DNA of 64,000 nucleotides from Betaproteobacteria bacterium. GTDB lineage: Bacteria; Pseudomonadota; Gammaproteobacteria; Burkholderiales; SG8-39. The notes under the pieces were generated by a model, which worked only from the letters and a program-made list of their open reading frames with translations, did no database searches and was not told the origin of the DNA. Positions 1 to 64,000 of this stretch are shown piece by piece (positions within the stretch are counted from its first letter, which is position 1; every line of letters starts with the position of its first letter). The stretch covers positions 2,660-66,659 of the forward strand of contig JBQTJX010000003.1 of NCBI GenBank assembly GCA_052386675.1. The letters run 5' to 3'. The translations under genes were made by a program, and so were the position numbers.

Positions 1-930
1 GAGGATCTGGTTGCGCACGATCTTCGATTCCACCGCGAAGCACAGGTCCTTCACGGTATTGGCGTCCGGGCCGCCATCCTTGCCAACGCCGACGGCTTCG
101 AACACGCGCTTCCAGATGGCGTCGATTGCCTCCGAGCGGGCGCCCTTCTGGCGCATCGCGAACGCGTTGCGCAGGTCTGCTTCCGACATCTCGGTGATCT
201 TCGCCGCCAGCGCCTCATCCTTGGCCGGGGCTTTCCAGTCCCAGGCCGGCTTGCCGGCGACTTCAGCCAGTTCCTCAATTGCGGTGATCGCGGCCTGCAT
301 CTGCTCGTGGCCGTGGACCACGGCGCCGAGCATCACATCCTCCGGCAGTTCCAGCGCCTCGGACTCGACCATCAGAACGCCCTGCGCAGTGCCGGCAACC
401 ACGAGGTTGAGCTTGGACTCCTTCAACTGCGACAGGGTCGGGTTGATGACGTACTGGCCGTCGAGGTAACCGACCCGGACCGCGCCGATCGGGCCGCTGA
501 AGGGCACGCCCGACAGCGTCATCGCCGCGGACACCGCGATCATCGCCGGGATGTCGGCGTCAACCTCGGGGTTCAGCGACAGCACCTGCGCCACGACCTG
601 CACTTCGTTGTAGAAGCCGTCCGGGAACAGCGGCCGGATCGGACGGTCGATCAGGCGCGAGGTCAGGATTTCCTTCTCGCTCGGACGTCCCTCGCGCTTG
701 AAGAAGCCTCCGGGAATCTTTCCGGCGGCATAGGTCTTCTCGGCGTAGTCCACCGTAAGCGGGAAGAAGCTTTGCCCGGGCTTGGCCGATTTGGACGCGG
801 TCACCGCCGCGAGCACCACGGTATCGTCCACTGTGCAGATCACCGCGCCGTGCGCCTGGCGCGCGATTTCGCCGGTCTCGAGGGTTACCTGGTGCGTGCC
901 GAGGGTGAAAGTCTTCTTGATTGGGGTCAC
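1..930 (-). CDS. pnp: Polyribonucleotide nucleotidyltransferase (PNPase), N-terminal part; runs off the window start
   Basis: Not in the ORF track. Manual translation from GTG at 930 gives [26 protein letters not shown]...[48 protein letters not shown]. Lies directly downstream of rpsO. Confidence 0.97.
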
Positions 931-973
931 TTGGAATCCTTGTTTTGGGCCGCAGCCCGTGTTCTGGACGCGC

Positions 974-1004
974 AAACAAAAACGCTCACCGGAAGGATGA
1001 GCGT
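974..1004 (-). terminator. Probable intrinsic terminator/attenuator between rpsO and pnp
   Basis: Stem ACGCTCA(982-988)/TGAGCGT(998-1004), followed on the minus strand by TTTTGTTT. Confidence 0.65.
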
Positions 1005-1048
1005 CAGTGCAGCGGCATGTGGGTGTCTGGAATGCTGGGACGCTGGGA

Positions 1049-1318
1049 CTACTTGCGCAGGCCGAGTCGCTCGATCAGGCCGCGATACTTGTCCGCATTG
1101 GTGCGCTTGAGGTAATCGAGCAGCTTGCGGCGCTGGCTGACGAGCTTGAGCAGCCCGCGGCGGGAATGGAAATCCTTGACGTGGGCCTTGAAGTGCTCGG
1201 CGAGGCCGTTGATGCGCTCGGTGAGGAGCGCGACCTGAACTTCGGAAGAACCGGTGTCGTTGGCGGCTCGCTGGTACTGCTTGACCACTTGCGCCTTCTG
1301 CGCAACTTGCAAACTCAT
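1049..1318 (-). CDS. rpsO: 30S ribosomal protein S15
   Basis: 89 aa [12 protein letters not shown]...[23 protein letters not shown]...[23 protein letters not shown]; start trimmed to the ATG at 1318. Confidence 0.98.
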
Positions 1319-1352
1319 CTTCTGCTCTCTGGGCTCGTTTAGTGAGGCGCGC

Positions 1353-1382
1353 ATTTTATCCGGAAACGGCCCGGATTCACAA
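1353..1382 (-). promoter_or_regulatory. Candidate sigma70 promoter of rpsO
   Basis: Minus strand TTGTGA-N18-TAAAAT, 35 nt upstream of the rpsO ATG. Confidence 0.5.
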
Positions 1383-1397
1383 GTTTTTCTTGGTATT

Positions 1398-2321
1398 TCA
1401 GCCGGTTGCACCCGAATCGAGGCGTTGCGACAACAGCCTGACAGGGCGCAGCTTTCCATCGGCTCCGGCCTCTCCGACGCCCAGCAGCGCGCCGGCCGCG
1501 TCGAGGACACGGCAGGCGCCCTCCGGCAGCGCGCCGGCGGCCACAGCCTGTCCCTGGATGAAGCGCATGGATGCCTCGGGTTCCAGACCCGCGACCGGCA
1601 GCGCGGCCAGCAGGCTGTCCGGGGGAAGAAGGCAGGCGTGCCGGCCGGCCTCGCTCATGGCGCGGAACCGCTCCAGGTCCACCGCGTGCTCCAGGGTGTA
1701 GGCCCCGGCCGCCGTGCGGCGCAAGCCCTCAAGGTAGGCCACGGTGCCCAGGGCGAGCCCGAGGTCCTCGGCCAACTGCCGGATATAGGTGCCCTTGCTG
1801 CAGCGGACCCGCAGGCGGACCAGGTCGCCCTCGCGGCCCTCCAGCGCGAGCTCATGGATGGTCACTTCGCGCGCCTCGCGCTCGACCGTCTGCCCGGCGC
1901 GGGCCAGTTCGTAGAGCGGCCGGCCGTCGCGCTTGAGCGCCGAATACATCGGCGGTACCTGCCGGATCGCGCCGCGAAAACGCTCGAGCGCCATGGAAAG
2001 GTTTGCTTCGTCGACCACTACCGGCCGGCGCTCCAGCACCTCGCCCTCGGCGTCTCCGGTCGCGGTACGCGCGCCTAGGCGCACCGCGGCAAGGTAGGTT
2101 TTGTCCGAATCGAGCCCGAAGCGGGCAAATCTGGTGGCCTCCCCGAACAGCAGCGGCAGGAGTCCGGAGGCGAGCGGATCGAGGGTGCCGCCATGCCCCG
2201 CCTTGGTGGCGCCCAGCAGGCGCCGGGCCTCCTGCAACGCGGTGTTGGACGAGATGCCCGCGGGCTTGTCGAGCAGCAGGACGCCGTCCACGTTGCGCCG
2301 CGCGGGACGCGAGTTCGCCAC
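1398..2321 (-). CDS. truB: tRNA pseudouridine(55) synthase
   Basis: [14 protein letters not shown]...[33 protein letters not shown] motifs; follows rbfA. Confidence 0.97.
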
Positions 2322-2326
2322 TGCCG

Positions 2327-2677
2327 TCAGTCCTTGCTCCGCACGCTGTCGATCAGACGCGAGATACGGTCGCCGCGCGCCACCGATTCGTCATAGACGA
2401 AGCGCAGCGTTGGCGCCGAATAGATCTTGATGCGCTGCGCAAGCTGCGACCTCAGGAAGCCGCTGGCGCGCGCCAGTCCCGCTTCGGCCTGCGCCGCATG
2501 CGCCGCGTCGAGGCAGGTGAAATGGATGACGGCGTGGCTGCAGTCGGGCGACATGTCCACGCCGGTCAGCGTCACCATGCCCACGCGCGGGTCACGCAAT
2601 TCGCGGGAGAGGATCTCCGAGAGCTCGCGCTGCACCTGGTCGCCGACCTTGCGCGCCCTGCCCGAGCGCCGTGCCAT
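2327..2677 (-). CDS. rbfA: Ribosome-binding factor A
   Basis: RARKVGDQVQRELSEIL...DPRVGMVTLTGVDMSPD...PTLRFVYDESV; sits between infB and truB. Confidence 0.97.
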   Translation of the reverse strand: MARRSGRARKVGDQVQRELSEILSRELRDPRVGMVTLTGVDMSPDCSHAVIHFTCLDAAHAAQAEAGLARASGFLRSQLAQRIKIYSAPTLRFVYDESVARGDRISRLIDSVRSKD

Positions 2678-2684
2678 GGCGGAC

Positions 2685-5327
2685 CTACAGCGTCCGGGCG
2701 ACTTCGAGGATCTCGAACACCTCGAGCTGGTCGCCTTCCTTGAGGTCCTGGTAGTTCTTCAGCGACAGGCCGCATTCGAAGCCGGACTTGACCTCGCGAA
2801 CGTCGTCCTTGAAGCGCTTCAGGGCATCGATGTCGCCGGTGTGGATCACCACGCTGTCACGCAGCACGCGCACCTGGGCGCCGCGCTTGACGAGGCCGTC
2901 GGTCACGTAGCAGCCGGCCACGGTGCCCACCTTGGAGATGCGGAACACCTGGCGCACCTCGACCGTGCCAATGACGCTTTCCTTGCGTTCCGGAGCGAGC
3001 ATGCCCGAGAGCGCGGCCTTCACCTCCTCGACCGCATCGTAGATGACGTTGTAATAGCGCACGTCTACGCCTGAGGTCTCGATGAGCTTCCTCGCGGTGG
3101 CGTCGGCGCGGGCATTGAAGCCGATGATCACCGCGCGCGAGGCCATCGCCAGGTTGACATCGGACTCGGTGATGCCGCCGACGCCGGCGTGCACCACGCT
3201 CACCTTCACCTCCTCGGTGGACAGGCGCGTCAGCGCGTGGGCCAAGGCCTCCTGCGAGCCCTGCACGTCCGCCTTGATGAGCAACGCCATGGTCTTCTTG
3301 CCCTCCTCGCCCATGGTCGCCATCATGTTCTCCAGCTTCGCAGCCTGCTGCTTGGAGAGCTTGACGTCGCGGTACTTGCCGGCGCGGAACATCGCCACCT
3401 CGCGAGCCTTGCGCTCGTCCGCGAGCGCCACCATTTCTTCGCCGGCGCGCGGCACGTCGGACAACCCCTGCACTTCGACCGGGATGGACGGCCCGGCGCT
3501 CTGCACCGGCTTGCCGTTCTCGTCCAGCATGGCGCGCACGCGGCCGAAGACCGCGCCGGCGACGATGACATCGCCGCGCCTCAGCGTCCCCGACTGCACC
3601 AGCAGTGTCGCCACCGGGCCGCGACCCTTGTCCAGCCGCGCCTCGATCACCACGCCCTTGGCTGGCGCTTCCACCTGCGCCTTCAGTTCCTTCACCTCGG
3701 CCTGCAGCAGGATCTGCTCCAGCAGCTCGTCCACGCCCTGGCCGGTCTTCGCCGACACCGGCACCACCGGCGATTCCCCGCCGAGGTCCTCGGGCACCAC
3801 GCCGTTGGCGAGCAGGTCCTGGCGCACCTTCTCCGGGTTGGCCTCGTGCTTGTCGATCTTGTTGATCGCCACCACCAGCGGCACACCGGCCGCCTTGGCG
3901 TGGGCAATCGCTTCTATGGTCTGCGGCATGGCCCCGTCGTCAGCTGCCACCACCAGCACCACGATGTCGGTGACTTTCGCGCCTCGAGCCCGCATCGCTG
4001 TGAAGGCTTCGTGGCCGGGCGTGTCCAGGAAAGTGACCACGCCACGCGGCGTCTCGACGTGGTAGGCGCCGATGTGCTGCGTGATGCCGCCTGCCTCGCC
4101 CGAGGCGACCTTGGTGCGGCGGATGTAGTCCAGCAACGAGGTCTTGCCATGGTCCACGTGGCCCATCACTGTCACCACCGGGGGACGCGGCAGGAACTCC
4201 GCGGTGCTCTGCTCGCCGGTGTCGACAAGGTAGGCCTCGGGGTCATCGAGCTTGGCCGCCTTCGCGGTGTGGCCCATTTCCTGCACCACGATCATCGCGG
4301 TTTCCTGGTCCAGGGCCTGGTTGATGCTTGCCATGGAGCCCAGTTTCATCAGGACCTTGATGACCTCGGCCGCCTTGACCGCCATGCGATGCGCGAGTTC
4401 GCCCACCGTGATGGTCTCGGGCACCGCGATCTCGCGGACCACCGGTTCCGAAGGTTGCGCGAACGCCGGTTCACCGGACGCCTGCGGGGCGCCGCGGCCA
4501 TGCCTGGAGCCGCCGCGGCCGTGCCAGCCGGCGACGCCGCCGCCCATGTCGCCGCGCGTCTTGATGGCGCGGCGGCGCACGCCGTCGTCGCGCAGCACGG
4601 TGGTCTTGACCTTCTTCGCCTTCTTGTCGCCGGGCTTCGCCTCGCCCGTCCTGGGCGCGTGAAGGGTACCTTCCTTGACCGGGGACGGCGTGGCGGCCGC
4701 CTGCGCCAGCGCGGCGCGCTGGGCTTCACGCTGCAGGGCTTCGCGCTTCTCGCGCTCCTGCTTTTCGCGCAATTCCGCGGCCTGGATGTCGGACAGCTGC
4801 TGACTGCGACGCTGTTCGTCTTCCCGCAGCTTGATTTCGCGGGGATCAAGCGTGGACGGTCTCGCCGGGGCCGCCGCGGGAGCAGGGACGGAGACCGGAG
4901 CGGCCGCGGGCGGCGGGGGCGGCGGCGGGGGCGGCACGGGTTCCGGCTCCGGCTCGGGCGCCACCACCACGGGCGGCGGCGGGGGGGGCGGCGCCTCGGC
5001 AGCCGCCGCGGCCGCGGCGAGTTCGTTCGGGTCGCGCTTGACGAACACACGCTTCTTGCGCACCTCGACCTGGATCGTGCGCGCCTTGCCCGAGGCGTCG
5101 GACTTCTTGATCTCGCTGGTTTGCTTGCGCGTCAGCGTGATCTTGTTCTTGGCCTCCGAAGAACCGTGCGCCTTGCGCAAGTACTCCAGCAGCCGCGACT
5201 TGTCCTGTTCCGTGAGCGAATCCTCGGGAACGCGCTTTTCCACGCCAGCGGCGCGCAACTGCTCCAGCAGCACCGAAGGCGGGACCTTGAGCTCGCTGGC
5301 GAACTGGGCGACGCTGGTCTGGGCCAC
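2685..5327 (-). CDS. infB: Translation initiation factor IF-2
   Basis: G-domain [42 protein letters not shown]; start set at GTG 5327 ([13 protein letters not shown]) just after the nusA stop. Confidence 0.98.
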
Positions 5328-5328
5328 G

Positions 5329-6849
5329 TTACGCGGCCTCCTTGTTCTGCGTCGCGCCGGTGGCCGGCGCCTCATCGGCGAACCAGTGCGCGCGCGCCGC
5401 CATGATCAGCTTCTTGGCGCGCTCCTCGTCCAGGCCCGTCAGTTCCGACAGTTCGTCCACAGCGAGGTCGGCAAGGTCGTCGCGGGCCTTGATGCCGCCC
5501 TTGGCGAGCTTGGCGGCAAGCGGCGGATCCATCCCTTCCAGCTGCAGCAGCAGCGGGTCAACGCCTTCCAGGCTTTCCTCGCTCGCGATCGCCTGCACCA
5601 GCAGCGCATTGCGCGCGCGGCTGCGCAATTCGTTCACCGTGTTCTCGTCGAAGGCCTCGATCTCCATCATCTCGTTGATCGGCACATAGGCGACTTCCTC
5701 GAGCGTGGCGAAGCCCTCCTCGATCAGGATCGCGGCCACCTCTTCGTCCACGTCCAGCTTCTCCATGAACAGGTTCCTGACCCGGGTTCCCTCCTCCTCC
5801 TGCTTCTTGGAGGACTCCTCCTCGTTCATCAGGTTGATGGTCCAGCCGGTCAGCTCCGAGGCAAGGCGCACGTTCTGCCCGCTCCTGCCGATCGCGATGG
5901 CGAGATTCTCCTCGTCCACCACCACGTCCATGGCGTGCTTCTCCTCGTCCACCAGGATCGAACTCACCTCGGCGGGCGCAAGCGCGCCGATGACGAACTG
6001 CGCCGGGTCCGCGGACCACAGCACGATGTCGACGCGCTCGCCGGCCAGCTCCTGGGTCACGGCCTGGACGCGCGAACCGCGCATGCCGACGCAGGTGCCG
6101 ATCGGGTCGATGCGACGGTCGTTGGTGAACACCGCGATCTTGGCGCGGATGCCGGGGTCGCGGGCCGCCGACTTGATCTCCAGCAGCCCTTCCTCGATCT
6201 CCGGTACCTCGAGCTCGAACAGTTTCATGATGAACTGCGGCGCGGTGCGCGACAGCACCAGCTGCGGCCCGCGCACGCCGCGCTCGATCTTCATCACCCA
6301 GGCCCGCACCCGGTCGCCGATGCGCAGGTTTTCCTTCGGGATCATGTACTCGCGTGGCAGCAGCGCCTCGAGGCGACCCGATTCCACGATGGCGCTGCCA
6401 CGCTCCATGCGCTTGACGGTACCGGTAACCAGCTCGTCGCCGCGCGACAGGAAGTCGTTCAGGATCTGCTCGCGCTCGGCATCCCTGATCCGCTGCAGGA
6501 TCACCTGCTTCGCGGTCTGCGCGCCGATGCGGCCGAAGGGCACGTTCTCGATCTGCTCCTCGAGGACGTCATCCAGCTTGGCGTCGGGCTTGCGGTCCTG
6601 GGCCTCCTCGACCGACAGCATCTGGGCGTTGATCCAGTCCGGCGCGTCATCGGGCAGCACGCGCCAGCGGCGGAAGGCCTGATAGTCCCCGGTATCGCGA
6701 TTGATCTCGACGCGCACGTCCACGTCGTCGGTGAAGCGCTTCTTGGTGGCCGAGGCGAGCGCGAGTTCCAGCGCGCCGAACACCACGTCGCGGTTGACGT
6801 TCTTCTCGCGCGCCAGCGCGTCCACCAGCAGCAAAATTTCCCGGCTCAT
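5329..6849 (-). CDS. nusA: Transcription termination/antitermination factor NusA
   Basis: [70 protein letters not shown]. Confidence 0.98.
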
Positions 6850-7319
6850 TTCCGCCTCTTCTGCACGTTGCGTGCGAGCACGTCCGGCACCAGCCGGGCC
6901 CGCTCCACTGAATCCAGTTCCAGCGCCACCTCCTGGCCTTCAATCTCCAGGGTGGCAACCCCGTCCTTCGCGCCCCGGAGGATCCCGGAAAAGCGCCTGC
7001 GTCCCGCGGCGTCCGGCGAACGCAGCCGCACGTCCGCCTTGTGCCCCGCGAAACGCGCGAAGTCCTTCTCCTTGCGCAGCGGGCGGTCCAGCCCGGGCGA
7101 GGACACTTCCAGCCTGTCGTATTCCACGCCCTCGACCGCGAACAGGTGCGTCAGGTGGCGGCTGACCGTGGCGCAATCATCGACATTGATGCCGCCCGTG
7201 CCCTCCGGACGGTCGATGAAGATCCGCAGGAACTGTCCATGGTTGGACAGCTGCATCTCGACCAGCTCGAAGCCCATGCCCGCCAGGGTCGGCTCTACGA
7301 TATCCGTCAAAGCCGCCAT
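6846..7319 (-). CDS. rimP: Ribosome maturation factor RimP
   Basis: [20 protein letters not shown]...LRIFID...[11 protein letters not shown]...[12 protein letters not shown]; start trimmed to ATG 7319; overlaps the nusA start. Confidence 0.95.
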
Positions 7320-7355
7320 CCACTCCGCCTGTAGCCCTGCACCCGCTGCTGAAAC

Positions 7356-7377
7356 AAAAAATGGGCCGAAGCCCATT
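7356..7377 (-). terminator. Hairpin terminator/attenuator in the rimP-nusA leader
   Basis: Minus strand AATGGGC-TTCG-GCCCATT then TTTT (C(UUCG)G tetraloop plus U tract), about 37 nt upstream of the rimP ATG. Confidence 0.75.
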
Positions 7378-7426
7378 ACCTTGAAACAGTTGAAGTTTAA
7401 CAGATTTTTCGCGTCGGTACAACGTA

Positions 7427-8203
7427 TTACGGCACCTGCGGCGCAGCCCGCTGGGCGACCTTCAGGAACGAAGCGACCAACGCCGGGCTGCCCTCGACCC
7501 AGCGCCCCGGGAGCAGGTCGGGCGGGAGTTCCACCGGTCCGAAACGCTTGCGGACCAGCCGGCTGACCGGATGGCCCAGCGACTCGAACATGCGCCGCAC
7601 CTCGCGGGTGCGGCCTTCGCGGATCACGACCCGGTACCAGCGGTTGACGCCCTCCTCCGCCGCGCGCGGGATCGACGCGATCCGGGTGAAGCGCGCGGGG
7701 CCGTCCTCCAGCGTGATGCCCTCGCACAGGCGGCGCTGCTCCTCGACGGTCACCTCGCCCTTCACGCGCGCGTGGTACTCGCGGTCCACGCCATGACGGG
7801 GATGCATGAAACGGTTTGCCAGTTCGCCGGAATCTGTAAACAGCAGCAGCCCTGCGCTGTTCAGGTCCAGCCGCCCGATGGATACCCAGCGCCCGCCCTG
7901 CAGCGGGGGCAGGCGCTCGAATACGGTGGCCCTGCCCTCCGGATCCGCGCGCGTGACCAGTTCGCCCACGGGCTTGTGGTAGAGCAGGAGACGAGGCGCG
8001 GTTGCGGGCGCCGCCATGGCCACCGGCTTGCCGTCCACCGTGACGAGGGCGCCGGAAAGCGCCCGGTCGCCCAGTTTCGCGACCCTGCCGTCCACGGCGA
8101 CCCGGCCCTCGCTGATCCAGACTTCGATCGCGCGCCGCGATCCGAGGCCGGCCGCGGCGAGCAGCTTCTGCAGCCGCTCCCCTTGCGGGGTCGCCGGCGC
8201 CAC
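7427..8203 (-). CDS. rluB: 23S rRNA pseudouridine synthase, RluB/RsuA family
   Basis: S4 domain ERLQKLLAAAGLGSRRAIE; catalytic GRLDLNSAGLLLFT; GRTREVRRMFE; start inferred at GTG 8203. Confidence 0.88.
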   Translation of the reverse strand: MAPATPQGERLQKLLAAAGLGSRRAIEVWISEGRVAVDGRVAKLGDRALSGALVTVDGKPVAMAAPATAPRLLLYHKPVGELVTRADPEGRATVFERLPPLQGGRWVSIGRLDLNSAGLLLFTDSGELANRFMHPRHGVDREYHARVKGEVTVEEQRRLCEGITLEDGPARFTRIASIPRAAEEGVNRWYRVVIREGRTREVRRMFESLGHPVSRLVRKRFGPVELPPDLLPGRWVEGSPALVASFLKVAQRAAPQVP

Positions 8204-8204
8204 G

Positions 8205-8804
8205 CTACCCGGCGGCGGGCTGGCCCGGGGCGGTGTCGGCTTGGGCAGGTGCGGCCTGCGCTGGGGAAGGTTCGAGCTCGAGAGTGCGCGCCACCTCGTC
8301 CAGGGGCGGGAGCTCCTGGAGCGACACCAGCCCAAGGTCGTTCAGGAACGACTGGGTGGTGGCGTAGAGGGCCGGCCTGCCGGGCGTATCGCGATGGCCG
8401 ACGACGTCGATCCAGCTGCGGCTCTCCAGGGTCTGGATGATCTGCGCCGAGACCGCCACGCCGCGGATGTCCTCGATGTCGCCGCGCGAAACCGGCTGAC
8501 GGTAGGCAATGATCGCAAGCGTCTCCATCACCGCGCGCGAGTAGCGCGGCGGCTTGTCCGGATTCAAACGCTCGAGGAACGGCTGGATCTCGGGCCGCGT
8601 CTGGAAGCGCCAGCCGCCGGCCAGGTTCACCAGCTCGACGGCGCGCCCGGCCCAGTCATCCCGCAATTCGCCCAGCAGTCGGCGCAGGGTGTCCGGACCG
8701 ATCTGGTCCTCGAACAGGCGCTTCAGCTCGGGCAGGGATACCGGTTCCTGCGAGGCAAGCAATGCCGCCTCGATGATGCGCTTGGCTTCAGTCGGATTGA
8801 GCAT
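8205..8804 (-). CDS. scpB: SMC-Scp complex subunit ScpB
   Basis: [52 protein letters not shown]. Confidence 0.95.
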
Positions 8805-9612
8805 GGGCGATTCTGGCGTAGATCGGGGCGAAACTTCCAGACTGCGTGATTTCGACCAGGGTCTCGCGCGCCAGTTCAAGCAGCGCGAGCAGGGTGACCA
8901 CCAGCACGGCAACGCCGCGCGCCGGATCGAACATCTCGCGGAACTCCAGCACCCGGTGCTCCTTCAACTGGCGCAGGATGCGGCTCATGTGCTCGCGAAC
9001 CGACAGCTCCTCGCGCGAGACCTTGTGGTGGGCGTGCAGGCGCGCCCGCTGCAGCAGCGAGCGCCAGGCTTCCGCCAGGTCGCGCGGATGGACATCGGGC
9101 AGGACTTCGACTGTGGTGCGCTCCACGTAGGCCGCCACTGCCATCACGTCGCGGCCAAGCTGCGGCAACTCGTCCAGCTTCTGCGCCGCGAGCTTCATGC
9201 GCTCATACTCCAGCAGGCGGCGCACCAGTTCGGCACGGGGATCGTTCTCCTCCTCCACCACCGTCGCGGGTCGCGGCAGCAGCATGCGCGACTTGATCTC
9301 GATCAGCATCGCCGCCATCACCAGGTACTCGGCCGCGAGTTCGAGGTTCCTGGTCCGCATCAGGTCCACGTACTCCAGGTACTGGCGCGTCAGCGGCGCC
9401 ATCGGGATGTCGAGGATGTTCAGGTTCTGCTTGCGGATCAGGTACAGCAGCAGGTCGAGCGGGCCCTGGAAGGCCTCCAGCATGACCTCGAGCGCATCGG
9501 GCGGGATGTAAAGGTCGGTCGGCAGCTCGGCCAACGGCTCGCCATAGATGCGCACGACGTTCGAGGCGACGAACGTCACGTGCGCCGGACCCGTCGCGAC
9601 CGCTTCAACCAT
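8788..9612 (-). CDS. scpA: Segregation and condensation protein A
   Basis: [46 protein letters not shown]; adjacent to scpB. Confidence 0.95.
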
Positions 9613-10807
9613 AGTCCAGCCCCATCGCCTCGCGCACGTCGCGCATGGTTTCTGTCGCCAGCTTGCGGGCCCTGTCGCAGCCGTCGGCAAGGACGCTCTT
9701 CACCAGCGTCGGGTCGTCGAGGTACGCCTGCGCGCGCTCCCGGATCGGTGCCAATTCGGCAAGGACGCCGTCGATGACGGGCTGCTTGCACTCGAGGCAA
9801 CCGATTCCGGCCGTGGTGCAGCCCTTCTGCACCCACTGGCGCCGGTCCTCGTCCGAGTAGACCTGGTGCAGCGACCACACCGGGCAGTTCTGCGGATTGC
9901 CCGGATCGGTGCGCTTCACCCGCGCCGGGTCGGTTGGCATGGTGCGGATCTTCCTGGTCACCGACTCCGGCGATTCACGCAGGCCGATGGCGTTGCCGTA
10001 GGACTTGGACATCTTCTGTCCGTCCAGTCCGGGCATCCTCGAAGCTTCAGTCAGCAAGGCCCCGGGTTCGACCAGGATGCGCCGCCCGCTGCCTTCCAGC
10101 CAGCCGTAGAGCCGCTCGCGATCCCCGCGCGGCTGGTTCTGCTGCTCCTCCAGCAGCGCCCGCGCGCGGTTGAGCGCATCCGCGTCGCCGCTTTCGAGGA
10201 ACTTCGTCCGCAACTCGTTGAACAGGCGGGCCTTCTTGGAACCCATTTTCTTCACCGCCGCCTTGGCCTTTTCCTCGAATCCGGCCTCCCGGCCATAGAG
10301 GTGGTTGAAGCGGCGCGCCACCTCGCGGGTGAACTCCACGTGCGGCACCTGGTCCTCGCCCACCGGCACGTACTGCGCGCGATAGATGAGGATGTCGGCC
10401 GCCTGCAGCAGCGGGTAGCCCAGGAAACCGTACGTGGTCAGGTCCTTGTCGCCCAGCTTCTGCTGCTGGTCCTTGTAGGTCGGCACGCGCTCGAGCCAGC
10501 CCAGTGGCGCCATCATGGACAGCAGCAGATGCAGTTCCGCGTGCTCCGGGACGAGGGACTGCACGAACAGCGTGGCCTGGTTCGGGTCCACGCCGGCGGC
10601 AAGCCAGTCCACCACCATCTCCTGCGCGCTCCTGGTGATGTCGCCCGGCTTCTCGTAGTCCGTGGTGAGCGCGTGCCAGTCGGCGACAAAATACAGGCAG
10701 GGGTACTCCGCCTGGAGCTTGACCCAGTTCTTCAGCACGCCGTGGTAGTGGCCCAGGTGCAGCGCGCCGGTGGGGCGCATGCCGGAAAGGACGCGGGTTT
10801 CAAACAT
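9605..10807 (-). CDS. trpS: Tryptophan--tRNA ligase
   Basis: SGMRPTGALHLGH (HIGH-like), YPLLQAADIL, VPVGEDQVPH, KMSKS. Confidence 0.97.
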   Translation of the reverse strand: MFETRVLSGMRPTGALHLGHYHGVLKNWVKLQAEYPCLYFVADWHALTTDYEKPGDITRSAQEMVVDWLAAGVDPNQATLFVQSLVPEHAELHLLLSMMAPLGWLERVPTYKDQQQKLGDKDLTTYGFLGYPLLQAADILIYRAQYVPVGEDQVPHVEFTREVARRFNHLYGREAGFEEKAKAAVKKMGSKKARLFNELRTKFLESGDADALNRARALLEEQQNQPRGDRERLYGWLEGSGRRILVEPGALLTEASRMPGLDGQKMSKSYGNAIGLRESPESVTRKIRTMPTDPARVKRTDPGNPQNCPVWSLHQVYSDEDRRQWVQKGCTTAGIGCLECKQPVIDGVLAELAPIRERAQAYLDDPTLVKSVLADGCDRARKLATETMRDVREAMGLDYG

Positions 10808-10808
10808 G

Positions 10809-11492
10809 CTATGTACTCGCGATGCCGCGCAGCAGATCGAGCGCGAACTGGTTCAACGGCCGGAACAGGCTGGCGATGACGCGTCCGTCATTGACCGTCG
10901 TGTCGTAGACACCGAACACGGCGAATGCCATGAAGAAATACGAACCCAGCGCCTCCGTCCGTGCGAACGGGTCCGCCAGCTTCGGCGGCAGCAGTCCGGC
11001 GAGTATGCGTCCGCCGTCGAGGGGAAGGATCGGGATCAGGTTGATGGCCATGAGGACCAGGTTGACCGCGACGCCCGCCATGGCGAGCCTGACAAGGAAC
11101 TCGGCGGAGGATACGGCGGGCAATTCTATGCCGGCACGCAACACGACAGCCCAGATGAGCAGCATCGCCAGGTTTGCGGCCGGCCCGGCGGCTGCGACCA
11201 GCGCCATGTGCAGCCGGGGACGCCGCAGCGCCGAGTAGTTCACTGGAACCGGCTTCGCCCACCCGAACGCGAACTTGCCGCCGGTGACCAGCAGCAGCAG
11301 CGCAGGGACGACGATCGTCCCCGCAAGCTCGATGTGGCGAACCGGATTGAGGCTGATCCGCCCCTGGGCGAAGGCGGTCATGTCGCCGAAATGGCGCGCT
11401 ACGTAGCCGTGCGCCGCCTCGTGCAGCGTGATCGCGAACAGGACCGGGAGCGCGTAGATGGCGACGGTTTGTGCAAGTTGGCTGACGTCCAT
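10809..11492 (-). CDS. Site-2 protease family (M50) membrane metalloprotease
   Basis: HEAAH zinc motif, AAAGPAAN, NLIPILPLDGG. Confidence 0.93.
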   Translation of the reverse strand: MDVSQLAQTVAIYALPVLFAITLHEAAHGYVARHFGDMTAFAQGRISLNPVRHIELAGTIVVPALLLLVTGGKFAFGWAKPVPVNYSALRRPRLHMALVAAAGPAANLAMLLIWAVVLRAGIELPAVSSAEFLVRLAMAGVAVNLVLMAINLIPILPLDGGRILAGLLPPKLADPFARTEALGSYFFMAFAVFGVYDTTVNDGRVIASLFRPLNQFALDLLRGIAST

Positions 11493-12122
11493 CTAGGCGG
11501 CGAATTTTATCAGACGCTCCGCCCCTTTACCGTGGCGCAGGACGAGCGGCTCCACGCCGGAGAGGTCGATCACCGTGGTGGGCTCGACGCCGCAGTGCCC
11601 GCCGTCCACCACCAGGTCCACGCTGTGCTCGAGGCGCTCCCGGATCTCGTCCGCGTCCGCCAGCGGCGCCGGGTCGCCCGGCAGGGACAGGGTCGCCGAC
11701 AGCATCGGCTCGTCGAGTTCCCCCAGCAGCGCGAGCGCCACCGGATTGTCCGGGACGCGCACGCCGATCGTCTTGCGCTTCGGGTGCATCAGCCGGCGCG
11801 GCACTTCCCGGGTCGCGCGCAGGATGAACGTGTAGCTGCCGGGCGTGGCCGAACGCAGCAGGCGGAACTGGACGTTGTCCACGATGGCGTAGGTCGCCAG
11901 TTCCGACAGGTCGCGGCACATCAGCGTCAGGTGGTGCTTGTCGTCCATGCCGCGGATCCGCCGCAGGCGCTGCACCGCCGCCGCATCCCCGAGGTGGCAG
12001 CCCAGCGCATAGCAGGAATCGGTCGGGTACGCGACCACGCCGCCCCTGCGCACGATGTCGGCGGCCTGGCGCAGCAACCGCTTCTGCGGATGCGTGGGAT
12101 GGATCCGGAATATCTGCGCCAC
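11493..12122 (-). CDS. Sua5/YciO/YrdC family protein (threonylcarbamoyl-AMP synthase-like)
   Basis: YPTDSCYALGC, TPGSYTFIL, KRKTIGVRVP, PTTVIDL. Confidence 0.92.
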   Translation of the reverse strand: MAQIFRIHPTHPQKRLLRQAADIVRRGGVVAYPTDSCYALGCHLGDAAAVQRLRRIRGMDDKHHLTLMCRDLSELATYAIVDNVQFRLLRSATPGSYTFILRATREVPRRLMHPKRKTIGVRVPDNPVALALLGELDEPMLSATLSLPGDPAPLADADEIRERLEHSVDLVVDGGHCGVEPTTVIDLSGVEPLVLRHGKGAERLIKFAA

Positions 12123-12995
12123 TCAGGGGCCCGCGAGGAAGCCTTCGATCAGCCGCGCGACCTGCTCGGGCTGGTCGTGGTGCAGCATGTGCCCGGCTTG
12201 CGCAACGGTACGGTAGGTAAGGTTCCTGAACGCAGAGCGGCGCTCCGCAAGGTCGGCGGGCGTCAGCTTCATGCGCGTGATGGTTTCCGATTCCGCGGCA
12301 TCCACCCACAGCACGGGCGCGGTGACGCGCTCCCAGCAAGCCCGCGCCTCGTCCAGGCGATACAACGTGGCATTGATCAATTTGTGTGCCGGATCGCTGC
12401 GCAGGATCACGCCACCGCCGTCGGCATCCTTGCCCCAATGGTGGGCAAGAAACTCCGCACGCTCACGGGTCAGGCGCGAATTGTTCTTCTGCAGCCTGTC
12501 GGCCAGCGCGGCGTAGCTCTGGTACGGCCGCCAGCGGGGCGCCTGCTGCAACTCGTCCATCCAGCGCGCATAACGCTTGGGCGCCTGCTCCGGCCGGGTG
12601 GCCGGCATGCCAAAGCCTTCCAGGTTGACGAAGCGCGCGATCCGGTCTGGTCGGATGCCTGCGTACAGGCCACCGACATTGCCACCGAGGCTGTGGCCGA
12701 CGAGGTTGACCGCCTGCCCGGGCTGGACGCCTTCCAGCAGCGCGTCCAGGTCACCGAGATAGTCGGGGAACCAGTAGTTGTCCGAACCCGACCACGCGGT
12801 CAGGCCGTAGCCGCGCCAGTCCGGCGCGTAGACGTCCCAGTCCGCCGCCAGCGCATCAACCAGGAACTGGAACGAGGCAGACACGTCCATCCAGCCGTGG
12901 AGCAGGAACATCCGGCGTGACGGATCGCCCTTCCAGTGGCGCACGTGGTAACGCAGGCCGCGGATGTCTAGGAAACGGGATTCGCTGGGTCGCAT
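12123..12995 (-). CDS. Alpha/beta hydrolase
   Basis: LLHGWMD, APDWRGYG, nucleophile motif GHSLGG, C-terminal GHMLHHDQP; ATG 12995 chosen over the ORF-track start 13019. Confidence 0.9.
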   Translation of the reverse strand: MRPSESRFLDIRGLRYHVRHWKGDPSRRMFLLHGWMDVSASFQFLVDALAADWDVYAPDWRGYGLTAWSGSDNYWFPDYLGDLDALLEGVQPGQAVNLVGHSLGGNVGGLYAGIRPDRIARFVNLEGFGMPATRPEQAPKRYARWMDELQQAPRWRPYQSYAALADRLQKNNSRLTRERAEFLAHHWGKDADGGGVILRSDPAHKLINATLYRLDEARACWERVTAPVLWVDAAESETITRMKLTPADLAERRSAFRNLTYRTVAQAGHMLHHDQPEQVARLIEGFLAGP

Positions 12996-13021
12996 GGCGG
13001 GCGCTATGATACCGGCCAACC

Positions 13022-13567
13022 ATGCCCATCTACTCGCTCGGGGACCGCCGTGTCGAATTCCGCGGCGGTCATCACTTCATTGCGCACGACGCCACGCTCG
13101 CCGGCTCCATCGTGCTGGAGGACGAGGTCAGCATCTGGTTCGGCGTCATGATCCGCGCCGACAATGACCGCATCCTCATCGGCGCGCAGACCAACATCCA
13201 GGACGGCTCTGTGCTGCACGTGGATCCGGGTTATCCAATGGTGCTGGGGCGCGGCGTCACCATCGGCCACAAGGTTATGCTGCATGGCTGCAGCGTCGGC
13301 GACGGCGCGCTGGTGGGCATCAACAGCGTGGTGATGAACGGAGCGAAAATCGGCGCCGGCGCGCTGATCGGCGCCAACTCGCTCATCGCCGAGGGCAAGG
13401 ACATCCCGCCGGGCGTGCTGGTCATGGGCTCTCCAGGCAAGGTCGTCCGTGAACTGACGGCGCAGGAGAAGGAGCGCCTGCCGCTCATCGCGGCAGGTTA
13501 CGTGGCGCGCTCGCGCCTGTTCCGGGAGGAACTCAGGGAACAGCCCCTGCCGCCCTCCGCCAGGTAA
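13022..13567 (+). CDS. Gamma carbonic anhydrase family (hexapeptide repeat) protein
   Basis: IRADNDRILIGAQTNIQDGSVLH, VTIGHKVMLHGCSVG. Confidence 0.93.
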   Translation: MPIYSLGDRRVEFRGGHHFIAHDATLAGSIVLEDEVSIWFGVMIRADNDRILIGAQTNIQDGSVLHVDPGYPMVLGRGVTIGHKVMLHGCSVGDGALVGINSVVMNGAKIGAGALIGANSLIAEGKDIPPGVLVMGSPGKVVRELTAQEKERLPLIAAGYVARSRLFREELREQPLPPSAR

Positions 13568-13596
13568 ACCAGGTTTTCGGTTGGGGAGGGGGCACG

Positions 13597-13616
13597 GGGG
13601 AACCGTAGGGTTCCCC
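13597..13616. terminator. GC-rich hairpin between convergent genes (bidirectional terminator or REP-like)
   Basis: GGGGAACC-GTAG-GGTTCCCC perfect stem; extendable with G-U pairs; no U tract. Confidence 0.45.
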
Positions 13617-13628
13617 TGTACCCGCTTC

Positions 13629-14390
13629 TTACTTTGGCGCCATGCGTATGGCGCCGTCCAGGCGGATGGTCTCGCCGTTCAGCATTTCGTTCTCCACGAT
13701 CTGCCGCGCCAGTTGCGCGTACTCCGGTGCGCGTCCCAGCCGCGACGGGAACGGCACCATCTTGCCCAGCGAATCGCGCACCTCGTCGGGCATGCCCAGC
13801 AGCATCGGGGTCTCGAATATGCCGGGGGCGATGGTGCAGACGCGGATGCCGTTGCGCGACAGGTCACGCGCGATCGGCAGGGTCATGCCGACGATGCCGC
13901 CCTTGGACGCCGAGTAGGCCGCCTGCCCGATCTGGCCGTCGTAGGCCGCGACCGAGGCGGTGTTGATGATCACGCCACGCTCGCCGGCAGCGTTCGGCCC
14001 GGCATTGGCCATGGCGAAGGCCGCGAGCCGGATCATGTTGAAGCTGCCGATCAGGTTGATGCCGATCACCTTGCTGAAGTGGGCCAGGCTGTGGGGCCCG
14101 TCCTTGCCGAGGGTGCGCTCGGCGGTGCCGATGCCGGCGCAGTTGACCAGCACGTGCAGGCCACCGAAGGCCGACACTGCCGCATCGACCGCCGCCTTGC
14201 CGTCGGCCTCGCTGGTGACGTCGCATTTCGCGAACCGGCCGCCCAGTTCCTTCGCGAGTTTCTCGCCCGCCTCGACCTGCAGGTCGGCCAGCACCACTTT
14301 GCCACCATTCTCCGCCGCCATGCGGGCGGTCGCCGCGCCCAGGCCCGAGGCTCCGCCGGTGATGAGGAACACACTGTTCTTGATCTGCAT
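13629..14390 (-). CDS. SDR family 3-hydroxyacyl-CoA dehydrogenase (HSD10-like)
   Basis: [15 protein letters not shown], catalytic [17 protein letters not shown]. Confidence 0.93.
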
Positions 14391-14488
14391 CGCAACCCCC
14401 CGCTCGAAAGGAACGGGATGCTAATGCCTTCCCCGGGGCATATCAATATGCCGCCGCGCCGTCCGTATAATGGTTTGGCCCCCAAACA

Positions 14489-17400
14489 ATGACCGCCATG
14501 AGCCTCGCTTTCGACACCAAGCCGGACGACCTGTACTCGCGCGACGGACTTGCGCGGCTGGATGCGCGCTTCCTCGCGTTCCTCTCGGAAGCAGACGCCG
14601 CGCTGCGCGCGCGCCTGGAGGCGGCGCGCCAGGATCCGTCAGCACTTGCCGTGAAGGCGGAGTCCGAGTTGCTGGTGGCACTGGCCCCGCACCTCGAAGA
14701 CTTCCTCGCCCGGCTGTTCGGCGTCCTGCCGGAAGCCCAGGCCCTGGCGGCGCGCCACCACGAGCTCGCCCCGCTCTACTCCGTGAAGCGGCTGTTCGTC
14801 CAGCGGCGTGCGCAGCACAAGGTGAAGCCGGAGGACGCCAGGCCGGATGGTTTCACCTTCTCCAGCGAGCTGGATTTTGCCAGCCAGGTGACTGCCTGGC
14901 TGGAGGACGAGGCCGCGAACGCCGACCAGCTGGAAGGCGCCGCGCGCTACGCCGCCTGGGCATTGTCGACGCCCGAGGGCAAGGCGAAGCACCGCGCCGG
15001 CGTGCTGTTCAAGACGCCGCCCAAGCTCGACTTCATGCGCCTGGTGCCGGTCCATACGGACGATTCGCACGGCTATGCGCGGCACAGCCTGGAACACCTG
15101 CGGCAGCGCGACGGGTTCGCGCTCACCGATCCCGGGACCGACCTCGCCGGCGCGCTGGACCAGGCGAACTACTGCATCTGGTGCCACGAGCAGGGGAAGG
15201 ACTCCTGCTCCAAAGGCCTGAAGGAGAAGGCACCGTCAACGGCATACAAGCAGACGGTGTTCAAAGTCACCCTCGCCGGCTGCCCGCTGGAGGAGAAGAT
15301 CTCCGAGTTCCACATGGTGAAGACGCGCGGCCAGCCACTGGCGGCGCTGGCCATCATCTGCGTCGACAACCCGATGGTGGCGGCCACCGGCCACCGCATA
15401 TGCAACGACTGCATGAAGGCCTGCATCTACCAGAAGCAGGCGCCGGTGGACATCCCGCAGGCCGAGACGCGCACACTCAAGGACGTGCTGGAACTCCCCT
15501 GGGGTTTCGAGATCTACTCGCTGCTAACGCGCTGGAATCCGCTCAACCTGCGCCGGCCGCTGCCGCTGCCCGACAGCGGAAAAAAGGTGCTGGTGGTGGG
15601 ACTCGGCCCCGCCGGCTTCACCCTGGCGCATCACTTGATGAACGACGGCCACAGCGTGGTCGGCATCGACGGCCTCAAGATCGAGCCGCTGCCTGCGGCG
15701 CTGGCGCAAGGTGGCGCGCTGGTGCGCGACGCTTCGGCGCTGAAGGAGCCGCTGCAGGACCGCGTCATGGCGGGCTTTGGCGGGGTCGCGGAGTACGGCA
15801 TCACCGTGCGCTGGGACAAGAACTTCCTCAAGGTGATCCGGCTGCTGCTGGAGCGGCGCCGGGAGTTCGCGATGTTCGGCGGTGTGCGTTTCGGCGGCAC
15901 CCTGACGCTGGAGGACGCCTGGGCCCTTGGCTTCGACCATGTCGCGCTGTGCATCGGCGCAGGCAAGCCCACTGTGCTCGACATTCCCAACGGACTCGCG
16001 CGCGGCGTGCGCGCGGCGTCGGATTTCCTGATGGCGCTGCAGCTCACCGGCGCGGCCAAGGCCGATTCCATCGCCAACATGCAACTGCGCCTGCCGGTGG
16101 TGGTGGTGGGCGGCGGCCTGACCGCCATCGACACCGCGACCGAGTCCCTCGCCTACTACACGGTGCAGGTGGAAAAGTTCCTCGCCCGCTACGAGATGCT
16201 GGCAAAGGAGCTCGGCGAAAACGTCGTGCGCGAAAATTGGGACGATCAGGAGCGCGAGATCGCCGAGGAATACCTCGCCCATGGCCGCGCCCTGCGCGAG
16301 GCGCCCCCGGAACGGCGCACCGAGCTGCTCCAGAAATGGGGCGGCGTCACCATCGCCTATCGCCGCCGCCTGGTGGACAGCCCCTCCTACACCCTGAACC
16401 ACGAGGAAGTGGAGAAGGCGCTGGAGGAAGGCATCTGGTTCGCCGAGGGCTTGACGCCTGTCGCGGTGGACGTGGACAACTACGGCGCGGTGCGCGGCAT
16501 GCGCCTGAAGGCGGACGACGGCAAGGAGCACTGGCTTCCCGCCCACACCGTGTTCGTCGCGGCAGGGACGCAGCCGAACACCGTGCTCGCCCGCGAGGAC
16601 GGGAGCCACTTCCGCCTCGACGGCCGGTATTTCGCCGCGTGTGATGACGAAGGCCGCCCGGTGAAGCCGCAATCCTCGGCCTCGAAGCCGGAGACGGTGA
16701 ACGTACTGCTGTCGCGCGCCGCCGACGGGCGCTTCGTCAGCTATTTCGGCGACGTGCACCCGTCGTACTTCGGCAACGTGGTGAAGGCCATGGGCTCGGC
16801 CAAGCAGGGCTATCCGGTGGTGTCGGGCGTGCTGGCAAAGCGCGCGCCGGCGTCGAAGCAGCCGCGAGAGGCTTTCGTTGCCGGGCTGAAGGACCAGCTG
16901 CTCGCGCGCGTCGAGCGCGTGGAACGCCTCACCCCCACCATCGTCGAAGTGGTGGTCCGCGCGCCGCTGGCGGCGCGGAAATTCCAGCCCGGACAGTTCT
17001 ACCGCCTGCAGAACTTCGAGACGCTGGCGCCGGTTGCGAGCGGAACCCGCCTGCAGATGGAAGGGCTCGCCCTCACCGGTGCCTGGGTGGATCGCGAGCA
17101 GGGACTCGTGTCCACAATCGTGCTGGAGATGGGCGGCTCCTCGGACCTCTGCGCCCTGCTCAAGCCTGGCGAACCGGTGATCCTGATGGGCCCCACCGGC
17201 GCGCCGACCGAGATAACCGGCGGCGAGACGGTCGTGCTGTGCGGCGGCGGCCTCGGCAATGCGGTGCTGTTCTCGATCGGCCAGGCCTTCCGCGCCGCCG
17301 GCTCGAAGGTGCTCTATTTCGCCGGCTACAAGAAGGCCATCGACCGCTACAAGGTGGACGACATCGAAAAGGCTGCCGATGTGGTGATCTGGTGCTGCGA

Positions 17401-17878
17401 CGAGCAGCCTGGCTTCCAGCCGCGCCGGCCGCAGGACCGAGCCTTCGTCGGCAACATCGTGCAGGCAATGGAGTGGTATGCCAACGGCAGGCTCGGCGAG
17501 CAGAAGCTGTCCATGGGCGCGGCCGACCGGCTGATCGCCATCGGCTCGGACCGGATGATGGCCGCGGTGGGCCGGGCCCGCCACGATGTCCTCAAGCCGC
17601 ACCTGAAGCCCGCGCACTTCGCCATCGGCTCCATCAACTCGCCTATGCAATGCATGATGAAGGAGATCTGCGCGCAGTGCCTGCAGCCGCACCGGGACCC
17701 GGCCACCGGCGAGACGAGTTACGTCTTTTCCTGCTTCAACCAGGACCAGGACCTCGACCAGGTGGATTTCAAGGCCTTGAACGAGCGCCTCAAGCAGAAC
17801 TCGCTGGCCGAGAAGATCACGGCGCGCTGGCTTGCGCGCTGCCTGCCGGCGCGGGGCGCGGCGAAGCCCGCCGTGTAA
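14489..17878 (+). CDS. Fused Fe-S flavoprotein: GltD/NfnB-like domain followed by an NfnA/PyrK-like FAD/NAD/[2Fe-2S] domain
   Basis: Fe-S motifs CIWCHEQGKDSC, GCPLEEKISE, ICNDCMKAC; Rossmann motifs VVGLGPAG and VVGGGLTAID; C-terminal FQPGQFYRL, LCGGGLGNA, SPMQCMMKEICAQC...SCFNQ. Confidence 0.85.
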   Translation: MTAMSLAFDTKPDDLYSRDGLARLDARFLAFLSEADAALRARLEAARQDPSALAVKAESELLVALAPHLEDFLARLFGVLPEAQALAARHHELAPLYSVKRLFVQRRAQHKVKPEDARPDGFTFSSELDFASQVTAWLEDEAANADQLEGAARYAAWALSTPEGKAKHRAGVLFKTPPKLDFMRLVPVHTDDSHGYARHSLEHLRQRDGFALTDPGTDLAGALDQANYCIWCHEQGKDSCSKGLKEKAPSTAYKQTVFKVTLAGCPLEEKISEFHMVKTRGQPLAALAIICVDNPMVAATGHRICNDCMKACIYQKQAPVDIPQAETRTLKDVLELPWGFEIYSLLTRWNPLNLRRPLPLPDSGKKVLVVGLGPAGFTLAHHLMNDGHSVVGIDGLKIEPLPAALAQGGALVRDASALKEPLQDRVMAGFGGVAEYGITVRWDKNFLKVIRLLLERRREFAMFGGVRFGGTLTLEDAWALGFDHVALCIGAGKPTVLDIPNGLARGVRAASDFLMALQLTGAAKADSIANMQLRLPVVVVGGGLTAIDTATESLAYYTVQVEKFLARYEMLAKELGENVVRENWDDQEREIAEEYLAHGRALREAPPERRTELLQKWGGVTIAYRRRLVDSPSYTLNHEEVEKALEEGIWFAEGLTPVAVDVDNYGAVRGMRLKADDGKEHWLPAHTVFVAAGTQPNTVLAREDGSHFRLDGRYFAACDDEGRPVKPQSSASKPETVNVLLSRAADGRFVSYFGDVHPSYFGNVVKAMGSAKQGYPVVSGVLAKRAPASKQPREAFVAGLKDQLLARVERVERLTPTIVEVVVRAPLAARKFQPGQFYRLQNFETLAPVASGTRLQMEGLALTGAWVDREQGLVSTIVLEMGGSSDLCALLKPGEPVILMGPTGAPTEITGGETVVLCGGGLGNAVLFSIGQAFRAAGSKVLYFAGYKKAIDRYKVDDIEKAADVVIWCCDEQPGFQPRRPQDRAFVGNIVQAMEWYANGRLGEQKLSMGAADRLIAIGSDRMMAAVGRARHDVLKPHLKPAHFAIGSINSPMQCMMKEICAQCLQPHRDPATGETSYVFSCFNQDQDLDQVDFKALNERLKQNSLAEKITARWLARCLPARGAAKPAV

Positions 17879-17891
17879 CCGATCGGTTACA
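17874..17891. repeat. Perfect 18-bp palindrome TGTAACCGATCGGTTACA, copy 1
   Basis: Self-complementary; identical copy at 41845-41862; overlaps the TAA stop of the upstream gene. Confidence 0.9.
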
Positions 17892-17904
17892 TTGGAGGCC
17901 CGGC

Positions 17905-17941
17905 TTGACAGGCTATACAAGTCTTATATAAGATTTGTATA
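17905..17941 (+). promoter_or_regulatory. Sigma70 promoter overlapped by a 28-bp near-perfect palindromic operator
   Basis: TTGACA (17905-17910), -10 candidates TATAAG/TAAGAT (17927-17934); palindrome TATACAAGTCTTATATAAGATTTGTATA at 17914-17941 with one mismatched pair; AT-rich island in GC-rich DNA. Confidence 0.8.
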
Positions 17942-18144
17942 TGTCCAAGGTAAAATCCAAGATCAGCACCTTCTCCGCCGCCCCGCGTGACCTGGAGATG
18001 CTGGAGGTCGTGGCCCGCTACCACGGCACCAACAAGAGCGCCACGATCGTCAGCCTGGTGCGCCGCGAGTTCTGGCGCGCCTTCCCGGGCGGCACCGACC
18101 GGATTCGCCCCGACCGGGGCGCAAAAGTCGAAGGACACAAATGA
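17941..18144 (+). CDS. Small ribbon-helix-helix (CopG/MetJ-like) DNA-binding protein
   Basis: 67 aa; strand ISTFSA, helix PRDLEMLEVVARYH, turn GTNKS, helix ATIVSLVRREF; stop overlaps the SBP ATG (ATGA at 18141-18144). Confidence 0.7.
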   Translation: MSKVKSKISTFSAAPRDLEMLEVVARYHGTNKSATIVSLVRREFWRAFPGGTDRIRPDRGAKVEGHK

Positions 18145-19322
18145 AACGCCTGCTCCCGCTGCTCGCCGTACTTGTCCTGTCCTCCGGCGCCTACGCCCAG
18201 CCGGTCCGCATCGGCGAACTGAACAGCTACAAGGTTTTCCCGGCCTTCCTCGAACCCTACAAGAAGGGCATGGAGCTCGCCCTCGAGGAGATCAACGCCG
18301 CGGGCGGCGTTCTGGGCCGCAAGCTCGAACTGGTGACGCGCGACGACGGCGGCACGCCTGGCGACGCGGTGCGGGTGGCCGAAGAACTGATCACGCGCGA
18401 CAAGGCCCATGTCCTCATGGGCACCTTCGCCTCGCACGTGGGCCTCGCGGTGGCGAACCTCGCCAACCAGCGCAAGGTGCTGTTCCTCGCCTCGGAGCCG
18501 CTCACCGACAAGATGGTGTGGGACAACGGCAACCGCTACACCTTCCGCCTCAGGCCATCCACCTACATGCAGACCGCAATGCTGATTCCGGAGGCGGCGA
18601 AGCTGAAGAAAAGGCGCTGGGCCATCGTCTACCCGAACTACGAGTACGGCCAGTCGGCCACAGCGTCCTTCAAGCGGCTGCTGAAGCAGGCGCAACCGGA
18701 CGTGGAATTCGTCGCCGAACAGGCGCCGCCCCTTGGCAAGATCGACGCGGGCGCCGTGGTGCAGGCGCTGGCCGACGCGAAGCCGGACGCCATCTTCTCC
18801 TCGCTCTTCGCCGCCGACCTGCAGCGCTTCGTGCGCGAAGGCAACACGCGCGGCCTGTTCAAGGGCCGCGCGGTGTTCAACCTGCTCGCCGGCGAACCGG
18901 AATACCTCGACACGCTCAAGGACGAGACCCCCGAGGGCTGGTGGGTCACCGGCTATCCGTGGTCCGAGATCCGGACGCCGGCCCACCAGAAGTTCCTCGC
19001 CGCCTACCAGGCCAGGTGGAAGGACTACCCGCGCCAGGGTTCCGTGGTGGGCTACTCCGCGGTGCACACGGTCGCCAACGCCATCCGCCGCGCCGGCGCC
19101 ACCGACACCGAGAAGCTGGTCGAGGCGATGAAAGGCCTAGAGATGCCCACGCCATTCGGCCCGATCGTGTGGCGCGCGCTGGACCACCAGTCCACCATGG
19201 GCGCCTACGTAGGGCAGCTCGCCCGCAAGGCCGGCAAGGGCGTGATGGTCAACTGGCGCTTCGCCGACGGGGCGAACTTCCTGCCGCCGTTCGAAGAGAT
19301 TCGCGCGCTGCGCAAGGACTGA
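18141..19322 (+). CDS. ABC transporter substrate-binding protein, LivJ/LivK (HAAT) type
   Basis: Signal peptide; ELALEEINAAGGVLGRKLELVTRDDGG; followed by permease and ATPase genes. Confidence 0.92.
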   Translation: MKRLLPLLAVLVLSSGAYAQPVRIGELNSYKVFPAFLEPYKKGMELALEEINAAGGVLGRKLELVTRDDGGTPGDAVRVAEELITRDKAHVLMGTFASHVGLAVANLANQRKVLFLASEPLTDKMVWDNGNRYTFRLRPSTYMQTAMLIPEAAKLKKRRWAIVYPNYEYGQSATASFKRLLKQAQPDVEFVAEQAPPLGKIDAGAVVQALADAKPDAIFSSLFAADLQRFVREGNTRGLFKGRAVFNLLAGEPEYLDTLKDETPEGWWVTGYPWSEIRTPAHQKFLAAYQARWKDYPRQGSVVGYSAVHTVANAIRRAGATDTEKLVEAMKGLEMPTPFGPIVWRALDHQSTMGAYVGQLARKAGKGVMVNWRFADGANFLPPFEEIRALRKD

Positions 19323-19337
19323 GCGCCGGCACTTCTC

Positions 19338-21170
19338 GTGGGTGCCTCCTCCGTCGTCCTCCAGTTCCTGAACGGGCTGGCCGGCGCCTCCACGCTGTTC
19401 CTCGTGGCCGCCGGGTTGTCGCTCATCTTCGGGGTCACCCGCATCGTCAATTTCGCCCACGGCTCGCTGGTGATGCTGGGTATGTACATCGCGGTCGCGC
19501 TGTCGGATGCCATCGGCTTCTGGTGGGCCCTGCCTTGCGCTGCGCTGGCGGTGGCGACGCTTGGCGCGCTGCTGGAGACCACCCTGCTGCGAAGGCTGTA
19601 CCAGGCACCCGAACTGCTCCAGCTCCTGGCCACCTTCGCGCTGGTGCTCGTCATTCGCGACTACGCGCTGTGGCAGTGGGGACCGGAGGACCTCCTCGGC
19701 CCCCGGGCGCCCGCGCTCGAGGGCGCGGTCACGATCCTCGGACAGCCGTTTCCGGCCTATGACCTGTTCCTGATCGCCGTGGGACCGGTGGTCCTGGGCG
19801 CGCTCTGGCTCCTGCTGAACCGGACGCGCTGGGGCACGCTGGTCCGCGCCGCCACGCAGGATCGCGAGATGGCCTCGGCGCTGGGCGTCAACCAGCGGGC
19901 GCTGTTCACCGCGGTGTTCGCCCTCGGCGCCCTGCTCGCGGGCCTCGGCGGCGCGCTGCAGATTCCGCGCGAGCCGGCGACCTTGCACGTCGACCTCGCC
20001 GTCGTGTCCGACGCGTTCGTGGTCGTGGTCGTGGGCGGGCTTGGTTCCATACCCGGCGCGTTCGCCGCGGCGCTGCTCATCGCAGAGGTGAAGGCCTTCT
20101 GCATCGGCCTGGGCTACTCCAAGCTCACGCTGGTGGTGGAGTTCCTGGTGATGGCGCTGGTGCTGGTGTTCCGGCCCTGGGGGCTGCTTGGCCGCATGCC
20201 GGCGCAGGTACGCGGCCCGGCGGCAGTCGAACTGCCGCTCCCTGTTCCGTCGCCGCGCGTGCTGGCCGGCCTGTGCGGCTTGGTCGTGGCGCTCACGCTG
20301 GTGCCGCTTGCGACCACCGGCTACACGCTGGTGCTCCTGACCGACATCCTGGTGTTCGCCCTGTTCGCGGTCAGCCTGCACTTCATCAGCGGGCCAGCGG
20401 GGCTGCATTCCTTCGGCCATGCCGCCTACTTCGGGCTGGGCGCCTACGGCGCCGGCATCCTGGCGTTGCGCGCGGGGGTCCCCATGGAACTGTCCCTCGC
20501 CGCCGCGCCATTGTTCGCCGGCGCGGGCGCCCTGCTGTTCGGCTGGTTCTGCGTGCGCCTGTCCGGCATCTACCTGGCCATGCTGACGCTGGCCTTCGCC
20601 CAGATCGCCTGGTCGGTTGCGTTCCAGTGGGACGCGGTCACGGGCGGCTCGAACGGACTGATCGGCATCTGGCCCGCGCCCTGGCTGGCATCGAAGGCCG
20701 CCTACTTCTGGCTCGTGCTGGCGACCACTTCGGCGGCCATCGCGCTGCTGTGGCGCGCCCTGCACTCGCCCTTTGGCTACGCGTTGCGCGCCGCGCGCGA
20801 TTCCCCGCTGCGCGCCGATGCAATCGGCCTCGACGCGCGCAGGCTGCAATGGGCGGCCTTCACCTTCGCCGGCCTGTTCGCGGGCATCGCCGGCGCGCTC
20901 TACGCGTTCTCCAAGGGCTCCATCTCGCCCGAGTCCATGGCGGTGCCGCGGTCGGTGGACGGACTGGTGATGGTCCTCCTGGGGGGAATCCAGACGCTGA
21001 CTGGGCCGCTCTGGGGCGCGGCCTTGTTCACCTGGCTGCAGGACGCCGTGGCGCGCGGCTTCGACTACTGGCGCGCCGCGATCGGCTGCGTGGTTCTCGC
21101 GCTCGTGCTCGTGCTGCCGGGCGGCCTGGGCAGCCTGGGCGCGCTCGTGAAGCGCAAGGGTGCCGCATGA
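19338..21170 (+). CDS. Fused LivH-LivM type ABC permease
   Basis: N-terminal half GLSLIFGVTRIVNFAHG (LivH); C-terminal half HSFGHAAYFGLGAY, RLSGIYLAMLTLAFAQ (LivM). Confidence 0.9.
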   Translation: MGASSVVLQFLNGLAGASTLFLVAAGLSLIFGVTRIVNFAHGSLVMLGMYIAVALSDAIGFWWALPCAALAVATLGALLETTLLRRLYQAPELLQLLATFALVLVIRDYALWQWGPEDLLGPRAPALEGAVTILGQPFPAYDLFLIAVGPVVLGALWLLLNRTRWGTLVRAATQDREMASALGVNQRALFTAVFALGALLAGLGGALQIPREPATLHVDLAVVSDAFVVVVVGGLGSIPGAFAAALLIAEVKAFCIGLGYSKLTLVVEFLVMALVLVFRPWGLLGRMPAQVRGPAAVELPLPVPSPRVLAGLCGLVVALTLVPLATTGYTLVLLTDILVFALFAVSLHFISGPAGLHSFGHAAYFGLGAYGAGILALRAGVPMELSLAAAPLFAGAGALLFGWFCVRLSGIYLAMLTLAFAQIAWSVAFQWDAVTGGSNGLIGIWPAPWLASKAAYFWLVLATTSAAIALLWRALHSPFGYALRAARDSPLRADAIGLDARRLQWAAFTFAGLFAGIAGALYAFSKGSISPESMAVPRSVDGLVMVLLGGIQTLTGPLWGAALFTWLQDAVARGFDYWRAAIGCVVLALVLVLPGGLGSLGALVKRKGAA

Positions 21171-21919
21171 GCGTGCTGCGGGCGATCGGCCTGCGCAAGT
21201 CCTTCGGCGGCGTGCACGCGGTGCGCAACGTGGGTTTCGAGGTCGCGGCGGGCGAACTGCTGGCGATGATCGGTCCCAACGGCGCCGGGAAATCCACCTG
21301 CTTCAATCTCGTCAACGGCCAGCTCGCCCCGGACTCGGGCCGGGTCCTGCTCGGGGAACGCCTGATCACCGGACTTGCGCCGCGCGCCATCTGGCGCCTC
21401 GGCGTTGGCCGCACCTTCCAGGTCACCGCGACTTTCGGCTCGATGACGGTGCGCGAGAACGTGCAGGTCGGGCTGCTGTCGCACGCCCGGCGCCTCGCCT
21501 CGCCGTTTGCCGCGGCGCCACGGCTGCAGGTTGCGCAGGCCGATGCCCTGCTGGCGCAGGTCGGGATGCTGGACCAGGCCGATCGCCCCGCGGCCGTGCT
21601 CGCCTATGGCGACCTCAAGCGCCTGGAACTGGCGATGGCCCTGGCCAACCGGCCGCGCCTCCTTCTCATGGACGAGCCGACCGCGGGCATGGCCGCCGCG
21701 GAGCGCGCCGCCTTGATGCAGTTGACCGCCTCCCTCGCCCGCGCTTCCGGAATTGCGGTGTTGTTCACCGAGCACGACATGGACGCCGTGTTCACCAATG
21801 CCGACCGCGTGATCGTGCTGGCCGACGGCGAGGTGATCGCGCAGGGCGCGCCCGCGCAGGTACGCGCGGACCGGCGCGTGCGCGAGGCCTACCTGGGAAC
21901 GGAGGCTGCCGATGCTTGA
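21167..21919 (+). CDS. ABC ATP-binding protein, LivG type
   Basis: GPNGAGKST, LLMDEPTAG, TEHDMD; ATG 21167 overlaps the permease stop. Confidence 0.93.
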   Translation: MSVLRAIGLRKSFGGVHAVRNVGFEVAAGELLAMIGPNGAGKSTCFNLVNGQLAPDSGRVLLGERLITGLAPRAIWRLGVGRTFQVTATFGSMTVRENVQVGLLSHARRLASPFAAAPRLQVAQADALLAQVGMLDQADRPAAVLAYGDLKRLELAMALANRPRLLLMDEPTAGMAAAERAALMQLTASLARASGIAVLFTEHDMDAVFTNADRVIVLADGEVIAQGAPAQVRADRRVREAYLGTEAADA

Positions 21920-22613
21920 AGCACGTGCGCTGGCAACCGGCTACGGGCGCGCGCAGGTGCTGTTCGGGCTCGACCTGGAGTTGCTGGAAGGCGAAGTCGT
22001 CGCCCTGCTCGGGCGCAACGGCGCGGGAAAATCGACGACCCTGAAATCCCTGATGGGCCTCGTTCCCGCCACGGCGGGCGAAGTGCGCTTCCGTGGCGCG
22101 CGCATCGACCGCCTCGCCCCGTGGCGGATCGCGCGGCTCGGCCTCGGCTATGTGCCGGAGGATCGGAGGATCTTCACCGACCTCACGGTGAGGGAGAACC
22201 TGGCAGTCGGGCGCCTGCCGCGGCGCGAAGGCGCCGTGCACTGGACACCGGAGCGCCTCTTCGAGCTGTTCCCGAACCTGGGCCGCATGCAGGACCGGCC
22301 GGGTGGCCGGATGTCGGGCGGCGAGCAGCAGATGCTCAGCATTGCCCGCAGCCTGATGGGCGACCCGCTCGCGCTGCTGCTGGACGAACCCTCGGAGGGC
22401 CTCGCGCCGGTGATCGTGGACGCCATGGCCCGCGCGATCCTGGAGCTCAAGCGCGAAGGGCTGTGCATCCTCCTCGCCGAGCAGAACCTGCGTTTCGCGC
22501 GCCGCGTCGCCGACCGCGCCCTGGTCCTGGAGTCAGGCCGCCTGCGCCATGCCGCGACCATGGCCGAACTCAATGCGTCCCCCGAACCGCTGCACCAGTA
22601 CCTCGCAGCCTGA
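21912..22613 (+). CDS. ABC ATP-binding protein, LivF type
   Basis: GRNGAGKST, MSGGEQQML, LLDEPSEGLAP, AEQN. Confidence 0.93.
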   Translation: MLEARALATGYGRAQVLFGLDLELLEGEVVALLGRNGAGKSTTLKSLMGLVPATAGEVRFRGARIDRLAPWRIARLGLGYVPEDRRIFTDLTVRENLAVGRLPRREGAVHWTPERLFELFPNLGRMQDRPGGRMSGGEQQMLSIARSLMGDPLALLLDEPSEGLAPVIVDAMARAILELKREGLCILLAEQNLRFARRVADRALVLESGRLRHAATMAELNASPEPLHQYLAA

Positions 22614-22634
22614 GGCGCCGGGCGCTTCCCGTGA

Positions 22635-23747
22635 TCAATCGCCGAAGCAGATCCCCAGGTCGCGCGCGGTGCGTACCGTGTCCGACTTGACCGGAACGTT
22701 CCGGATGCGGCGCGCGATTTGGTAGAGCGGGACGTAGCGCACCGTCGGCGGCGCGAGCGCGACCATCACGCCACTGCGACCTTCGGCCAGCGCGCGCACC
22801 GCCGCCGCGCCGAAGCGCAGGGAGATCAGCCGGTCGAAGGTCGTCGGCGGCCCGCCGCGCAGCAGGTGCCCCAGGACCACGTGCCGGGTCTCCTTGCCCG
22901 TGAGCCGACCCAATTCCTTCGCGACGTGCTCGCCGATGCCCCCCAGCCGTTCCGCGCGTCCCGCCTGCCGGTCCACGACCGAACGACGCCCGCCTCTGGG
23001 ACGCGCGCCCTCGGCGACCACCACGACCGAGTAGTATTTTCCTTCCGCCTCCCGCGCGCGCATTGCCGCCGCCACTTTCGGCATTTCGAACGGAATCTCC
23101 GGGATCAGGATGGCGTGCGCATCCGCCGAAACCCCGGAATTCAGGGCAATCCAGCCCGCGTAGCGGCCCATGACCTCGACCACCATGATGCGGCGATGGG
23201 AGGCCGCCGTGGTGTGCAGGCGTTCGACGCATTCCGTGGCGAAGGACACCGCCGTGTCGAAGCCGAAGGTGACCGCGGTGTCGGCGAGGTCGTTGTCGAT
23301 GGTCTTTGGCACCCCCACGACGCGCAGGCCCTTCTTCTCCAGCTCGTTGGCGATGCGCAGCGAGCCGTCGCCACCGATCGCGACCAGCGCATCGAGGCCT
23401 TCGCGGCGGAACGCGCGGACCAGCTCGGTGCTGCGGTCCTTCAGCACGTTACTGCCGTCCTTCTGACGCACCGGATAGCTGAGCGGGTTGCCCGCGTTGG
23501 TGGTGCCGAGGATGGTGCCACCCAGCTGGGTGATGCCCTGGACGCGCGCGGGCGTGAGCGGCACCACGCCGCCGACGCTGCTCGGACCCAGCAGGCCTTC
23601 GTAGCCGTCCCGGATGCCGACGCATTCCCAGCCCAGCCGGTGCGCGGTCATCACCACCGCGCGGATGACCGCGTTCAGGCCCGGCGCATCGCCGCCGCCG
23701 GTGCTGATCGCGATCCGCTTGATCCGGGCAGGACGCCGCTTCGCCAT
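22635..23747 (-). CDS. pfkA: 6-phosphofructokinase (PfkA family, group III-like)
   Basis: ISTGGGDAPGLNAVIRAV, GGTILGT, IGGDGS, PKTIDND, EVMGRYAGWIA, LGHLLRGG; ATG 23747. Confidence 0.93.
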   Translation of the reverse strand: MAKRRPARIKRIAISTGGGDAPGLNAVIRAVVMTAHRLGWECVGIRDGYEGLLGPSSVGGVVPLTPARVQGITQLGGTILGTTNAGNPLSYPVRQKDGSNVLKDRSTELVRAFRREGLDALVAIGGDGSLRIANELEKKGLRVVGVPKTIDNDLADTAVTFGFDTAVSFATECVERLHTTAASHRRIMVVEVMGRYAGWIALNSGVSADAHAILIPEIPFEMPKVAAAMRAREAEGKYYSVVVVAEGARPRGGRRSVVDRQAGRAERLGGIGEHVAKELGRLTGKETRHVVLGHLLRGGPPTTFDRLISLRFGAAAVRALAEGRSGVMVALAPPTVRYVPLYQIARRIRNVPVKSDTVRTARDLGICFGD

Positions 23748-23749
23748 CG

Positions 23750-25174
23750 CTAGCCCTGCGGCGGGACCCTGCGATGCCAGTCCGTGACCTGCTGGTAGGC
23801 GTGGCCGAGCCGGAACAGCAGGCCTTCGTCGAAGGGCCGGCCGATCAACTGGAACGCGCAGGGCAATCCTGCATTTCCCCCTACCGGCTGGAACCCGCAG
23901 GGCACCGCCAGCGAGGGCAAGCCGAGGTAGTTCACCGGCCTCATCAGCCGCGTCACCTTGCCCAGCACCTCGGTCATCTTCGCGCCGCCGCCGACGTCGG
24001 TCTCGGCGATGGTCGGCGTCGTGAAGGACACCACCGGCGCATGCACCGCATCCACTTTCGACATCACCCCGGCGAGCCAGGTGTTCAGCGCCTGGTCGCG
24101 CAGGCGCAGGGCGTTGATGTACTGCACCCCGGTCACCGCCATGCCCAGTTCGAGCCGCGCGCGCAGCTGGTCGGAATAATCCTGCGGCCGCTCGCGCAGC
24201 CAGGTCGAGTGCAGCGCCGCGGCCTCCACCGCGATGATCGCGATGCCGGCCTGGTTCCACGGCTCGATGTCCGGCAGCGGGACTTCGACGATCTCGCAAC
24301 CGAGGTCGGTGAAGGCCTTCAGGCTGCCGCGGACCAGCTTTTCCACCGCCGGATCCATCGCGTCGTAGAAATAGCCCGAGGGAACGCCGACGCGCAGGCC
24401 CTTCACCGATCTCGACAGGCCCGCCATGTAGTCCGGCACCGGTTGCGCGCTTGAGGTCGCGTCCGCCGGATCCTGTCCGGCGATCGCCTGCAGCACCAGT
24501 GCGCAGTCCTCGACGTTGCGGGCAAGGGGGCCCACGCAATCCATGGAGAACGACAGCGGCATGGCGCCGGCGCGGCTGACTCGGCCGTAGGTCGGCTTGA
24601 TGCCCGACACGCCGCAGAAATGCGACGGCAGGCGGATGGAACCTCCGGTGTCCGAACCCAGCGCGGCAAAGTTGGCGCGCGCGGCCAGCGTGGTTCCCGA
24701 ACCGGCCGACGAACCCCCGGTCATGTACTCCGGGTTCCAGGCATTGCGGCAGTGGCCAAGGTGATAGTTGTGTCCCGTGGGCCCATAGGCGAACTCGGTC
24801 ATGTGCAGGACCCCGAACTGCAGCGCCCCGGCCGCATCCAGGCGCTTGAGCGCGGTGGCGGTGGCCGGCGCCGGGCGCCCGGGCCCGATCTTCGAGCCGC
24901 AGGACGAGGGCACGCCTTCCCGGTAATACATGTCCTTGTGCGCCATCGGCACGCCGGCGAGCGGGCCGGAAACGCTGCCGCGCGCCAGCGCGCGATCTGT
25001 GGCCCTGGCCGCCGCGAGCGCATCTTCCTCATCGATCCGCACGAAGCAGTTCAGGCGCTGGTGCGCCTGCTTCGCCGCGCCAATGGTCGCCTGCATGACT
25101 TCGACCGCGCCAACCTTCTTCGCCTTCAGCAATCGCGCCAGTTCGGCGGCACCCGTGTTCAGCAGCTCGCTCAT
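23750..25174 (-). CDS. Amidase signature family enzyme (GatA/AtzE-like)
   Basis: Catalytic K in HKDMY, GGSSAGS, GSDTGGSIRLPS, GIKPTYGRVS. Confidence 0.92.
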   Translation of the reverse strand: MSELLNTGAAELARLLKAKKVGAVEVMQATIGAAKQAHQRLNCFVRIDEEDALAAARATDRALARGSVSGPLAGVPMAHKDMYYREGVPSSCGSKIGPGRPAPATATALKRLDAAGALQFGVLHMTEFAYGPTGHNYHLGHCRNAWNPEYMTGGSSAGSGTTLAARANFAALGSDTGGSIRLPSHFCGVSGIKPTYGRVSRAGAMPLSFSMDCVGPLARNVEDCALVLQAIAGQDPADATSSAQPVPDYMAGLSRSVKGLRVGVPSGYFYDAMDPAVEKLVRGSLKAFTDLGCEIVEVPLPDIEPWNQAGIAIIAVEAAALHSTWLRERPQDYSDQLRARLELGMAVTGVQYINALRLRDQALNTWLAGVMSKVDAVHAPVVSFTTPTIAETDVGGGAKMTEVLGKVTRLMRPVNYLGLPSLAVPCGFQPVGGNAGLPCAFQLIGRPFDEGLLFRLGHAYQQVTDWHRRVPPQG

Positions 25175-25371
25175 TTCGAGCCCCGGTTCAGCGTGGCGGC
25201 AAAGTTGGCGGGCTCGGCTTCGAAGGCGAGCCCGCGCGTCGCCACCTGCTCGACTGCCAGCTGTCGCTGCAGTACCTGCGCTGCCGCGGCGGCGCGCGCC
25301 GCGTCCAGCTCCACCCCTTGCAGCGCAACCAGCCTGCGGAACGTTTCCGCGGTCCCTGCGTCATCTTCCAT
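25171..25371 (-). CDS. Small (66 aa) putative amidase accessory subunit (AtzG/GatC-like position)
   Basis: Helical sequence ending LAFEAEPANF; stop overlaps the amidase ATG; family call rests on size, C-terminal motif and position only. Confidence 0.55.
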   Translation of the reverse strand: MEDDAGTAETFRRLVALQGVELDAARAAAAAQVLQRQLAVEQVATRGLAFEAEPANFAATLNRGSK

Positions 25372-25405
25372 GGCAGTGCCCCGTCGAACGAAAATCCGGT
25401 TTGAC

Positions 25406-26527
25406 CTAGTGCAGCGCGGCCTCGGCCTCCAGCGCCACCGGTTCGTAGTCGCAGCGCGACGGCACGTCGGGGGCGATGTGCATCACGCGGCCCGCCAACT
25501 CCATCACCACGGAGGCGACGGTCTCGACGCGCACGAACGCGGGCAGCGCCGGGTCGGGCTCGCGGCAGATGGACAGCAGCCCGTCGGTCTCGTCGCGCAG
25601 CAGCGCCTTGATGCTGTCCAGGTCGTGCTTCACGCGCTCGCGCGCCACCGCCTCCGCGCGCGCAAGGCGCGGCTCGGAGGACAGGCTGGCCGGCGGCCCG
25701 ACCACCGAGCGTTGCGCCGCGGCGACCAGGAAGTGATTGGTGTGGCACAGCGTCCCGTCGGTCTGGCGCACCACGCCGGTGGCGACCGGCGAGACTTCGA
25801 AACTCGCCGAGCCGCCCTTGGCGTCGGCGCACAGGATGTTCGAGGAACTGGCGTACCTGAGGCGCTTGAGCAGGCGCTCGGCTTCGGCGACATCGGCGCA
25901 CTCGAGCAGCTTGCGCAGGACGACGTGCACCGGCACCCCCAGGCTCAGGCCATCGTCGCGCGAGCGCAGGATATTGAGGCAGACGCCGAAGCCGCGGCTG
26001 TTCAGGCCGATCTTGGCCAGCATTCCCGCTTCGGTCAGCGTCAGGCAGGCATGCGCGCCGGTACTGGCGCGCAGCAGCACCAGGCATTCACGCTGGGAGC
26101 CCAGCCAGTCCCAGTTCTGCGCGAGCAGCGTCCGTCCGTTGGCGCTGCGGCCGGGCAACACCGCAATCGCGGTGCACTCGCCGAGGTCCGCGCCCTTGCG
26201 CATCGCGGCCAGCCATTCCGGGCTGGCCTTCTCCGGGAACGTCGGCGGCAGGATCTCGGTGCGCGCATTGAGCGCGAGGATCTCCGAGGTCTTGCGTCCC
26301 GAGCCCGCCGCGATGCCTTCGATCTCCTCGTACAGCGCCGCATCCAGCTCCCGGATCACGGGAGCGAAGCGCCCCGCGATGGCCTGCGCCTCGTCCCAGG
26401 CGAGGCCGGCGTGCCCGAACAGCGCGCGATAATTGGCCAGCGAGCGTTCTACGCGATCCCGTGCCAGTTCGCCATGCAGGCGTCCGCGCTCGAACGCGGT
26501 GCCCCTCAGCTCAAGGATGGGAAACAT
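25406..26527 (-). CDS. Peptidase C45 family Ntn hydrolase/acyltransferase
   Basis: LNARTEI, autocleavage site E-CTAIAV, LLAQNWDW, KIGLNSRG, HTNHF. Confidence 0.88.
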   Translation of the reverse strand: MFPILELRGTAFERGRLHGELARDRVERSLANYRALFGHAGLAWDEAQAIAGRFAPVIRELDAALYEEIEGIAAGSGRKTSEILALNARTEILPPTFPEKASPEWLAAMRKGADLGECTAIAVLPGRSANGRTLLAQNWDWLGSQRECLVLLRASTGAHACLTLTEAGMLAKIGLNSRGFGVCLNILRSRDDGLSLGVPVHVVLRKLLECADVAEAERLLKRLRYASSSNILCADAKGGSASFEVSPVATGVVRQTDGTLCHTNHFLVAAAQRSVVGPPASLSSEPRLARAEAVARERVKHDLDSIKALLRDETDGLLSICREPDPALPAFVRVETVASVVMELAGRVMHIAPDVPSRCDYEPVALEAEAALH

Positions 26528-26542
26528 GGTTCATCCTACTCC

Positions 26543-26956
26543 TCAGCCCGCCAGCGCGCGCAACGCGGTTTCGCTGCGCAACGTCAGGATGGTGGCGCCG
26601 GTAAACGCAATCACCGGCACGACGAAAAGGATCAGGCTGACACTGAAGCCGAAGCGTGGTGGCGGCGCGACGCGCCAACGTGTCCAGGCATTCAGCAGCA
26701 GCAGAATGGTGAAGACCCAGCAGAACAGCTCCAGTACCGGCCGGCTCCAGGCGCGCCCCAGCAGTACGCCCGTACCGCCAGCAAGCCCGAGCATCCAGAC
26801 GCCAAACAGGATCGTGTCCTCCACCACGCGAGCCGCCAGCGCGGCGCGGTCGCCGCGCAAGTGGACGGCGACAATAATCCAGGCGCCAACGAGGATGGCA
26901 CAGCCGCAAAGCACCGCGTAGAGCCAGCCGACGAGGTCCAAGGAGAGGAGGTCCAC
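26543..26956 (-). CDS. Hypothetical membrane protein (about 4 TM helices)
   Basis: Four hydrophobic segments; tight spacing within the minus-strand gene run. Confidence 0.7.
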   Translation of the reverse strand: MDLLSLDLVGWLYAVLCGCAILVGAWIIVAVHLRGDRAALAARVVEDTILFGVWMLGLAGGTGVLLGRAWSRPVLELFCWVFTILLLLNAWTRWRVAPPPRFGFSVSLILFVVPVIAFTGATILTLRSETALRALAG

Positions 26957-26960
26957 CCCC

Positions 26961-27818
26961 CTATTGCACCCGCAGAGCGCCTTCGACGCAAGTGACCGCG
27001 TTGCCGCCGAGAAAGACCTCGCCGCCCCTGACCTCGATGGACACGCTGCCGTCTCGACCCATCTGCATGCCCTGGCGGGAGCGGTAGGACTCGCCGTAGC
27101 GCCTCAGTTGCCCGGTATCCCTGAGGAACGCAGCGACGCTGATATTGCCGCTGCCGCACACCGGGTCCTCCGGAACACCCTGCGCCGGCGCAAAGGAACG
27201 CACGTGAACCGCCGCGCCGGGCTTGCCAGTGGCGCCGAACACCGTCATCCCTGTGGCGTGGATGGATTCGGTGAAGGCGCCGATGGCGGCCATGTCCGGA
27301 ACCAGCCCGTCCACGGCATGGGCGCTGCCAAGGTCCGCCACCAGCCACACCGGCCCGACCGCCACGATGCGAGGCGGGGACAGTACTTTCGTGCCCAGGA
27401 TCTTCTCCAGTTCCGGCAGCTTCGCCGCATCCAGCGGGGTGACCACCTGCGGCGGTGCCTTCACCTGGATGACGCCCCGTTCCTCGGTGAGGTCGAGCAC
27501 CCCTGCGGCGCATTGCTGGCGGAACCTGCCTGATCGTGGCTTCACGATCCCGGCCTCGATGGCGGCGTGCGCGCTGCCAATGGTCGGGTGCCCTGCGAAC
27601 GGCAGTTCGTGGCGCGGCGTGAATATGCGCAGGCAGTAGTCCGCGCCCGCCACCGATGGCTGGAGGACGAATGTGGTCTCCGAAAGATTGGTCCAGCCAG
27701 CGATGCGCTGCATCTCCTCGCCGCTCAGGCCATCTGCTTCCAGCACCACCGCGACCGGGTTGCCGCGGAACGGCACCGTCGTAAACACGTCGACCTGCTT
27801 GAAGCGGAGCGATTTCAT
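26961..27818 (-). CDS. PhzF family isomerase/epimerase
   Basis: QVDVFTTVPFRGNPVAVV, NLSETTFV, RIFTPRHELPFAGHPTIG, EDPVCGSGN; ATG 27818. Confidence 0.93.
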   Translation of the reverse strand: MKSLRFKQVDVFTTVPFRGNPVAVVLEADGLSGEEMQRIAGWTNLSETTFVLQPSVAGADYCLRIFTPRHELPFAGHPTIGSAHAAIEAGIVKPRSGRFRQQCAAGVLDLTEERGVIQVKAPPQVVTPLDAAKLPELEKILGTKVLSPPRIVAVGPVWLVADLGSAHAVDGLVPDMAAIGAFTESIHATGMTVFGATGKPGAAVHVRSFAPAQGVPEDPVCGSGNISVAAFLRDTGQLRRYGESYRSRQGMQMGRDGSVSIEVRGGEVFLGGNAVTCVEGALRVQ

Positions 27819-27861
27819 GAACTGGAGCCTAGGGGTTCGGGCGCCGGCGCGCCAGACACAG

Positions 27862-28536
27862 TCAGCGCGGGCGCAGCCGGTCCCCGGTGTAGGGGTTGAA
27901 GCGGTAGTTTCCTGGGAAGCGTTCACCGGTTTTCGTGTCCATCGCCGGCGGCAGCAGGCTTCCCAGGGGCAGTCGCCAGTCGTGACGGCGGCCGTCGAAA
28001 GTGATGGTGAAGCTCTCCTCCCGTCTTGGATCGAGCAAGCGGCCACCACCGGGGCGCCTGCCATCAAAGGCGATGAATTCCAACCCCTTGCCCACCTGGC
28101 CCAGCATGTTGGACAGCATTGGCTTCATGACCTGGAAGAAGGTGCGCAGCTCAGGCGAGAGCTGGTCATCGCCCAGGGGCGGGAATCGGGTTCCCCCCGG
28201 CGCAATGAGCTGGATCGCGGATATGATGGACTCCAGCGGGCGCGCCTTCACGCTGCCCAGCGTGCCGAGTTCCCCGTCCACGACAGCGACGATGACGTAG
28301 CGGTCCACAACCGCGAGCAATTGCTTCAGCTGTTCCGGCGACGACTGCGACGAGCTGGCCGCGCTTGCCTCCCAGTATTCATTCGGGATCCACCATACCA
28401 GCGTCAGCCGCGCGCCTTCCTGGTGCATGCGCTGGGTGTCATTGACCAGGGCGGCCGTGTCCGTCTGCGCGGTCGCGCCCGCTGGCCACAGCGGAATCAG
28501 CACGCCGCACAGCAATGCCAGTAGCGTCCTGATCAC
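27862..28536 (-). CDS. Hypothetical exported protein
   Basis: Signal peptide-like N-terminus (LLALLCGVLIPLWPAGATA); start overlaps the acyl-CoA ligase stop. Confidence 0.7.
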   Translation of the reverse strand: MIRTLLALLCGVLIPLWPAGATAQTDTAALVNDTQRMHQEGARLTLVWWIPNEYWEASAASSSQSSPEQLKQLLAVVDRYVIVAVVDGELGTLGSVKARPLESIISAIQLIAPGGTRFPPLGDDQLSPELRTFFQVMKPMLSNMLGQVGKGLEFIAFDGRRPGGGRLLDPRREESFTITFDGRRHDWRLPLGSLLPPAMDTKTGERFPGNYRFNPYTGDRLRPR

Positions 28537-30188
28537 AAGGATTTCGCCTGCTCACGCAGCACGTACTTCTGGATCTTCCCGGTGGCCGTGGTAGGCACTG
28601 GCCCGAACACCACTTTCCTGGGAACCTTGTAACGCGCCAGGTGGTTGCGGCACCACTCGATGTAGTCCGCCTCGGTCGCATTTTCGCCCGGCTTCAGTTG
28701 CACGAAGGCGCAGGGCGTTTCGCCCCATTTCTCGTCGGGTCGCGCCACCACCGCCGCCAGCAGGGTCGCCGGATGCTTGTAGAGCGCGATCTCCACCTCC
28801 ACCGAGGAAATGTTCTCGCCACCGGAAATGATGATGTCCTTCTTGCGGTCCTTGATCTCGATGTAGCTTGACGGATGCCACACCGCCAGGTCGCCGGTGT
28901 GCATCCAGCCGCCGTGGAAGGCGTCCGCGGTGGCCTTCGCGTCCTTCAGGTAACCCAGCATGACGGTGTTTCCCCGGACCAGGACCTCGCCCATGGTCTC
29001 GCCATCCTTCCTCACCGGCCGGCAGGTCTTCGGATCGCCGACGATGTGGCCCTCCACCACCTGGTAGCGCACGCCCTGGCGCGCCATTTCCACCGCGCGC
29101 CGCTCGATCGGCAATGGCGCCCAGCTTTCCTGCTCGGCACAGAAGGTCGAGGGCCCCTGCAGCTCGGTCATGCCGTAGATGTGCAGGACCTTGAAGCCCA
29201 GTTCCTCCATGCCCTGGATCACCTTGGCCGGTGGCGGCGAGCCTCCGGTCTGGATGTGGACCGTCTGCGGGAACCGGCGCTTGTGCTCCGCCGGCGCGGA
29301 CACCAGCATCGTCAGCACCGTGGGCGCGCCGCACATGTGGGTGACACCGTGCTCCACGATCAATGGGAAGACCAGCGACGGATCCACCGCACGCAGGCAT
29401 ACGTGCGTGCCGCCCATGGCGGTGACCGACCAGGGGAAGCACCAGCCGTTGCAATGGAACAGCGGCAGCGTCCACAGGTAGACCGGCTTTGCCGGCATCG
29501 CCCAGGCCATGACATTGCCGCAGGCCTCCAGGAACGTGCCGCGGTGGTGGTAGACCACGCCCTTGGGCCGGCCGGTGGTCCCCGAGGTGTAGTTGAGCGC
29601 GATCGGCGCTGATTCGTCCTGCGGTGGCGACCAAGCGAAGTCCGGCTTGCCGGTCCTCAGGAGCGCTTCATATTCGATCCGGCCTAGCCGCTCGCCGGGG
29701 CCGGTGTACAGCGGGTCGTCCACGTCGACAACGATGGGCTTTTTCTTCATCTTCTTCAGCGCAGGCCCGACCACGCCCGCGAACACCCGGTCGGAGATGA
29801 GCACCTTTGCCTCGCCGTGCTCCAGGATGTAGGCGACGGTGTCGGCGTCCAGGCGCGCGTTGATGGTGTTCAGCACCGCGCCCAGCATCGGCACGCCGTA
29901 GTGCGCCTCCAGCATCGCCGGCACATTGGGCAGCATCGCCGAAACCACGTCGCCCTGCTTTACACCCCTTTTCGCCAGCGCGGATGCCAGCCGGCGCGCC
30001 CGCTCGTAGAACTGCGCATAGGTGTACCGCGTCGTGCCGTGGATCACGGCGGTGCGATCCGGATAAATCTCCGCCGCGCGCGGCAGGAACACCACCGGGC
30101 TGAGCGGCAGGAAGTTGGCCGCGCCTGGCTTCAGGGCCGACCAGAGATTTTTCCGCGGCGCAGCATTGGCCTTCTTAGTCTTTGCCAT
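28533..30188 (-). CDS. AMP-binding acyl-CoA synthetase (ANL superfamily)
   Basis: YTSGTTGRPKG, IYGMTE, HTGDLAV, DRKKDIIISGGENISSVEVE, PTTATGKIQK. Confidence 0.93.
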   Translation of the reverse strand: MAKTKKANAAPRKNLWSALKPGAANFLPLSPVVFLPRAAEIYPDRTAVIHGTTRYTYAQFYERARRLASALAKRGVKQGDVVSAMLPNVPAMLEAHYGVPMLGAVLNTINARLDADTVAYILEHGEAKVLISDRVFAGVVGPALKKMKKKPIVVDVDDPLYTGPGERLGRIEYEALLRTGKPDFAWSPPQDESAPIALNYTSGTTGRPKGVVYHHRGTFLEACGNVMAWAMPAKPVYLWTLPLFHCNGWCFPWSVTAMGGTHVCLRAVDPSLVFPLIVEHGVTHMCGAPTVLTMLVSAPAEHKRRFPQTVHIQTGGSPPPAKVIQGMEELGFKVLHIYGMTELQGPSTFCAEQESWAPLPIERRAVEMARQGVRYQVVEGHIVGDPKTCRPVRKDGETMGEVLVRGNTVMLGYLKDAKATADAFHGGWMHTGDLAVWHPSSYIEIKDRKKDIIISGGENISSVEVEIALYKHPATLLAAVVARPDEKWGETPCAFVQLKPGENATEADYIEWCRNHLARYKVPRKVVFGPVPTTATGKIQKYVLREQAKSL

Positions 30189-30239
30189 CCCCATTCCTCC
30201 GCTTTACACTCACCGAATCTACCTGAGGGAGGAGATCAC

Positions 30240-31418
30240 GTGAAGAAAATTGCCTTAGCAGTGGCGCTTGCGTTCGCCGCCAGTGGCGCGCTGGCCCAGG
30301 AAAAGACCATCAAGATCGCCGGCTTCGGCGCCAAATCGGGCGTCGTGCGCTCGTTCGGCATCAACAGCGAGGCCGCGATGCTCGCGGCTGCGGACCAGAT
30401 CAACAAGGCCGGCGGCATCAAGCTTGCCGACGGCTCCAAGGCCAGTATCAAGATCGACTACTACGACGACCGCTGCACGGCCGAGGAAGGCATTTCGGTC
30501 GCGCGCCGCATGGCGGGCACTGATGCGCTGGTCGGCGTCGGCCCGACCTGCTCCAACGTGGCCGAGCCGCTGTTCGGCATCCTACAGAAGAAGGTTGGCA
30601 ACGCGAGCGACTCCGGCCTGCAGTTCCCGATCTTCACCGACGTCGCCATCAAGGGCGGCCTGGCGCAGATCTCCGAATGGGCGTTTCGCAACGTGCCCAA
30701 TGAGATGACGATGTACTCGTCCCTGTTCTACTGGCTGAAGACCAAGCACCCCGAGTTGAAGTCCGTCTACGGCGGCGTCGAGGAGGACTTCGCCCACTCG
30801 CGCGCGACCTGGTATGTCGTCATGAAGGATCGCGCGGTCGCCAATGGCTACGCGGTGGCCGGCGAATCCAAATGGCTGCTGGCCGACACCAACTTCGCCA
30901 CCCAGGTTCGGGAAATGAAGAAGGCCAACGCCGATATCGTCGCGATCTCCGCGCACCCCTTCTCCACCTGCGGCGTGCTGAAGGAAATGCAGCGCCAGGG
31001 CGTCAAGCCCAAGCTGCTGGTGGGCCTGACCAGCACGTCCAGCCTGGAGACCATGCAGGGCTGCGCCAAGCAGGCCGAGGGCATGATGATCCCGACCAGC
31101 TTCGCGCCGGTGAACAAGGAAGCCACGGCGGCTGCGAACGCGACGGCCAAGTTCAAGGGCAGCGCGGACCTGCACAGCATGGCGGCCTGGGAGAACATGT
31201 TCATCCTGAAGCAGGTGATGGAGTCGGAGAAGCTCTCGGGCAATCCGAAGGACCTGCAGGCCGACCGCCGCAAGGTCCGCGACGGCCTTTCCAAGCTGAA
31301 GGTCACCAAGGGCCTGCTGGGCGACACCAAGCGCACCGATGACCGCGAGGCGGACAAGCCCTACCTGTTCGTCCAGGCCAAGAGCGGCAACTGGGTCGTG
31401 CTGCACAACCCGCTCTGA
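30240..31418 (+). CDS. ABC substrate-binding protein, HAAT type
   Basis: GTG 30240 after GGAG; signal peptide KKIALAVALAFAASGALA; AADQINKAGGI, DTNFATQV. Confidence 0.9.
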   Translation: MKKIALAVALAFAASGALAQEKTIKIAGFGAKSGVVRSFGINSEAAMLAAADQINKAGGIKLADGSKASIKIDYYDDRCTAEEGISVARRMAGTDALVGVGPTCSNVAEPLFGILQKKVGNASDSGLQFPIFTDVAIKGGLAQISEWAFRNVPNEMTMYSSLFYWLKTKHPELKSVYGGVEEDFAHSRATWYVVMKDRAVANGYAVAGESKWLLADTNFATQVREMKKANADIVAISAHPFSTCGVLKEMQRQGVKPKLLVGLTSTSSLETMQGCAKQAEGMMIPTSFAPVNKEATAAANATAKFKGSADLHSMAAWENMFILKQVMESEKLSGNPKDLQADRRKVRDGLSKLKVTKGLLGDTKRTDDREADKPYLFVQAKSGNWVVLHNPL

Positions 31419-31437
31419 TCACCGCGAAGGGGATCTG

Positions 31438-31471
31438 AAAGGGGGGCGGCGGACCCGCCCCCCTTTTCTTT
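31438..31471 (+). terminator. Intrinsic terminator-like hairpin after the SBP gene
   Basis: AAAGGGGGGCGG-CGGAC-CCGCCCCCCTTT followed by TCTTT. Confidence 0.75.
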
Positions 31472-31474
31472 GCC

Positions 31475-32353
31475 ATGCTGGACTTCTTCCAATCGCTGTC
31501 AGACGGGGTGCTGTTCGGTGCGACCTACGCGCTGATCGGCATCGGCTTCACGCTGGTCTTCGGCGTGATGCACAAACTCAACCTGTCGTATGCCGCGGCG
31601 TCGATCGGCGGCGCCTATTGCGGCCTTCTGGTGCTGCAGGTCGCCGCCGGCGCACCGCCGGTGGTGGTGTTCTTCTGCGCCTTCCTTGCGGGCGGCCTGC
31701 TTGGCTGGCTGGTGTACCTGACCTGCTTCCACTTCATCCCGATCTCGAACCCGCTGGCAACGCTGATGGCCACCGTCGGCATGCTGCTGCTGATCGACGA
31801 GATCATCGTCCACCTGACCGCGGGCATGCCGATTGGCTACCCAGCGATGTTCGACGACGTCATGCTGCGCATGGGAGAGTTCAGCCTGCGTGGCGACCTG
31901 CTGATGGTGTTTGCGGTGAGCGTACTGTGCATGGGCGGGCTGCTCGCGCTGCTCTACAGGACCCGGCTCGGCCTTGCCACGCGCGCGGTGTCGCAGCAGA
32001 CCGTGGCGGCGCTGCTGTGCGGCATCCGCGTCGGCCAGGTGAACGCCATGACCTTCGTCATCACCGGACTGCTGGGCGGGATCGCTGGGGCCATGATCGG
32101 CGCCTCGGTGGGCACGCTCTCGCCGCTGCTCACCACCCCGCTGACCACCAAGGGCCTGATCGTGACGGTGATCGGCGGCCTGGGCAGCGTTCCCGGCGCC
32201 ATCCTCGCCGGCCTCCTGGTCGGCGGCTTCGAGAGCGTGCTGCAGCTGTACCGCGGGGTGACCGAGCGCGACCTCTACGTGATGCTGCTCCTGTTCGTGT
32301 TCCTGGTGTTCCGCCCCGGCGGCCTGTTCGCCCCCAAGGGAGGGCGCGACTAG
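31475..32353 (+). CDS. LivH-type ABC permease
   Basis: GATYALIGIGFTLVFGVMHKLNLSY, VIGGLGSVPGAILAGLLVG. Confidence 0.9.
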   Translation: MLDFFQSLSDGVLFGATYALIGIGFTLVFGVMHKLNLSYAAASIGGAYCGLLVLQVAAGAPPVVVFFCAFLAGGLLGWLVYLTCFHFIPISNPLATLMATVGMLLLIDEIIVHLTAGMPIGYPAMFDDVMLRMGEFSLRGDLLMVFAVSVLCMGGLLALLYRTRLGLATRAVSQQTVAALLCGIRVGQVNAMTFVITGLLGGIAGAMIGASVGTLSPLLTTPLTTKGLIVTVIGGLGSVPGAILAGLLVGGFESVLQLYRGVTERDLYVMLLLFVFLVFRPGGLFAPKGGRD

Positions 32354-33259
32354 ATGGACTTTTACTTCGGCCTGGCGCAGATCATCGGCGTTCACACGCT
32401 GATCGGGTTGTCCGCGTACGTGGTGCTGCTCACCGGCCAGGTGAGCCTGGCGCAAGCGGGGTTTTTCGCCGTCGGTGCCTATGCCGCCGGCATGCTCACG
32501 GTGCTTGCGGGCTGGACAATTCTGCCGGCGCTGGCAGCCAGCGCCGTCCTGGGCGCGGTGGTGGCCTGCGCGGTGGGCTTCCCTGCCCTGCGCGTCAAGG
32601 GCCTGATGCTGGTGATCGCCACCCTTGCCTTCGGGGAAGGCGTACGCCTGTTCTTCTTCAATTTCGACTACCAGGTCGCCAAGGGCGGCGTGAAGCTGGG
32701 CCCGCTGGGCGGCGAAGGCTTTCGCCAGATCCGCTACTTCCCGGAGAACGGCTGGACCACGATGGACGTGATGCTGTTCATCTGGACCTTCGTCGTGCTG
32801 GCGATGGCGCTGCTGTGGTGGTTCGACCGCTCGCGCTACGGCGCGGTGCTGCGCGCAGTCGGCGAAGACGAACTCGCCGCGCAGTCGGTCGGCCTCAACC
32901 TGACCGCGGTGAAGGTGAGCGCCATGACCATCGGCGGCGCCATCGCAGGCCTGGGAGGCGGCATCTATGCGCACTACACCACGCACATAGAGCACGCGAG
33001 CTTCGGCATCCTGCTCGCCACCTTCGCGCTCGCCTACCCGATCCTGGGCGGCCTTGGCAGCGTGTTCGGAACGCTGCTCGCGGCGGTGTTCGTGCAGGGC
33101 TTCCTGGTCGAGGGCCTGCGCTTCCTGGGCGACTGGCGCAACCTGCTCTTTGGCGCGCTGATCGTCCTGGCGATGAACGTGCGGCCAAAGGGATTCCTCG
33201 ACGCGCCCACGCTGCTATGGATCAAGCGATTGTTTGGAGGCAAGCGTGGCGCTGCTTGA
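32354..33259 (+). CDS. LivM-type ABC permease
   Basis: TGQVSLAQAGFFAVGAY, RVKGLMLVIATLAFGE, ILGGLGS. Confidence 0.9.
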   Translation: MDFYFGLAQIIGVHTLIGLSAYVVLLTGQVSLAQAGFFAVGAYAAGMLTVLAGWTILPALAASAVLGAVVACAVGFPALRVKGLMLVIATLAFGEGVRLFFFNFDYQVAKGGVKLGPLGGEGFRQIRYFPENGWTTMDVMLFIWTFVVLAMALLWWFDRSRYGAVLRAVGEDELAAQSVGLNLTAVKVSAMTIGGAIAGLGGGIYAHYTTHIEHASFGILLATFALAYPILGGLGSVFGTLLAAVFVQGFLVEGLRFLGDWRNLLFGALIVLAMNVRPKGFLDAPTLLWIKRLFGGKRGAA

Positions 33260-34001
33260 GCTGAAGGGCGTCTCGCGCCACTTCGGCGGCGTGCGCGCAG
33301 TGGACGGCCTGGACCTTTCGGTCGAGATGGGTCAGGTGTTCGGGCTCATCGGCCCAAACGGCTCGGGCAAGAGCACCACAGTGAACCTGGTCTCGGGCCT
33401 GTTCCCCCTCAGCTCCGGCGCCATCACGTTCCAGGGCAACAGCCTCGAGGGCTTGCCGACGCACTTGCGCCTGCAATCGGGCATCGCGCGCACCTTCCAG
33501 AACATCCGACTGTTTGGACAGTTGAGCGTGTGGCAGAACCTGTGGGTGGCGCAGAACTCGCCCGAGGACCGAGCGCGACATGGATTTGTCGCGCGCTGGT
33601 TCGGCGGCCAGTCCGGGGCGCGCGAGGAGATCCTGCCGCTACTGGAGTTCTCCGGCCTCGCCCACAAGCGGGATGAACTGGCATCGAACCTGTCCTTCGG
33701 CGAGCAGCGCCGCCTGGAGCTGGCCCGGGCCATGGCGACGCGCCCGAAGCTGCTGCTGCTGGACGAACCCGCGGCCGGGATGAACAGCGAGGAGGTCGGC
33801 CAGCTTCGCGAGCGCATCCTCAGCCTGCGCAGCAGCGGCGTCACCATCCTGCTGGTGGAGCACGTCATGGAACTGGTGATGGGCGTCACCGACCGCATCG
33901 CGGTGCTGAATTTCGGCCAGAAGATCGCCGAAGGCACGCCGGCGGAGATCCAGGCCGACCCGGCGGTGCGCAAGGCTTACCTGGGAGGCGAAGCAGCATG
34001 A
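33246..34001 (+). CDS. ABC ATP-binding protein, LivG type
   Basis: GPNGSGKST, LSFGEQRRLELA, LLDEPAAG, VEHVM; GTG 33246. Confidence 0.92.
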   Translation: MALLELKGVSRHFGGVRAVDGLDLSVEMGQVFGLIGPNGSGKSTTVNLVSGLFPLSSGAITFQGNSLEGLPTHLRLQSGIARTFQNIRLFGQLSVWQNLWVAQNSPEDRARHGFVARWFGGQSGAREEILPLLEFSGLAHKRDELASNLSFGEQRRLELARAMATRPKLLLLDEPAAGMNSEEVGQLRERILSLRSSGVTILLVEHVMELVMGVTDRIAVLNFGQKIAEGTPAEIQADPAVRKAYLGGEAA

Positions 34002-34723
34002 GCGACGTTGGCGACGTGCTGCTGGAAGTGAAGGACCTGGTCACCGCCTATGGCAAGATCGAGGCGCTCAAGGGTGTCGCGCTGCAGGTGAAGCAGGGAT
34101 CCATCACCTGCCTGCTGGGGCCTAATGGCGCGGGCAAGACGACGCTGATGATGACCATCGCGGGCATCCTTCGCCCGCGCAGCGGGTCCGTTGCCTTCGC
34201 CGGCCGCGGGATTTCGTCCCTGCGGCCGCACGACATCGTTGCCGCCGGCGTCGCGCTGGTGCCGGAGAACCGGCTGGTGTTCCCCGCCATGACGGTGCTG
34301 GACAACCTGCGCGCCGGCGCCTACCAGCGGCGCGACGACTTCGCGCCGGACATCGAGAAGCTGTTCCAGCGCTTCCCGCGCCTGAAGGAGCGCGCCGCTC
34401 AGCTGGCGGGCACCTTGTCCGGGGGCGAGCAGCAGATGCTCGCAGTAGCGCGCGCGCTCATGAGCCGGCCGAAGCTGCTGCTCATGGACGAGCCGTCGCT
34501 GGGCCTCGCGCCCCTGGTGGTGGAGGAGATCTTCCGCATCATCGCCGAACTGCACCGCGACGGCACCACGATATTCCTTGTGGAGCAGAACGCCCACATG
34601 GCGCTCAAGGTGGCGCAGCACTTCTACCTCATGGAGCAGGGCAAGGTCACCTTCAGCGGTGATCCCGGATCGCTCGCCGAGGACGAGGTCATCCGCCGCG
34701 CCTACCTGGGCTCCGCCAAGTAG
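33998..34723 (+). CDS. ABC ATP-binding protein, LivF type
   Basis: GPNGAGKT, LSGGEQQML, DEPSLGLAP, VEQN. Confidence 0.93.
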   Translation: MSDVGDVLLEVKDLVTAYGKIEALKGVALQVKQGSITCLLGPNGAGKTTLMMTIAGILRPRSGSVAFAGRGISSLRPHDIVAAGVALVPENRLVFPAMTVLDNLRAGAYQRRDDFAPDIEKLFQRFPRLKERAAQLAGTLSGGEQQMLAVARALMSRPKLLLMDEPSLGLAPLVVEEIFRIIAELHRDGTTIFLVEQNAHMALKVAQHFYLMEQGKVTFSGDPGSLAEDEVIRRAYLGSAK

Positions 34724-34730
34724 GCCGGCC

Positions 34731-35600
34731 ATGCTGGCCGACCTGGCCCAGAACACGCTCGACGGGCTCGCGGCGGGCGCCTCCTACGCCCTGCTCGCGA
34801 TCGGCTTCACGCTGATCTTCGGCGTCCTGCGGCGCGTCAACCTGTCCTACGGCCCGGCGATCATGCTGGGCTGCTACGTCGCAACCTTCGTCCATCTCAA
34901 TTTCGGCGCCGGGCTGCTGGCCCTGGCTGCAGTCTGTGTCCTCGCCGCGGTGCTGGCCGGCGCCTACGTGGAGCGCCTTTGCTTCGCGCCCCACAGGAAG
35001 GGTTCCGCCATTGCCGCCATGGTCGCCAGCTTCGCGCTCTGGATGCAACTGGAGGAAGCGGCGATGCTGGCGCTGCCCAAGCACCTCTACGCCTTCCCCG
35101 CGCTGTACGACGGCGGGCCGATCGCGATTGCCGGGTTCACCTTCCGCGTCGAGGCAGTGGCGATGCTGGCTGCGGCGGTCGCGGTCTGCGCACTTGTGTG
35201 GTGGATCCTCTACCGCACGCGATTCGGCGTCGGTGCGCGCGCGGTCATCGATTCGCCATTGGCGGCGGAGCTCTCCGGCATCAGCGTCGGCCGGGTGTCG
35301 ATTGGCGTGTTCGCTCTTGCCTCAGCCATCGGCGGCCTGGCCGGCTTCCTGCTCTCAGCCAGTGTCGAGCAGGTGACGCCGATGCTGGGCATGTGGTCCA
35401 CGCTGAAGGGCTTGCTCGCAATGATGCTGGGCGGGCTGGGTTCCCTTCCGGGTGCGGTGGCCGGGGCCCTGGTGCTGGGACTGGTGGAGGCGCACAGCCA
35501 GTGGTTCCTCGGACCGCAGTTGCGCGACTTCATCGCCTTCCTGATGCTGTTCGTGCTGCTTGCGATCGGCCCCCGCTGGATGCGGTCGCGTCATGGATGA
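34731..35600 (+). CDS. Second LivH-type permease
   Basis: GASYALLAIGFTLIFGVLRRVNLSY, MMLGGLGSLPGAVAG; ATG 34731. Confidence 0.88.
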   Translation: MLADLAQNTLDGLAAGASYALLAIGFTLIFGVLRRVNLSYGPAIMLGCYVATFVHLNFGAGLLALAAVCVLAAVLAGAYVERLCFAPHRKGSAIAAMVASFALWMQLEEAAMLALPKHLYAFPALYDGGPIAIAGFTFRVEAVAMLAAAVAVCALVWWILYRTRFGVGARAVIDSPLAAELSGISVGRVSIGVFALASAIGGLAGFLLSASVEQVTPMLGMWSTLKGLLAMMLGGLGSLPGAVAGALVLGLVEAHSQWFLGPQLRDFIAFLMLFVLLAIGPRWMRSRHG

Positions 35601-36510
35601 CTACACCGTCGGCGTCCTCACCAGCATCGGCCTGTTCGGTTTCCTGGCCATCTCCGCCTACCTGCTGCTGCTCGCGGGCGAGATGTCCTTCGGACAACAG
35701 GCATTTTTCGGGGTCGGCGCCTATTCGGGCGGCATGCTGACCGCGATGTTCGGCTGGCCGCTGCCGCTGGCCGCGATCGCGGCGATGGCGCTGGGCGCGC
35801 TGGCCGCGCTGATGGTGGCGCTACCCACGCTGCGCCTGCGCGGCCTGTACTTTGCCATGGCGACCCTGGCCGCGGCGGAAATGGCGCGCATCGGCTTCGA
35901 GCTGGTCCACTGGCAGGTCGAAATCGACGGCGAGGGGGAACGTGAAATGCGCGGGCCGGACGGCACCCAGGGTTTCCGCGGCATTCGCTGGGTGTTCGAG
36001 AATGGCGTCGAGCCCGAGGCCTACCTGGTCATCATCTGGTTCATGCTCGCGCTCGTCGTGGCCGCGATCCTCGCTCTGGAACGCTCGCGCCTTGGTGCCA
36101 CGCTGCGTGGGGTGGGCGAGGACCCGGACCTGGCCGCGGCGCTGGGCGTGGACGTCACCCGCTTCAAGCTGGGCGTGGCCGCGGCGGCGGGCGCCCTGGC
36201 GGCTTTCGGCGGTGTCCTTTACGCCCACCACAATACCTATGTCGAGCCGCGGAACTTCGACATCATGCTCGGGGTCCACAGCCTGGCATATGCGCTGATC
36301 GGTGGATTGGGCACGGTATTCGGTCCACTGCTTGGGGTGCTGGTGGACATCGGCCTGCTGGAGGGCAGCCGGGTGTTCCAGGGCTACCGCATGATCGTGT
36401 TCGGCGGCCTGGTGGCCCTGCTGCTCGTGTTCCGGCCGCGCGGCCTGCTCGATGAAAGGATGGTGCAATGGATAAGGCAACGCTTCTCGTCATCCGCTTC
36501 CTCGCGCTAG
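35593..36510 (+). CDS. Second LivM-type permease
   Basis: AGEMSFGQQAFFGVGAY, RLRGLYFAMATLA, LIGGLG; ATG 35593. Confidence 0.88.
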   Translation: MDDYTVGVLTSIGLFGFLAISAYLLLLAGEMSFGQQAFFGVGAYSGGMLTAMFGWPLPLAAIAAMALGALAALMVALPTLRLRGLYFAMATLAAAEMARIGFELVHWQVEIDGEGEREMRGPDGTQGFRGIRWVFENGVEPEAYLVIIWFMLALVVAAILALERSRLGATLRGVGEDPDLAAALGVDVTRFKLGVAAAAGALAAFGGVLYAHHNTYVEPRNFDIMLGVHSLAYALIGGLGTVFGPLLGVLVDIGLLEGSRVFQGYRMIVFGGLVALLLVFRPRGLLDERMVQWIRQRFSSSASSR

Positions 36511-36884
36511 CGCTCCTGCTGCCCCTGCCCGCGCTGGCACAGCGCGCGCAGGCGGAACTCGCCTGCGCGCCGACGAAGACCGATTTCATCTACGACTGCA
36601 CCATCCGCCTCACGCGCGGCGGGCAGCCGCTGTCGGGCGCGCAGATCACCGTTGGCGCCGACATGCCCTCCATGCCGATGGCGCACAACGTCAAGCCGGT
36701 GAAGGCAAAGCCCGGCAGGGCGTCCGGCGAGTATGCCGCGAGCCTCGACCTGGAAATGCTGGGCGAATGGGCGGTGAAACTGCGCCTGGCCGGCCCGGTG
36801 AAGGACCAGCTGGTCCTGCTCTACGACTTCGACGACAAGGGCGCCCGGCCGGTCACTCGATCCGGCAAGCCTCATCGAAAGTAA
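36468..36884 (+). CDS. Exported YtkA/FixH-like immunoglobulin-fold protein
   Basis: Signal peptide; [10 protein letters not shown] motif, [19 protein letters not shown]. Confidence 0.7.
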
Positions 36885-37437
36885 GCCTCGGATTCCTCGG
36901 GAACACCTTTGCGGGATCGCCCTTGCCGAGGTTGCAGAGGAAATTCGACTTCCAGCGCCCGTCCGGGAAGAAAGCCGCGTCCACCTTGGCATTGTCGAAG
37001 CCCGACATCGGCCCGCAGTCCAGCCCCAGTGCGCGCGCGGCGATGATCAGGTAGGCGCCCTGCAGCGAGCCGTTGCGCATGCACACGGCCTGGATCACCG
37101 CGTCCTTGCCCTCGAAGTTGGCCTTCGCGTTCGGGTTGTTGGGAAAGGTCCTGGGCAGGAACTCGTAGAAGCGCGTGTCATGGGCGACGATCACGGTGCA
37201 CGGCGCCGCCATGGTCTTGTCCAGGTTGCCCGGGCTGAGTGCCGGCCTGAGCTTCTCCTTCGCCGCCTTCGACCGCACGAACACGAAGCGCCCGGGCTGC
37301 GTGTTCATGGTCGTGGGACCGAACTTCATCAGCTCGTAGAGCGCCTTCACCTGCGCCTCCTCCACCGGCTGGCCGAGAAAGCCGTTCTGCGTGCGGGCGG
37401 TGCGGAACAGGGTATCGAGCGTCTGCGAATCGAGCAT
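36853..37437 (-). CDS. Nitroreductase family, malonic semialdehyde reductase RutE/YcdI-like
   Basis: [45 protein letters not shown]. Confidence 0.9.
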
Positions 37438-37481
37438 GGCGGGACTCCGGATGAATGTGGCGCCGATGTTAGCATCGACCG

Positions 37482-38666
37482 ATGGACATCGATCTTGCGC
37501 AGGCCCTCCGTCCCGGCGACGGCATCATGGTCGGGCAAGCCACGGCCGAGCCCCAGGCGCTCACCGAAGCACTGGTCGCGCAGCGCGCGAAGTTCTCTGG
37601 CGCCAGGCTGTTCCTCGGCGTCAACTATGCCGGCATCGTGAAACCCGCGCATGCCGACCACCTCCGCCTGACCGCCTACTGCGGCGCCGGCGCTAACCGG
37701 GCGCTGGCGGATGCCGGCGTGCTGGACATCCAGCCCCATCCCTATTCCCGCTTCGCCGCCCTGATCCGCGACAGGAGGCTGGCGAGCGACGTGGTCTTCG
37801 TGCAGCTCAGCCCGCCGAACGACCAGGGCGTGTTCAGCATGGGCCTCGCGGCCGAGTACCTGGTTCCCGCGCTCGCCGGTTGCCGCGCCATCGTCGCCGA
37901 GGTCAACGACCAGGTGCCCTGGACGCACAGCGAGCGGCTGCTGCGGCGCGAGGACCTCGCGCTCGCGGTTCTGTCCTCGCGCACGCCGGCACAGGTAGCG
38001 GCCAAGCCTCCATCCGATGCGGAGAAGGCCATCGCACGCCACGCCGCGGCCTTCGTACCCGACGGCGCGACGCTGGAATTCGGCCTTGGCACCCTGCCTG
38101 ACGCCGTCTGCGCTGCGCTGGGTGGCCGCAAGGACCTGAAAGTGCACAGCGGCGCATTGGGTGACGGCGTCGTCGGCCTGATGCAGGCGGGCGTGGTGAA
38201 GGAAGCGGACTGCGGCGTGCTGATGGGCAGCCGCAAGCTGTTTGCGTTCGCGCACCGCAATCCGGCCGTCAGGCTGCGCTCCACGGAGTACACCCACGAC
38301 CCGCGCACCCTGCTAGGCATCGAGCGCTTCATCGCCATCAATTCGGCGGTGGAAGTGGACCTGACCGGGCAGGTGAACGCCGAGGTCGCGGCCGGCAGCT
38401 ACCTCGGCGCGGTCGGCGGCGCGCTCGATTTCGTTCGCGCCGCGAACCAATCTTCCGGCGGGGTCTCGCTGCTGCTCGTGCGCGCCTCGCGCATCGTGGC
38501 GCAGCTGCAGGGCCCGGTGGCGACCCCGCGCAGCGAGGCGGGCGTGATCGTCACCGAATGCGGCGCCGCCGACCTGCGCGGCCTGGGCCTCGCTGAGCGC
38601 CGCCGGCGCATGATCGCCATCGCCGCCCCCGAGAATCGCGCCGCCCTGGAGGCAGCCGAAGGATAG
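37482..38666 (+). CDS. Acetyl-CoA hydrolase/CoA-transferase family protein
   Basis: [61 protein letters not shown]. Confidence 0.9.
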
Positions 38667-38670
38667 GCGA

Positions 38671-38727
38671 AAAACAGGGACAGACCACGTTTTCCCTGGC
38701 TGGAAAACGTGGTCTGTCCCTGATTTC
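38671..38727. repeat. 57-bp REP-like palindromic element, copy 1 (intergenic)
   Basis: Perfect 21-bp arms CAGGGACAGACCACGTTTTCC(38675-38695)/GGAAAACGTGGTCTGTCCCTG(38702-38722) with a 6-nt loop; 50/57 identical to the reverse complement of 50311-50367. Confidence 0.92.
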
Positions 38728-38743
38728 CTGATTTGGCGCGGAT

Positions 38744-39934
38744 TCAGCGGAAGTCCCTCAGGGAGGGGACGCGCAGGAAGGGGACCGCCGCGACGCCCAG
38801 GCATGCGAGCGCGAAGACGTAGGCAGCGCCATAGCCGCCGCTGACGTCGTGCAGCACGCCGCCCACGAGCGAGCCGACCGCAGCGCCCAGCGCGTTGGTG
38901 GAATAGATGGTGCCGTAGATGGTCGCGACCCTCGGGCCCGCGAACTGGCGCGTGCACACCGACGAGATGATCGGCCCGCGCACACCCATGCACAGCCCGA
39001 ACACCGGCACGAACAACGTCAGCAGCAGCCAGGATGGCCAGGTCGCGAGGGCCAGCAGCAGCAGGACGCCGATCATGGATCCGGCGAAGCTCACGGTCAC
39101 CGTCTGGCGGTAGCCGAAGCGCTCGGCCACGAAGCCGCTGGACATGACGCTGATCGCCGAGAGCATGCCAACCATGCCGAACACAGTGGCCGCGGCCAGC
39201 GGCGTGAAGCCCGAGTCGATCAGGAACACCACCAGCTGCACGACCACCGCGAACATACCCATGGCGGTGCAAAAGAACACCGTCGCCAGCCCCCTGTAGA
39301 TGGGCGTTTTCACCGCCGCGCGCAGGGTCCAGCCGCCTTCGGCCTCGCCTGCCTTGCGCGAACCGGGCGCGAGAGAAGGATTCCCGGCGGAGAATCGCCT
39401 CCAGGGCAATGCAAGCGGCACCAGCACCGCCGCCGACAACAGCACGCCGCCGAGCACATGGTAGGCGGTTCGCCAGTCCCAGCCGCTCACCAGGTACTGC
39501 GCGAATGGCACCAGCACAACCGTGCCCACGCCCACGCCGGAAAAGGCGACACCGATGGCAATGGACAGGCGCGCGCGGTACCAGCGCGCGAGCAGCGCCG
39601 AGGCCGGCACCATGCCGGTCATGCTGACGCCGATGCCGACCATCGCGCCTACCAGCAGATAGAAATGCCATATGTTCTGCAGCGAGCCGGCGAGCATGAA
39701 AGCGACGCCCAGCACGGCCAGCCCCGCGGTGTACACCCAGCGCGGGCCGGCGCGGTCAAAAAAGAAGCCCACCATCGGCGCGATGAAGCCGTTCACCAGA
39801 AGGTAGACGGAGTAGACGCTCGTCAGCTGCGAGCGCGACCAGCCGAACTCGTGCTCGATGGGCTTCAGGAACACGGTGTAGGTATCGCCGATCCCGCGCC
39901 CGAGCAGGTTGAGCGCGAAACAGGTCGCCAGCAC
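38744..39934 (-). CDS. MFS transporter
   Basis: About 12 hydrophobic segments; GFFFDRAGPR and GFVAERFGYR loop motifs; true start may lie slightly upstream. Confidence 0.9.
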   Translation of the reverse strand: MLATCFALNLLGRGIGDTYTVFLKPIEHEFGWSRSQLTSVYSVYLLVNGFIAPMVGFFFDRAGPRWVYTAGLAVLGVAFMLAGSLQNIWHFYLLVGAMVGIGVSMTGMVPASALLARWYRARLSIAIGVAFSGVGVGTVVLVPFAQYLVSGWDWRTAYHVLGGVLLSAAVLVPLALPWRRFSAGNPSLAPGSRKAGEAEGGWTLRAAVKTPIYRGLATVFFCTAMGMFAVVVQLVVFLIDSGFTPLAAATVFGMVGMLSAISVMSSGFVAERFGYRQTVTVSFAGSMIGVLLLLALATWPSWLLLTLFVPVFGLCMGVRGPIISSVCTRQFAGPRVATIYGTIYSTNALGAAVGSLVGGVLHDVSGGYGAAYVFALACLGVAAVPFLRVPSLRDFR

Positions 39935-39986
39935 CGCGATCGCCAGCGGCGGGAGCGGTGGACGGGGTGGCGCGTGGGGCGGCAGG

Positions 39987-41171
39987 CTAATCGGCCTTCG
40001 CTTCTTCCAGCCCGAACACCTGGCGCAGGTAGGCGAGATAGCCGGGGTCCTTGCTCACGGTCTTGCCCGGCGCGTCGGAGACCTTCGCCACCGGCTGTCC
40101 GTTGCACTCGGTCATCTTGATGACGATGTTGATCGGTTCGTATCCGAGGTCGTTGGTCAGGTTGGTGCCGATGCCGAACGAGGTCAGGGCGCGGCCCTGG
40201 AATCGGCGCGCAATTTCGATCGCGACCGGCACGGTCAGCTGGTCGGAGAAAATCAGAGTCTTGGTGCGCGGGTCGACGCGGTTCCTGCGGTAGTGCTCTA
40301 TCAGGCGCTCGCCCCAGGTGAACGGATCGCCCGAGTCATGGCGCGCGCCGTCGAACAGCTTGCAGAAGTACATGTCGAAGTCGCGCAGGAATGCATCCGT
40401 CCCATAGGTGTCGGAAATGGCGATGCCGAGGTCGCCGCGGTACTCCTTCGCCCAGACATCGAAGGCGAAGACCTGCGAATCGCGCAGCCTCGGGCCCAGC
40501 GCCTGGCAGGCCTGCATGTATTCGTGCGCCAGGGTGCCCAGCGGCGTGACGCCGTGCTTCTTCGCCAGCCACACGTTGGAGGTCCCCGCAAAGCGCTCCG
40601 GGATCTCGCGCTTGAAGGTCGAAATCACCTCGTCGTGCCAGGCGCGCGAGAAGCGCCGGCGCGTGCCGTAGTCCGAGACCAGGAACACGAAGCCCGGCTC
40701 CAGCGCGCGCACCTGGTCGATCTTCGCCTTCAGGCGGCGCCGGCCCTCGTCCAGATCGGGCCTGGGCTGCGTGCGGCGGAAATAGACCTCGGAGACGATC
40801 GCCAGCACCGGGATCTCGTACATGATGGTATGCAGCCACGGCCCCCGGATGGATATCTCCAGCCCCGGCGGCTGCGTCGTGCGCTCGACCTTGATGTACT
40901 TCTCGTTGAACTGGAACAGCCCCAGGAAATCCACGAAATCGGATTTCATGAAGCGCAGGCCGCTCAGGTAGGCGAGTTCGTCCTCGCGGAAGCGCATCCG
41001 GCACAGGTCCGCGATGCCGGCGCGGATCTCGTCTGCGTGCGGCGCCAGGTCCACGCCCTCGGTGCGGCACTTGAACACGTACTCCACCTGCGCGCCGGGG
41101 AAGTGGTGCAGCACCACCTGCATCATGGTGAATTTGTACAGATCGGTGTCGAGCAGGGACTCGATGAGCAT
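39987..41171 (-). CDS. pncB: Nicotinate phosphoribosyltransferase
   Basis: [29 protein letters not shown] (phospho-His), [15 protein letters not shown]; ATG 41171. Confidence 0.96.
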
Positions 41172-41204
41172 GAAGTCGATTCTAACCCCTGCGATAATCC
41201 GGCG

Positions 41205-41849
41205 ATGTGCGGCCGCTACGCCCTCCACGCGAGTCCGGAAGTCGTCGCCCTGCAGTTCGGCCTGGCCTCCGTGCCTGCCTTCACTCCCCGGTACAACATC
41301 GCACCGACGGCGCAGATTATGGTGGTGCAGGACAGCGGCCCAGCCATGGTCAGGTGGGGTCTGGTGCCACGCTGGGCGAAGGACCCGTCCATTGGCGTTC
41401 GCATGAACAACGCCCGCGCCGAGACGGTAGCCGAGAAGCCGTCCTTTCGCGAGGCGTTCCGCAAGCGCCGCTGCCTGATTCCGGCCAGTGGCTTCTACGA
41501 GTGGAAGCTGGAGGGCAAGCTGAAGCAGCCGTACTACGTCCGTCCCGCGGCGGGCGAGCTGTTTGCCTTTGCCGGCCTCTGGGAGCGCTGGGAAGGACCC
41601 GGCGGGCCGCTGCAGACCTGCGCGGTGATCACCACGGAGGCGAACACCGCCATGGCGCCAATCCACGACCGCATGCCGGTGATCCTGGACCCGGCGCACT
41701 ACCAGGCCTGGCTGGCCGGTAGCGCGCCCTTGCAGCCCCTGCTGATTCCCTGCACGCCGGCCGCCATCTCGGTTTACAGGGTGTCGAGGGCGGTCAACGA
41801 TGCGCGTCGGGACAACCCCGGCCTGGTCGATGCCGAAGGCACTATGTAA
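41205..41849 (+). CDS. SOS response-associated peptidase (SRAP/YedK/HMCES; abasic-site protection)
   Basis: N-terminal [33 protein letters not shown]. Confidence 0.95.
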
Positions 41850-41862
41850 CCGATCGGTTACA
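41845..41862. repeat. Perfect 18-bp palindrome TGTAACCGATCGGTTACA, copy 2
   Basis: Identical to 17874-17891 (20-bp palindrome here with flanking A/T); overlaps the SRAP stop and lies upstream of the lexA promoter. Confidence 0.9.
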
Positions 41863-41872
41863 TCTGGCCCAC

Positions 41873-41900
41873 TTGCAGGACTGCCGATACTGGATATAAT
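41873..41900 (+). promoter_or_regulatory. Candidate sigma70 promoter of lexA
   Basis: TTGCAG-N16-TATAAT. Confidence 0.6.
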
Positions 41901-41907
41901 GCCATCA

Positions 41908-41923
41908 CTGAACAAGCAGACAG
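41908..41923 (+). promoter_or_regulatory. Degenerate LexA (SOS) box upstream of lexA
   Basis: CTGAACAAGCAGACAG fits CTG-N10-CAG; lies between the -10 and the SD (GGAGG). Confidence 0.65.
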
Positions 41924-41933
41924 GAGGGCAGCC

Positions 41934-42563
41934 ATGTCCGAACCGCTCACCGAACGCCAGGGCGAGATCCTGCGCCTGATCAAGGAACTCACCGAAGTAT
42001 CCGGCTTTCCCCCGACCCGCGCCGAGATCGCCGAGCGCATGGGCTTTCGTTCAGTGAATGCCGCCGAGCAGCACCTGCGCGCGCTGGAACGCAAGGGGGC
42101 GCTCGACATCTCGGCCGGATCCTCCCGTGGCATCCGGGTGCGCGAGCGCGGTGGCCCGAAGGTCGGCCGGCTGATGGAACTGCCGGTGATTGGCCGGGTG
42201 GCGGCCGGTTCCCCCATCCTTGCCGAGGAGCACGTGCAGGCGCGCTACCAGGTGGATCCGAACCTGTTCACCCCGCGTGCGGACTACCTGCTGAAGGTGC
42301 GCGGCCTGTCCATGCGCGACGCCGGCATCTTCGAGGGCGACCTGCTGGCGGTGCACCGGACGCACGAGGCGCACAGCGGCCAGGTGGTCGTGGCGCGGCT
42401 CGCCGACGAAGTCACCGTGAAGCGCTTCAAGCGCCGCGGGAACGCCATCCAGCTGATGCCGGAGAACCCTGATTTCGAGCCCATCGAAGTGGACGCACGG
42501 GACGAGAACTTCGCCATCGAGGGTGTGGCGGTCGGCGTGATCCGTGCCGGCAAAGGTTTGTAA
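41934..42563 (+). CDS. lexA: SOS repressor LexA
   Basis: w[28 protein letters not shown]; Ala-Gly cleavage site in GRVAAGSP; Ser in GLSM; Lys in VTVKR. Confidence 0.97.
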
Positions 42564-42645
42564 TACCGGCGGGTAGCCGTCGCATTTCCGCACCCGGATG
42601 GGGCACGGCGCGGGGCCTGCCTCTATAATCGGTCGCTCCATCCCC

Positions 42646-44469
42646 ATGGTCGATCCCGTCGCTTCCAGCAACGTCGCACTCGCCGCCACTGCCCGCGGCG
42701 CCGGCGATTCCGTCGATCCGCGCAACGTGCTCGCGGACCGTGTCGACCAGCTCTATTCGCAACTGCCGCTGGGCCTGGCCGGGACCATCGTCGTCGGCTC
42801 CGTCGCCAGTTTCGAACTGCGCCAGGGCCGCTTCCAGGAACTGGTCGCCGGCTGGGGCATGCTGGTGTTCCTGATCACGGCCGCCCGGCTGGGCCTGTAC
42901 CTGGGCTACCGCCGCAGCGCCAACCATGCCGCAAATGCCGGCCAGTGGCTGCGCTGGCTGGGGATCGGCGCACTCGCGAGCGGCGCCACCTGGGGCATCG
43001 CCGCGGCGATCTTCTTCCCCTCCCACGCCGACGAGCAGCAGGTGTTCCTCGCCCTGATTCTCACCGGCGTGCTCTCGGGCGGCATCCCGATGTACGCCGC
43101 GTCATGGCCGATGTTCGCCGCCTACGCCGGCGGCATCGCACTGCCCTTCACCTATGTGCTCGCCACCTTCGGCAATCGCCTGTTCACCGAAATCGCGCTG
43201 CTGGTGCCGGCGTTCTATGCCATCACGGTCGGCATCGCCTGGCGCCTGAACCAGGTATTCGACTCGGGCTACCGCCTGCGCCATGCCTACGGCCGCCTGA
43301 CCGAGGACTACACCTCGCTGAACCGCCGCCTGCAGCAGCAGCTGGGCGAGCTCGGGGAGGCCAGGCGCCAGGTGGAGGCTTCGGGGCGCAAACTGACGCT
43401 GTTCGCCGAGCGCTCGCCGATCGCGGTCATCGAGTTCGACCCCGAGGCACGCATCCAGCAGGTCAATCATGCCACCGAACTGCTGTTCGGCTACAACGCC
43501 AGCGAACTCACCGGGCAACCGGCGAACAAGCTGATCCTGCAGCAGTTCCATGCCGAGTTCGACGCGCAATGGCGCAGGATCATCGAGACGCGCGAGCCGG
43601 TGTCCGGCCTCAAGCTGCGCAATCCCCGCCGCGACGGCATCGCCATCATCTGCGAGTGGACCGTGACCCCGCTGGTGAACCCGGGAGGCGAGACGGTTGC
43701 GATCATTGCCCAGGGGCGCGACATCACCCAGGAACTGGAAGCCGAGCGGATGAAGAAGGAGTTCACCTCCACCCTGTCGCACGAACTGCGCACCCCGCTC
43801 ACCTCCATCATCGGTTCGCTGCAGCTGATCAACTCCGGCGTGCTGGGCGAGCCGGACAAGGACATCAGCGAACTGACCACGGTCGCCGAACGCAACGCGC
43901 AGCGCCTGCTCGACCTGATCAACGATATCCTGGACATCGAGAAGATCGAGTCGGGCAAGCTCTCGCTGGTGCCCGAGGAGCTGCAGCTTGAAGAACTGGT
44001 GCGCGAGTCGCTGGTGCTCAATCGCGCCTTCGGTGAGCGCTTCAAGGTGCGCTTCGAGTTCCCGGGCGGGCCGGCTTCCGCGCGCGTCCATGTCGACCGC
44101 AAGCGCGTGCTGCAGGTGCTCACCAACCTGCTGTCGAACGCGGCCAAGTTCTCGCCCGAGGGCGGTACCGTGGACATCAGCATGACGCTCTCCGGCGACC
44201 GGGTGCGCCTCGGCGTGCACGACCGGGGCCCCGGCATTCCGGAGAGCTTTCGCTCGCGCATATTCAGCCGGTTCGCGCAGGCCGATTCCGCGTTCACGCG
44301 CCAGAAGGGCGGCACCGGCCTGGGCCTGGCCATCTGCAAGCACATGATCGAGTTGATGGAAGGAACCATCGGCTTCGAGGACCGCGAGGGTGGCGGCACC
44401 ACGTTCTGGTTCGAGTTCCCCCTGGCCGCCCCTGCCGTACCCGCCCCGGCCACCCCCGGACCCACCTGA
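42646..44469 (+). CDS. Membrane PAS-domain sensor histidine kinase
   Basis: Multiple N-terminal TMs, PAS (SPIAVIEF...CEWTVTPL), H-box SHELRTPL, NLLSNAAKFS, DRGPGIP, GGTGLGLAI. Confidence 0.93.
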   Translation: MVDPVASSNVALAATARGAGDSVDPRNVLADRVDQLYSQLPLGLAGTIVVGSVASFELRQGRFQELVAGWGMLVFLITAARLGLYLGYRRSANHAANAGQWLRWLGIGALASGATWGIAAAIFFPSHADEQQVFLALILTGVLSGGIPMYAASWPMFAAYAGGIALPFTYVLATFGNRLFTEIALLVPAFYAITVGIAWRLNQVFDSGYRLRHAYGRLTEDYTSLNRRLQQQLGELGEARRQVEASGRKLTLFAERSPIAVIEFDPEARIQQVNHATELLFGYNASELTGQPANKLILQQFHAEFDAQWRRIIETREPVSGLKLRNPRRDGIAIICEWTVTPLVNPGGETVAIIAQGRDITQELEAERMKKEFTSTLSHELRTPLTSIIGSLQLINSGVLGEPDKDISELTTVAERNAQRLLDLINDILDIEKIESGKLSLVPEELQLEELVRESLVLNRAFGERFKVRFEFPGGPASARVHVDRKRVLQVLTNLLSNAAKFSPEGGTVDISMTLSGDRVRLGVHDRGPGIPESFRSRIFSRFAQADSAFTRQKGGTGLGLAICKHMIELMEGTIGFEDREGGGTTFWFEFPLAAPAVPAPATPGPT

Positions 44470-44476
44470 GGAATCC

Positions 44477-44866
44477 ATGCCCGCCACGCCGCTCACCCGA
44501 ATCTGCTACGTCGAGGACGACGAGGACATCCAGCGCATCGTTCGCATGTCGCTCGAGCGCATCGGCAAGTTCACCGTCGAAGTGGTCGGCGATCCGCTCA
44601 AGGCCATCGACGCCATCACTGCCTTCAAGCCTGATCTGGTGATGCTGGACTGGATGATGCCGGGTATGGACGGTCCGACCCTGTTCAAGAAGATGAAGAC
44701 GCTCGACCAGACCAAGGGGCTGCCGGTGGTGTTCATCACCGCCAAGGCCTCCAGCGCGGAAATGAACGAGTTGCACGCGCTGGGCGCGGCCGGCGCCATC
44801 TCCAAGCCGTTCTCGCCCAAGGACCTCCCGGACCAGCTGCGCAAGGTCTGGGCCGCGCTGCCCTGA
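44477..44866 (+). CDS. Single-domain response regulator
   Basis: VEDDEDI, MLDWMMPGMDG, FITAK, ISKPF; ATG 44477 after GAGG. Confidence 0.93.
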   Translation: MPATPLTRICYVEDDEDIQRIVRMSLERIGKFTVEVVGDPLKAIDAITAFKPDLVMLDWMMPGMDGPTLFKKMKTLDQTKGLPVVFITAKASSAEMNELHALGAAGAISKPFSPKDLPDQLRKVWAALP

Positions 44867-44867
44867 G

Positions 44868-46145
44868 CTAGCTGAGCTTCTGCGTCCTCTCGGCGCCGAA
44901 GGCGCCGGTGCCCTGGTAGTACTTGCGCGAGAGGAAGCCGATGACCTCGTCGGCGTTCCTGAAGCGCGCGTCGCGGTCCTTCTCCAGCAGTTTGTCCATC
45001 ATCGGCTGGAAGCGCTCCAGGTGCGCCGGAAGCAGCGGCGGCTGCGTGTTCATGTGATGCAGCGCGACCTCGACCGCGGTCTCGCCGTCGAACAGGTGCT
45101 CACCGACGATCATCTGGTAGAACAGCACCCCGGCGCTGTAGATGTCCGTTCGAAGATCAAGGGCAAGGCTCCGTACCTGCTCCGGACTCATGTAGCGCGG
45201 CGTGCCGAGGATCTCGCCGGCGCCGGTGCGGTCGATGGCGTCGATGTGCTTGGCAATGCCGAAGTCCACGATGGCGAGGCTGCCATCGGCGCGGAACATC
45301 AGGTTCTGCGGCTTCAGGTCCCGGTGCAGGATGCCCTGCTCGTGGATGTCGCCCAGCGCGAACATCAACTCGCGGAAGATGCGCATCGCCTCCTCCGGTT
45401 GCATCGACTTGCCGTCCAGGCGCTGGCTGAGGTCGCCGCCGTCGAAGAACTCCATCACCAGGTAGGCGTGGTCGCCGGAGACGCCGTGGCCGTGGATGCG
45501 CGCGACGTGACGGCTGGTGATCCGGGTGATGAGGTTGTACTCCTCGACAAAGCGCTCCAGCGCCTTCTGGTCCTTCATCACCTCGCTGCGCAGGATCTTG
45601 ACCACAAGCGGCTCGTCATCGGAATCGCGCGAGGCAAGGTAGACGCGCGACATGCCGCCCTCGCCGATCAGGCGCAGGACGTTGATGCCGGGAATGCGGA
45701 TGCGCGCACCCAGCAGGTGGCCTTCCATGCGCGCCACCATCTCCGGCGAGGCGGTGCGGTCGGTCTGGTGGCCCTGGCCGCGCGTCAGTTCGCGCACGGA
45801 CGTCACCAGCCGCTCCCGTGTGAGTTCCTGTTTCCTCTGATAATCGTCGGCGCCGGCCTTCATTGCGCGCACCGCGATGCTCTCGTTGCCCGCGCCGGTG
45901 AGAAACAGGATCGGCGGGCAGTGCGCGCGGCGCTTCAGGAGGTGCAGCCACTCCAGGCCATCGCCGCGCCCGAGCATGTAATCCAGAATGATGAGCGCGT
46001 AGTCCGCGAGCGGGAAGTTCTCGTCGGGCATGTCCTGCGCGAGCGGGTCGAGCGTGCCAACCTCCATCTCCGGCCATTCCTGCCTGAGGTAGTGGGCCAG
46101 CAGGTTGCGCAGGTCCTCGTCGTCGTCAATGATGAGGACGCGCAT
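44868..46145 (-). CDS. Response regulator receiver - Ser/Thr (Hanks) kinase fusion
   Basis: REC: IIDDDED, ILDYMLG, FLTGAG; kinase: GEGGMSRV, VKIL, HRDLKPQN, DFGIAK, GTPRYMSPE. Confidence 0.92.
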   Translation of the reverse strand: MRVLIIDDDEDLRNLLAHYLRQEWPEMEVGTLDPLAQDMPDENFPLADYALIILDYMLGRGDGLEWLHLLKRRAHCPPILFLTGAGNESIAVRAMKAGADDYQRKQELTRERLVTSVRELTRGQGHQTDRTASPEMVARMEGHLLGARIRIPGINVLRLIGEGGMSRVYLASRDSDDEPLVVKILRSEVMKDQKALERFVEEYNLITRITSRHVARIHGHGVSGDHAYLVMEFFDGGDLSQRLDGKSMQPEEAMRIFRELMFALGDIHEQGILHRDLKPQNLMFRADGSLAIVDFGIAKHIDAIDRTGAGEILGTPRYMSPEQVRSLALDLRTDIYSAGVLFYQMIVGEHLFDGETAVEVALHHMNTQPPLLPAHLERFQPMMDKLLEKDRDARFRNADEVIGFLSRKYYQGTGAFGAERTQKLS

Positions 46146-46154
46146 GGCTGCTTG

Positions 46155-47303
46155 CTAGGCCGCGACCTTCAATGCCAGCACGCCCACCGGGCCGGTCTTG
46201 CCCTTGAGCGCCATTTCGCGCCGGTCGAGGGTGGTGTCGCGACCGAGCAGCCGGTCCAGCGACAGCGCGGCGCGCGGCCCGATCAGGATCTCGTTGGCCT
46301 TCGCGTTCTGCATCAGGCGCGCGGCCACGTTCACCGCGTCGCCGATGATGGTATAGCTCACGAAGCTGGGCGCGCCGACGTTGCCCGCCACCACCTCGCC
46401 CGCCTCGATGCCGATGCCGATGCCAAGGGAGAATCCATAGCGCGCCGCCCAGCGTGCGGCCACCGGCCCGAAGCGTTCGATCATGGTCCGCCCGCAGGCG
46501 ACCGCGCGCTCCGCGGCGTCGGGTTGAGGCACCGGCACATTGAATCCGACCAGCAGGCTGTCCCCCGCCATGCTGAACACGGTGCCTTCATGGTCGTGCG
46601 CCGCCGAGGTGAGGACGGTGAAGAACTCGTTGAGCATCGGCACGATGCTGGACACCGGCACGCTCTCCGACAGCCGCGTGAAGCCGCGCAGGTCGGCGAA
46701 CAGCGCCACCACGGCCGTGCGCTCGCTGAGGTTGCGGAACAGGCTCTGGCTGCCGGCGGCGTCGCTCAGCACGCGCTCGGCGAGCTGCGGCGACAGGTAG
46801 CGAGAGAAGGTCTTGCGGATCGCCTCCTTCTCCTGCACCTCGGCAGCCAGGCGGCGCGCCTCCAGCTCCTTGCGGGTGTCGTGGAGCCGGCGCAGCGTCT
46901 TGACGCGCGCGATCAACTCCTCTCGCTTCACGGGCTTGGAAAGGAAGTCATCGGCGCCCGCCTCGATGCCGCGCACCCGGCTGTCCTGGTCCTCGAGCGC
47001 GGTCACCAGCACCACCGGGATCAGCGCCGTGCTCTCGTCGGCCTTGACGCGGCGGCAGATCTCGAAGCCGTCGGGCCCCGGCATCATGACGTCGCACAGC
47101 ACCAGGTCCGGCGCCTCGGTCATGATTTTCATCAGCGCACTGTCGCCGTCGTGGGCAACCAGCGTTTCCAGGCCCTCGCGCTTGAGCCACATCTGCAGGA
47201 AGCCGGCCATGTCGGGGTCGTCGTCGACGACCAATACCCGGAATTGTTCCTGTACCGGCGAAGGCGCGGGGCCTTCTTTCCGATCCCCACCCGGTTCAGG
47301 CAT
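46155..47303 (-). CDS. Response regulator receiver - class III nucleotide cyclase
   Basis: REC: VVDDDPD, CDVMMPG, DDFLSKP; cyclase: FADLRGFT, AGDS, YTIIGDAVNVAAR. Confidence 0.9.
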   Translation of the reverse strand: MPEPGGDRKEGPAPSPVQEQFRVLVVDDDPDMAGFLQMWLKREGLETLVAHDGDSALMKIMTEAPDLVLCDVMMPGPDGFEICRRVKADESTALIPVVLVTALEDQDSRVRGIEAGADDFLSKPVKREELIARVKTLRRLHDTRKELEARRLAAEVQEKEAIRKTFSRYLSPQLAERVLSDAAGSQSLFRNLSERTAVVALFADLRGFTRLSESVPVSSIVPMLNEFFTVLTSAAHDHEGTVFSMAGDSLLVGFNVPVPQPDAAERAVACGRTMIERFGPVAARWAARYGFSLGIGIGIEAGEVVAGNVGAPSFVSYTIIGDAVNVAARLMQNAKANEILIGPRAALSLDRLLGRDTTLDRREMALKGKTGPVGVLALKVAA

Positions 47304-47601
47304 AGACCACTTTGACTTTGGCCAGGTAGTCGGCGTAGTCGGCCAGGCAACGCTCGAGCGCCGCCTTGTCGGTGGCCTTGGCGTTGTCCTCGATCTGCTT
47401 GCCCAACGCCGAGACTTTCTCGAAGCCGTAGGAACTGCCCACGCCCTTCATGCGATGGCCCAGCTGGCGCAGCTTCTCCATGTCGCCCTTGTCGAGTGCG
47501 GCGCGTAACGCCTCGGCCTCCCTGGCACGGTTGGACAGGAAGGTGGGCACCAGGTCTTCGAGGTCCGCCTGGACCGTGACAACGTAGGTTTCGTCGCTCA
47601 T
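47296..47601 (-). CDS. Hpt (histidine phosphotransfer) domain protein
   Basis: LRQLGHRMKGVGSSYGF; helical, about 100 aa; ATG 47601. Confidence 0.9.
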   Translation of the reverse strand: MSDETYVVTVQADLEDLVPTFLSNRAREAEALRAALDKGDMEKLRQLGHRMKGVGSSYGFEKVSALGKQIEDNAKATDKAALERCLADYADYLAKVKVVYA

Positions 47602-47664
47602 GAGGGGCATTATAGGGAACATTGTCGGACATCCCTGCGCCGCGATCCGGCCCTGGTGTCAAGC

Positions 47665-50600
47665 TTAGTGAAAGTCCCTTGAGCGCAGGGCGAGGCTGCC
47701 GAACAGCGGCTCGAGCATCCGGCCATGGTCCCGCAGCCGCCGGGCCACCAGGTGAACCACGTCGCCTTCACGTTCGACCACGCCCTCCACCCCGAGCAGG
47801 CGAGCCCCCAGCAGTTCCCGGCGCTGGCGCTCTGCGAGATCGCGCCAGACGATGACGTTGACGCAGCCGGTCTCGTCCTCCAGTGTCACGAAGGTGACCC
47901 CGCTCGCGGTGTCCGGACGCTGCCGGCAGGTGACCAGCCCGGCGGCGAGCGCGCGGCGGCCGTGTGCGACCGCGCGCAGTGCCTCGGCGCTCGCCAGCCC
48001 CGCCGCCTCCAGTTGCGGCCGCAACAAGGCCAGGGGGTGGCGGCCCAGAGTGAGGCCGAGGCTATCGTAGTCGGCGGCGATCGCCTCGGCCTCGCCGGAG
48101 GGCGCGAGCGGCACAGCGGCGTCCTCGCGCGGCGCGGCCATCGCCGGCCGACCCTCGCTTCCAGAGGCGAGCCAGTGCGCGTTGCGGCGGTGCCCCGCCA
48201 GCGGGTGCAGCGCATCGGCCGCTGCCAGGCAAGCCAGGTCCCTGCGGTCCAGGCCTGCGCGCCGCGCCAGTTCGTCCACGGTGGAAAACGGACGCGCCGA
48301 AACGACGCGGCGGCCGGCAACCTCGGCCAACCCGCCGACCATGCGCAATCCGAGACGGACGGCAGGCGCCGCGGGCACTGCGCCCTGCTCCAGCGTGCAG
48401 TCCCAGTCGCTCAGGCAGGCGTCCACCCCGCGTACCTCGACGCCGTGGCGGCGCGCGTCCTGCACCAGCTGCGAAGGCGAGTAAAAGCCCATCGGCTGGC
48501 TGTTGAGGAGCGCGGCGAGGAAAGCCGCCGGGTGGTGGCGCTTCAGCCACGCCGAGACGTAGACCAGCAGCGCGAAGCTCGCCGAATGCGATTCCGGGAA
48601 ACCGTAGTCGCCGAAGCCGAGGATCTGGCGGTAGATCGCGTCGGCGAAGGCCGGCGCATAGCCATTCTGCGCCATGCCCTGCTTCAATCGGGCCTCGAAT
48701 GGCTCCAGGCCGCCCTTCTTCTTCCACGCCGCCATGGAGCGGCGCAGCGCATCGGCCTCGCCGGGGGAGAATCCGGCCGCGACCATCGCCAGCTGCATCA
48801 CCTGCTCCTGGAAGATGGGCACGCCCAGCGTCCTCGACAGCACCGCCTCGACCGCCTTGCTCGGATAGATCACCGGTTCCAGCTTCTGCCGGCGGCGCAG
48901 GTAGGGATGCACCATGCCGCCCTGGATCGGGCCCGGGCGCACGATCGCCACCTCGATCACCAGGTCGTAGAAATTCTCCGGTCGCAGGCGCGGCAACATG
49001 CTCATCTGCGCGCGCGACTCGATCTGGAACACGCCCACGGTATCGGCCTCGCGGATCATGGCGTAGGTGTCCGGGTCCTCCGCGGGCACGCGGCGCATGT
49101 CCTCCAGGCCGATGAAATGCAGCGCCTTGCGGATCGCGGTCAGCATGCCCAGGGCCAGCACGTCCACCTTCAGCAGGCCGAGCGACTCCAGGTCGTCCTT
49201 GTCCCACTGGATCACCGTGCGATCGGCCATGACCGCGTTCTCCACCGGCACCAGCTCCGCCAGCGGTCCGCGCGAAATGACGAAGCCGCCGACGTGCTGC
49301 GACAGGTGGCGCGGGAAGCCGACCAGGTCCCCGGCGAGCGCGAGCAGGCGCTGCACCGCGGTGTCCTCCGGGTCGAGGCCCGCCTCGGCCAGGCGCGCGG
49401 GCAGAACCGCGCGCCCGTCCCACCACGACAGCGTCTTCGCCACGCGCTCCAGCTGCGCGGGCTCGAAGCCGAGCGCCCGGCCCATGTCGCGCAAGGCGCT
49501 CCTGGGCCGGTAGCAGATCACCGTGGCCGCAAGTGCCGCGCGTTCGCGGCCGTATTTCCCGTACACGTACTGGATCACCTCCTCGCGCCGCTCGTGCTCG
49601 AAATCGACGTCAATGTCCGGCGGCTCGTTTCTTTCCTTTGACACGAAGCGCTCGAACAGCATGCTCATGCGCGCCGGATCCACCTCGGTGATGCCCAGGC
49701 AATAGCAGACCGCGGAATTCGCCGCCGAGCCGCGGCCCTGGCACAGGATGCCGAGCGAACGCGCATGACGTACCACGTCGTGCACAGTGAGGAAGAAGGG
49801 CTCGTAGCCAAGCTCCGCGATGAGCGCCAGCTCGTGCCCGACGAGGTCCCGCACCGGTGCCGGCGCGCCGCCGGGGAAACGCCAGGCGAGACCTTCCTGC
49901 GCCAGCTTGCCCAGCCAGCTCGCGGGCGTCTCGCCCGCGGGCACCAGTTCTTCGGGGTACTCGTAGCGCAGCGCATCGAGCGAGAAGGCGCAGCGCGCCG
50001 CGACCGCCAGCGTTTCCGCAAGCAGTTCCGCCGGGTAGATCTGCGCCAGCCGGGCGCGCAGCCGCAGGTGCCGCTCGCCATTCGGGAACAGCGCGTGGCC
50101 GCAGTCCTGCACCGGCTTGCCCACGCGCACCGCGGTGAGCGCGTCCTGCAGCCGGCGGCGCGAACGTGCATGCATGTGCACGTCGCCCGCGGCCACGAGC
50201 GGCAGCCCGCTCGCGCGCGACAACTCCCGCAACCGCGCCAGCTCCACGCGGTCATCCGACCCCGCATGCAGTTCCGCCGCAATCCACGCCCGCCCCCGGA
50301 AATCATTGATGAAATCAGGGACAGACCACGTTTTTCCGTCGGAGAAATCGTGGTCTGTCCCTGTTTCTTTCCCTGCTTCCGGGAGCCAGAGGGCGAGCAG
50401 GCCGCTCCAGGCGACGCGCGCCACGTCTTCCCGCGCAAGCGCGTAGGCGCCCTTCTTCGCGCGCCGGCGGCCGGTGGTGATGAGACCGCAAAGCGCGCCG
50501 TAGGCTCGGCGATCGGGCGCGAGCAGCACCAGCCTGTCGCCCTCCTGCAGCCGGAACTCCGCGCCGATGAGCAGCTTCAGGCCGTGCTGCTTCGCCGCGA

Positions 50601-50766
50601 CGTGCGCGCGCACGATGCCGGCGAGGGAACACTCGTCGGTGAGCGCCAGCGCTGCATAGCCCAGCGCGGCGGCGCGCGCCGCCAGTTCCTCCGGCTGCGA
50701 CGCCCCGCGCAGGAACGAGAAGTTCGACAGGCAGTGCAGCTCGGCATAGTCAGGCAAAGATGCCAT
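47665..50766 (-). CDS. dnaE2: Error-prone DNA polymerase DnaE2 (ImuC)
   Basis: [56 protein letters not shown]-terminal SRDFH. Confidence 0.97.
50311..50367. repeat. 57-bp REP-like palindromic element, copy 2, in frame within dnaE2
   Basis: Arms CAGGGACAGACCACG/CGTGGTCTGTCCCTG (50316-50363); encodes [19 protein letters not shown] (DnaE2 residues 134-152). Confidence 0.9.
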
Positions 50767-51979
50767 GCACCCGCCAGCCTTCCGCGTCCCGGTACACCCA
50801 GACGAGGGAACCCCGTGCCCGCGCGACGAAGTAATCGCGGCGCACCTCTCTCCCGTCCCACCATCCTGACTCGATCCGCTCAGGCCCGGCGAGCAACTCG
50901 AGGCCGCCTTCCTCGACCCCTTTCAGCGCGCGCGGCGGCTCGACCAGCCACAGCGGGCGCGCGCCGGGTCCCGGCGCCTCCCTTACCCCGCGCGTTCCGG
51001 CCTCGACCGGCTTCCAGGCGAACTCCGGGCGGTGCTCGGCGTGCAGTCCCAGGCCATGGACCGCACCACGGCCAAAGCGGGCCTGCAGGCGCTCGACCAG
51101 GCGCAGCCAGTCTTCTCCGCCGCCCTCCTCCCCGAACAAGCCACGGCTGTGCCCGTCGAGCGGCACAATGTCCGCCGCCGACAGCCGCACCGCCTCGGCC
51201 AACGCCACGAGTGGCCGGCGCTCCAGCCGCTCGCGCAGCAGGTGCGCGAAATGCCCCGCATCCCGCGCCGGCGCGGCCAGGCCGACCTCGACCGTGGTGG
51301 CCGATGCCTTCGCATGGAACAGCTCCAGGGTGAAGCGGCGCACGCCGCTGTGGCGCGCCGCGAGGAAACCCTCCAGCCCGGTGAGCAGGCGCCGGGCCGC
51401 AAACAGCACGGCGGCCGCCTCGAACACCGGCACCGGCAGTTCCAGCCGCGCCTCGAAACGCGCCGGCGGAACGTAGAGCCGCCGCGGTTCCGGGATGCGT
51501 CCCAGCGCTTGGTCGAGTTCGTCCACCAGCGCCTGGCCGAAGCGCCGCGCCACGCCCTCACGCGGCAGCGCTAGCAGTCCGCCCAGGTCCCGGATGCCCA
51601 GCCCCTGCAGCAGCTTCAGCCGGTCTGCCGGAAGGCCGAGTACCGCGACCGGCAACTGTTCAAGAGGTAATCCGCCGCCCGCCGCCCGCCAGAGCGCCGC
51701 GCGCGCGGTGTGTGCGAAGGCGAGCACGCCTTCGAAGCCCAGCTGAGCGAGGCCGGTGCGGATCCCGCGCGCGAGTTTCCCCGCGCCGCCGTACAGGCGC
51801 AGGCTGCCCGCGACCTCGGCTGTCAGGCCCCCGGGCGGCTCAAGCGACACCTTGGGGGTGTAGCGCCCCATCCAGGCCGCGATCGCTTCGAGCGCCTCGC
51901 GCCCGGCTTCAGGCGGCGCATGCCCGCGTGCGAGCGCCTGCGACTCGATCCCAGGCAGGTGCAGGGCTACCCACAGCAT
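50750..51979 (-). CDS. imuB: ImuB (Y-family polymerase-like accessory protein)
   Basis: [28 protein letters not shown]-terminal [13 protein letters not shown]...RDYF; sits between imuA and dnaE2. Confidence 0.92.
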
Positions 51980-52607
51980 GGATCGGCCTTCCGATGTGGA
52001 AATGCAGCGGTGCGCGCGCAGGCGCGCCACGGCGCTTGAGGACATGGACGAGGACCTGCCCCCCGGCTGGTTCCAGGGCGAGGCGCAGGCGCGCCGGCGA
52101 GGCTTCCTCCGCCGCGGCCAGCGGACGAAACAGCACGACGAACGCCGGCCCGCCCTCGGCGGCCACCGCCAGCCGGCGCAGTTCCGGATAGCCCGGGCGC
52201 TGCGGCCAGGCCAGCAGAGCGTGGAAGGCGCGCGAGCGCAACGCCTGCTCGGCGGCCCACAGCGCATCGCGCCGCCCCGGCGCGCGCACCACGGTGAGGT
52301 ACTCCAGCGCCACGCCCGCCGCAGCGAGCGCCGGGGCGTAAGGCAGATGCGGCGGCGCCAGCCAGGCCACACGCTGACCAGCGGCGGTCAGCCGGGCGAG
52401 CGCTGGCAGCACCAGCTGCAGCTCACCGATGCCCTCGGTTCCGGATAGAACCTCGCTCAGCGCCCCGGTGGGCCAGCCGCCGCCGGGCAACTCGCAATCG
52501 AGAGACGGGAGACCGGTGGCGATGGCAGGCGCGCCCGCGGTCGGTGCGGCGCCACGCCAGAGGTCCTGTCGCCGGAGAAGGGGTACGAGGGAATCGAGGG
52601 GCATCAT
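51909..52607 (-). CDS. imuA: ImuA (RecA/SulA-like translesion accessory protein)
   Basis: DLWRG, TGLPSLDCELPGGGWPTGALSE, GIGELQL, EQALRS, ASPARLRL; ATG 52607 or 52604. Confidence 0.92.
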   Translation of the reverse strand: MMPLDSLVPLLRRQDLWRGAAPTAGAPAIATGLPSLDCELPGGGWPTGALSEVLSGTEGIGELQLVLPALARLTAAGQRVAWLAPPHLPYAPALAAAGVALEYLTVVRAPGRRDALWAAEQALRSRAFHALLAWPQRPGYPELRRLAVAAEGGPAFVVLFRPLAAAEEASPARLRLALEPAGGQVLVHVLKRRGAPARAPLHFHIGRPIHAVGSPAPAWDRVAGARTRACAA

Positions 52608-52612
52608 GGATA

Positions 52613-52628
52613 CTGTATATAAACACAG
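52613..52628 (-). promoter_or_regulatory. Canonical LexA box of imuA-imuB-dnaE2
   Basis: CTGTATATAAACACAG matches CTGT-N8-ACAG, 5 bp upstream of the imuA ATG. Confidence 0.93.
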
Positions 52629-52663
52629 TCTCCGGGCCCGGGCAAGCCCCGCCCTCGCTTTTG

Positions 52664-54163
52664 CTACTTCTTCTTCAGCTGCTTGACCTGCGCCATGTAG
52701 GCGGAGAGGAAATCTCGCCCGAACACCTTGTTGAAGTCGTCGTTCGCGTCGCGCGCCAGCTTCTGCTGGTAGGTGGCGAACAGCCCCCACAGCTTGGCCT
52801 TGCGGTTCAGGCCCAGGCCGCCGGAGGACTTCTCCAGGTCCTCTTCCAGCTTCTTCGGATCGAAGCGCGCCACCGCTCCCAGGATCGCGGCGCGCATCCC
52901 GGCGATCAGGGCGGCTTCATGCGCGCGCATGTCGTCGAAGGCGTCGCTCACCGCCTGCACCGGGGTGAGGAAGCCGCCGGAGCGCTCCTTCGGATCGAAC
53001 AGGAAATCGATCGCCTCCTGCGGGTCGGCCATCAGCTTGAGCGGGTTGTTGTCGCGCGAGGCGACCATGGTGCGGTCCTCGGCGCGGAATTCCTTCTTCG
53101 CCTCGGCGCGCGCCACCAGCAGCGCCATGACGCCGTCGATGGCGGCGCGCGTGATGGCGCCGCACTGGCGCAGATACTGCTCCGCCTCGGCGTCGCTGGC
53201 GAAACTGCGCGGCGGCAGCCCGGCGCCCTCGAGGAAGACCCGCAACGCCTCCTGCGCACCCGGCCCGGCTGCCCCGCCCTCGGGCTGCGGAAAGGTCGTC
53301 TCCGCAGGTCGAGTGCGCAGCAGCGTCTGCTCCAGGAACACGCTGCGGTCCTCGTACGGCACTTCCGGTTCCGCGGGCGAAGGCTTCGGCAAGTCGTCGC
53401 CTTTGGCTGGTTCGTCAAAAAAGCCGTCTTCCGGCGGCGGCAGGTTGCGCAGCAGCGTCACTTCCTTGAACACGCTGTCCTCGACGGATTCCTCCGCGGG
53501 CCCGGATCCCTCTTTCCGTCCGTCCATGGACTTGCCCATGTAGGTCGGCTCTTCGAACATGTCCGCCGGCGGCGGCGCACCGGTATAGGTCGCCTCGGCA
53601 AACACGCTGTCGTCCGTCGCTGGCGCCTTGGGTGCCTGCTCGGGCATCGGTTGCGTCACGGCCGCCGGCTGCGATTCCGGCTCCGGCGCCGGTTCGGGAT
53701 CAAGCAGTATGTCGGGCACCTCCGGCACCGGCTGGCCGATGAAGGTCGGCTCCGCGATCGGTGACCGGGTGATGAACGTCGGTTCCTCAAGCGGGGACCG
53801 GGTAATGAAGGTCGGCTCGGATGCGTCGGCGAGCGGCGGCGGCGGCGCTGGCGGCACCAGCTCGATTTCGTATTCGCCGATCTCGACCCGATCGCCGCCG
53901 CGCAACTGCACCCGGCTGCCCGGATCGTGCCGCTGTCCCGCGACGAACACCGGGTTGACCTTGGACACCACGTTCAGCCAGTACTCTCCGTCCTCGACGT
54001 TCAGCTCCGCGTGCACCCGCGATACCCACTTCTTGGGATCCTCGAGGTGCAGCAGGCACTCCGTGCCGCGGCCAATGGTGATGCGCGCATTGTCGAACGC
54101 GCGTTCGCGCAGCAGCGTCGGGCTGGCGCTGCCCTTCTGGTACAGCTTCAGCGCGAGAGTCAT
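52664..54163 (-). CDS. T6SS-associated FHA domain protein (TagH/Fha-like)
   Basis: FHA TIGRG...VSRVHA; Pro/Glu-rich linker; TagH C-terminal NNPLKL...DMRAHEAALIAGMRAA...FGRDFLSAY. Confidence 0.9.
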   Translation of the reverse strand: MTLALKLYQKGSASPTLLRERAFDNARITIGRGTECLLHLEDPKKWVSRVHAELNVEDGEYWLNVVSKVNPVFVAGQRHDPGSRVQLRGGDRVEIGEYEIELVPPAPPPPLADASEPTFITRSPLEEPTFITRSPIAEPTFIGQPVPEVPDILLDPEPAPEPESQPAAVTQPMPEQAPKAPATDDSVFAEATYTGAPPPADMFEEPTYMGKSMDGRKEGSGPAEESVEDSVFKEVTLLRNLPPPEDGFFDEPAKGDDLPKPSPAEPEVPYEDRSVFLEQTLLRTRPAETTFPQPEGGAAGPGAQEALRVFLEGAGLPPRSFASDAEAEQYLRQCGAITRAAIDGVMALLVARAEAKKEFRAEDRTMVASRDNNPLKLMADPQEAIDFLFDPKERSGGFLTPVQAVSDAFDDMRAHEAALIAGMRAAILGAVARFDPKKLEEDLEKSSGGLGLNRKAKLWGLFATYQQKLARDANDDFNKVFGRDFLSAYMAQVKQLKKK

Positions 54164-54768
54164 GATGCTGCCGCGACCTGGATGGGTTTGCCGGTAAGCA
54201 TGGTGCAGTATTGCTCGATGTCCGGGAGCCCTTCAATCGTGAACTGCATCCCGGAAGCCACTTCGGAGGTCTCGCTGGACCAGGCGCTGCAGGGTTTCAA
54301 CCGTGCTGCGGAGGGCGCAGCGCGGTCGATCCGGCAATCCGGGAGCGGGAGCGCGGCGATGGAATCGTCGAAGGCGCTGATCTCGATCGCCGGCGACAGC
54401 GCCTCGGTGCCGAGCATCTCCGCCATGGCGAACCAACTGCCCATCGCCGCCAGCGCTGCATCCGGGTCGAGCGATCCGGCCTCGAGGCCGCAGACCAGCG
54501 TGAGCGGGTAGTAGCGGCCAACCGAATCCACGCTCGGCACCATGACGCCGCACCATGCGCGCGGCGAGAGCACGCCGGGGGCGAGGACGAAGCGCCAGGC
54601 CGGCGCCGACAGGAAGCTTTCCTGCCAGCGCTCGCGCAAGCGCTCGCGGCTGCCGGCGAGGACCGCGAGCAGCCATTGCTCCCAGGGCGCGGCGAATGCC
54701 GGCTCCACCCTGCGCGAAAGGAAATCCCCGCTCGAGGGCAGCTTGCCGGTCCAGCCGCAGCGAGCCAT
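54160..54768 (-). CDS. tagF: T6SS-associated TagF/ImpM
   Basis: GWTGKLPSSGDF, APAWRFVL, GVMVPSVDSVGRYYPL. Confidence 0.9.
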   Translation of the reverse strand: MARCGWTGKLPSSGDFLSRRVEPAFAAPWEQWLLAVLAGSRERLRERWQESFLSAPAWRFVLAPGVLSPRAWCGVMVPSVDSVGRYYPLTLVCGLEAGSLDPDAALAAMGSWFAMAEMLGTEALSPAIEISAFDDSIAALPLPDCRIDRAAPSAARLKPCSAWSSETSEVASGMQFTIEGLPDIEQYCTMLTGKPIQVAAAS

Positions 54769-54776
54769 GGGCGCGT

Positions 54777-56723
54777 TCACGAGGCCTTCCCGGCCGCGAG
54801 CCGCGCGCGCGCATCGCGCACCAGCGCTTCGTTGTACGGATGCGGGATGTCGGCGCGCGCTTCCTGCAGCCCGGCGTGGAGGTGGCTGCGCAACTCGGCG
54901 CGGCGCGCCTCGGGCACCTGCCACAGGTCGGACACTGCCGCGTCCAGCGCCGCGGCATCCGGTGCTTTCGGGTCATGGAGCGCAAGGTAGGCCTTGAGCG
55001 CGGCTTCCAGCGCCTCGCGGCCGCGCGCGGCACGCACCGCGTCCTCCAGGGTGACCGCGACGCGCGCCAGCAGGCCGTCGCGCAGCGCCGTCCGGTAGGC
55101 GCGTTGCGCCTGGGAACCCAGCTTCTCGCCCTGGTACAGGCCAAAGCGCAGGGTCGCGGGCACTGGCGATTCGCGCTCGACGTAGCCGCCGGGCAGGTCG
55201 CGCAGCGTGTTGAGCGCATCGAGCAGGCGCAGTTCCCCGTTGCCGGGCACGGCCTCGGCCAATTGCTGCTTCGCCTGTGCCGCCTTCCTGGCGCTCTCAG
55301 CGACGATGGCACGATTGCCCTGGAAGCTTACGGTCCAGGCCACGGCGACCGCCACGGACAGCGCCACGAGCGCCACCTGGGCCACGGGTCGCCACGACCG
55401 GCGCCTGCCGTCGTCCTCGGCCAGCCCCTGCTCCGGGAAAATGACTTCGCGCAGAAGGCGGTTGAGGAAAAAGCTCTTGCCGGTGCTTCCCGTCTGTTCA
55501 GCGGCCGCCCGCTCCAGGCCGAAGCTGCGCGCCAGCGCGCCGAGCACGCGGTCGATCGGATTGCCTTCCTGGGTGCCACTCGTGTAGTAGACCCCGCGCA
55601 ACATGGTGGAGACGTGGTTCTGTTGCTGCGAGAAGGCGAGGCCGATGAATTCGCCCACCAGCGGCCCCAGGGCGTGGAACTGCTGCGGGAAACGGTAGAT
55701 GGCCGCGCGGCGCTGCAGGTCGCGCTCATCCTGAAGGCGTTCGACGAGCACTGCGTTGAGGCGCTGCTCCAGTTCCCTGAACTCCGCGGCATAGCGTTGC
55801 GCCAGGGTATCGGCGACAGGCTCCGAACCGGACTGGAAGGTCGTGCCCCAGACGCGGGCACGGCCTGCGGCGTCGAGTTCGCCGAAAAACTCCATGAACC
55901 CGGCCAGCAGGTCGGACTTCGTCACCAGGACGTACACCGGGAAGCGCGATCCCAGCCGTGCGTACAGCTCCGCCAGCCGCATGCGCACGTGGCCGGCGTA
56001 TCGGATGCGCTCCTTTTCGTTCCACAGCATCAGGTCGGAGACGCTGACGGTGACGATGGCGCCATTGAGCGGGCGCTCCGGACGGAACTGCTTCAGCAGG
56101 CCGAGGAAACCGTACCAGGCCGCGGCATCCGCCTTGCGATCGCTCTCCTGCGTGGTGTAGCGGCCGGCCGTGTCGAGCAGCACGGCATCCTCGGTGAACC
56201 ACCAGTCGCAGTTGCGAGTGCCGCCGACACCCTGGACCGAGGGCGCGCCCTGGTTACCATCGAGCGGGAAGCGCAGTCCGGAATTGACCAGCGCCGTGGT
56301 CTTTCCCGAGCCAGGCGCGCCGATGAACATGTACCAGGGCAACTCATGCAGGCGCCGGCGCTCGCCTTCCGGCCCTGTGAAGCGTGCCTCGCGCAACACT
56401 TCCGAAGCCGCGACGAAACGCGCACGCAATGTTTCCAGTTCCGCCGTGGCGCGCGCCGCGGAATCGCCCTCGGCGCCCGCAACCGCGATTGCTTCCAGCA
56501 TCCGGGCGGTTTCCAGACGCGCATTGTGAACGCGCCACGTCTCCCAGCCCAGCCAGGCCACTGCCGCAGCGGCGATCAGGCCGATGCGCTGCGCCGGCAG
56601 GTCGAGCGGCCGCCACTCGCCCAGGGCGATGGCATCCCCGGCGAACCAGACCACGGCCGCGAACGCGAGCCAGGCAGCGGCGCCGAGCGTCCAGCGATTG
56701 GCGAAGCGGCCGAGTCCTTTCAT
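54777..56723 (-). CDS. tssM: Short TssM/IcmF-like membrane protein (C-terminally truncated)
   Basis: LPWYMFIGAPGSGKTT, GGTRNCDWWF, DTAGRY, RFPVYVLVTKSDLLAGF, LRGVYYTSGTQEG, SFFL, LGLY-like FGLYQG; only 648 aa. Confidence 0.85.
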   Translation of the reverse strand: MKGLGRFANRWTLGAAAWLAFAAVVWFAGDAIALGEWRPLDLPAQRIGLIAAAAVAWLGWETWRVHNARLETARMLEAIAVAGAEGDSAARATAELETLRARFVAASEVLREARFTGPEGERRRLHELPWYMFIGAPGSGKTTALVNSGLRFPLDGNQGAPSVQGVGGTRNCDWWFTEDAVLLDTAGRYTTQESDRKADAAAWYGFLGLLKQFRPERPLNGAIVTVSVSDLMLWNEKERIRYAGHVRMRLAELYARLGSRFPVYVLVTKSDLLAGFMEFFGELDAAGRARVWGTTFQSGSEPVADTLAQRYAAEFRELEQRLNAVLVERLQDERDLQRRAAIYRFPQQFHALGPLVGEFIGLAFSQQQNHVSTMLRGVYYTSGTQEGNPIDRVLGALARSFGLERAAAEQTGSTGKSFFLNRLLREVIFPEQGLAEDDGRRRSWRPVAQVALVALSVAVAVAWTVSFQGNRAIVAESARKAAQAKQQLAEAVPGNGELRLLDALNTLRDLPGGYVERESPVPATLRFGLYQGEKLGSQAQRAYRTALRDGLLARVAVTLEDAVRAARGREALEAALKAYLALHDPKAPDAAALDAAVSDLWQVPEARRAELRSHLHAGLQEARADIPHPYNEALVRDARARLAAGKAS

Positions 56724-58336
56724 GGCGCCGCCCTGAGGATGATCACTACGCGGCGGTTTCGCGCGCGATTGGCCTCCGAGTCGTTGGGACCGACGGGCTG
56801 CGAGTCGGCGACGCCCTCGGCCTTGAGGCGCGCCGGGTCGGAGAGCCTGGATCCCATCAGTTTCACCACCGACTGCGCGCGCCCGGTGGACAGCTCCCAG
56901 TTCGAATGGAAGCGCGCGGAGCGGATCGGCAGGTCGTCAGTGTGGCCGGTGACCAGTATTGCGCCCGGCACGCGCTCCAGCGCCTCGGTGATCCTGAGCA
57001 CCACAGGCTCCAGCCCGGCTTCGAGCCGGGCGCTGCCCGAGGCAAACAGGCGATCGCTGCGCAGGACGATGGTACTGCGCAGGGCATCTTCGGTGACGAC
57101 AACCTGGCCGGCCTTGATTGCCTCGGCCAAGTGCGTGGCCACGCGCTCTGCGGGAACGCCGGACGCTGTCGAGGCCGCCGCCACAGTCGGCTCCGGTGCC
57201 GCCGGCGGGGCGAGCCGCGCGAGGTCGCGCGCGACAGGGTCCGACAGTGCACCGAGCGACGCGACAAAGATGAGGTAGAGCACCACCAGCACGAGCGCCA
57301 GTGCGCTGCCAAGACCCCAGAGGAGCAGCGCGCCCGGGATCCGCCGGCTTCGCGTCTTCACGCCGCGCCAGTTGGCGGACAACTCGCCGTCGGCGGCCGG
57401 CGGCCGGCGCACCGCAACATGCCCGTGAATCCGCAGGCGAACGGCCTCAAGGGCCTCCCCGCCGCCCTCCGCGCCGCGGTACTTGCCTTCGTAGCCGAGC
57501 GCCAGGCACGCATAGAAGAACTCGATCAGGTCGCCGTTCGCGAGCGGCGCCTCCAGCGCACGCGCCACGTCGTCGAAGAACTTTGCGCCGGTGGTATCGC
57601 CGTCGAGCAGCATCCGCACCAGCCCGTTCTCGGACCAGCTCGCCCCCCAGGGAGTGCGCGAAGCGGATTCATCGAGCAGCGCGCACAGCGCATGGCGCGC
57701 AACCTGTATCACCTCCGCATCGGCGCCGGCAATGCCAGCCGCCGCCTCGAACGTGTCCAGCTGCTCGGCCAGCGTCTCCCGCAGGGCGCCGGCGTCCGGG
57801 TGACGCAGCGACTGCCGGATCTGCGGCACGGCGCCCAGGATCGGATTGGCCGCCTCCACCAATGGATTGAATCCACCCAGCGCGGCGAGATCGGCACGCA
57901 CCGCATCGCGGCCTGGCTTGGGCGCAAAGGGATTGCGGCGCCTTCCAGGGGTCGGAATCGCAATGGTGGCGTCCGGGTCCAGCGCCGGTGCCTCCAGCTG
58001 CGCGGCGGGCCGCGCCATGCGCGGTGGAATCGCGACCGTCGCCTCCGGGTCGGGCGGCAGGAAAAACGGGCTGCGCGCCATCGGGTCGGTTGCTTCCGGG
58101 TCAGGTTCGGACGCGGGAGGCGACTGCGCTGCGGGTGGCTGCGCGATGGCGCGGGCCGGTATCGCGATGGTGGCATCCGGATTCTCGCCAGGGTCCTGTG
58201 TCGCGTTCAGAACCGGCAGCGGCATGGAAACCGTGGCGTCCGGATCGACCAGCGGGCCGGCCTCTGGCTTCAGCGAGGGAATGGCGACGGTTGCGTCGGG
58301 ATCAACGCCTTCGCCCGGACGCTCCGCCATCCTCAC
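56720..58336 (-). CDS. tssL: TssL/DotU with C-terminal OmpA/MotB peptidoglycan-binding domain and repetitive N-terminal extension
   Basis: NPLVEAANPIL, LCALLDE, FFYACLALGYEGKY, TM, LFASGSA, VTGHTDD, NWELSTGRA, NRARNRRV. Confidence 0.92.
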   Translation of the reverse strand: MRMAERPGEGVDPDATVAIPSLKPEAGPLVDPDATVSMPLPVLNATQDPGENPDATIAIPARAIAQPPAAQSPPASEPDPEATDPMARSPFFLPPDPEATVAIPPRMARPAAQLEAPALDPDATIAIPTPGRRRNPFAPKPGRDAVRADLAALGGFNPLVEAANPILGAVPQIRQSLRHPDAGALRETLAEQLDTFEAAAGIAGADAEVIQVARHALCALLDESASRTPWGASWSENGLVRMLLDGDTTGAKFFDDVARALEAPLANGDLIEFFYACLALGYEGKYRGAEGGGEALEAVRLRIHGHVAVRRPPAADGELSANWRGVKTRSRRIPGALLLWGLGSALALVLVVLYLIFVASLGALSDPVARDLARLAPPAAPEPTVAAASTASGVPAERVATHLAEAIKAGQVVVTEDALRSTIVLRSDRLFASGSARLEAGLEPVVLRITEALERVPGAILVTGHTDDLPIRSARFHSNWELSTGRAQSVVKLMGSRLSDPARLKAEGVADSQPVGPNDSEANRARNRRVVIILRAAP

Positions 58337-58386
58337 TCCCCCTGGTTAGCTGCCTGAATGCCCGGACAGCTGCGCGTCGCCAGCGC

Positions 58387-61113
58387 TCAGCGCCGCGCCG
58401 CGGTCGGAACGGATTCGCCGGCCAGGCGAGCCGCCTCGTACCATTGCAGCGACTCTGCCAGATCACGTCCGACGCCCGGTACACCCTTGTCGTATATCTC
58501 CCCCAGCCGCTTCGCAGCCGGGCCACTGCCCTTGCGTGCGGCGAGTCGATAGACGCGCACCGCGTCGCGGAATTTGCCTTCCTCTTCCAGCGTGCGGCCC
58601 TGAACCATCGGATCTAGGGCGGCGACCTGCGTCTTGCCTGAGGCCTGCGCCTTGGCCGCGAGCTCGGCCTGACGCTGCGCCTCCTGTTCGAGCTCCTCGC
58701 GTTCGCGGCGCGAAATCTGCGGCACGGTATCGGACTTGGGCTCGGCGATGGGAATCGCTGGCGCCGAGGGTGCCGGCGTGCCGGGAGCCAGCGAAGCCGT
58801 CTTCGTTGGCGCCTTGGCGGGTGCGGCGGACTTGGTCGCTGGAGCTTTGCCCGGGGATACCGCGGCCACCGTCTCCTGCTTGGTCGGCTCCGGCTTGGCG
58901 GGTTCGGCGACCGGCGCGGGCGCCACCGTCGGAGCCACCGCCACCGCGGGCTCCGGGGCCTTCACCGGGGCCTTGCTCTGCTTGTCGGCGGTGGCCTTGG
59001 CCTTGCTCGCGGCTTCAGCCGCGGCTGCCGCCGCCGCCTGACGCTGCTTCACCAGCTCCGCCTGCTTGTTCATCTCCGCCTCGGCGCGCTTGGCGGCATC
59101 CTGCGCCTCCTTCAGCTTGGCGGTATCGCCCGCCTTGCGCGCGGCCTCCTCTGCTGCCCGCGCCTGCTCGAACGCCTTCAGGGACTCCAACTGCTTCGCC
59201 TGCGCCTGCTTCAATTCCTCGGTCGCCTTGGTCGCGTCCTCGAAAGCCTTCACAACCTGGGCCTGACGCTCGCGTGCCTCCTTGCCCAGGTAGTACCAGG
59301 CGCCTCCGCCCAAACCAACCAGCAGGACGAATCCCGCGACAATCGGGATTACCGGAATCTTGCCCTTTGGCGCGTCGGCCAGTTCCTTCTTCAGTTGCGC
59401 TTCGCGCTTGGCGTGCTCGGCTTCGCGCCGAGTGCGCTCTTCGGCTTCCTTCTTTGCACGTTCCTCGGCGTCCGCTTTCGCCTTGGCCAGTTCCTCAGTC
59501 TGCTTCTTCGCACGCGCTTCCGCTTCGGCCCGCGCCTTGGCGGCCGCGACTTCGGCTTCCTTGCGTGCCTTCTCCTCGGTCTCGCGTCGCGCCTTGGCTT
59601 CCGCCTCGGCCTTGGCGCGCGCAGCAGCGGCCTCAACGTCGCGCCGGGCCATCTCGGCCTCGTACCTCGCCTTCGCCTCCGCCTCGCGCTTTGCGAGCAG
59701 GCTCTCGGCATCTTTCCTGGCCTTCTCGATCTCCAGCGCCCGCGCCTTGGCGTCGGCTTCGGCCTTTGCCTTCATTTCGGCTTCGCGCTTGGCGTCCTGC
59801 TCCGCGCGCGCTTTCTCCGCGGCGATGCGACGGGCCTCCGCCTCGGCCTCGCGTTTCTTGAACTCCGCCTCGCGCTCGGCCAGTTGCTGCTCAAGCTTGG
59901 CCTTCTCGTCCGCGAGCTTCGTGCGCGCTTCCTCTTCCTTGCGCGCGGCCTCCTCCAGCTCTTTCTTCTCCTGCTCCCTCGCCTTGGCGCCAGTCTCCTC
60001 CGGCGCCACGCCGCGCAGCTTCGCGATCTTGCGCTTGGCGAGCGCGGCATAGATCCCCGCCGGAAACTGCTGCACGTAGAGCTCGAAGTCGTCCGGGTCG
60101 TTGCCGTCCTTGATCGAGCGCCAGAACTCCAGCTCGACTTCCTGAGTGCCCGAGGCAGTGGCGTTGGTCCTCGCCGAGGCGTCGGCCTTGGCCGCGGCCA
60201 TTTGCGGCACCGGCATCATCCCGGTGGCAGACATCGATCCGACCACGGTCTTGTCGTCGTCCTCCTCGCCATGACCTTCCAGCGCACGCTTGAGCGCGAG
60301 GCCGAGGTCGCGGGCGGTCTGGTAGCGCGCCTCGACGCTCTTGGCGAGTGCCTTGTTGACCACCGCGTCAAACAGCGCCGAGACGCCCTTGTTGATCGAC
60401 GACGGGACCGGCGGATTGTCCTGGATGATCTTCTTGGCGATGGTCCAGGCGCCCGAGCCGGTGAACGGCTTCTCGCCGGTCAGGAACTGGTACAGGATGA
60501 TGCCGGCAGAGAAGATGTCGCTGCGCCGATCAACGCTGCCACCCGTGATCTGCTCCGGCGACATGTAGGCAGGCGTGCCAACCATGGTCCCTGCCTGGGT
60601 CTTCTCGGTTGAGGAACTGTCGGTGATGCGCGCGACGCCGAAATCGGCCAGCTTCACCTTGCCAGTGGTGTCGATCATCACGTTGGCCGGCTTGATGTCG
60701 CGATGCACGATGCCCGCCTCGTGGGCAAAGTGCAGCGCGTCGCACAATTCCGCCATGATGCGAACGGCTTCCTTGATGTCGAAGCGCTCACTGGCGTCGA
60801 AGAAGTTCTTGAGCTCCTTGCCCTTGATGAACTCCATCACGATGTATGCGATGTCACCTTCCTCGCCGAAGTCGTACACCTGCACGATATTGGCGTGGTT
60901 CAGGCGTGCGACCGCCTGGGCCTCGCGCACGAACCGCATCGAGTATTCCTTGGCGGTGTCGGCGTCAAGCGCGCTCTTCAGGATTGTCTTGATCGCAACC
61001 GTGCGATGCAGGCGAGGGTCGATGCCGGCGTACACCATGCCCATCGCGCCTTTGCCGAGGACACGGTCTATGTCGTAGCGGCCGAGCCGCTTGATGTCAG
61101 GCGCGGCGGACAC
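58387..61113 (-). CDS. Membrane Ser/Thr kinase with long coiled coil, TM and C-terminal Sel1-like repeat
   Basis: GKGAMGMV, VAIK, HRDIKPAN, DFGVAR, GTPAYMSPE; EAKARA-rich helix; TM IVAGFVLLVGLGGGAWYY; LGEIYDKG..RDLAESLQWY; start GTG 61113 (after GAGGG) or TTG 61149. Confidence 0.9.
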   Translation of the reverse strand: MSAAPDIKRLGRYDIDRVLGKGAMGMVYAGIDPRLHRTVAIKTILKSALDADTAKEYSMRFVREAQAVARLNHANIVQVYDFGEEGDIAYIVMEFIKGKELKNFFDASERFDIKEAVRIMAELCDALHFAHEAGIVHRDIKPANVMIDTTGKVKLADFGVARITDSSSTEKTQAGTMVGTPAYMSPEQITGGSVDRRSDIFSAGIILYQFLTGEKPFTGSGAWTIAKKIIQDNPPVPSSINKGVSALFDAVVNKALAKSVEARYQTARDLGLALKRALEGHGEEDDDKTVVGSMSATGMMPVPQMAAAKADASARTNATASGTQEVELEFWRSIKDGNDPDDFELYVQQFPAGIYAALAKRKIAKLRGVAPEETGAKAREQEKKELEEAARKEEEARTKLADEKAKLEQQLAEREAEFKKREAEAEARRIAAEKARAEQDAKREAEMKAKAEADAKARALEIEKARKDAESLLAKREAEAKARYEAEMARRDVEAAAARAKAEAEAKARRETEEKARKEAEVAAAKARAEAEARAKKQTEELAKAKADAEERAKKEAEERTRREAEHAKREAQLKKELADAPKGKIPVIPIVAGFVLLVGLGGGAWYYLGKEARERQAQVVKAFEDATKATEELKQAQAKQLESLKAFEQARAAEEAARKAGDTAKLKEAQDAAKRAEAEMNKQAELVKQRQAAAAAAAEAASKAKATADKQSKAPVKAPEPAVAVAPTVAPAPVAEPAKPEPTKQETVAAVSPGKAPATKSAAPAKAPTKTASLAPGTPAPSAPAIPIAEPKSDTVPQISRREREELEQEAQRQAELAAKAQASGKTQVAALDPMVQGRTLEEEGKFRDAVRVYRLAARKGSGPAAKRLGEIYDKGVPGVGRDLAESLQWYEAARLAGESVPTAARR

Positions 61114-61319
61114 CGGCGGGGATCCCTCGATGCCGGGGGCGGCCTGCAAGCATCGGATTTTGCGTAAGTTTCAGCACGGTTCTGGTCGCGATGTCCGAAT
61201 TGTAGATTATCTCGGCGGGCCGGGTTGCTGACAAGGGCATTTGTCGCGCCCTGGCGTCACCCTCGCCGTCGAATCCGTTGAACGGATCATTCGCAAGGAA
61301 GGGTCAATTGTGGGGGGGG

Positions 61320-62051
61320 TCAGCGAATCGAAGGCCCGCGCGTCTCGGCGCGCGGCACCGCGACACCCTGCTCGCGCGCCAACTGGTACCACCTAAGTGC
61401 CGTAGCGTAGTCGCGCTGCACTGCGGCCGTGCCCTTGTCGTAGATCTCGCCCAGCTTCCTCTGCGCCAGGCCGTGGCCTGACTCCCCCGCCTCCAGGTAG
61501 GCGTTGAAAGCTCCGACCTCGTCGCCCCGGCGTTCCGCCGCCAGCCCGTCCTTATAGCGTCGCTCGGCCTCGTCCCGCCCGAGCAGGCCTTTTCCCGGGC
61601 GCTTCTGCGCCGCTCCTGGAGCCGGAACGGCCGCTACCGGTGGCGTCACCGGTCTGGGCTCCGCCGCGGCAGGCGGAGGCTTCAGGGCAGTCAGGGTACG
61701 GACCTCCAGCATGGCTTCCGCCGGCGGCAGCTCCGCCATGGCGTCGCGCGGTGGAATGGCCAGCACCGCACCGACCCGCAACTGGTTGATGTTGCCCCCG
61801 GTGAAGGCATCCGGATTCGCCCGGAACAGCGCCACCAGGACCTGATTCAGCGTCACACCTTCCGGCCGCAGCCGGCGGGCAATGGCGTACAGGGTGTCGC
61901 CGCGTTTGACATCGTAGGACACTGCCGCTCTTGCCGGTGCCGAAGCTGCAGGTTTCGCGTCCGGCGCTTGCGCACCTGAGGCGATCGGGAATAACAGGGA
62001 AAGCGAAAGGGCGATGGACCTCGCAACAGGGATCGTGGCCGTTACTCGCAC
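61320..62051 (-). CDS. Exported FimV N-terminal (LysM-like) plus Sel1-like repeat protein
   Basis: Signal peptide; YDVKRGDTLYAIA...LNQVLVALFRANPDAF..GNINQLRVGAVL; LGEIYDKG..RDYATALRWY; start inferred. Confidence 0.82.
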   Translation of the reverse strand: MRVTATIPVARSIALSLSLLFPIASGAQAPDAKPAASAPARAAVSYDVKRGDTLYAIARRLRPEGVTLNQVLVALFRANPDAFTGGNINQLRVGAVLAIPPRDAMAELPPAEAMLEVRTLTALKPPPAAAEPRPVTPPVAAVPAPGAAQKRPGKGLLGRDEAERRYKDGLAAERRGDEVGAFNAYLEAGESGHGLAQRKLGEIYDKGTAAVQRDYATALRWYQLAREQGVAVPRAETRGPSIR

Positions 62052-62926
62052 GTGAATTCGAGCACGTCGGTCGCAGTGGAGCGCGACTGCCCGAACGTGA
62101 TCCAGCCCTTGCCGCGCAGGGTGAACTCCTCCCGGCGCAGCACGATTTCCTTGTCGCCGTCGACGGTCACGTAGGTGCCGTTGGCGCTGTGGTCCGTGAG
62201 GATGAACTTGTCCAGCCGGCGCTCGATCTTGCCGTGCGAGCGCGAAGCCATCTTGTCGCGCACCACGAGATCCGCGCTCTGGTCCCGGCCCATGGACACC
62301 GCGGTGCGCTCGTCTGAAAGCATGGTCTCGCCTCCCTGCAGCAGCAGGCGCAGCGAGGTCTTCTTCGGCTTCAGCACCGAGCGCGCCGCTGCCATGGTGG
62401 TGGCGTCCTCGCTCTGCTGCCACATCAACTCGTAGGCCTCGACCGGCTCCGACTTGCCCTTGACTGCGATCTGGCTGATCTTGCGCGTGGCGCTCTTGAG
62501 CATCGGCGACATCAGCATCACAGTTTCGCGCGAGGTGATGATCTGCCCCTTGACCGCCACATGCGACAGGCGCGAGGCAACGTTGACCGCATCGCCAAAA
62601 ATGTCACCATCCTTGTGCACCAGCGGGCCAAAGTAGAAGCCGACACGTATGCCAATCTTGGTGCCACCTACCGGCAGCAACTCGCTGATGGCGCTCTGCA
62701 TCTCGATCGCGGCGTCGGCCGCCGCGTCCGCGTCCGGGAAGGTGGACAGCACTTCGTCGCCGATGGTCTTGATGACCTTGCCCTTGGCCGCCTCGGTCTT
62801 CTGGCGCATCAGCACGATGCAACGCTCGATGGCAGCATGCGCGGCCTGATCGCCGGCGGTTTCGTACAGCTTGGTGCTGCCGCTGACGTCGGCGAACAGG
62901 ACTGCGGCTTCTGGTTCGGCACTCAT
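62042..62926 (-). CDS. Class III adenylate cyclase with C-terminal FHA domain
   Basis: FADVSGST, VIKTIGDE, DIFGDAVNVASR (K/D specificity pair and N/R intact); FHA MGR...SRSH...ANGT. Confidence 0.92.
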   Translation of the reverse strand: MSAEPEAAVLFADVSGSTKLYETAGDQAAHAAIERCIVLMRQKTEAAKGKVIKTIGDEVLSTFPDADAAADAAIEMQSAISELLPVGGTKIGIRVGFYFGPLVHKDGDIFGDAVNVASRLSHVAVKGQIITSRETVMLMSPMLKSATRKISQIAVKGKSEPVEAYELMWQQSEDATTMAAARSVLKPKKTSLRLLLQGGETMLSDERTAVSMGRDQSADLVVRDKMASRSHGKIERRLDKFILTDHSANGTYVTVDGDKEIVLRREEFTLRGKGWITFGQSRSTATDVLEFTCE

Positions 62927-62939
62927 GGCGTCGGTCGGT

Positions 62940-63278
62940 TCAGCCAAACATGGCCTGCAGGATGCGGCGCGCCGGCGCCGCGTCGGCCTGCCCCATGCGC
63001 CGAGACAGGCGCGTCACCGAGAGGCAGCGGATCTGGTCCAGCGCGACCGAGCGCGGCTTGGCGAGCACTGATACCACGCAGCGGGTCGGCCAGTCACGGT
63101 TGGTGGAGGTCAGTGGTGCGACGATGACGGTCGACAGGACCCGATTCATCTCGTCGGGCGACACTACAAGTACTGGCTGGCGGCCGGACGAGGCCAGGTC
63201 CGCGAGGTAAATGTCACCCTGGCGTGGCGTGGCGGGGCTGGCCGGGCTGCGCTGGCTATTGGTCGCAAGCTTCGCCAA
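62940..63278 (-). CDS. PemK/MazF family toxin
   Basis: RQGDIYLADL, PVLVVS, VIVAPLTS, LDQIRCLS..RL; overlaps the antitoxin gene. Confidence 0.85.
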   Translation of the reverse strand: MAKLATNSQRSPASPATPRQGDIYLADLASSGRQPVLVVSPDEMNRVLSTVIVAPLTSTNRDWPTRCVVSVLAKPRSVALDQIRCLSVTRLSRRMGQADAAPARRILQAMFG

Positions 63279-63507
63279 GCGGCACCCCCTTCAACAGGTC
63301 TTCCCTCACCTCGCCTGCCCTCGCCGCCCGGAGCTTCTCCTCCCAGCCCGGACGAGGGTTCTTCGCCCTGCCTGGCGAGATCACGATCGAACGCGCGCGG
63401 ACCTCGATGTCCACGGGGTCGCCAGCGTCCAGGCTGCAGCGCCGCAGCACATCCTGCGGCAGGCGCACTCCCTTCGAATTTCCGATTGCGACGATTTTGC
63501 TCTGCAT
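63256..63507 (-). CDS. AbrB/MazE family antitoxin
   Basis: IVAIGNSKGVRLPQDVL, IVISP, PRPGWEE; ATG 63507. Confidence 0.88.
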   Translation of the reverse strand: MQSKIVAIGNSKGVRLPQDVLRRCSLDAGDPVDIEVRARSIVISPGRAKNPRPGWEEKLRAARAGEVREDLLKGVPLGEACDQ

Positions 63508-63518
63508 GGGCCGGGAAG

Positions 63519-63535
63519 TAATTACTACGTAATTA
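63519..63535. promoter_or_regulatory. Palindromic operator of the TA pair
   Basis: TAATTAC-TAC-GTAATTA, 11 bp upstream of the antitoxin ATG. Confidence 0.7.
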
Positions 63536-63541
63536 TGCACC

Positions 63542-63570
63542 AAAAAAAACGGGGCGCTTGCGGCGCCCCG
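63542..63570 (-). terminator. Intrinsic terminator downstream of the exoprotein gene
   Basis: Stem CGGGGCGC/GCGCCCCG with a run of 8 T on the minus strand. Confidence 0.8.
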
Positions 63571-63624
63571 CGTTCGCGCACCCATTTTCACAGGGCGCGA
63601 GGGGTACGGATGTTCCGGCCCGGC

Positions 63625-64000
63625 TTAGTTGCAGGGCTCGCCGTCGCGGCTTGCCGCGAAGCATTCCGGCGTACCGAGTCCGACTCCGGTCAGGCGGTGT
63701 GCCATCGGCGGGGCCGTGCTGACGTCCCCGGCGAAGCCGTACTCGACCTGCTCCGCCACGCTGTCTGTACCGAACGTGTTGGCCGCCTCGCCCGCGATCA
63801 CCTGGGCGACCGAGCTTTGTGCAGTCTGGGACTGCTGCTGCGCGGCAACCTGCGTCGTAGACTGGGCGAACGAACCAACGGCACCGAACAGTCCGACCGG
63901 CGCAGTCGAGTTGTTCGTGACCGAGGCCGGAGGATTGCCCGTGGATCCGGCGGTAAAGGTGAATTCCGTCGCCGTTCCATTGGTGGTGAGGCTGTTCACC
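63625..64000 (-). CDS. 3' end of a probable large low-complexity exoprotein (adhesin/filamentous-haemagglutinin-like); truncated by the window
   Basis: Frame open to the window edge; Thr/Ser/Gly/Asn/Gln-rich; followed by a terminator; product call is tentative. Confidence 0.5.
   Translation of the reverse strand, partial: VNSLTTNGTATEFTFTAGSTGNPPASVTNNSTAPVGLFGAVGSFAQSTTQVAAQQQSQTAQSSVAQVIAGEAANTFGTDSVAEQVEYGFAGDVSTAPPMAHRLTGVGLGTPECFAASRDGEPCN

Follow-up and report, generated by a model that had tools for sequence, protein, structure and literature searches.

The window, i.e. the whole analysed stretch of 64,000 nucleotides, harbors an intact dnaE2 gene, and a short palindromic repeat is embedded in its coding sequence (Table 1). 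The gene product matched the NCBIfam model of error-prone DNA polymerases over residues 4-1033 with 1453 bits (cut-off 939). The assignment as DnaE2 (ImuC) is based on this full-length subfamily match together with the upstream ImuA, whose true start is probably located downstream of the annotated ORF start; the ORF between them, at the position of imuB, yielded no match in NCBIfam or Pfam. Rfam gave no family matches across the whole window.

Table 1. Features of the dnaE2 region, the related intergenic repeat and the RAYT-type gene. Positions refer to the window, except for the last row (contig C48 of the same genome).
Feature	Position	Strand	Remarks
dnaE2 (error-prone DNA polymerase)	47665..50766	-	1033 aa, intact; NCBIfam NF004225
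REPIN (inverted REP doublet) in dnaE2	50311..50367	-	19 codons, residues 134-152; folds with -35.4 kcal/mol
First REP core arm	50316..50330	+	CAGGGACAGACCACG, subtype ACAGAC
Second REP core arm	50349..50363	+	CGTGGTCTGTCCCTG, perfectly complementary to first arm
Extended imperfect palindrome	50296..50383	.	39-nt arms, 74% complementary; GAAxCAGG-like flank units and ancestral CCGGAA/TTCCGG codons
ORF at imuB position, between imuA and dnaE2	50750..52372	-	no family match
imuA (translesion-synthesis-associated protein)	51909..52790	-	NF033429, 210 bits, cut-off 150
Intergenic REPIN, same family, subtype ACAGAC	38671..38727	.	between convergent genes; orthologous copies in G022, G043 and G002
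RAYT-type (Y1/HUH) gene	C48:27882-28598		Pfam PF01797

The element in dnaE2 is a palindrome with the sequence GAAATCAGGGACAGACCACGTTTTTCCGTCGGAGAAATCGTGGTCTGTCCCTGTTTC. The preliminary description had claimed that it repeats the intergenic element in inverted orientation, that it spans exactly 19 codons without breaking the frame and that the differences cluster in the loop, all of which is borne out by direct comparison. The reverse complement is identical to the intergenic copy at 50 of 57 bases, and of the seven mismatches, five are found in the central loop, another affects a W (A/T) position adjacent to the stem and the last is at the 5' end. The minus-strand reading gives 19 complete codons, and the other copy is indeed intergenic, in a spacer of 77 nt that separates two convergent ORFs ending at 38666 (+) and 38744 (-). 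The outer CCGGAA/TTCCGG of the extended 88-nt palindrome was rejected as part of the element, since it resembles ancestral codons (PGE...FPG). The 57-mer folds with -35.4 kcal/mol (z = -8.1), and the 101-nt mRNA segment around it with -60.6 kcal/mol (z = -8.45).

The element is a REPIN, i.e. it consists of two inverted REP units, and belongs to a family mainly found in this genus. The REP consensus reads GAAAWCAGGGAC-R-G-W-CCACGWTTTCC, followed by a loop and then the complement. When one mismatch at most was allowed, 152 arms were counted in the genome compared to 11 in the reversed-sequence control. The arms correspond to about 93-101 elements, and the assumption of a REP-like repeat family is hence confirmed by some 95 copies. 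The set of 101 elements comprises 68 hairpins and 33 single arms; matched arm subtypes occur in 44 of 53 clean hairpins, and the family hairpins fold with z-scores of -7.6 to -11. Only approximately seven of the 93 curated elements are intragenic, which provides the previously suggested count of coding versus intergenic copies. The majority (65 of 93) are situated at most 40 nt from the stop codon of a long ORF, 17 of them between convergent gene ends; this placement was scored against long ORFs with high third-position GC rather than against curated gene calls. Generally, dispersed and imperfectly palindromic units of about 20-40 nt that mostly form inverted doublets, fold into a long hairpin and are mainly extragenic near gene 3' ends correspond to REPs and REPINs. 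Copy numbers vary widely among species: 130 arms were detected in the genome analysed here (G000), and 46 and 110 in its two closest relatives (G022 and G043, respectively). Ten further species of the genus had 1-17 arms each; of 16 other families in the order, one had a single match and the remainder none. At three loci, G043 carries a REPIN where the site is empty in G000, and none of these filled-versus-empty comparisons gave a clear target-site duplication.

The preliminary description had suggested looking for a RAYT/tnpA gene flanked by such repeats, and one was found outside the window. The genome encodes one full Y1_Tnp gene (43 bits, Pfam cut-off 23) with the HUH motif NHVHLL and with YIELNPVRAG, and inverted REP arms are situated on either side of it, at 27817 and 28615; with the NCBIfam model REP_Tyr_transpos it scored 65.6 bits, i.e. 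under the cut-off of 80. RAYT orthologues in seven other species (eight gene copies) have flanking arms of the same or a sister family, and the arrangement of RAYT plus flanking arms is also present in G002, G022, G043, G007, G011 and G045. The arms beside the RAYT gene are of subtype ACGGAC and the dnaE2 copy is of subtype ACAGAC; a RAYT gene with ACAGAC flanking arms was not found in the 93%-complete assembly. In a collection without the genus of the window, RAYT homologues from other Beta- and Gammaproteobacteria are 47-60% identical.

Comparison of DnaE2 among relatives revealed a lineage-specific segment. The linker that contains residues 134-152 has 46 aa in G000, G022 and G043 compared to 32-35 aa in about 20 orthologues of the same genus; only these three species carry the insert, whereas about 25 other DnaE2 orthologues are devoid of it, and most species of the genus have a dnaE2 without the element. 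In the order's other families, too, the length of this loop varies. Hence, the view of residues 134-152 as an insertion relative to orthologues holds, but not as a clean gain of 19 codons: the net gain amounts to 11-12 residues, with approximately 6-7 ancestral ones replaced, among them a conserved Trp. One copy was acquired by dnaE2 in the ancestor shared by the three species, and its entry point in the PHP domain was a loop of variable length, preceded by a beta-strand (residues 124-128) and followed by a helix. In the PDB sequence search, DnaE1 of Mycobacterium tuberculosis could be aligned only outside residues 80-177, and the loop was therefore placed by AlphaFold2, as the preliminary description had suggested. 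The model of the N-terminal 300 aa (mean pLDDT 84.6) locates it between strand E124-128 and helix H149-155, with pLDDT values below 50 for residues 134-145, and the region of residues 134-152 is predicted to be disordered. The copy was retained because its length is 3n, it is free of stop codons and the loop is permissive and disordered. In G001, the same DnaE2 loop contains a single REP unit of that species' own sister family without any gain in length; simple transposition fails to explain the situation in G001.

These data also bear on the possibility that the resemblance is due to chance, an ancestral peptide or an assembly artefact. Some exact core matches elsewhere are indeed fortuitous, for example C14:37889 in the MnmG/GidA motif FLSGTVHVG, as well as C15:16789 and C17:19737, all of which lack REP flanks. 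Furthermore, an internal REP-like stretch of Lon overlies a conserved motif without changing the protein length. However, in dnaE2 the identity of 50/57 extends into the flanks, the arms greatly outnumber those of the reversed control, about 25 orthologues are devoid of the segment, and three independently assembled genomes have it at one and the same site. We regard this explanation as effectively refuted.

The family also created new peptide segments in other proteins, as had been anticipated. In a UvrA-UvrA protein, in-frame copies occupy both linkers between the signature and Walker B motifs (57 versus 33 aa at site 1, 52 versus 32 aa at site 2), and these REPINs are lost or reduced to scars in close relatives. 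Another in-frame copy extends the C-terminal tail of Lon by 10 aa. Other apparent coding copies were discarded: C21:106997 probably lies in a 5' stop-to-stop extension and not in real coding sequence, and C2:27832, C54:19310 and C66:19957, flagged inside ORFs, are likely 5' extensions as well, as judged by position only. Precedents in dnaE2 and uvrA are known from other phyla: similar in-frame REPs, each coding for approximately 20-30 residues, are listed for dnaE2 and for two sites of uvrA by Di Nocera, De Gregorio and Rocco (2013; PMC3733652), with Opitutus terrae, Sphingomonas wittichii (Swit_1119, residues 166-246) and Thioalkalivibrio as the organisms concerned.

The preliminary description regarded the element in DnaE2 as domesticated, which would imply that the 19-residue peptide equips the PHP domain with some new interaction or activity. 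The frame is maintained in three species, and the peptide TGTDHDF is repeated in DnaE2, UvrA (twice), the Lon tail and an oxidoreductase. However, core readings are stop-free in nearly all frames (91-103 of 106), and the recurrence of TGTDHDF reflects such a stop-free frame of the arm. Moreover, the low pLDDT of residues 134-145 and the divergence of the peptide are at odds with a selected protein function: among the three species its identity is only 63-68%, compared to 92-95% for the remaining DnaE2. Domestication is therefore very improbable; it is the pairing of the stem that is conserved instead. Most probably, the dnaE2 copy is a REPIN of the RAYT-associated family that became a tolerated passenger rather than a domesticated peptide, although the passenger status as such is inferred.

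The stems are perfectly paired in all three dnaE2 copies. The four core differences among these orthologues represent two compensated pairs (ACAGAC/GTCTGT, ACGGAC/GTCCGT and ACAGTC/GACTGT in the three genomes), and two of the substitutions are non-synonymous, leading to D138V and S148T in G043. A stem that stays fully paired even where compensated changes alter the protein might indicate selection on the dnaE2 hairpin as such, and it is possible that a stable mRNA or DNA hairpin affects dnaE2 expression. Accordingly, it might be a selected cis-regulatory element that tunes the level of the mutagenic polymerase, either as RNA that slows ribosomes or recruits a nuclease, or as DNA that pauses replication or transcription. 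This would agree with the high stability of the hairpins in the three species (-35 to -42 kcal/mol), with the compensation of all stem changes despite the D-to-V and S-to-T replacements and with the presence of REPs in dnaE2 and uvrA of different phyla, a recurrence that Di Nocera et al. regarded as unlikely to be fortuitous. However, the orthologous intergenic copies of the element at 38671-38727 carry these three subtypes as well, distributed over the genomes in the same way, and intergenic copies at further orthologous loci follow the pattern too. The compensated, genome-specific pattern is thus a property of the whole family, and the constraint is not specific for dnaE2. Furthermore, the element is absent from most species of the genus, and the UvrA REPINs were not kept intact in close relatives. 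Overall, we consider a regulatory role unlikely. As a tolerated passenger, the dnaE2 copy would keep behaving like any REPIN of the family, with paired stems and two variable stem positions that hold a different matched pair in each genome. The cause is most likely either a templated correction from arm to arm or copy to copy, or a hairpin selection that acts on all copies.

Possibly, though with considerable doubt, REPIN arms even evolve in concert at fixed loci, where they would be rewritten to the prevailing subtype of the genome, one arm at a time and with loops that remain orthologous. In this case, a non-coding repeat family would overwrite codons of DnaE2, as in the D138V and S148T replacements of G043. 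Arm subtypes differ at 20 of 22 orthologous loci of G043 and G000, and at 11 of these 20 both arms are ACAGTC in G043 and ACGGAC in G000. The loops are near-identical at several orthologous loci (22 of 23 and 20 of 21 bases). Approximately 15% of the copies have mixed arms and resemble intermediates. Both copies of the window, in dnaE2 and at the intergenic site, also have a matched pair that differs by genome: in G022 and G043 it is of the dominant subtype, in G000 of the minority subtype ACAGAC. Candidate mechanisms would be short-patch gene conversion, templated repair initiated by a RAYT nick, or re-insertion beside old copies; the latter fits the situation at C47:6360-6455, where a collapsed scar adjoins a fresh REPIN. 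However, it must be mentioned that all compared genomes are metagenome-assembled, hence an assembler bias toward dominant repeat variants may have contributed. No description of genome-specific compensated arm subtypes at orthologous copies was found in PMC3733652, PMC3686654 or bioRxiv 2021.07.10.451892.

Among known systems, the family most closely resembles the REP/REPIN-RAYT systems, reportedly described by Nunvar in 2010 and by Bertels and Rainey in 2011, and in particular the intragenic REPs compiled by Di Nocera et al. It shares with them a short palindromic unit in approximately 100 copies, mostly as inverted doublets and mainly at gene 3' ends, where it often provides the stop codon, and a single Y1/HUH RAYT-type gene between inverted units. 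In contrast, it represents a sequence family of its own, mainly restricted to one uncultured Burkholderiales genus, and a conserved 5' GTAG or CGTC tag, the unpaired tetranucleotide used in the classification of Di Nocera et al., is not evident: an invariant GTAG is absent, GTGG is found inside the core (CGTGGTC) and CGTC is confined to the ACGGAC subtype. Each arm forms a small hairpin by itself (GGAAATC-N13-GATTTCC), and copies in three species display genome-specific compensated subtypes.

According to the summaries in PMC10969869 and PMC3733652, Rickettsia palindromic elements (Ogata et al., 2000) are approximately 100-150 bp long and a large share of their copies is intragenic; RPE-4 and RPE-6 are placed there in the CGTC-tagged REP class, with no dedicated transposase known in these accounts. 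As in our case, these palindromes reside in frame in housekeeping genes and add a surface peptide while the protein stays intact. However, the present element has 57 nt, is RAYT-associated and rarely intragenic; its unrelated sequence and its origin from a Burkholderiales metagenome-assembled genome with 68% GC make it an analogue only, not a member. MITEs inside bacterial genes (ERIC, Correia and others; Delihas, 2007, as cited in PMC10969869) are likewise small non-autonomous repeats able to create in-frame peptide insertions. But MITEs derive from DDE insertion sequences and have terminal inverted repeats and target-site duplications; membership was rejected because the three empty-site comparisons gave no clear duplication and the linked enzyme is of the Y1/HUH type.

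In-frame REPs in dnaE2 and uvrA were thus already reported in 2013, and the apparent concerted arm rewriting is the new lead. The present case offers a clean and datable REPIN inside a DNA-damage-response polymerase, with three orthologous copies set against about 25 orthologues without insert. It shows that loops of DnaE2 and UvrA tolerate 10-25 additional residues and gives independent backing to the 2013 finding of recurrent REPs in genes of replication and repair. The dnaE2 REPIN represents a test bed in which a regulatory role of such hairpins can be weighed against a neutral passenger status. Should the arms truly be rewritten, the dynamics of a repeat family would directly drive amino-acid changes in host proteins, and REPIN populations would not be simple sets of independently decaying copies.

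The element inside dnaE2 is a near-perfect palindrome at window positions 50311-50367, whose 15-nt arms, CAGGGACAGACCACG and CGTGGTCTGTCCCTG, enclose an 18-nt spacer. As stated in the preliminary description, it matches the intergenic copy at 38671-38727 in inverted orientation (50 of 57 positions identical to the reverse complement, with five of the seven mismatches in the loop) and occupies exactly 19 codons on the minus strand, residues 134-152, without breaking the frame. The host ORF comprises PHP, polymerase, finger, HhH and OB domains, and its score of 1453 bits exceeds the cut-off (939) of the NCBIfam model for error-prone polymerases. ImuA is encoded upstream, the ORF in the imuB position gave no family match, and a TagH-like ORF adjoins this imuA-imuB-dnaE2 cassette (see the table). 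The intergenic copy lies in a 77-nt spacer between convergent ORFs. A strong secondary structure was calculated for the dnaE2 57-mer (-35.4 kcal/mol, z = -8.1) as well as for 101 nt of mRNA around it (-60.6 kcal/mol, z = -8.45).

Both copies belong to a large family in the source genome G000 (74 contigs, 3.70 Mb, 67.8% GC), of which the window represents C3:2660-66659. The degenerate arm AGGGAC-R-G-[ACT]-CCACG, with at most one mismatch, was found 152 times compared to 11 times in the reversed genome, and these arms correspond to 68 hairpins plus 33 arms standing alone, with the consensus GAAAWCAGGGAC-R-G-W-CCACGWTTTCC, followed by the loop and the complement. Since every arm forms a small hairpin on its own (GGAAATC-N13-GATTTCC), the hairpins are doublets of REP units, i.e. 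REPINs. Rfam gave no family match within the window, which holds two of them. Three arm subtypes coexist in G000, ACGGAC (55 arms), ACAGAC (26) and ACAGTC (20); both arms share the subtype in 44 of 53 clean hairpins, and about 15% of the REPINs are mixed. For most curated elements (65 of 93), the stop codon of a long ORF rich in third-position GC is no more than 40 nt away, and many elements extend into that codon (TAAATCAGGG or TGAAAACAGGG). The flanks often carry tandem 8-nt units, e.g. CCTGATTTCCTGATTT; units of the type CCTGATTT or GAAAWCAG occur in up to four copies beside REPIN ends and may have been left by slippage or by repeated insertion. Several REP arms have a GATC-centred palindrome of the ATGTAACCGATCGGTTACAT type as their immediate neighbour.

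One full Y1_Tnp gene exists in G000, which scored 43 bits against Pfam PF01797 (cut-off 23) and 65.6 bits against the NCBIfam model of the REP-associated tyrosine transposase (RAYT), below its cut-off of 80. Its HUH motif reads NHVHLL and its tyrosine motif YIELNPVRAG. The expectation of a RAYT flanked by the repeats was borne out, because the gene stands between inverted REP arms. The same arrangement is seen for orthologues of 53-86% identity in the related genomes G002, G022, G043, G007, G011 and G045, and inverted arms also surround a RAYT fragment in G003; these arms belong to the same or the sister family, and their subtype varies from gene to gene. The dnaE2 element is real and beyond chance, a REPIN of a RAYT-associated family, which is presumably mobilised by this transposase. 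The exact arm pattern matched 130 times in G000, 110 times in G043 and 46 times in G022, 1-17 times in ten other species of the genus, and not at all in 15 of 16 other families of the order, with one match in the sixteenth. G001, G007 and G008 harbour a sister family, AGGGTC-W-GACCCCG, which shares the GAAAWC and GWTTTC flanks.

Features with coordinates (C, contigs of G000; L, loci fetched from relatives)
Feature	Position	Remark
dnaE2 ORF	window 47665-50766 (-)	1033 aa, uninterrupted
TagH-like ORF	window 52664-54163 (-)	type VI secretion FHA-domain protein (TIGR03354, 240 bits)
Imperfect direct repeats	window 59439-59823	49-nt register, 7 copies, 61-71% identity; resembles repetitive coding sequence
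Tandem 8-nt units	window 38721-38737; C20:19080-19105; C30:72390-72420; C43:80667-80695	at many REPIN flanks genome-wide
GATC-centred palindromes	C43:84350-84380; C48:12700-12740; C48:19140-19170; C25:39880-39900; C63:4490-4500	beside REP arms
Y1_Tnp (RAYT-type) gene	C48:27882-28598	inverted arms at C48:27817 and C48:28615
REPINs in UvrA-UvrA fusion ORF	C37:8181-8244; C37:10872-10937	ORF of 1945 aa, outside the window; in-frame REPIN in each signature-to-Walker-B linker
Lon REP stretches	C7:15752-15765; C7:16512-16525	
REP arm in FAD-oxidoreductase-like ORF	C29:44662-44675	ORF of 586 codons; perfect REP arm plus flanks encodes KSGTDHDF
Flavodoxin/benzoate-CoA-ligase-like junction	C19:102717-102730	single REP arm joins both ORFs without stop codon; fused 669-codon frame
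Collapsed ACAGTC scar plus adjacent REPIN	C47:6360-6455	scar abuts full ACGGAC REPIN; single ACAGTC REPIN in G043
Filled in G043, empty in G000	L222, L224, L229	G000 sites C68:64038, C40:15017, C47:40158

The proposal that the family creates new peptide segments applies beyond DnaE2, namely to two linkers of UvrA and the tail of Lon. Fifteen of the 93 curated elements were flagged inside ORFs. Coding copies were screened for by requiring an open frame in which third-position GC reached 0.8 or more on either side. At the first UvrA site, the linker comprises 57 aa in G000 compared to 33 aa in the ancestral state, and G043 and G002 retain a 3-codon scar (AAAACAGGGAC|TGTCCCTGA). The second linker has 52 aa in G000 and G022 versus 30-32 aa; here G001 carries a REPIN of its own family, G041 and G019 a scar, and G043 and G002 other palindromes. 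In Lon, a single REP arm, RKSGTDHDFREGG (KSGTDHDF), adds about 10 aa to the C-terminal tail in G000 and G022. Internally, Lon contains KQGQTTIS, a stretch with about 24 of 26 bases in common with the REP arm, but it overlies a conserved Lon motif at unchanged length, and a simple insertion is no explanation for it. Nearly all frames of the core are free of stops (91-103 of 106 readings), which explains the easy in-frame survival and the recurrent TGTDHDF peptide.

In-frame insertions of this kind are already known. REPs inside genes, especially those for replication and repair, were reported by Di Nocera, De Gregorio and Rocco (2013; PMC3733652), who described REPs in excinuclease ABC subunits (each uvrA of Opitutus terrae and Thioalkalivibrio holds two inserts) and in dnaE2 of O. 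terrae (residues 934-971) and Sphingomonas wittichii (Swit_1119, residues 166-246), the latter in the N-terminal region as in our case. According to the same study, most intragenic inserts are dimers encoding 20-30 residues, and stop codons are often supplied by REP ends. Rickettsia palindromic elements represent the classic in-frame analogue. Bertels and Rainey placed REPINs "almost exclusively in extragenic space".

The origin of the DnaE2 insertion was traced in about 29 orthologues by the linker between the GLLAL and WIAAELH strands. It measures 46 aa in G000, G022 and G043, the only genomes with the REPIN, compared to 32-35 aa with the consensus GLLALWVPGEKPSLEDALWIRERFPG..W in about 20 other species of the genus; in other families of the order it varies in length and lacks a REPIN. 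Residues 134-152 are thus lineage-specific. In the UvrA tree, G000, G043, G002 and G022 form one clade with (G001, G041) as sister group (100/100 support), and dnaE2 is absent from G002. Together, these data date the REPIN to the ancestor of G000, G022 and G043, and it is about as old as this three-species clade. A clean insertion of 19 codons is ruled out by comparison with G041 and G019, since some 6-7 codons of the ancestral form were replaced (HWAAWL, with a conserved Trp among them), leaving a net gain of 11-12 residues; the REPIN encodes a Trp four residues upstream. The same loop holds a single sister-family unit, AAAACAGGGTCTGACCCCGATTTG (KTGSDPDL; unit sequence AGGGTCWGACCCCG), without length gain in G001 (L003) and a small perfect palindrome, GAAAAGGGGTCAGACCCCTTTTTC, in G007 (L005), which suggests recurrent targeting or patch-like overwriting. 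An AlphaFold2 model of the N-terminal 300 residues, built with 26 aligned orthologues (mean pLDDT 84.6, pTM 0.81), shows the insert as a coil that links strand 124-128 to helix 149-155, with residues 134-145 at pLDDT below 50. The loop is permissive and probably surface-exposed.

The preliminary description had called the palindrome domesticated, which is not supported. Outside the element, the three dnaE2 genes are 92-95% identical in protein, 89-93% in DNA and 78-86% at third codon positions, but the encoded peptide is only 63-68% identical. The three copies have equal length (57 nt) and flanks, and their loops diverged freely. In contrast, the 15-bp stems vary at two positions only, and both changes are compensated: ACAGAC pairs with GTCTGT in G000, ACGGAC with GTCCGT in G022 and ACAGTC with GACTGT in G043, where DnaE2 residues change from D to V and S to T. 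All three hairpins remain at -35 to -42 kcal/mol. What is constrained is therefore the structure of the DNA or RNA, not the peptide.

This compensated, genome-specific arm pattern is not special to dnaE2. The orthologues of the intergenic REPIN at 38671-38727 show the same assignment (ACAGAC in G000, ACGGAC in G022, ACAGTC in G043), and each relative has a dominant subtype, about 75% ACAGTC in G043 and about 80% ACGGAC in G022. A caveat is that all genomes compared are metagenome-assembled and that the arm subtypes are those of the assemblies. Via their flanks (80-96% identical, same contig, consistent order), 36 REPIN loci from G022 and G043 could be placed on G000. Among 22 loci with a REPIN in both G043 and G000, the subtypes agree at two, and at 11 both arms are ACAGTC in G043 and ACGGAC in G000; longer loops are nearly alike despite the switch (22/23, 20/21 and 21/27 bases). 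Between G022 and G000, subtypes agree at five of six loci. Three further loci hold a REPIN in G043 but not in G000, and none of them shows a clear target-site duplication; at L229, a new TGA comes from the REPIN, which lies immediately in front of the original stop codon. With a divergence of about 10%, parallel compensated changes by the dozen cannot stem from independent point mutation; they require either a templated process or selection across the whole family. Candidate processes would be arm-to-arm correction of quasi-palindromes, short-patch conversion between REPIN copies, or re-insertion beside old copies.

Orthologous RAYTs flanked by differing REP classes have been reported (Nunvar et al., 2013), and Bertels and Rainey left open how REPIN sequence identity shifts upon RAYT change. 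A concerted, locus-preserving switch of arm subtypes that extends into coding sequence is not described in these two studies or in PMC3733652. We infer that the dnaE2 REPIN is a passenger tolerated in a disordered loop of the PHP domain; it simply participates in the family-wide arm switching and still evolves like the intergenic members of its family.

Follow-up and report, generated by a model that had tools for sequence, protein, structure and literature searches.

The seven-gene block described here is best explained as a conserved derivative of an H1-type type VI secretion system (T6SS), one under selection and working without a secretion apparatus. Our data strongly support that an uncultured soil Burkholderiales clade without a type VI secretion machine has retained, under selection, the inner-membrane anchor of the system and its Thr-phosphorylation regulators. 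Four products are T6SS-derived (a long-form TssL, a cut-back TssM, TagF and Fha/TagH) and three are recruited, i.e., a Hanks kinase with a Sel1 tip, a FimV_core/LysM-Sel1 protein and an adenylate cyclase-FHA fusion. From their sequences, we give a probability of roughly 55% to the reading that they build a peptidoglycan-anchored, multivalent phosphothreonine (pThr)/FHA scaffold with a cAMP output. A published description of such a secretion-less, T6SS-derived signaling module was not found in the literature.

The block covers positions 52664–62947 of the window, the whole 64,000-nt stretch of DNA that was analyzed. It comprises seven intact, co-oriented genes on the minus strand in the 5′ to 3′ order cyclase-FHA, mini-FimV, Hanks kinase, tssL, tssM, tagF and fha/tagH. 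Domain architectures of all seven products were assigned by Pfam and NCBIfam profiles and agree with those proposed in the initial annotation. The features of the region are as follows:

62940–63591, minus strand: MazE/MazF toxin-antitoxin pair, upstream flank, outside the module (Pfam PemK_toxin 5.6e-18, MazE_antitoxin 1.3e-06)
62042–62947, minus strand: class III adenylate cyclase with C-terminal FHA domain (Pfam Guanylate_cyc 1.5e-17, FHA 1.9e-09)
61320–62051, minus strand: mini-FimV with signal peptide, FimV_core/LysM peptidoglycan-binding domain, Pro/Ala linker and one Sel1 (TIGR03505, LysM, Sel1)
61206–61234, minus strand: sigma-70-like promoter match between the mini-FimV and kinase genes (10/12 consensus positions; consensus match only)
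58387–61149, minus strand: Hanks Ser/Thr kinase, 920 aa (Pfam Pkinase 6.4e-57, Sel1)
56720–58336, minus strand: long-form TssL with N-terminal extension, DotU, transmembrane segment (TM) and OmpA-like peptidoglycan-binding domain (Pfam DotU 5.4e-51, OmpA)
57953–58303, minus strand: six [DN]P[DE]AT motifs in the TssL N-terminus (residues 12, 31, 52, 79, 96 and 120)
54777–56723, minus strand: short TssM, 648 aa, with TM hairpin, GTPase-like NTPase domain, third TM and 173-aa periplasmic helical domain, followed by the stop
54160–54768, minus strand: TagF, 202 aa (Pfam TagF_N 2.2e-41)
52664–54163, minus strand: Fha/TagH, 499 aa, with FHA domain, disordered linker and T6SS_FHA_C (Pfam T6SS_FHA_C 4.3e-51; TIGR03354 9e-71)
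53312–53818, minus strand: Thr-centered motifs in the Fha linker (EPTFI three times, EATYT, EPTYM, EVTLL, EQTLL)
47665–52790, minus strand: imuA-imuB-dnaE2, conserved neighbor, downstream flank, outside the module (DnaE2 Pfam domains; imuA is a weak RecA/SulA-like match)

The genes are tightly spaced. Cyclase and mini-FimV overlap by 10 nt, tssL/tssM and tagF/fha each share an ATGA overlap, the tagF ATG lies 8 bp downstream of the tssM stop, and 50 bp separate the kinase gene from tssL. This is the spacing described initially, with the larger gap between mini-FimV and the kinase gene measuring 170 bp. Two sigma-70-like sites with such a score occur in the region, compared to 0.8 expected. The flanks, reported earlier as imuA and a toxin-antitoxin pair, could be identified as listed above; MazF also adjoins the block in loci L003, L008 and L085, and in most orthologous (group A) loci the gene next after fha is an imuA homologue. 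In line with the initial annotation, the profile search detected no PP2C, TssJ, TssK, TssE/F/G, TssB/C, Hcp, VgrG or ClpV domain in any of the seven products. Three PP2C genes are present elsewhere in the genome.

TssL passes the TIGR03350 cut-off and has its best PDB match in P. aeruginosa TssL1 (4b62, 1.7e-33). In TssM, whose fold resembles that of GTPases, IcmF-related_N is complete, while IcmF-related is covered only at profile positions 1–153 of 308 and IcmF_C was not found by Pfam. The protein matches TIGR03348 at positions 3–639 of 1168 and lacks the C-terminal ~530 residues of canonical proteins. Residues 470–648 are helical in the AF2 model, with pLDDT values mostly of 73–95 and a mean of about 87. 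TagF reaches 130 bits for TIGR03373 (cut-off 41), and Fha 240 bits for the TagH profile (cut-off 120). NCBIfam also returned weak FHA matches of the FhaB/OdhI type.

The initial annotation had put the block forward as an orphan, candidate non-secretory module, and the genome-wide search for T6SS genes strongly supports this idea. No VipB/TssC, Hcp or TssF was found in the genome that carries the window (93% complete), and there was no match to Phage_sheath_1. Likewise, tblastn with TssK, TssC, Hcp, ImpE, TssE and TssM 660–1174 from the closest canonical cluster gave no match, and the TssM of the block is the only one in this genome. All carriers are uncultured metagenome-assembled genomes (MAGs), and T6SS absence was judged on draft genomes, many of them 95–98% complete: TssC was present in none of 21 other block-bearing genomes, compared to 19 of 20 genomes with full-length relatives (Fisher p = 4.5e-11). 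Genomes of the same genus with 95–98% completeness all lack TssC. In a sample of 151 genomes from the same family, TssC was absent wherever TssM was short or mini (13/13) and present wherever it was full-length (7/7). Sheath or baseplate genes never adjoin block orthologues in the surveyed loci.

The gene order of the block is kept in at least 24 species-level genomes from three genera (loci L002–L021, L085, L086 and L089), with TssM identities of 48–88%. In loci whose best alignment reaches the query end, the TssM stop lies 0–16 aa from residue 648 of the window protein; in four others the alignment ends earlier, 40–61 aa before the stop, and short TssM open reading frames are found in all. 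The motifs GAPGSGKTT (G1) and DTAGRY (G3) are invariant and TKxD (G4) is kept in 25 of 25 sequences. All seven block genes show dN/dS values of 0.05–0.27, compared to 0.19 for imuA. Pseudogenisation, which had been named as a possible objection, was looked for in the blocks of relatives and none was found, with intact reading frames and low dN/dS. Metagenomes contributed more than 120 protein clusters of 591–677 aa, nearly all of 605–677 aa. No RNA run was found that contains the stretch.

Short and mini TssM proteins group in a single clade (SH-aLRT 100), just outside of which branches a canonical TssK-TssL-TssM-TagF…TssC-Hcp-TssE cluster from the same family. Within the clade, the subclade of the window is sister to the mini-TssM paralogues. 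The latter belong to a bare pair of TssL-OmpA and NTPase-only TssM (group B), which occurs in the same MAGs as group A and is absent from the genome of the window. Like the block, this pair belongs to genomes without a T6SS and has Thr repeats in the TssL N-terminus. It differs in that its TssM is shorter, ending before the third TM and ~10 aa past window residue 435 (the best-hit alignments stop at 426–441), and in that TagF, Fha, kinase and cyclase are absent nearby; its neighbors have housekeeping roles, among them Hsp70 and glyoxalase.

The kinase consists of a Pkinase domain, a ~220 aa E/K/A/R-rich helix, one TM (residues 598–620), a periplasmic helix with a PA-rich linker and the Sel1 tip, with regions defined by composition. 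The same architecture is seen in L085 and in a paralogue on C68 of the same genome; the kinase gene is missing from one orthologous block, L086. The kinase can be termed PpkA-like solely for where its gene lies. The kinase domain is 56–67% identical to non-T6SS paralogues of its own genome and just 27–43% identical to kinases beside canonical T6SS clusters, whose periplasmic domain differs. Not being orthologous to PpkA, the kinase cannot be assigned the substrates of PpkA.

As suggested initially, Thr motifs have been multiplied, and this is specific to the lineage. TssL carries 4–7 copies in group A compared to one in canonical TssL. In the window five of six follow the pattern T-[VI]-x-[IM]-P, and the last retains the canonical PTPGRRR tail. 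Loci L015 and L019 carry one motif each, so that TssL multivalency is not universal. Group A Fha linkers contain 2–5 [DE]E[AP]T[FY][VI]G motifs and canonical ones none; in the window, part of the linker is a 33-bp tandem repeat (53738–53818; TRF: period 33, 2.5 copies). The TssL motifs share an acidic-x-T-hydrophobic pattern with canonical TssL and the A. tumefaciens pT14 site, where TssL is phosphorylated by PpkA within DLPpTVVEI and then bound by Fha (PMC3953482). In A. citrulli, Fha and PpkA form condensates, and TssL foci depend on Fha and TssM, but not on TssJ, TssF, TssB, Hcp or TssA (bioRxiv 10.1101/2023.12.21.572528; PMC12607579).

The cyclase-FHA protein has 301 aa when read from TTG at 62947, the ATG at 62926 being the likelier start. 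Its FADVSG, KTIGDE and FGDAVNVASRL motifs are intact in alignments with the PDB cyclases 3mr7 and Ma1120, and its FHA domain retains GR, SRSH and NG. In 12 of 12 orthologous loci with sufficient sequence, spanning three genera, this gene is located upstream of the block, and no other block gene is as constrained (dN/dS 0.05 vs L008). Two cyclase-FHA paralogues reside in unrelated contexts. Mini-FimV, kept in group A loci, reads MRVTATIPVARSIALSLSLLFPIASGAQA from its GTG start at 62051. It passes FimV_core (NCBIfam TIGR03505) with 4.3e-23 and 80.9 bits (cut-off 43.5), and its Sel1 module is paralogous to the kinase tip (44% identity over 70 aa, kinase residues 851–920).

In P. aeruginosa, FimV and FimL control cAMP through CyaB, a membrane-anchored, MASE2-type cyclase. 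The block too encodes a FimV_core protein beside a class III adenylate cyclase, an analogy drawn by the initial annotation. It does not apply directly, because mini-FimV, a periplasmic protein of 243 aa, has no TM and no cytoplasmic TPR/C-terminal domain. Moreover, the cyclase of the block is soluble and carries an FHA domain, and FimL and pilus genes are absent from the block.

A working model can be drawn, in which we infer each biochemical step. TssL, through its OmpA domain, and short TssM would form an inner-membrane complex fixed to peptidoglycan. The Sel1 tip of the kinase would sense a periplasmic or cell-wall cue, possibly jointly with mini-FimV via the paralogous Sel1, and the kinase would phosphorylate the multiplied Thr motifs at the N-terminus of TssL and in the linker of Fha. 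Docking of the FHA domains of Fha and cyclase on these pThr sites would yield a multivalent, possibly condensate-like assembly close to the membrane, in which the cyclase is localized or activated to give a local cAMP signal. TagF, by binding Fha, and the PP2C phosphatases encoded elsewhere may reset the system. The regulator of the cyclase may also be one other than TssL or Fha.

Among alternative explanations, the initial annotation had considered a satellite regulatory and membrane module of a T6SS located elsewhere in the genome. The 93% completeness of this genome speaks for it, but it is effectively refuted: TssB/C, Hcp and TssE, F and K are nowhere in the genome, the TssC counts across carriers and controls and the same-genus genomes agree, and, by established membrane-complex architecture, lacking the C-terminal half would leave TssM unable to bind TssJ or to span the periplasm. 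A decaying, functionless remnant is very improbable and was rejected as well. Loss did occur, as canonical systems in some family members indicate, and TssM is cut off inside a Pfam domain; however, the seven genes keep their reading frames and their order across at least 24 species-level genomes, which argues against decay, as do the conserved TssM stop, invariant NTPase motifs, low dN/dS, the gains of motifs and partners in the lineage and the more than 120 protein clusters from metagenomes.

Two further readings grant the block a function. The T6SS-derived quartet might be mainly structural or positional and independent of secretion, forming a peptidoglycan-fixed landmark or envelope-integrity complex comparable to MotB/Pal-type anchors or FimV/HubP-type hubs, with cyclase-FHA as one of several pThr clients or a co-regulated neighbor and cAMP not the defining output. 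We consider this possible, if unlikely. The persistence of the bare group B pair implies that the TssL-TssM core is valuable alone, mini-FimV matches the FimV/HubP polar-landmark core, and the promoter-like site suggests that cyclase and mini-FimV may be a separate transcription unit. However, the constant position and strong constraint of cyclase-FHA disagree with it, no other obvious pThr partner for its FHA domain lies nearby, and the Thr repeats of group B TssL point toward phospho-signaling even there. Alternatively, TssL and short TssM could serve transport or anchoring for another envelope machine replacing the T6SS tail, with kinase, Fha and TagF as assembly regulators. The TssM/TssL homologues IcmF/DotU also work in type IVB systems, and NCBIfam returned a weak IcmF_IVB/IcmH match; the invariant NTPase motifs and the predicted folded periplasmic helical domain of TssM are further points in favor. 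This is nonetheless improbable, as T6SS- and phage-type sheaths are both absent from the genome, the flanking MazEF and imuA-imuB-dnaE2 genes include no conserved structural genes, and every member lacks the half of TssM that forms the channel and binds TssJ.

Among known systems, the block is close to the TssL-TssM-TagF-(PppA)-PpkA-Fha pathway of H1-type T6SS in P. aeruginosa, A. tumefaciens and A. citrulli. The tssL-tssM-tagF order matches that of canonical relatives, TssL is of the long, OmpA-bearing form nearest to P. aeruginosa TssL1, TagF and Fha/TagH pass their cut-offs, and a Hanks kinase is adjacent. In contrast to these systems, the genome lacks TssJ, TssK, baseplate, sheath, tube, spike and ClpV, TssM is shortened, and PppA is absent from the cluster. 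In addition, the kinase belongs to a different family of paralogues, bearing a Sel1 tip instead of a PpkA-type periplasmic domain, Thr motifs are multiplied in TssL and Fha, and cyclase-FHA and mini-FimV have been added. The pairing of kinase and FHA partners with Thr-x-x-hydrophobic docking motifs also resembles the Hanks kinase/FHA/PP2C modules of Actinobacteria and Myxococcus (FhaA/FhaB-PknB, OdhI), from which the block would differ by a T6SS-derived scaffold (TssL/TssM/TagF/TagH) that is peptidoglycan-anchored and cyclase-coupled. In this clade, the base of a T6SS weapon has apparently been converted to an envelope signaling device.

The block comprises seven co-oriented minus-strand ORFs within 52664-62947 of the window, which has a G+C content of ~70%. 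Their architectures were assigned by Pfam and NCBIfam searches as follows.

Features of the block (coordinates in the window, strand, product)
62042-62947, minus strand: cyclase-FHA, Guanylate_cyc and FHA domains (Pfam, NCBIfam)
61320-62051, minus strand: mini-FimV, signal peptide, FimV_core/LysM and Sel1, with a GTG start (Pfam, NCBIfam)
58387-61149, minus strand: kinase, Pkinase domain, ~220-aa charged helix, one TM, periplasmic helix, Pro/Ala linker and Sel1
56720-58336, minus strand: TssL in its long form, DotU and OmpA
54777-56723, minus strand: short TssM, matching only positions 3-639 of the 1168-position model TIGR03348
54160-54768, minus strand: TagF
52664-54163, minus strand: TagH (Fha), FHA and T6SS_FHA_C

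The genes tssL/tssM and tagF/fha overlap by ATGA, tssM and tagF are spaced by 8 bp, and a 170-bp gap upstream of the kinase gene contains a promoter-like site. MazEF flanks the block on one side and imuA-imuB-dnaE2 on the other. Genes, spacing and flanks had been described accurately in the initial annotation, as judged from ORF calls, Pfam and NCBIfam. Directly beyond dnaE2, a gene for a REC + adenylate/guanylate cyclase protein (46155-47303, minus strand) is co-oriented with the block, as is a REC + Hanks kinase gene (44868-46145, minus strand). The same pair recurs ~8-9 kb downstream of tssM at four related loci (L007, L011, L018 and L021), so that the neighbourhood of block, imuA-imuB-dnaE2 and REC-cyclase/REC-kinase pair is conserved. 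A strong terminator-like hairpin (63549-63571, minus strand), with a stem of 9 pairs that includes 8 G-C pairs and with a T run after it, is located upstream of mazE and within the maximal mazE ORF; mazE itself therefore probably starts further downstream.

When T6SS parts turn up in annotations or survey counts, they are taken as evidence for a weapon. The source assembly (GCA_052386675.1; 3.70 Mb, 74 contigs, estimated 93% complete) was searched for the remainder of such a machine. It gave no match to PF05943 (TssC/VipB), PF05638 (Hcp) or PF05947 (TssF), and tblastn with TssK, TssC, Hcp, ImpE and TssE from L084, the closest canonical cluster, found nothing. The only TssM in this genome is that of the block, which contains no TssJ. 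Thus, the parts of a T6SS-i, i.e., TssB/TssC sheath, Hcp tube, TssE/TssF/TssK baseplate and a membrane complex with full-length TssM, were not recovered. A split tssM gene is ruled out, since TssM residues 660-1174 from L084, used as a further tblastn query, matched no C-terminal piece anywhere in the genome. Likewise, the absence of any Phage_sheath_1 match in the genome rules out a phage-type contractile sheath or eCIS as partner.

Three kinds of loci emerged when ~186,000 species genomes were scanned with the short TssM. Group A (L002-L021, L023, L085, L086 and L089) holds orthologous blocks from Burkholderiales/Betaproteobacteria MAGs, with TssM proteins 48-88% identical to that of the window and the order cyclase-FHA, mini-FimV, kinase, tssL, short tssM, tagF, fha, with imuA next in most cases. 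In L086 (G067:C41, 1457-9385), from another genus, cyclase-FHA, mini-FimV, TssL, short TssM, TagF and Fha are present, with no kinase gene between mini-FimV and tssL. Group B loci share their MAGs with group A, lie amid housekeeping genes of the Hsp70/glyoxalase type, and consist of TssL-OmpA and a mini TssM of ~380 aa, which terminates ahead of the third TM and is reduced to the NTPase domain (21 loci: L040:8484-11149, L034, L036, L038, L042, L044, L046-L053, L060, L063, L068, L078, L079, L090 and L091). The P-loop Lys is lost in 4 of the 21, and the source genome has no group B locus. Group C carries a TssM ~530 residues longer, in the order tssL-tssM-tagF-kinase that is also found in H1-type clusters.

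The distribution of the sheath protein follows this division. TssC was detected in 19 of 20 group C genomes vs none of the 21 group A genomes searched (0/22 with the source genome added; Fisher p = 4.5e-11); the carriers are all MAGs. In an even sample of 151 genomes from the same GTDB family the partition was perfect, with TssC in 0/13 genomes holding a short or mini TssM and in 7/7 holding the full-length protein. Eight other sampled genomes of the window's genus, 95-98% complete, all lack TssC. The view that the genes are a satellite of a T6SS encoded elsewhere, left as an alternative by the initial annotation, is rejected by these genome-wide and cross-genome searches: TssC, Hcp, TssF, TssK and TssE are missing from the source genome, and TssC from all 21 other carriers. 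Its proposal of an orphan module is strongly supported, and the same gene set recurs in relatives that lack TssC. One family member, L087 (G064:C38, 9318-13534), has a canonical-type tssM and tagF that are each in two frames, which could be pseudogenes or an assembly error; a further full-length cluster in its genome is intact, and TssC is present there in several copies, fragments among them.

The short TssM retains the N-terminal TM hairpin, the P-loop NTPase domain and the third TM of TssM/IcmF proteins (IcmF-related_N, 6.4e-88), and lacks TIGR03348 positions 640-1168 and IcmF_C. In group A, TssM stops 0-16 residues past window residue 648 wherever the best alignment reaches the end of the query; it stops short of that end in L011, L020, L086 and L023 (the last cut by its contig), where the TssM ORFs are equally short. 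In a maximum-likelihood tree of the shared NTPase region, short and mini TssM form a single clade (SH-aLRT 100) in which group B is nested, with the window's subclade adjoining the group B paralogues. Just outside lie short forms from two other genera and a canonical protein of the same family, from genome G105, whose cluster reads TssK-TssL-TssM(1174 aa)-TagF...TssC-Hcp-ImpE-TssE. This placement indicates that the truncation is old and inherited. Of the G1/G3/G4 motifs, GAPGSGKTT and DTAGRY do not vary among the group A TssM proteins (25/25), all of which also conserve TKxD. Compared with the nearest relative, L008 (dS 0.34-0.81), dN/dS was 0.05 for cyclase-FHA, 0.12 for TssM, 0.14 for the kinase, 0.20 for both TssL and TagF, 0.22 for mini-FimV and 0.27 for Fha, with 0.19 for the neighbouring imuA. 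Pseudogenisation in relatives, which would have undermined the initial proposal, was looked for and not found; decay is rejected on the strength of the dN/dS values, the shared stop position and the motif conservation. We regard it as very probable that the block is independent of a T6SS and under selection.

An AF2 model of the short TssM, built from 46 homologues, predicts a GTPase-like cytoplasmic domain and an all-helical periplasmic domain at residues 470-648 (pLDDT mostly 73-95, mean ~87), so that the protein would end at a domain boundary. A PDB sequence search with the short TssM gave no match, and a fold search with the model returned generic GTPases only and no TssM structure, confirming just the NTPase fold. 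Among at least 120 metagenomic protein clusters (90% identity), the best 120 listed measure 591-677 aa (nearly all 605-677), are 55-93% identical and, where named, are called only TssM or ImpL.

The phosphorylation components of the block are partly those of canonical systems. Fha/TagH, with FHA and T6SS_FHA_C (TIGR03354, 240 bits vs a cut-off of 120), and TagF (TIGR03373, 130 vs 41) represent the Thr phosphorylation pathway, and Pfam agrees. A PP2C domain, and thereby a PppA within the cluster, was found in none of the seven products by Pfam, as had been stated initially; outside the block, the genome contains three PP2C_2 genes. The kinase of the block is a Hanks kinase, one of at least 14 in the genome. 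Orthology to PpkA is not supported: within the kinase domain it shares 67% and 56% identity with two non-T6SS paralogues of the same genome (C68:25580-27838 and C37:20065-21000), compared to 27-43% with the kinases adjoining canonical clusters, and it bears a periplasmic Sel1 domain whereas those of group C have a different one. The C68 copy shares the entire layout (kinase, FWRSIKD-type motif, charged helix, TM, periplasmic helix, Pro-Ala and Sel1) and sits among unrelated metabolic genes, with no T6SS-derived genes seen in its context by eye.

Candidate phospho-acceptor motifs are multiplied. Canonical TssL has one N-terminal motif, D-x-D-[RK]-T-[VI]-I-[MR]-P-x-P-G-G-R. Group A TssL carries 4-7 copies of DPDATVxxP, the last keeping the PTPGRRR tail, apart from two basal members with a single copy; the window's TssL has six, and group B TssL also shows N-terminal Thr repeats. 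In Agrobacterium tumefaciens the TssL site DLPpTVVEI is phosphorylated by PpkA and bound by Fha (PMC3953482). Group A Fha linkers hold 2-5 [DE]E[AP]T[FY][VI]G motifs, whereas canonical Fha linkers have none, and the window's Fha has seven Thr motifs in all. Three EPTFI(T/G) motifs in its linker are encoded by a 33-bp tandem repeat (53738-53818; 2.5 copies, 81% matches), whose sequence suggests that a phospho-acceptor-like motif has recently been multiplied locally. It is the only such DNA repeat; those of TssL are not recent tandem duplications.

The cyclase-FHA gene lies upstream in 12/12 group A loci that extend far enough and never near group C clusters. Alignment to 3mr7 and Ma1120 points to a class III cyclase, with a metal-binding Asp pair, a Lys/Asp pair and Asn/Arg: D in FADVSG, K and D in KTIGDE, and D/N/R in FGDAVNVASRL are kept. 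We take their roles (metal, substrate-specifying, transition-state) to be those established for class III enzymes. The FHA signatures GR, SxxH and NG are kept as well. Two further cyclase-FHA paralogues are encoded in the genome at C19:44358-46819 and C9:41270-45113 (41% and 38% identity). The former overlaps the end of a gene whose 524-aa membrane product resembles, on visual inspection, a channel of the MscS type carrying a cyclic-nucleotide-binding region at its C-terminus, and the latter precedes a PAS histidine kinase; inspection by eye showed no T6SS-derived genes near either.

In Pseudomonas, FimV is linked to the activity of the adenylate cyclase CyaB, and the initial annotation had drawn on this link. 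The FimV/HubP core is indeed present (TIGR03505, 80.9 bits vs a cut-off of 43.45). Unlike FimV/HubP, however, which have a TM and a cytoplasmic TPR/FimV C-terminal domain, the 243-aa mini-FimV has its signal peptide as sole hydrophobic segment and no match to the FimV C-terminal domain in NCBIfam, and thus cannot reach a cytoplasmic cyclase in the manner proposed for FimV and CyaB. Its Sel1 region and the kinase tip are paralogous, with 44% identity across 70 aa, which suggests a shared ligand or a periplasmic partnership.

The model we favour, with a probability of roughly 0.55, is a T6SS-derived, peptidoglycan-anchored pThr/FHA scaffold with cAMP output, of which we infer each biochemical step. 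TssL and the short TssM would form a platform fixed to peptidoglycan, and the Sel1-tipped kinase would phosphorylate the multiplied Thr motifs of TssL and Fha. FHA domains of Fha and of the cyclase would read these marks, so as to localise or activate cAMP synthesis, with TagF and the trans-encoded PP2Cs as putative brakes. The retained T6SS parts are the subset that self-assembles in Acidovorax citrulli, where formation of TssL foci depends on Fha and TssM and does not require TssJ, TssF, TssB, Hcp or TssA; in that species, Fha, and PpkA with Fha, also form condensates, to which clients are recruited at the inner membrane (bioRxiv 10.1101/2023.12.21.572528; PMC12607579).

More tentatively, at somewhat less than even odds, the N-terminal half of TssM with TssL and the Fha/TagF switch may have been exapted, in an uncultured soil Burkholderiales clade, into a secretion-free, peptidoglycan-anchored signalling organelle with confined cAMP. 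Here the Sel1-tipped kinase would sense the cell wall and write multiple pThr on TssL and Fha, and the multivalent FHA/pThr network, possibly a membrane-bound condensate like those of Acidovorax Fha, would concentrate the FHA-tagged adenylate cyclase. An ancestral T6SS 'envelope attack' sensor would thereby have been rewired to a second messenger. The main rival keeps the exaptation but makes the product a structural or positional device and cAMP a side issue. The bare TssL-TssM pair of group B favours this rival, which we consider rather unlikely. Sequencing runs found to contain the stretch were DNA runs only, with no RNA run among them.

All parts of the block come from known families, and there is a substantial chance that they represent a new use of T6SS components. 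Our literature searches yielded no account of a tssL-tssM-tagF-fha block that includes kinase and cyclase in the absence of a T6SS, did not find this block in work on orphan, truncated or T6SS-independent TssL/TssM modules, and found nothing on cyclase-FHA fusions. In a large environmental clade, tssL, tssM, tagF and tagH are thus present without the weapon. If the model holds, this would be, to our knowledge, the first reuse of the T6SS membrane core and its Thr-phosphorylation switch for signalling, and via the FHA-cyclase fusion it would tie Hanks-kinase signalling to cAMP in proteobacteria. It would also offer a natural minimal system for T6SS initiation, informative on the role of the TssM NTPase domain, showing the interplay of pThr-TssL, Fha and TagF without baseplate or tail, and bearing on whether multivalent pThr/FHA contacts drive condensate formation.

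Follow-up and report, generated by a model that had tools for sequence, protein, structure and literature searches.

A multi-copy threonine motif in the disordered tail of a TssL-like protein as a candidate phosphothreonine dock for FHA proteins in a Burkholderiales genus without a type VI secretion machine

The window analysed here, a stretch of 64,000 nucleotides from a Betaproteobacteria genome, contains a gene for a TssL-like protein of the long form, in which a DotU domain is combined with a transmembrane (TM) helix and an OmpA domain. This gene, the only DotU gene in the genome, lies at 56720..58330 (-) with a probable ATG start at 58330 (536 aa), and an alternative GTG start is found at 58336 (-) (538 aa). 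The ATG is the likelier start, given its GGAG Shine-Dalgarno sequence and its agreement with the homologues, which begin with MAERPGEG. The protein matched Pfam DotU (PF09850, 5.4e-51) and OmpA (1.1e-11), scored above the cut-offs of TIGR03349 (155.8 vs 89.95) and of TIGR03350 for the OmpA part (145.4 vs 139.8), and fell below that of the full-length equivalog NF005444 (369.6 bits, cut-off 520). The cytoplasmic DotU domain (57266..57865 (-), Pfam residues 158-357) was modelled by AlphaFold2 with confident helices and ends in a single, confidently predicted TM helix (model residues 336-364), followed by the periplasmic, OmpA-like peptidoglycan-binding domain (56753..57049 (-), Pfam residues 430-528), also confident. 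In the same model, which was built with a 120-sequence alignment, pLDDT was below 50 nearly throughout residues 1-150 and almost no secondary structure appeared, so that the N-terminal tail (57881..58330 (-), approximately residues 1-150) is predicted to be disordered. The tail is indeed rich in proline (20% Pro) as originally described, and the extension before the Pfam DotU match is about 155 aa long rather than about 130. By analogy with the TssL topology reported for Agrobacterium tumefaciens, it is placed in the cytoplasm (PMC3953482), and a likeness of its motifs to a TonB box (D-T-h-h-V-T-A) was rejected on account of this location.

The gene belongs to a conserved module that encodes a cyclase-FHA protein, a LysM/Sel1 protein, a kinase, TssL, a 648-aa mini-TssM, TagF and Fha. 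The kinase gene (58387..61149 (-)), immediately upstream of the TssL-like gene, encodes a PpkA-like Hanks Ser/Thr kinase (Pfam Pkinase 6.4e-57, plus Sel1), whose other parts are a coiled coil, a TM helix and, in the periplasm, a Sel1 repeat. Its translation contains HRDIKPAN and DFG, and it is the candidate writer of phosphothreonine (pThr). Two candidate readers are encoded nearby. One is a TagH-type Fha (52664..54163 (-); Pfam FHA and T6SS_FHA_C; TIGR03354 239.9 vs cut-off 120) with a Thr-rich linker, in whose sequence GR, SRVH and N are present; the other is a class III nucleotide cyclase with a C-terminal FHA domain (62042..62947 (-); Guanylate_cyc 1.5e-17, FHA 1.9e-9 in Pfam), 77-80% identical in relatives. 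Between the kinase and cyclase-FHA genes lies a gene for a periplasmic LysM/Sel1 protein (61320..62051 (-); Pfam LysM and Sel1 on the longer ORF 61320-62423), likewise syntenic in relatives. TagF is encoded at 54160..54924 (-) (TagF_N 2.2e-41; TIGR03373 above cut-off). The mini-TssM gene (54777..56723 (-)) provides an IcmF-N NTPase and the first half of the IcmF-related domain according to Pfam and lacks the periplasmic C-terminal half, with TIGR03348 covering positions 3-639 of 1168. The short form is conserved, since the called gene of one relative (L021) has 645 aa and tblastn covered the full 648-aa query in most module-A loci. No PP2C domain (PppA) was found by Pfam within the module; three PP2C loci lie on other contigs of this genome, which also contains about 15 Hanks-kinase loci. 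The kinase of the module has two close paralogues.

Six [DN]-P-[DE]-A-T motifs occur in the N-terminal tail (translation of 56720-58336(-)), continuing as [VI]-[AS]-[IM]-P in five copies and as D-P-M in one, and six of the eight Thr residues in the tail fall within them. The translation gives exactly the strings named in the original prediction, in the order VDPDATVAIP, VDPDATVSMP, ENPDATIAIP, PDPEATDPMA, PDPEATVAIP and LDPDATIAIP, and the DNA of the array, 57947-58306, agrees with the predicted span of 57950-58310. Copy 1 (VDPDATVAIPSL; 58271..58306 (-)) is the best conserved, with its Thr (residue 16 in GTG numbering, 14 in ATG numbering, hereafter 16/14) present in 20/20 close orthologues; the same count was found for Thr 35/33 of copy 2 (VDPDATVSMPLP; 58214..58249 (-)). 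Copy 3 (ENPDATIAIPAR; 58151..58186 (-)) is the most variable, reading DP[ED]DT[IV]SGP in relatives and retaining its Thr (56/54) in 18/20. The variant copy 4 (PDPEATDPMARS; 58070..58105 (-)), with Thr 83/81 in 20/20, is followed by a conserved stretch, RSPF[FY], and its DPEATD subtype is also conserved in paralogous TssL-B proteins (DPEATDRHP). Thr 100/98 of copy 5 (PDPEATVAIPPR; 58019..58054 (-)) is kept in 19/20. Copy 6 (LDPDATIAIPTP; 57947..57982 (-); Thr 124/122) is the proximal and ancestral one and runs into GRRRNPFAPK; its Thr is lost in 4/20 close orthologues, where IAIPTPGRRxNPFAPK is retained.

Chance does not account for the six copies. P[DE]AT occurs six times in the tail, compared with a maximum of two among 200,000 composition-preserving shuffles, and of the five occurrences of a strict 9-residue version of the motif in a six-frame translation of the 3.7-Mb genome, four lie in this tail; the reversed motif, used as a null, gave 0 occurrences. 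The original description of tandem repeats holds for the presence of multiple copies and not for their arrangement: the copies follow each other at uneven distances (17-27 aa), synonymous sites vary between them, and no DNA repeat covering them was detected by TRF, which together indicate dispersed, individually conserved linear motifs instead of a fresh DNA repeat. A recent DNA duplication in this genome was rejected for the same blank TRF result. In relatives, copy number shifts by in-frame tandem duplication of 39 nt. A weak 10-nt TRF match lies at 58128-58155, between copies 3 and 4.

Among 119 homologues, each protein carries either one or three to eight motif copies, which supplies the repeat counts for homologous TssLs. 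Wherever the motif was defined by its flanks, the acceptor position was Thr in 454/454 instances and Ser in none, so the threonines proved conserved in homologues, as they are in every close orthologue for copies 1, 2 and 4. FHA domains need pThr and usually prefer a hydrophobic residue at pT+3. Thr always and Ser never is therefore the expected signature of reading by FHA domains, and among 580 instances, a set collected with Thr required, 91% had I, M or L at +3. The consensus is D-P-D-A-T-V-[AM]-[IM]-P, separated by variable, Pro/Ala linkers; mean identity was 0.80 in the motif islands vs 0.53 in the linkers (Mann-Whitney p = 2e-6), and each copy is positionally orthologous and conserved in proteins down to approximately 50% identity, in contrast to linkers of diverging length and sequence. 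The pattern [DEN]P[DEN].T undercounts the copies because many relatives have D-D-D-A-T, and a wider pattern was used for the final counts. A locus search that used this protein alone as query gave three true relatives; 16 further loci matched little beyond the C-terminal OmpA part. When the 157-aa tail was searched against 1.8 billion representatives, all 23 matches were TssL N-termini and the array was found on no other family by this route.

The amplification proposed originally is borne out, with the array derived from a single ancestral motif in the N-terminus of TssL: copy 6, adjoining DotU, corresponds to the D-x-T-h-h-h-P-x-P-G-G-R motif that canonical TssLs carry once. In a sample of 42 TssLs from same-order genomes, all sheath-positive, the ancestral Thr motif was present in 12/21 TssLs with TagH-Fha vs 0/21 without it (Fisher p = 5e-5, phylogeny ignored). 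One genome with three copies (G214) was considered as a motif-positive, Fha-negative exception and rejected, since it has PpkA and an FHA gene cut at the contig end. Judged from these sequences, a second N-terminal TssL Thr motif, distinct from the Agrobacterium site, has been identified that appears widespread and to track TagH-Fha in genuine T6SS clusters.

The present module is a different matter, and the T6SS context of the original prediction did not hold. This genome lacks both TssC and TssK, and neither TssC nor Hcp was found in any of the 34 genomes of the genus (0/34 each), which also led to the rejection of incomplete binning as the cause of the loss; in the order sample, TssC was present in 86/93 DotU-positive genomes. 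The partner TssM lacks the C-terminal half that would reach TssJ and the outer membrane. Thus, the TssL-like protein is not a working T6SS TssL, and the genus is without sheath, tube and baseplate genes.

The motif also occurs away from the module. A paralogous TssL-B of the same genus carries 5-7 DP[DE]AT copies, most of them with a non-hydrophobic residue at +3. Within 10 kb of it neither a kinase gene nor an FHA gene was found, and its sole conserved neighbour encodes a 374-aa IcmF-N protein. In one genome that is 96% complete (G031), TssL-B is present and TagH-Fha is absent. A single copy is located on the C-terminal tail of IHF-beta across the genus, also in genomes without the whole module, including two (G002 and G029) with neither TssL nor TagH-Fha. 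The motif on IHF-beta without the module implies that writer and reader are at least partly encoded elsewhere, and, taken with TssL-B, that these roles need not fall solely to the kinase and FHA proteins encoded next to TssL. The partnership originally suggested with these neighbours is supported by synteny, because the kinase, TagH-Fha, TagF and cyclase-FHA accompany TssL in every module-A relative examined, and is weakened by the motifs that lie far from them.

Taken together, the array is best read as a multi-site pThr dock for FHA proteins, an explanation that we give slightly better than even chances. The motif Thr residues would be phospho-acceptor sites for Hanks-type kinases, in the first place the membrane kinase encoded immediately upstream, and each phosphorylated motif would form a low-affinity FHA dock, with a hydrophobic pT+3 residue that fits FHA preference. 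Several sites per tail, together with TssL oligomers in the membrane, could produce high-avidity, switch-like recruitment of TagH/Fha and cyclase-FHA, and two cyclase-FHA monomers on adjacent sites might be favoured as the dimer that class III cyclase activity needs. We infer phosphorylation, FHA binding, avidity and cyclase activation from the features described above; the cooperative binding and the phosphorylation "counter" put forward originally are purely conjectural. Docking is counted against by the motifs on TssL-B and IHF-beta, by the genome with TssL-B and no TagH-Fha, by the missing PP2C phosphatase in the module and by the loss of the copy-6 Thr in 4/20 orthologues. As the module is without T6SS sheath, tube and baseplate, its output is proposed to be envelope-linked signalling or scaffold assembly instead of secretion.

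Several other explanations were weighed against docking. The invariant Thr could instead serve structurally in a phosphorylation-independent linear motif, an unmodified beta-strand peptide bound by a genus-wide partner such as the IcmF-N NTPase domain, found beside both TssL paralogues, or another widely conserved protein that is also a binder of the IHF-beta tail, with extra copies raising avidity or tethering several partners. In favour of this are the motif on TssL-B, which has an IcmF-N protein as its only conserved neighbour and neither kinase nor FHA gene nearby, and the motif on IHF-beta in G002 and G029; the alternation of hydrophobic residues ahead of a Pro is suited to strand addition, and the module has no phosphatase. 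However, Hanks-kinase/FHA sites typically look as the motif does, with Thr and never Ser (454/454 instances), acidic positions -2 and -4 and a hydrophobic +3. In real T6SS clusters the ancestral motif goes with the presence of TagH-Fha, and the many Hanks kinases of the genome could serve sites outside the module, so that we regard this explanation as unlikely. It is quite improbable, in our estimate, that the Thr residues are phosphorylated without being FHA docks, with the phosphate acting through charge or conformation, for example by releasing the tail from the DotU domain or the membrane, or with the tail as a substrate sink that buffers kinase output. The adjacent kinase, the disordered tail, a copy number from 1 to 8 and little constrained spacing agree with this. 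So does the lack of the hydrophobic +3 preferred by many FHA domains, both in the TssL-B copies and in the subtype of copy 4, where D-P comes after pT. Nevertheless, charge effects would tolerate Ser, which is found in none of the 454 instances, two FHA proteins are conserved in the operon, and the one TssL phospho-site that, to our knowledge, has been studied so far, Thr14 of A. tumefaciens, is an FHA dock.

The remaining two explanations have very little probability. The names and order of the genes (ppkA, tssL, tssM, tagF, fha) resemble the TPP arm of a T6SS cluster, which would suit a multi-site switch of the Agrobacterium type that gates T6SS assembly and firing, but this is already contradicted by the missing TssC and TssK in the genome, by TssC and Hcp in 0/34 genomes of the genus against TssC in 86/93 DotU-positive genomes of the order, and by the conserved truncation of TssM. 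It is similarly hard to credit a neutral repeat expansion in a low-complexity linker with no specific function: recent 39-nt tandem duplications in relatives do mark the region as prone to expansion, whereas the copies are positionally orthologous and conserved to approximately 50% identity while the linkers diverge, those of this genome differ at synonymous sites, and the motif recurs on the unrelated IHF-beta.

The occurrence on IHF-beta hints that these bacteria use a Ser/Thr-kinase code of wider reach. A bolder proposal, which we regard as doubtful, is that DPDAT-h-h-h-P is a lineage-wide phospho-threonine "address label" in this uncultured Burkholderiales genus, that the T6SS membrane complex has been re-used as an envelope-anchored signalling scaffold, and that the same kinase/FHA code tags IHF-beta. 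If this were true, the multivalent pThr tail would nucleate assemblies of FHA proteins, possibly condensates, at the membrane, cyclase-FHA would be switched on by induced dimerisation, and the state of the envelope would be coupled to second-messenger output and, via IHF-beta, to chromosome architecture. For T6SS researchers, the N-terminal Thr motif is a concrete candidate for a general TssL-Fha contact, and the natural multivalency series of 1 to 8 sites could be used to test avidity or condensates as the driver of Fha recruitment. The persistence of the T6SS membrane and regulatory arm without a secretion apparatus would be a clean case of parts re-used for signalling.

In one lineage the TssL Thr motif has been multiplied to up to eight copies; literature searches on the motif strings and on orphan tssL/tssM modules returned nothing relevant, and a 2026 review of T6SS accessory factors mentioned no TssL arrays. 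The Agrobacterium precedent invoked in the original prediction was confirmed: TssL is phosphorylated on Thr14 by PpkA, and the resulting pThr is bound by Fha with a Kd of 0.5-2 mM per site (PMC3953482). So weak an affinity makes multivalency mechanistically attractive. Both systems have a long-form TssL with an N-terminal cytoplasmic Thr in an acidic-x-x-T-V-hydrophobic context (QDLPpTVVEI vs DPDATVAIP), an adjoining Hanks kinase, a TagH-type FHA protein and TagF, and the Thr of copy 1 is residue 14 from the ATG, the same number as in A. tumefaciens. The A. tumefaciens protein has one site, in contrast to six here, and its peptide, STDNPSSWQDLPpTVVEITEESR, resembles the motif here in the D..T-V-hydrophobic pattern and in residue number alone, with no PxPGGR continuation. 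That site is unconserved outside Rhizobiaceae according to its authors (PMC3953482), and its homology to DPDATVAIP is not demonstrable from the sequences. A. tumefaciens also has TagF-PppA and a complete T6SS, whereas the module here has no phosphatase and no T6SS. The H1-T6SS of Pseudomonas aeruginosa, with its PpkA/PppA/Fha1 pathway and TagF repression (as summarised in PMC13584744 and PMC12607579), is similar in that a membrane Hanks kinase with a periplasmic sensor part, a TagH-type Fha and TagF are all encoded beside tssL and tssM; its substrate is Fha1 instead of TssL, and it has PppA, TagQRST and sheath assembly as output, none of which is found here. In Acidovorax citrulli, another member of Burkholderiales with a functional T6SS, the cytoplasmic domain of TssL is drawn into condensates formed by PpkA and Fha. 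The phosphorylation mapped there lies on Fha (T640), and no TssL motif array was described (PMC12607579). In a setting like this TssW-PpkA-Fha axis, a multivalent pThr tail would be of consequence. Mycobacterium tuberculosis Rv1747, in which a disordered linker with multiple phosphorylation sites connects two FHA domains, undergoes phosphorylation-driven clustering. Its regulation depends on PknF (PMC3138270). Rv1747 carries sites and FHA domains on one polypeptide, belongs to an unrelated ABC transporter family and has an actinobacterial host, but shares with the TssL-like protein the placing of several pThr sites, here candidates, in a disordered segment of a membrane protein; reading of such sites by FHA domains leads to multivalent self-assembly in Rv1747. 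At the sequence level, the module described here thus combines the elements of such a scaffold, namely several candidate pThr sites, a segment predicted to be disordered and two FHA proteins.

The TssL-like protein is encoded on the minus strand by the ORF at 56720-58336, whose 538-aa translation returned exactly the motif strings named in the original prediction. Six of them lie within residues 1-130: VDPDATVAIP, VDPDATVSMP, ENPDATIAIP, PDPEATDPMA, PDPEATVAIP and LDPDATIAIP, hereafter copies 1 to 6, with copy 6 proximal to the DotU domain. The start codon is likely the ATG at 58330, which has a Shine-Dalgarno GGAG 8-11 nt 5' and fits the MAERPGEG beginning of homologues (the database entry is 536 aa), and from which the motif Thr are residues 14, 33, 54, 81, 98 and 122. 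The Pfam matches to DotU and OmpA cover residues 158-357 and 430-528, respectively, so the N-terminal extension is about 155 aa long rather than the predicted 130 or so, while its Pro-rich character stood (20% Pro); six of its eight Thr are inside the motif. AlphaFold2 with a 120-sequence alignment assigned residues 1-150 a pLDDT below 50 and nearly no secondary structure, and was confident for DotU, the TM helix (336-364) and the OmpA domain. Going by the topology of Agrobacterium tumefaciens TssL (PMC3953482), the tail would be cytoplasmic.

A chance origin of the array is excluded. Among 200,000 composition-preserving shuffles, P[DE]AT occurred at most twice per shuffle, against six times in the real tail. 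Searching the 3.7-Mb genome in all six frames gave five matches to a strict 9-residue motif, four of them in TssL, and none to its reverse. Of the tandem repeats originally proposed, the six copies exist, but their spacing is irregular (17-27 aa), synonymous positions differ between copies, and TRF detected no DNA repeat over them. The array is a set of dispersed linear motifs, upheld at the protein level, and a fresh tandem repeat is ruled out. Directly after the proximal Thr, the near-invariant IAIPTPGRRxNPFAPK (57935-57970, minus strand, residues about 125-136) persists in four orthologues without that Thr and seems to be an element conserved in its own right.

The array is real and broadly conserved. 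From 5.8 billion proteins searched, 718 relatives were retrieved; repeat counts with a generalised pattern among the best 120 of these gave one or a degenerate copy in 20 and 3-8 copies in 101, with the consensus x-P-D-[PD]-D-A-T-V-[MA]-[IML]-P. All copies were positionally orthologous among 20 close orthologues, in which motif columns were far more conserved than linker columns (0.80 vs 0.53, p = 2e-6) and the Thr was retained in 20/20 for copies 1, 2 and 4, 19/20 for copy 5, 18/20 for copy 3 and 16/20 for proximal copy 6. When only the flanks of the motif were specified and any residue was allowed at its centre, that position was Thr in 454/454 instances and Ser in none, so the Thr conservation on which the original prediction had staked itself held. 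A tail-only query against 1.8 billion representative proteins produced 23 matches, each a TssL N-terminus. The TssL arrays of two relatives are each encoded by a 39-nt repeat in tandem, in frame (L065, 11461-11636, 4.5 copies with 92% matches; L064, 6611-6752, 3.6 copies with 78% matches); copy number therefore shifts through tandem duplication, and judging from these sequences array expansion appears to be ongoing in some relatives.

The proximal copy DATIAIPTPGRRRNPF matches the single D-x-T-h-h-h-P-x-P-G-G-R motif immediately N-terminal of DotU in many canonical TssLs, e.g. DRTITIPTPGGR, DRTLIRPAPGGRR and DSTVIIPTPGRRK, indicating that the array is an amplified ancestral element and bearing out the predicted amplification. 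For 42 TssLs of the same order, each from a sheath-positive genome, presence of the motif was compared with that of Fha, scored per cluster or genome. The strict motif occurred in 12/21 TssLs with a TagH-type Fha vs 0/21 without (Fisher p = 5e-5, kinship ignored), and looser variants in three more Fha-positive TssLs. Genome G214, with three copies, was rejected as a motif-positive, Fha-negative exception, as PpkA is present and the contig ends within the FHA gene. This comparison, which ignores kinship, suggests a link between the single motif and the FHA/threonine-phosphorylation branch of T6SS evolution.

TssL resides in a minus-strand module with a cyclase-FHA fusion, a LysM/Sel1 protein, a Hanks kinase (coiled coil, TM helix and Sel1), TssM, TagF and a TagH-type Fha, and this seven-gene order, with the short TssM, was kept in all relatives examined. 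The 648-aa TssM (54777-56723) covers only profile positions 3-639 of 1168. The called TssM gene of locus L021 is 645 aa, and tblastn spanned the whole 648-aa query at most loci of this module; a frameshift was therefore rejected and the protein considered a genuine short form. TssL passed TIGR03349 and TIGR03350, making it a TssL by descent, and fell below the full-length equivalog cut-off. The source genome contains one DotU gene and neither TssC nor TssK; TssC and Hcp were each found in 0/34 genomes of the genus, most of which have the module's TssL. Of 401 genomes sampled evenly across the order, 93 were DotU-positive; just seven of these lacked TssC, four of the seven from the source organism's family. 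Given this context the protein is not a T6SS subunit, and a classical T6SS firing switch is essentially excluded.

Several other features were observed. Repeats centred on Thr also occur in the Fha linker (53320-53820, minus strand), where three EPTFI are followed by EATYT, EPTYM, EVTLL and EQTLL; they are unlike DPDAT in sequence. A FimV-like protein of the source genome (LysM, TM, TPR; contig C38, about 111930, minus strand) carries a single DPDATVAMDFD within the D-F-D-L repeats of its C-terminal region, where the fit is limited to the eight residues DPDATVAM and +4 is D instead of Pro. Immediately downstream of fha are the error-prone polymerase DnaE2 and an adjoining 545-aa ORF without a Pfam match in an ImuB-like position (47668-52387, minus strand), a layout shared by L021, and a few kb from the module a receiver-Hanks-kinase fusion adjoins a receiver-cyclase fusion (44871-47447, minus strand). 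The cyclase side is bordered by a MazF/PemK-like toxin and a small ORF (62943-63591, minus strand), whose counterpart in L021 has a weak Pfam match to MazE antitoxin.

The same motif also occurs outside the module. A second gene pair, encoding the paralogue TssL-B and a 374-aa IcmF-N-only protein, is absent from the source genome but present in many genomes of the genus and in one sister-genus genome (L052-L057; L066 in G228), where it is flanked by hscA-fdx and a glyoxalase gene. TssL-B has 5-7 DP[DE]AT copies with a mostly non-hydrophobic +3, no kinase or FHA gene was found within 10 kb of the pair, and one 96%-complete genome has the pair and lacks TagH-Fha. In G228 of the sister genus, cyclase-FHA-like and TagH-Fha genes are adjacent (L112, C9:62000-81900), and the sole TssL, of the TssL-B type, is on another contig. 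Moreover, IHF-beta of the source genome (contig C2:182200-182529, minus strand, outside the window) has the C-terminus ...DSMDPDATMVMPPRPRQAAT, and the Thr motif in its tail ...RERVDSMDPDATMVMPPRPRQAAT is that of the TssL array. An equivalent tail was present in 28/29 IHF-beta genes recovered from the genus (L118-L147), including genomes with neither TssL nor Fha, with two copies in G001; beyond the family, IHF-beta terminates near residue 93. The TssL-B and IHF-beta data indicate that the adjoining kinase and FHA proteins cannot be the sole putative writer and reader of the motif. Some 15 Hanks-kinase loci are present in the 3.7 Mb of the source genome, two of them sharing 62-74% identity with the kinase domain of the module; FHA loci number at least four, and all three PP2C loci lie outside the module.

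The best-supported reading is that the array would serve as a multi-site phospho-Thr acceptor read by FHA domains. It is favored by the absolute Thr and absent Ser, acidic -2 and -4 and hydrophobic +3 positions, the disordered tail, the conserved neighboring kinase and two FHA proteins, the ancestral motif linked to Fha, and precedents in Agrobacterium and in the PpkA/Fha condensates of Acidovorax, which recruit the cytoplasmic domain of TssL (PMC12607579). Against these points, the TssL-B and IHF-beta data keep alive a phospho-independent peptide motif, which is considered improbable. Under the phospho-Thr reading, several motif Thr in the tail would be phosphorylated and then bound by FHA domains. 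Class III cyclases work as dimers, so adjacent phospho-Thr sites could bring two cyclase-FHA monomers together and activate the cyclase. A single TssL phosphopeptide of Agrobacterium binds Fha with a Kd of just 0.5-2 mM (PMC3953482), and with per-site affinity this weak multivalency would give the greatest gain.

The searchable literature contained no match for the motif strings or for an orphan module of this kind, and a 2026 review on T6SS accessory factors mentions neither. The array points to a possible general motif for TssL-Fha contact, and the homologues provide a natural series of 1 to 8 sites for testing multivalency. The precedent invoked by the original prediction, in which PpkA phosphorylates a TssL Thr and Fha binds it, does exist (PMC3953482), and this A. 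tumefaciens TssL-Thr14/PpkA/Fha switch is the nearest known system. Unlike it, the source module has neither a phosphatase nor any secretion apparatus, its motif differs from the Thr14 site such that homology is not demonstrable, and its TssL carries six sites in place of one.
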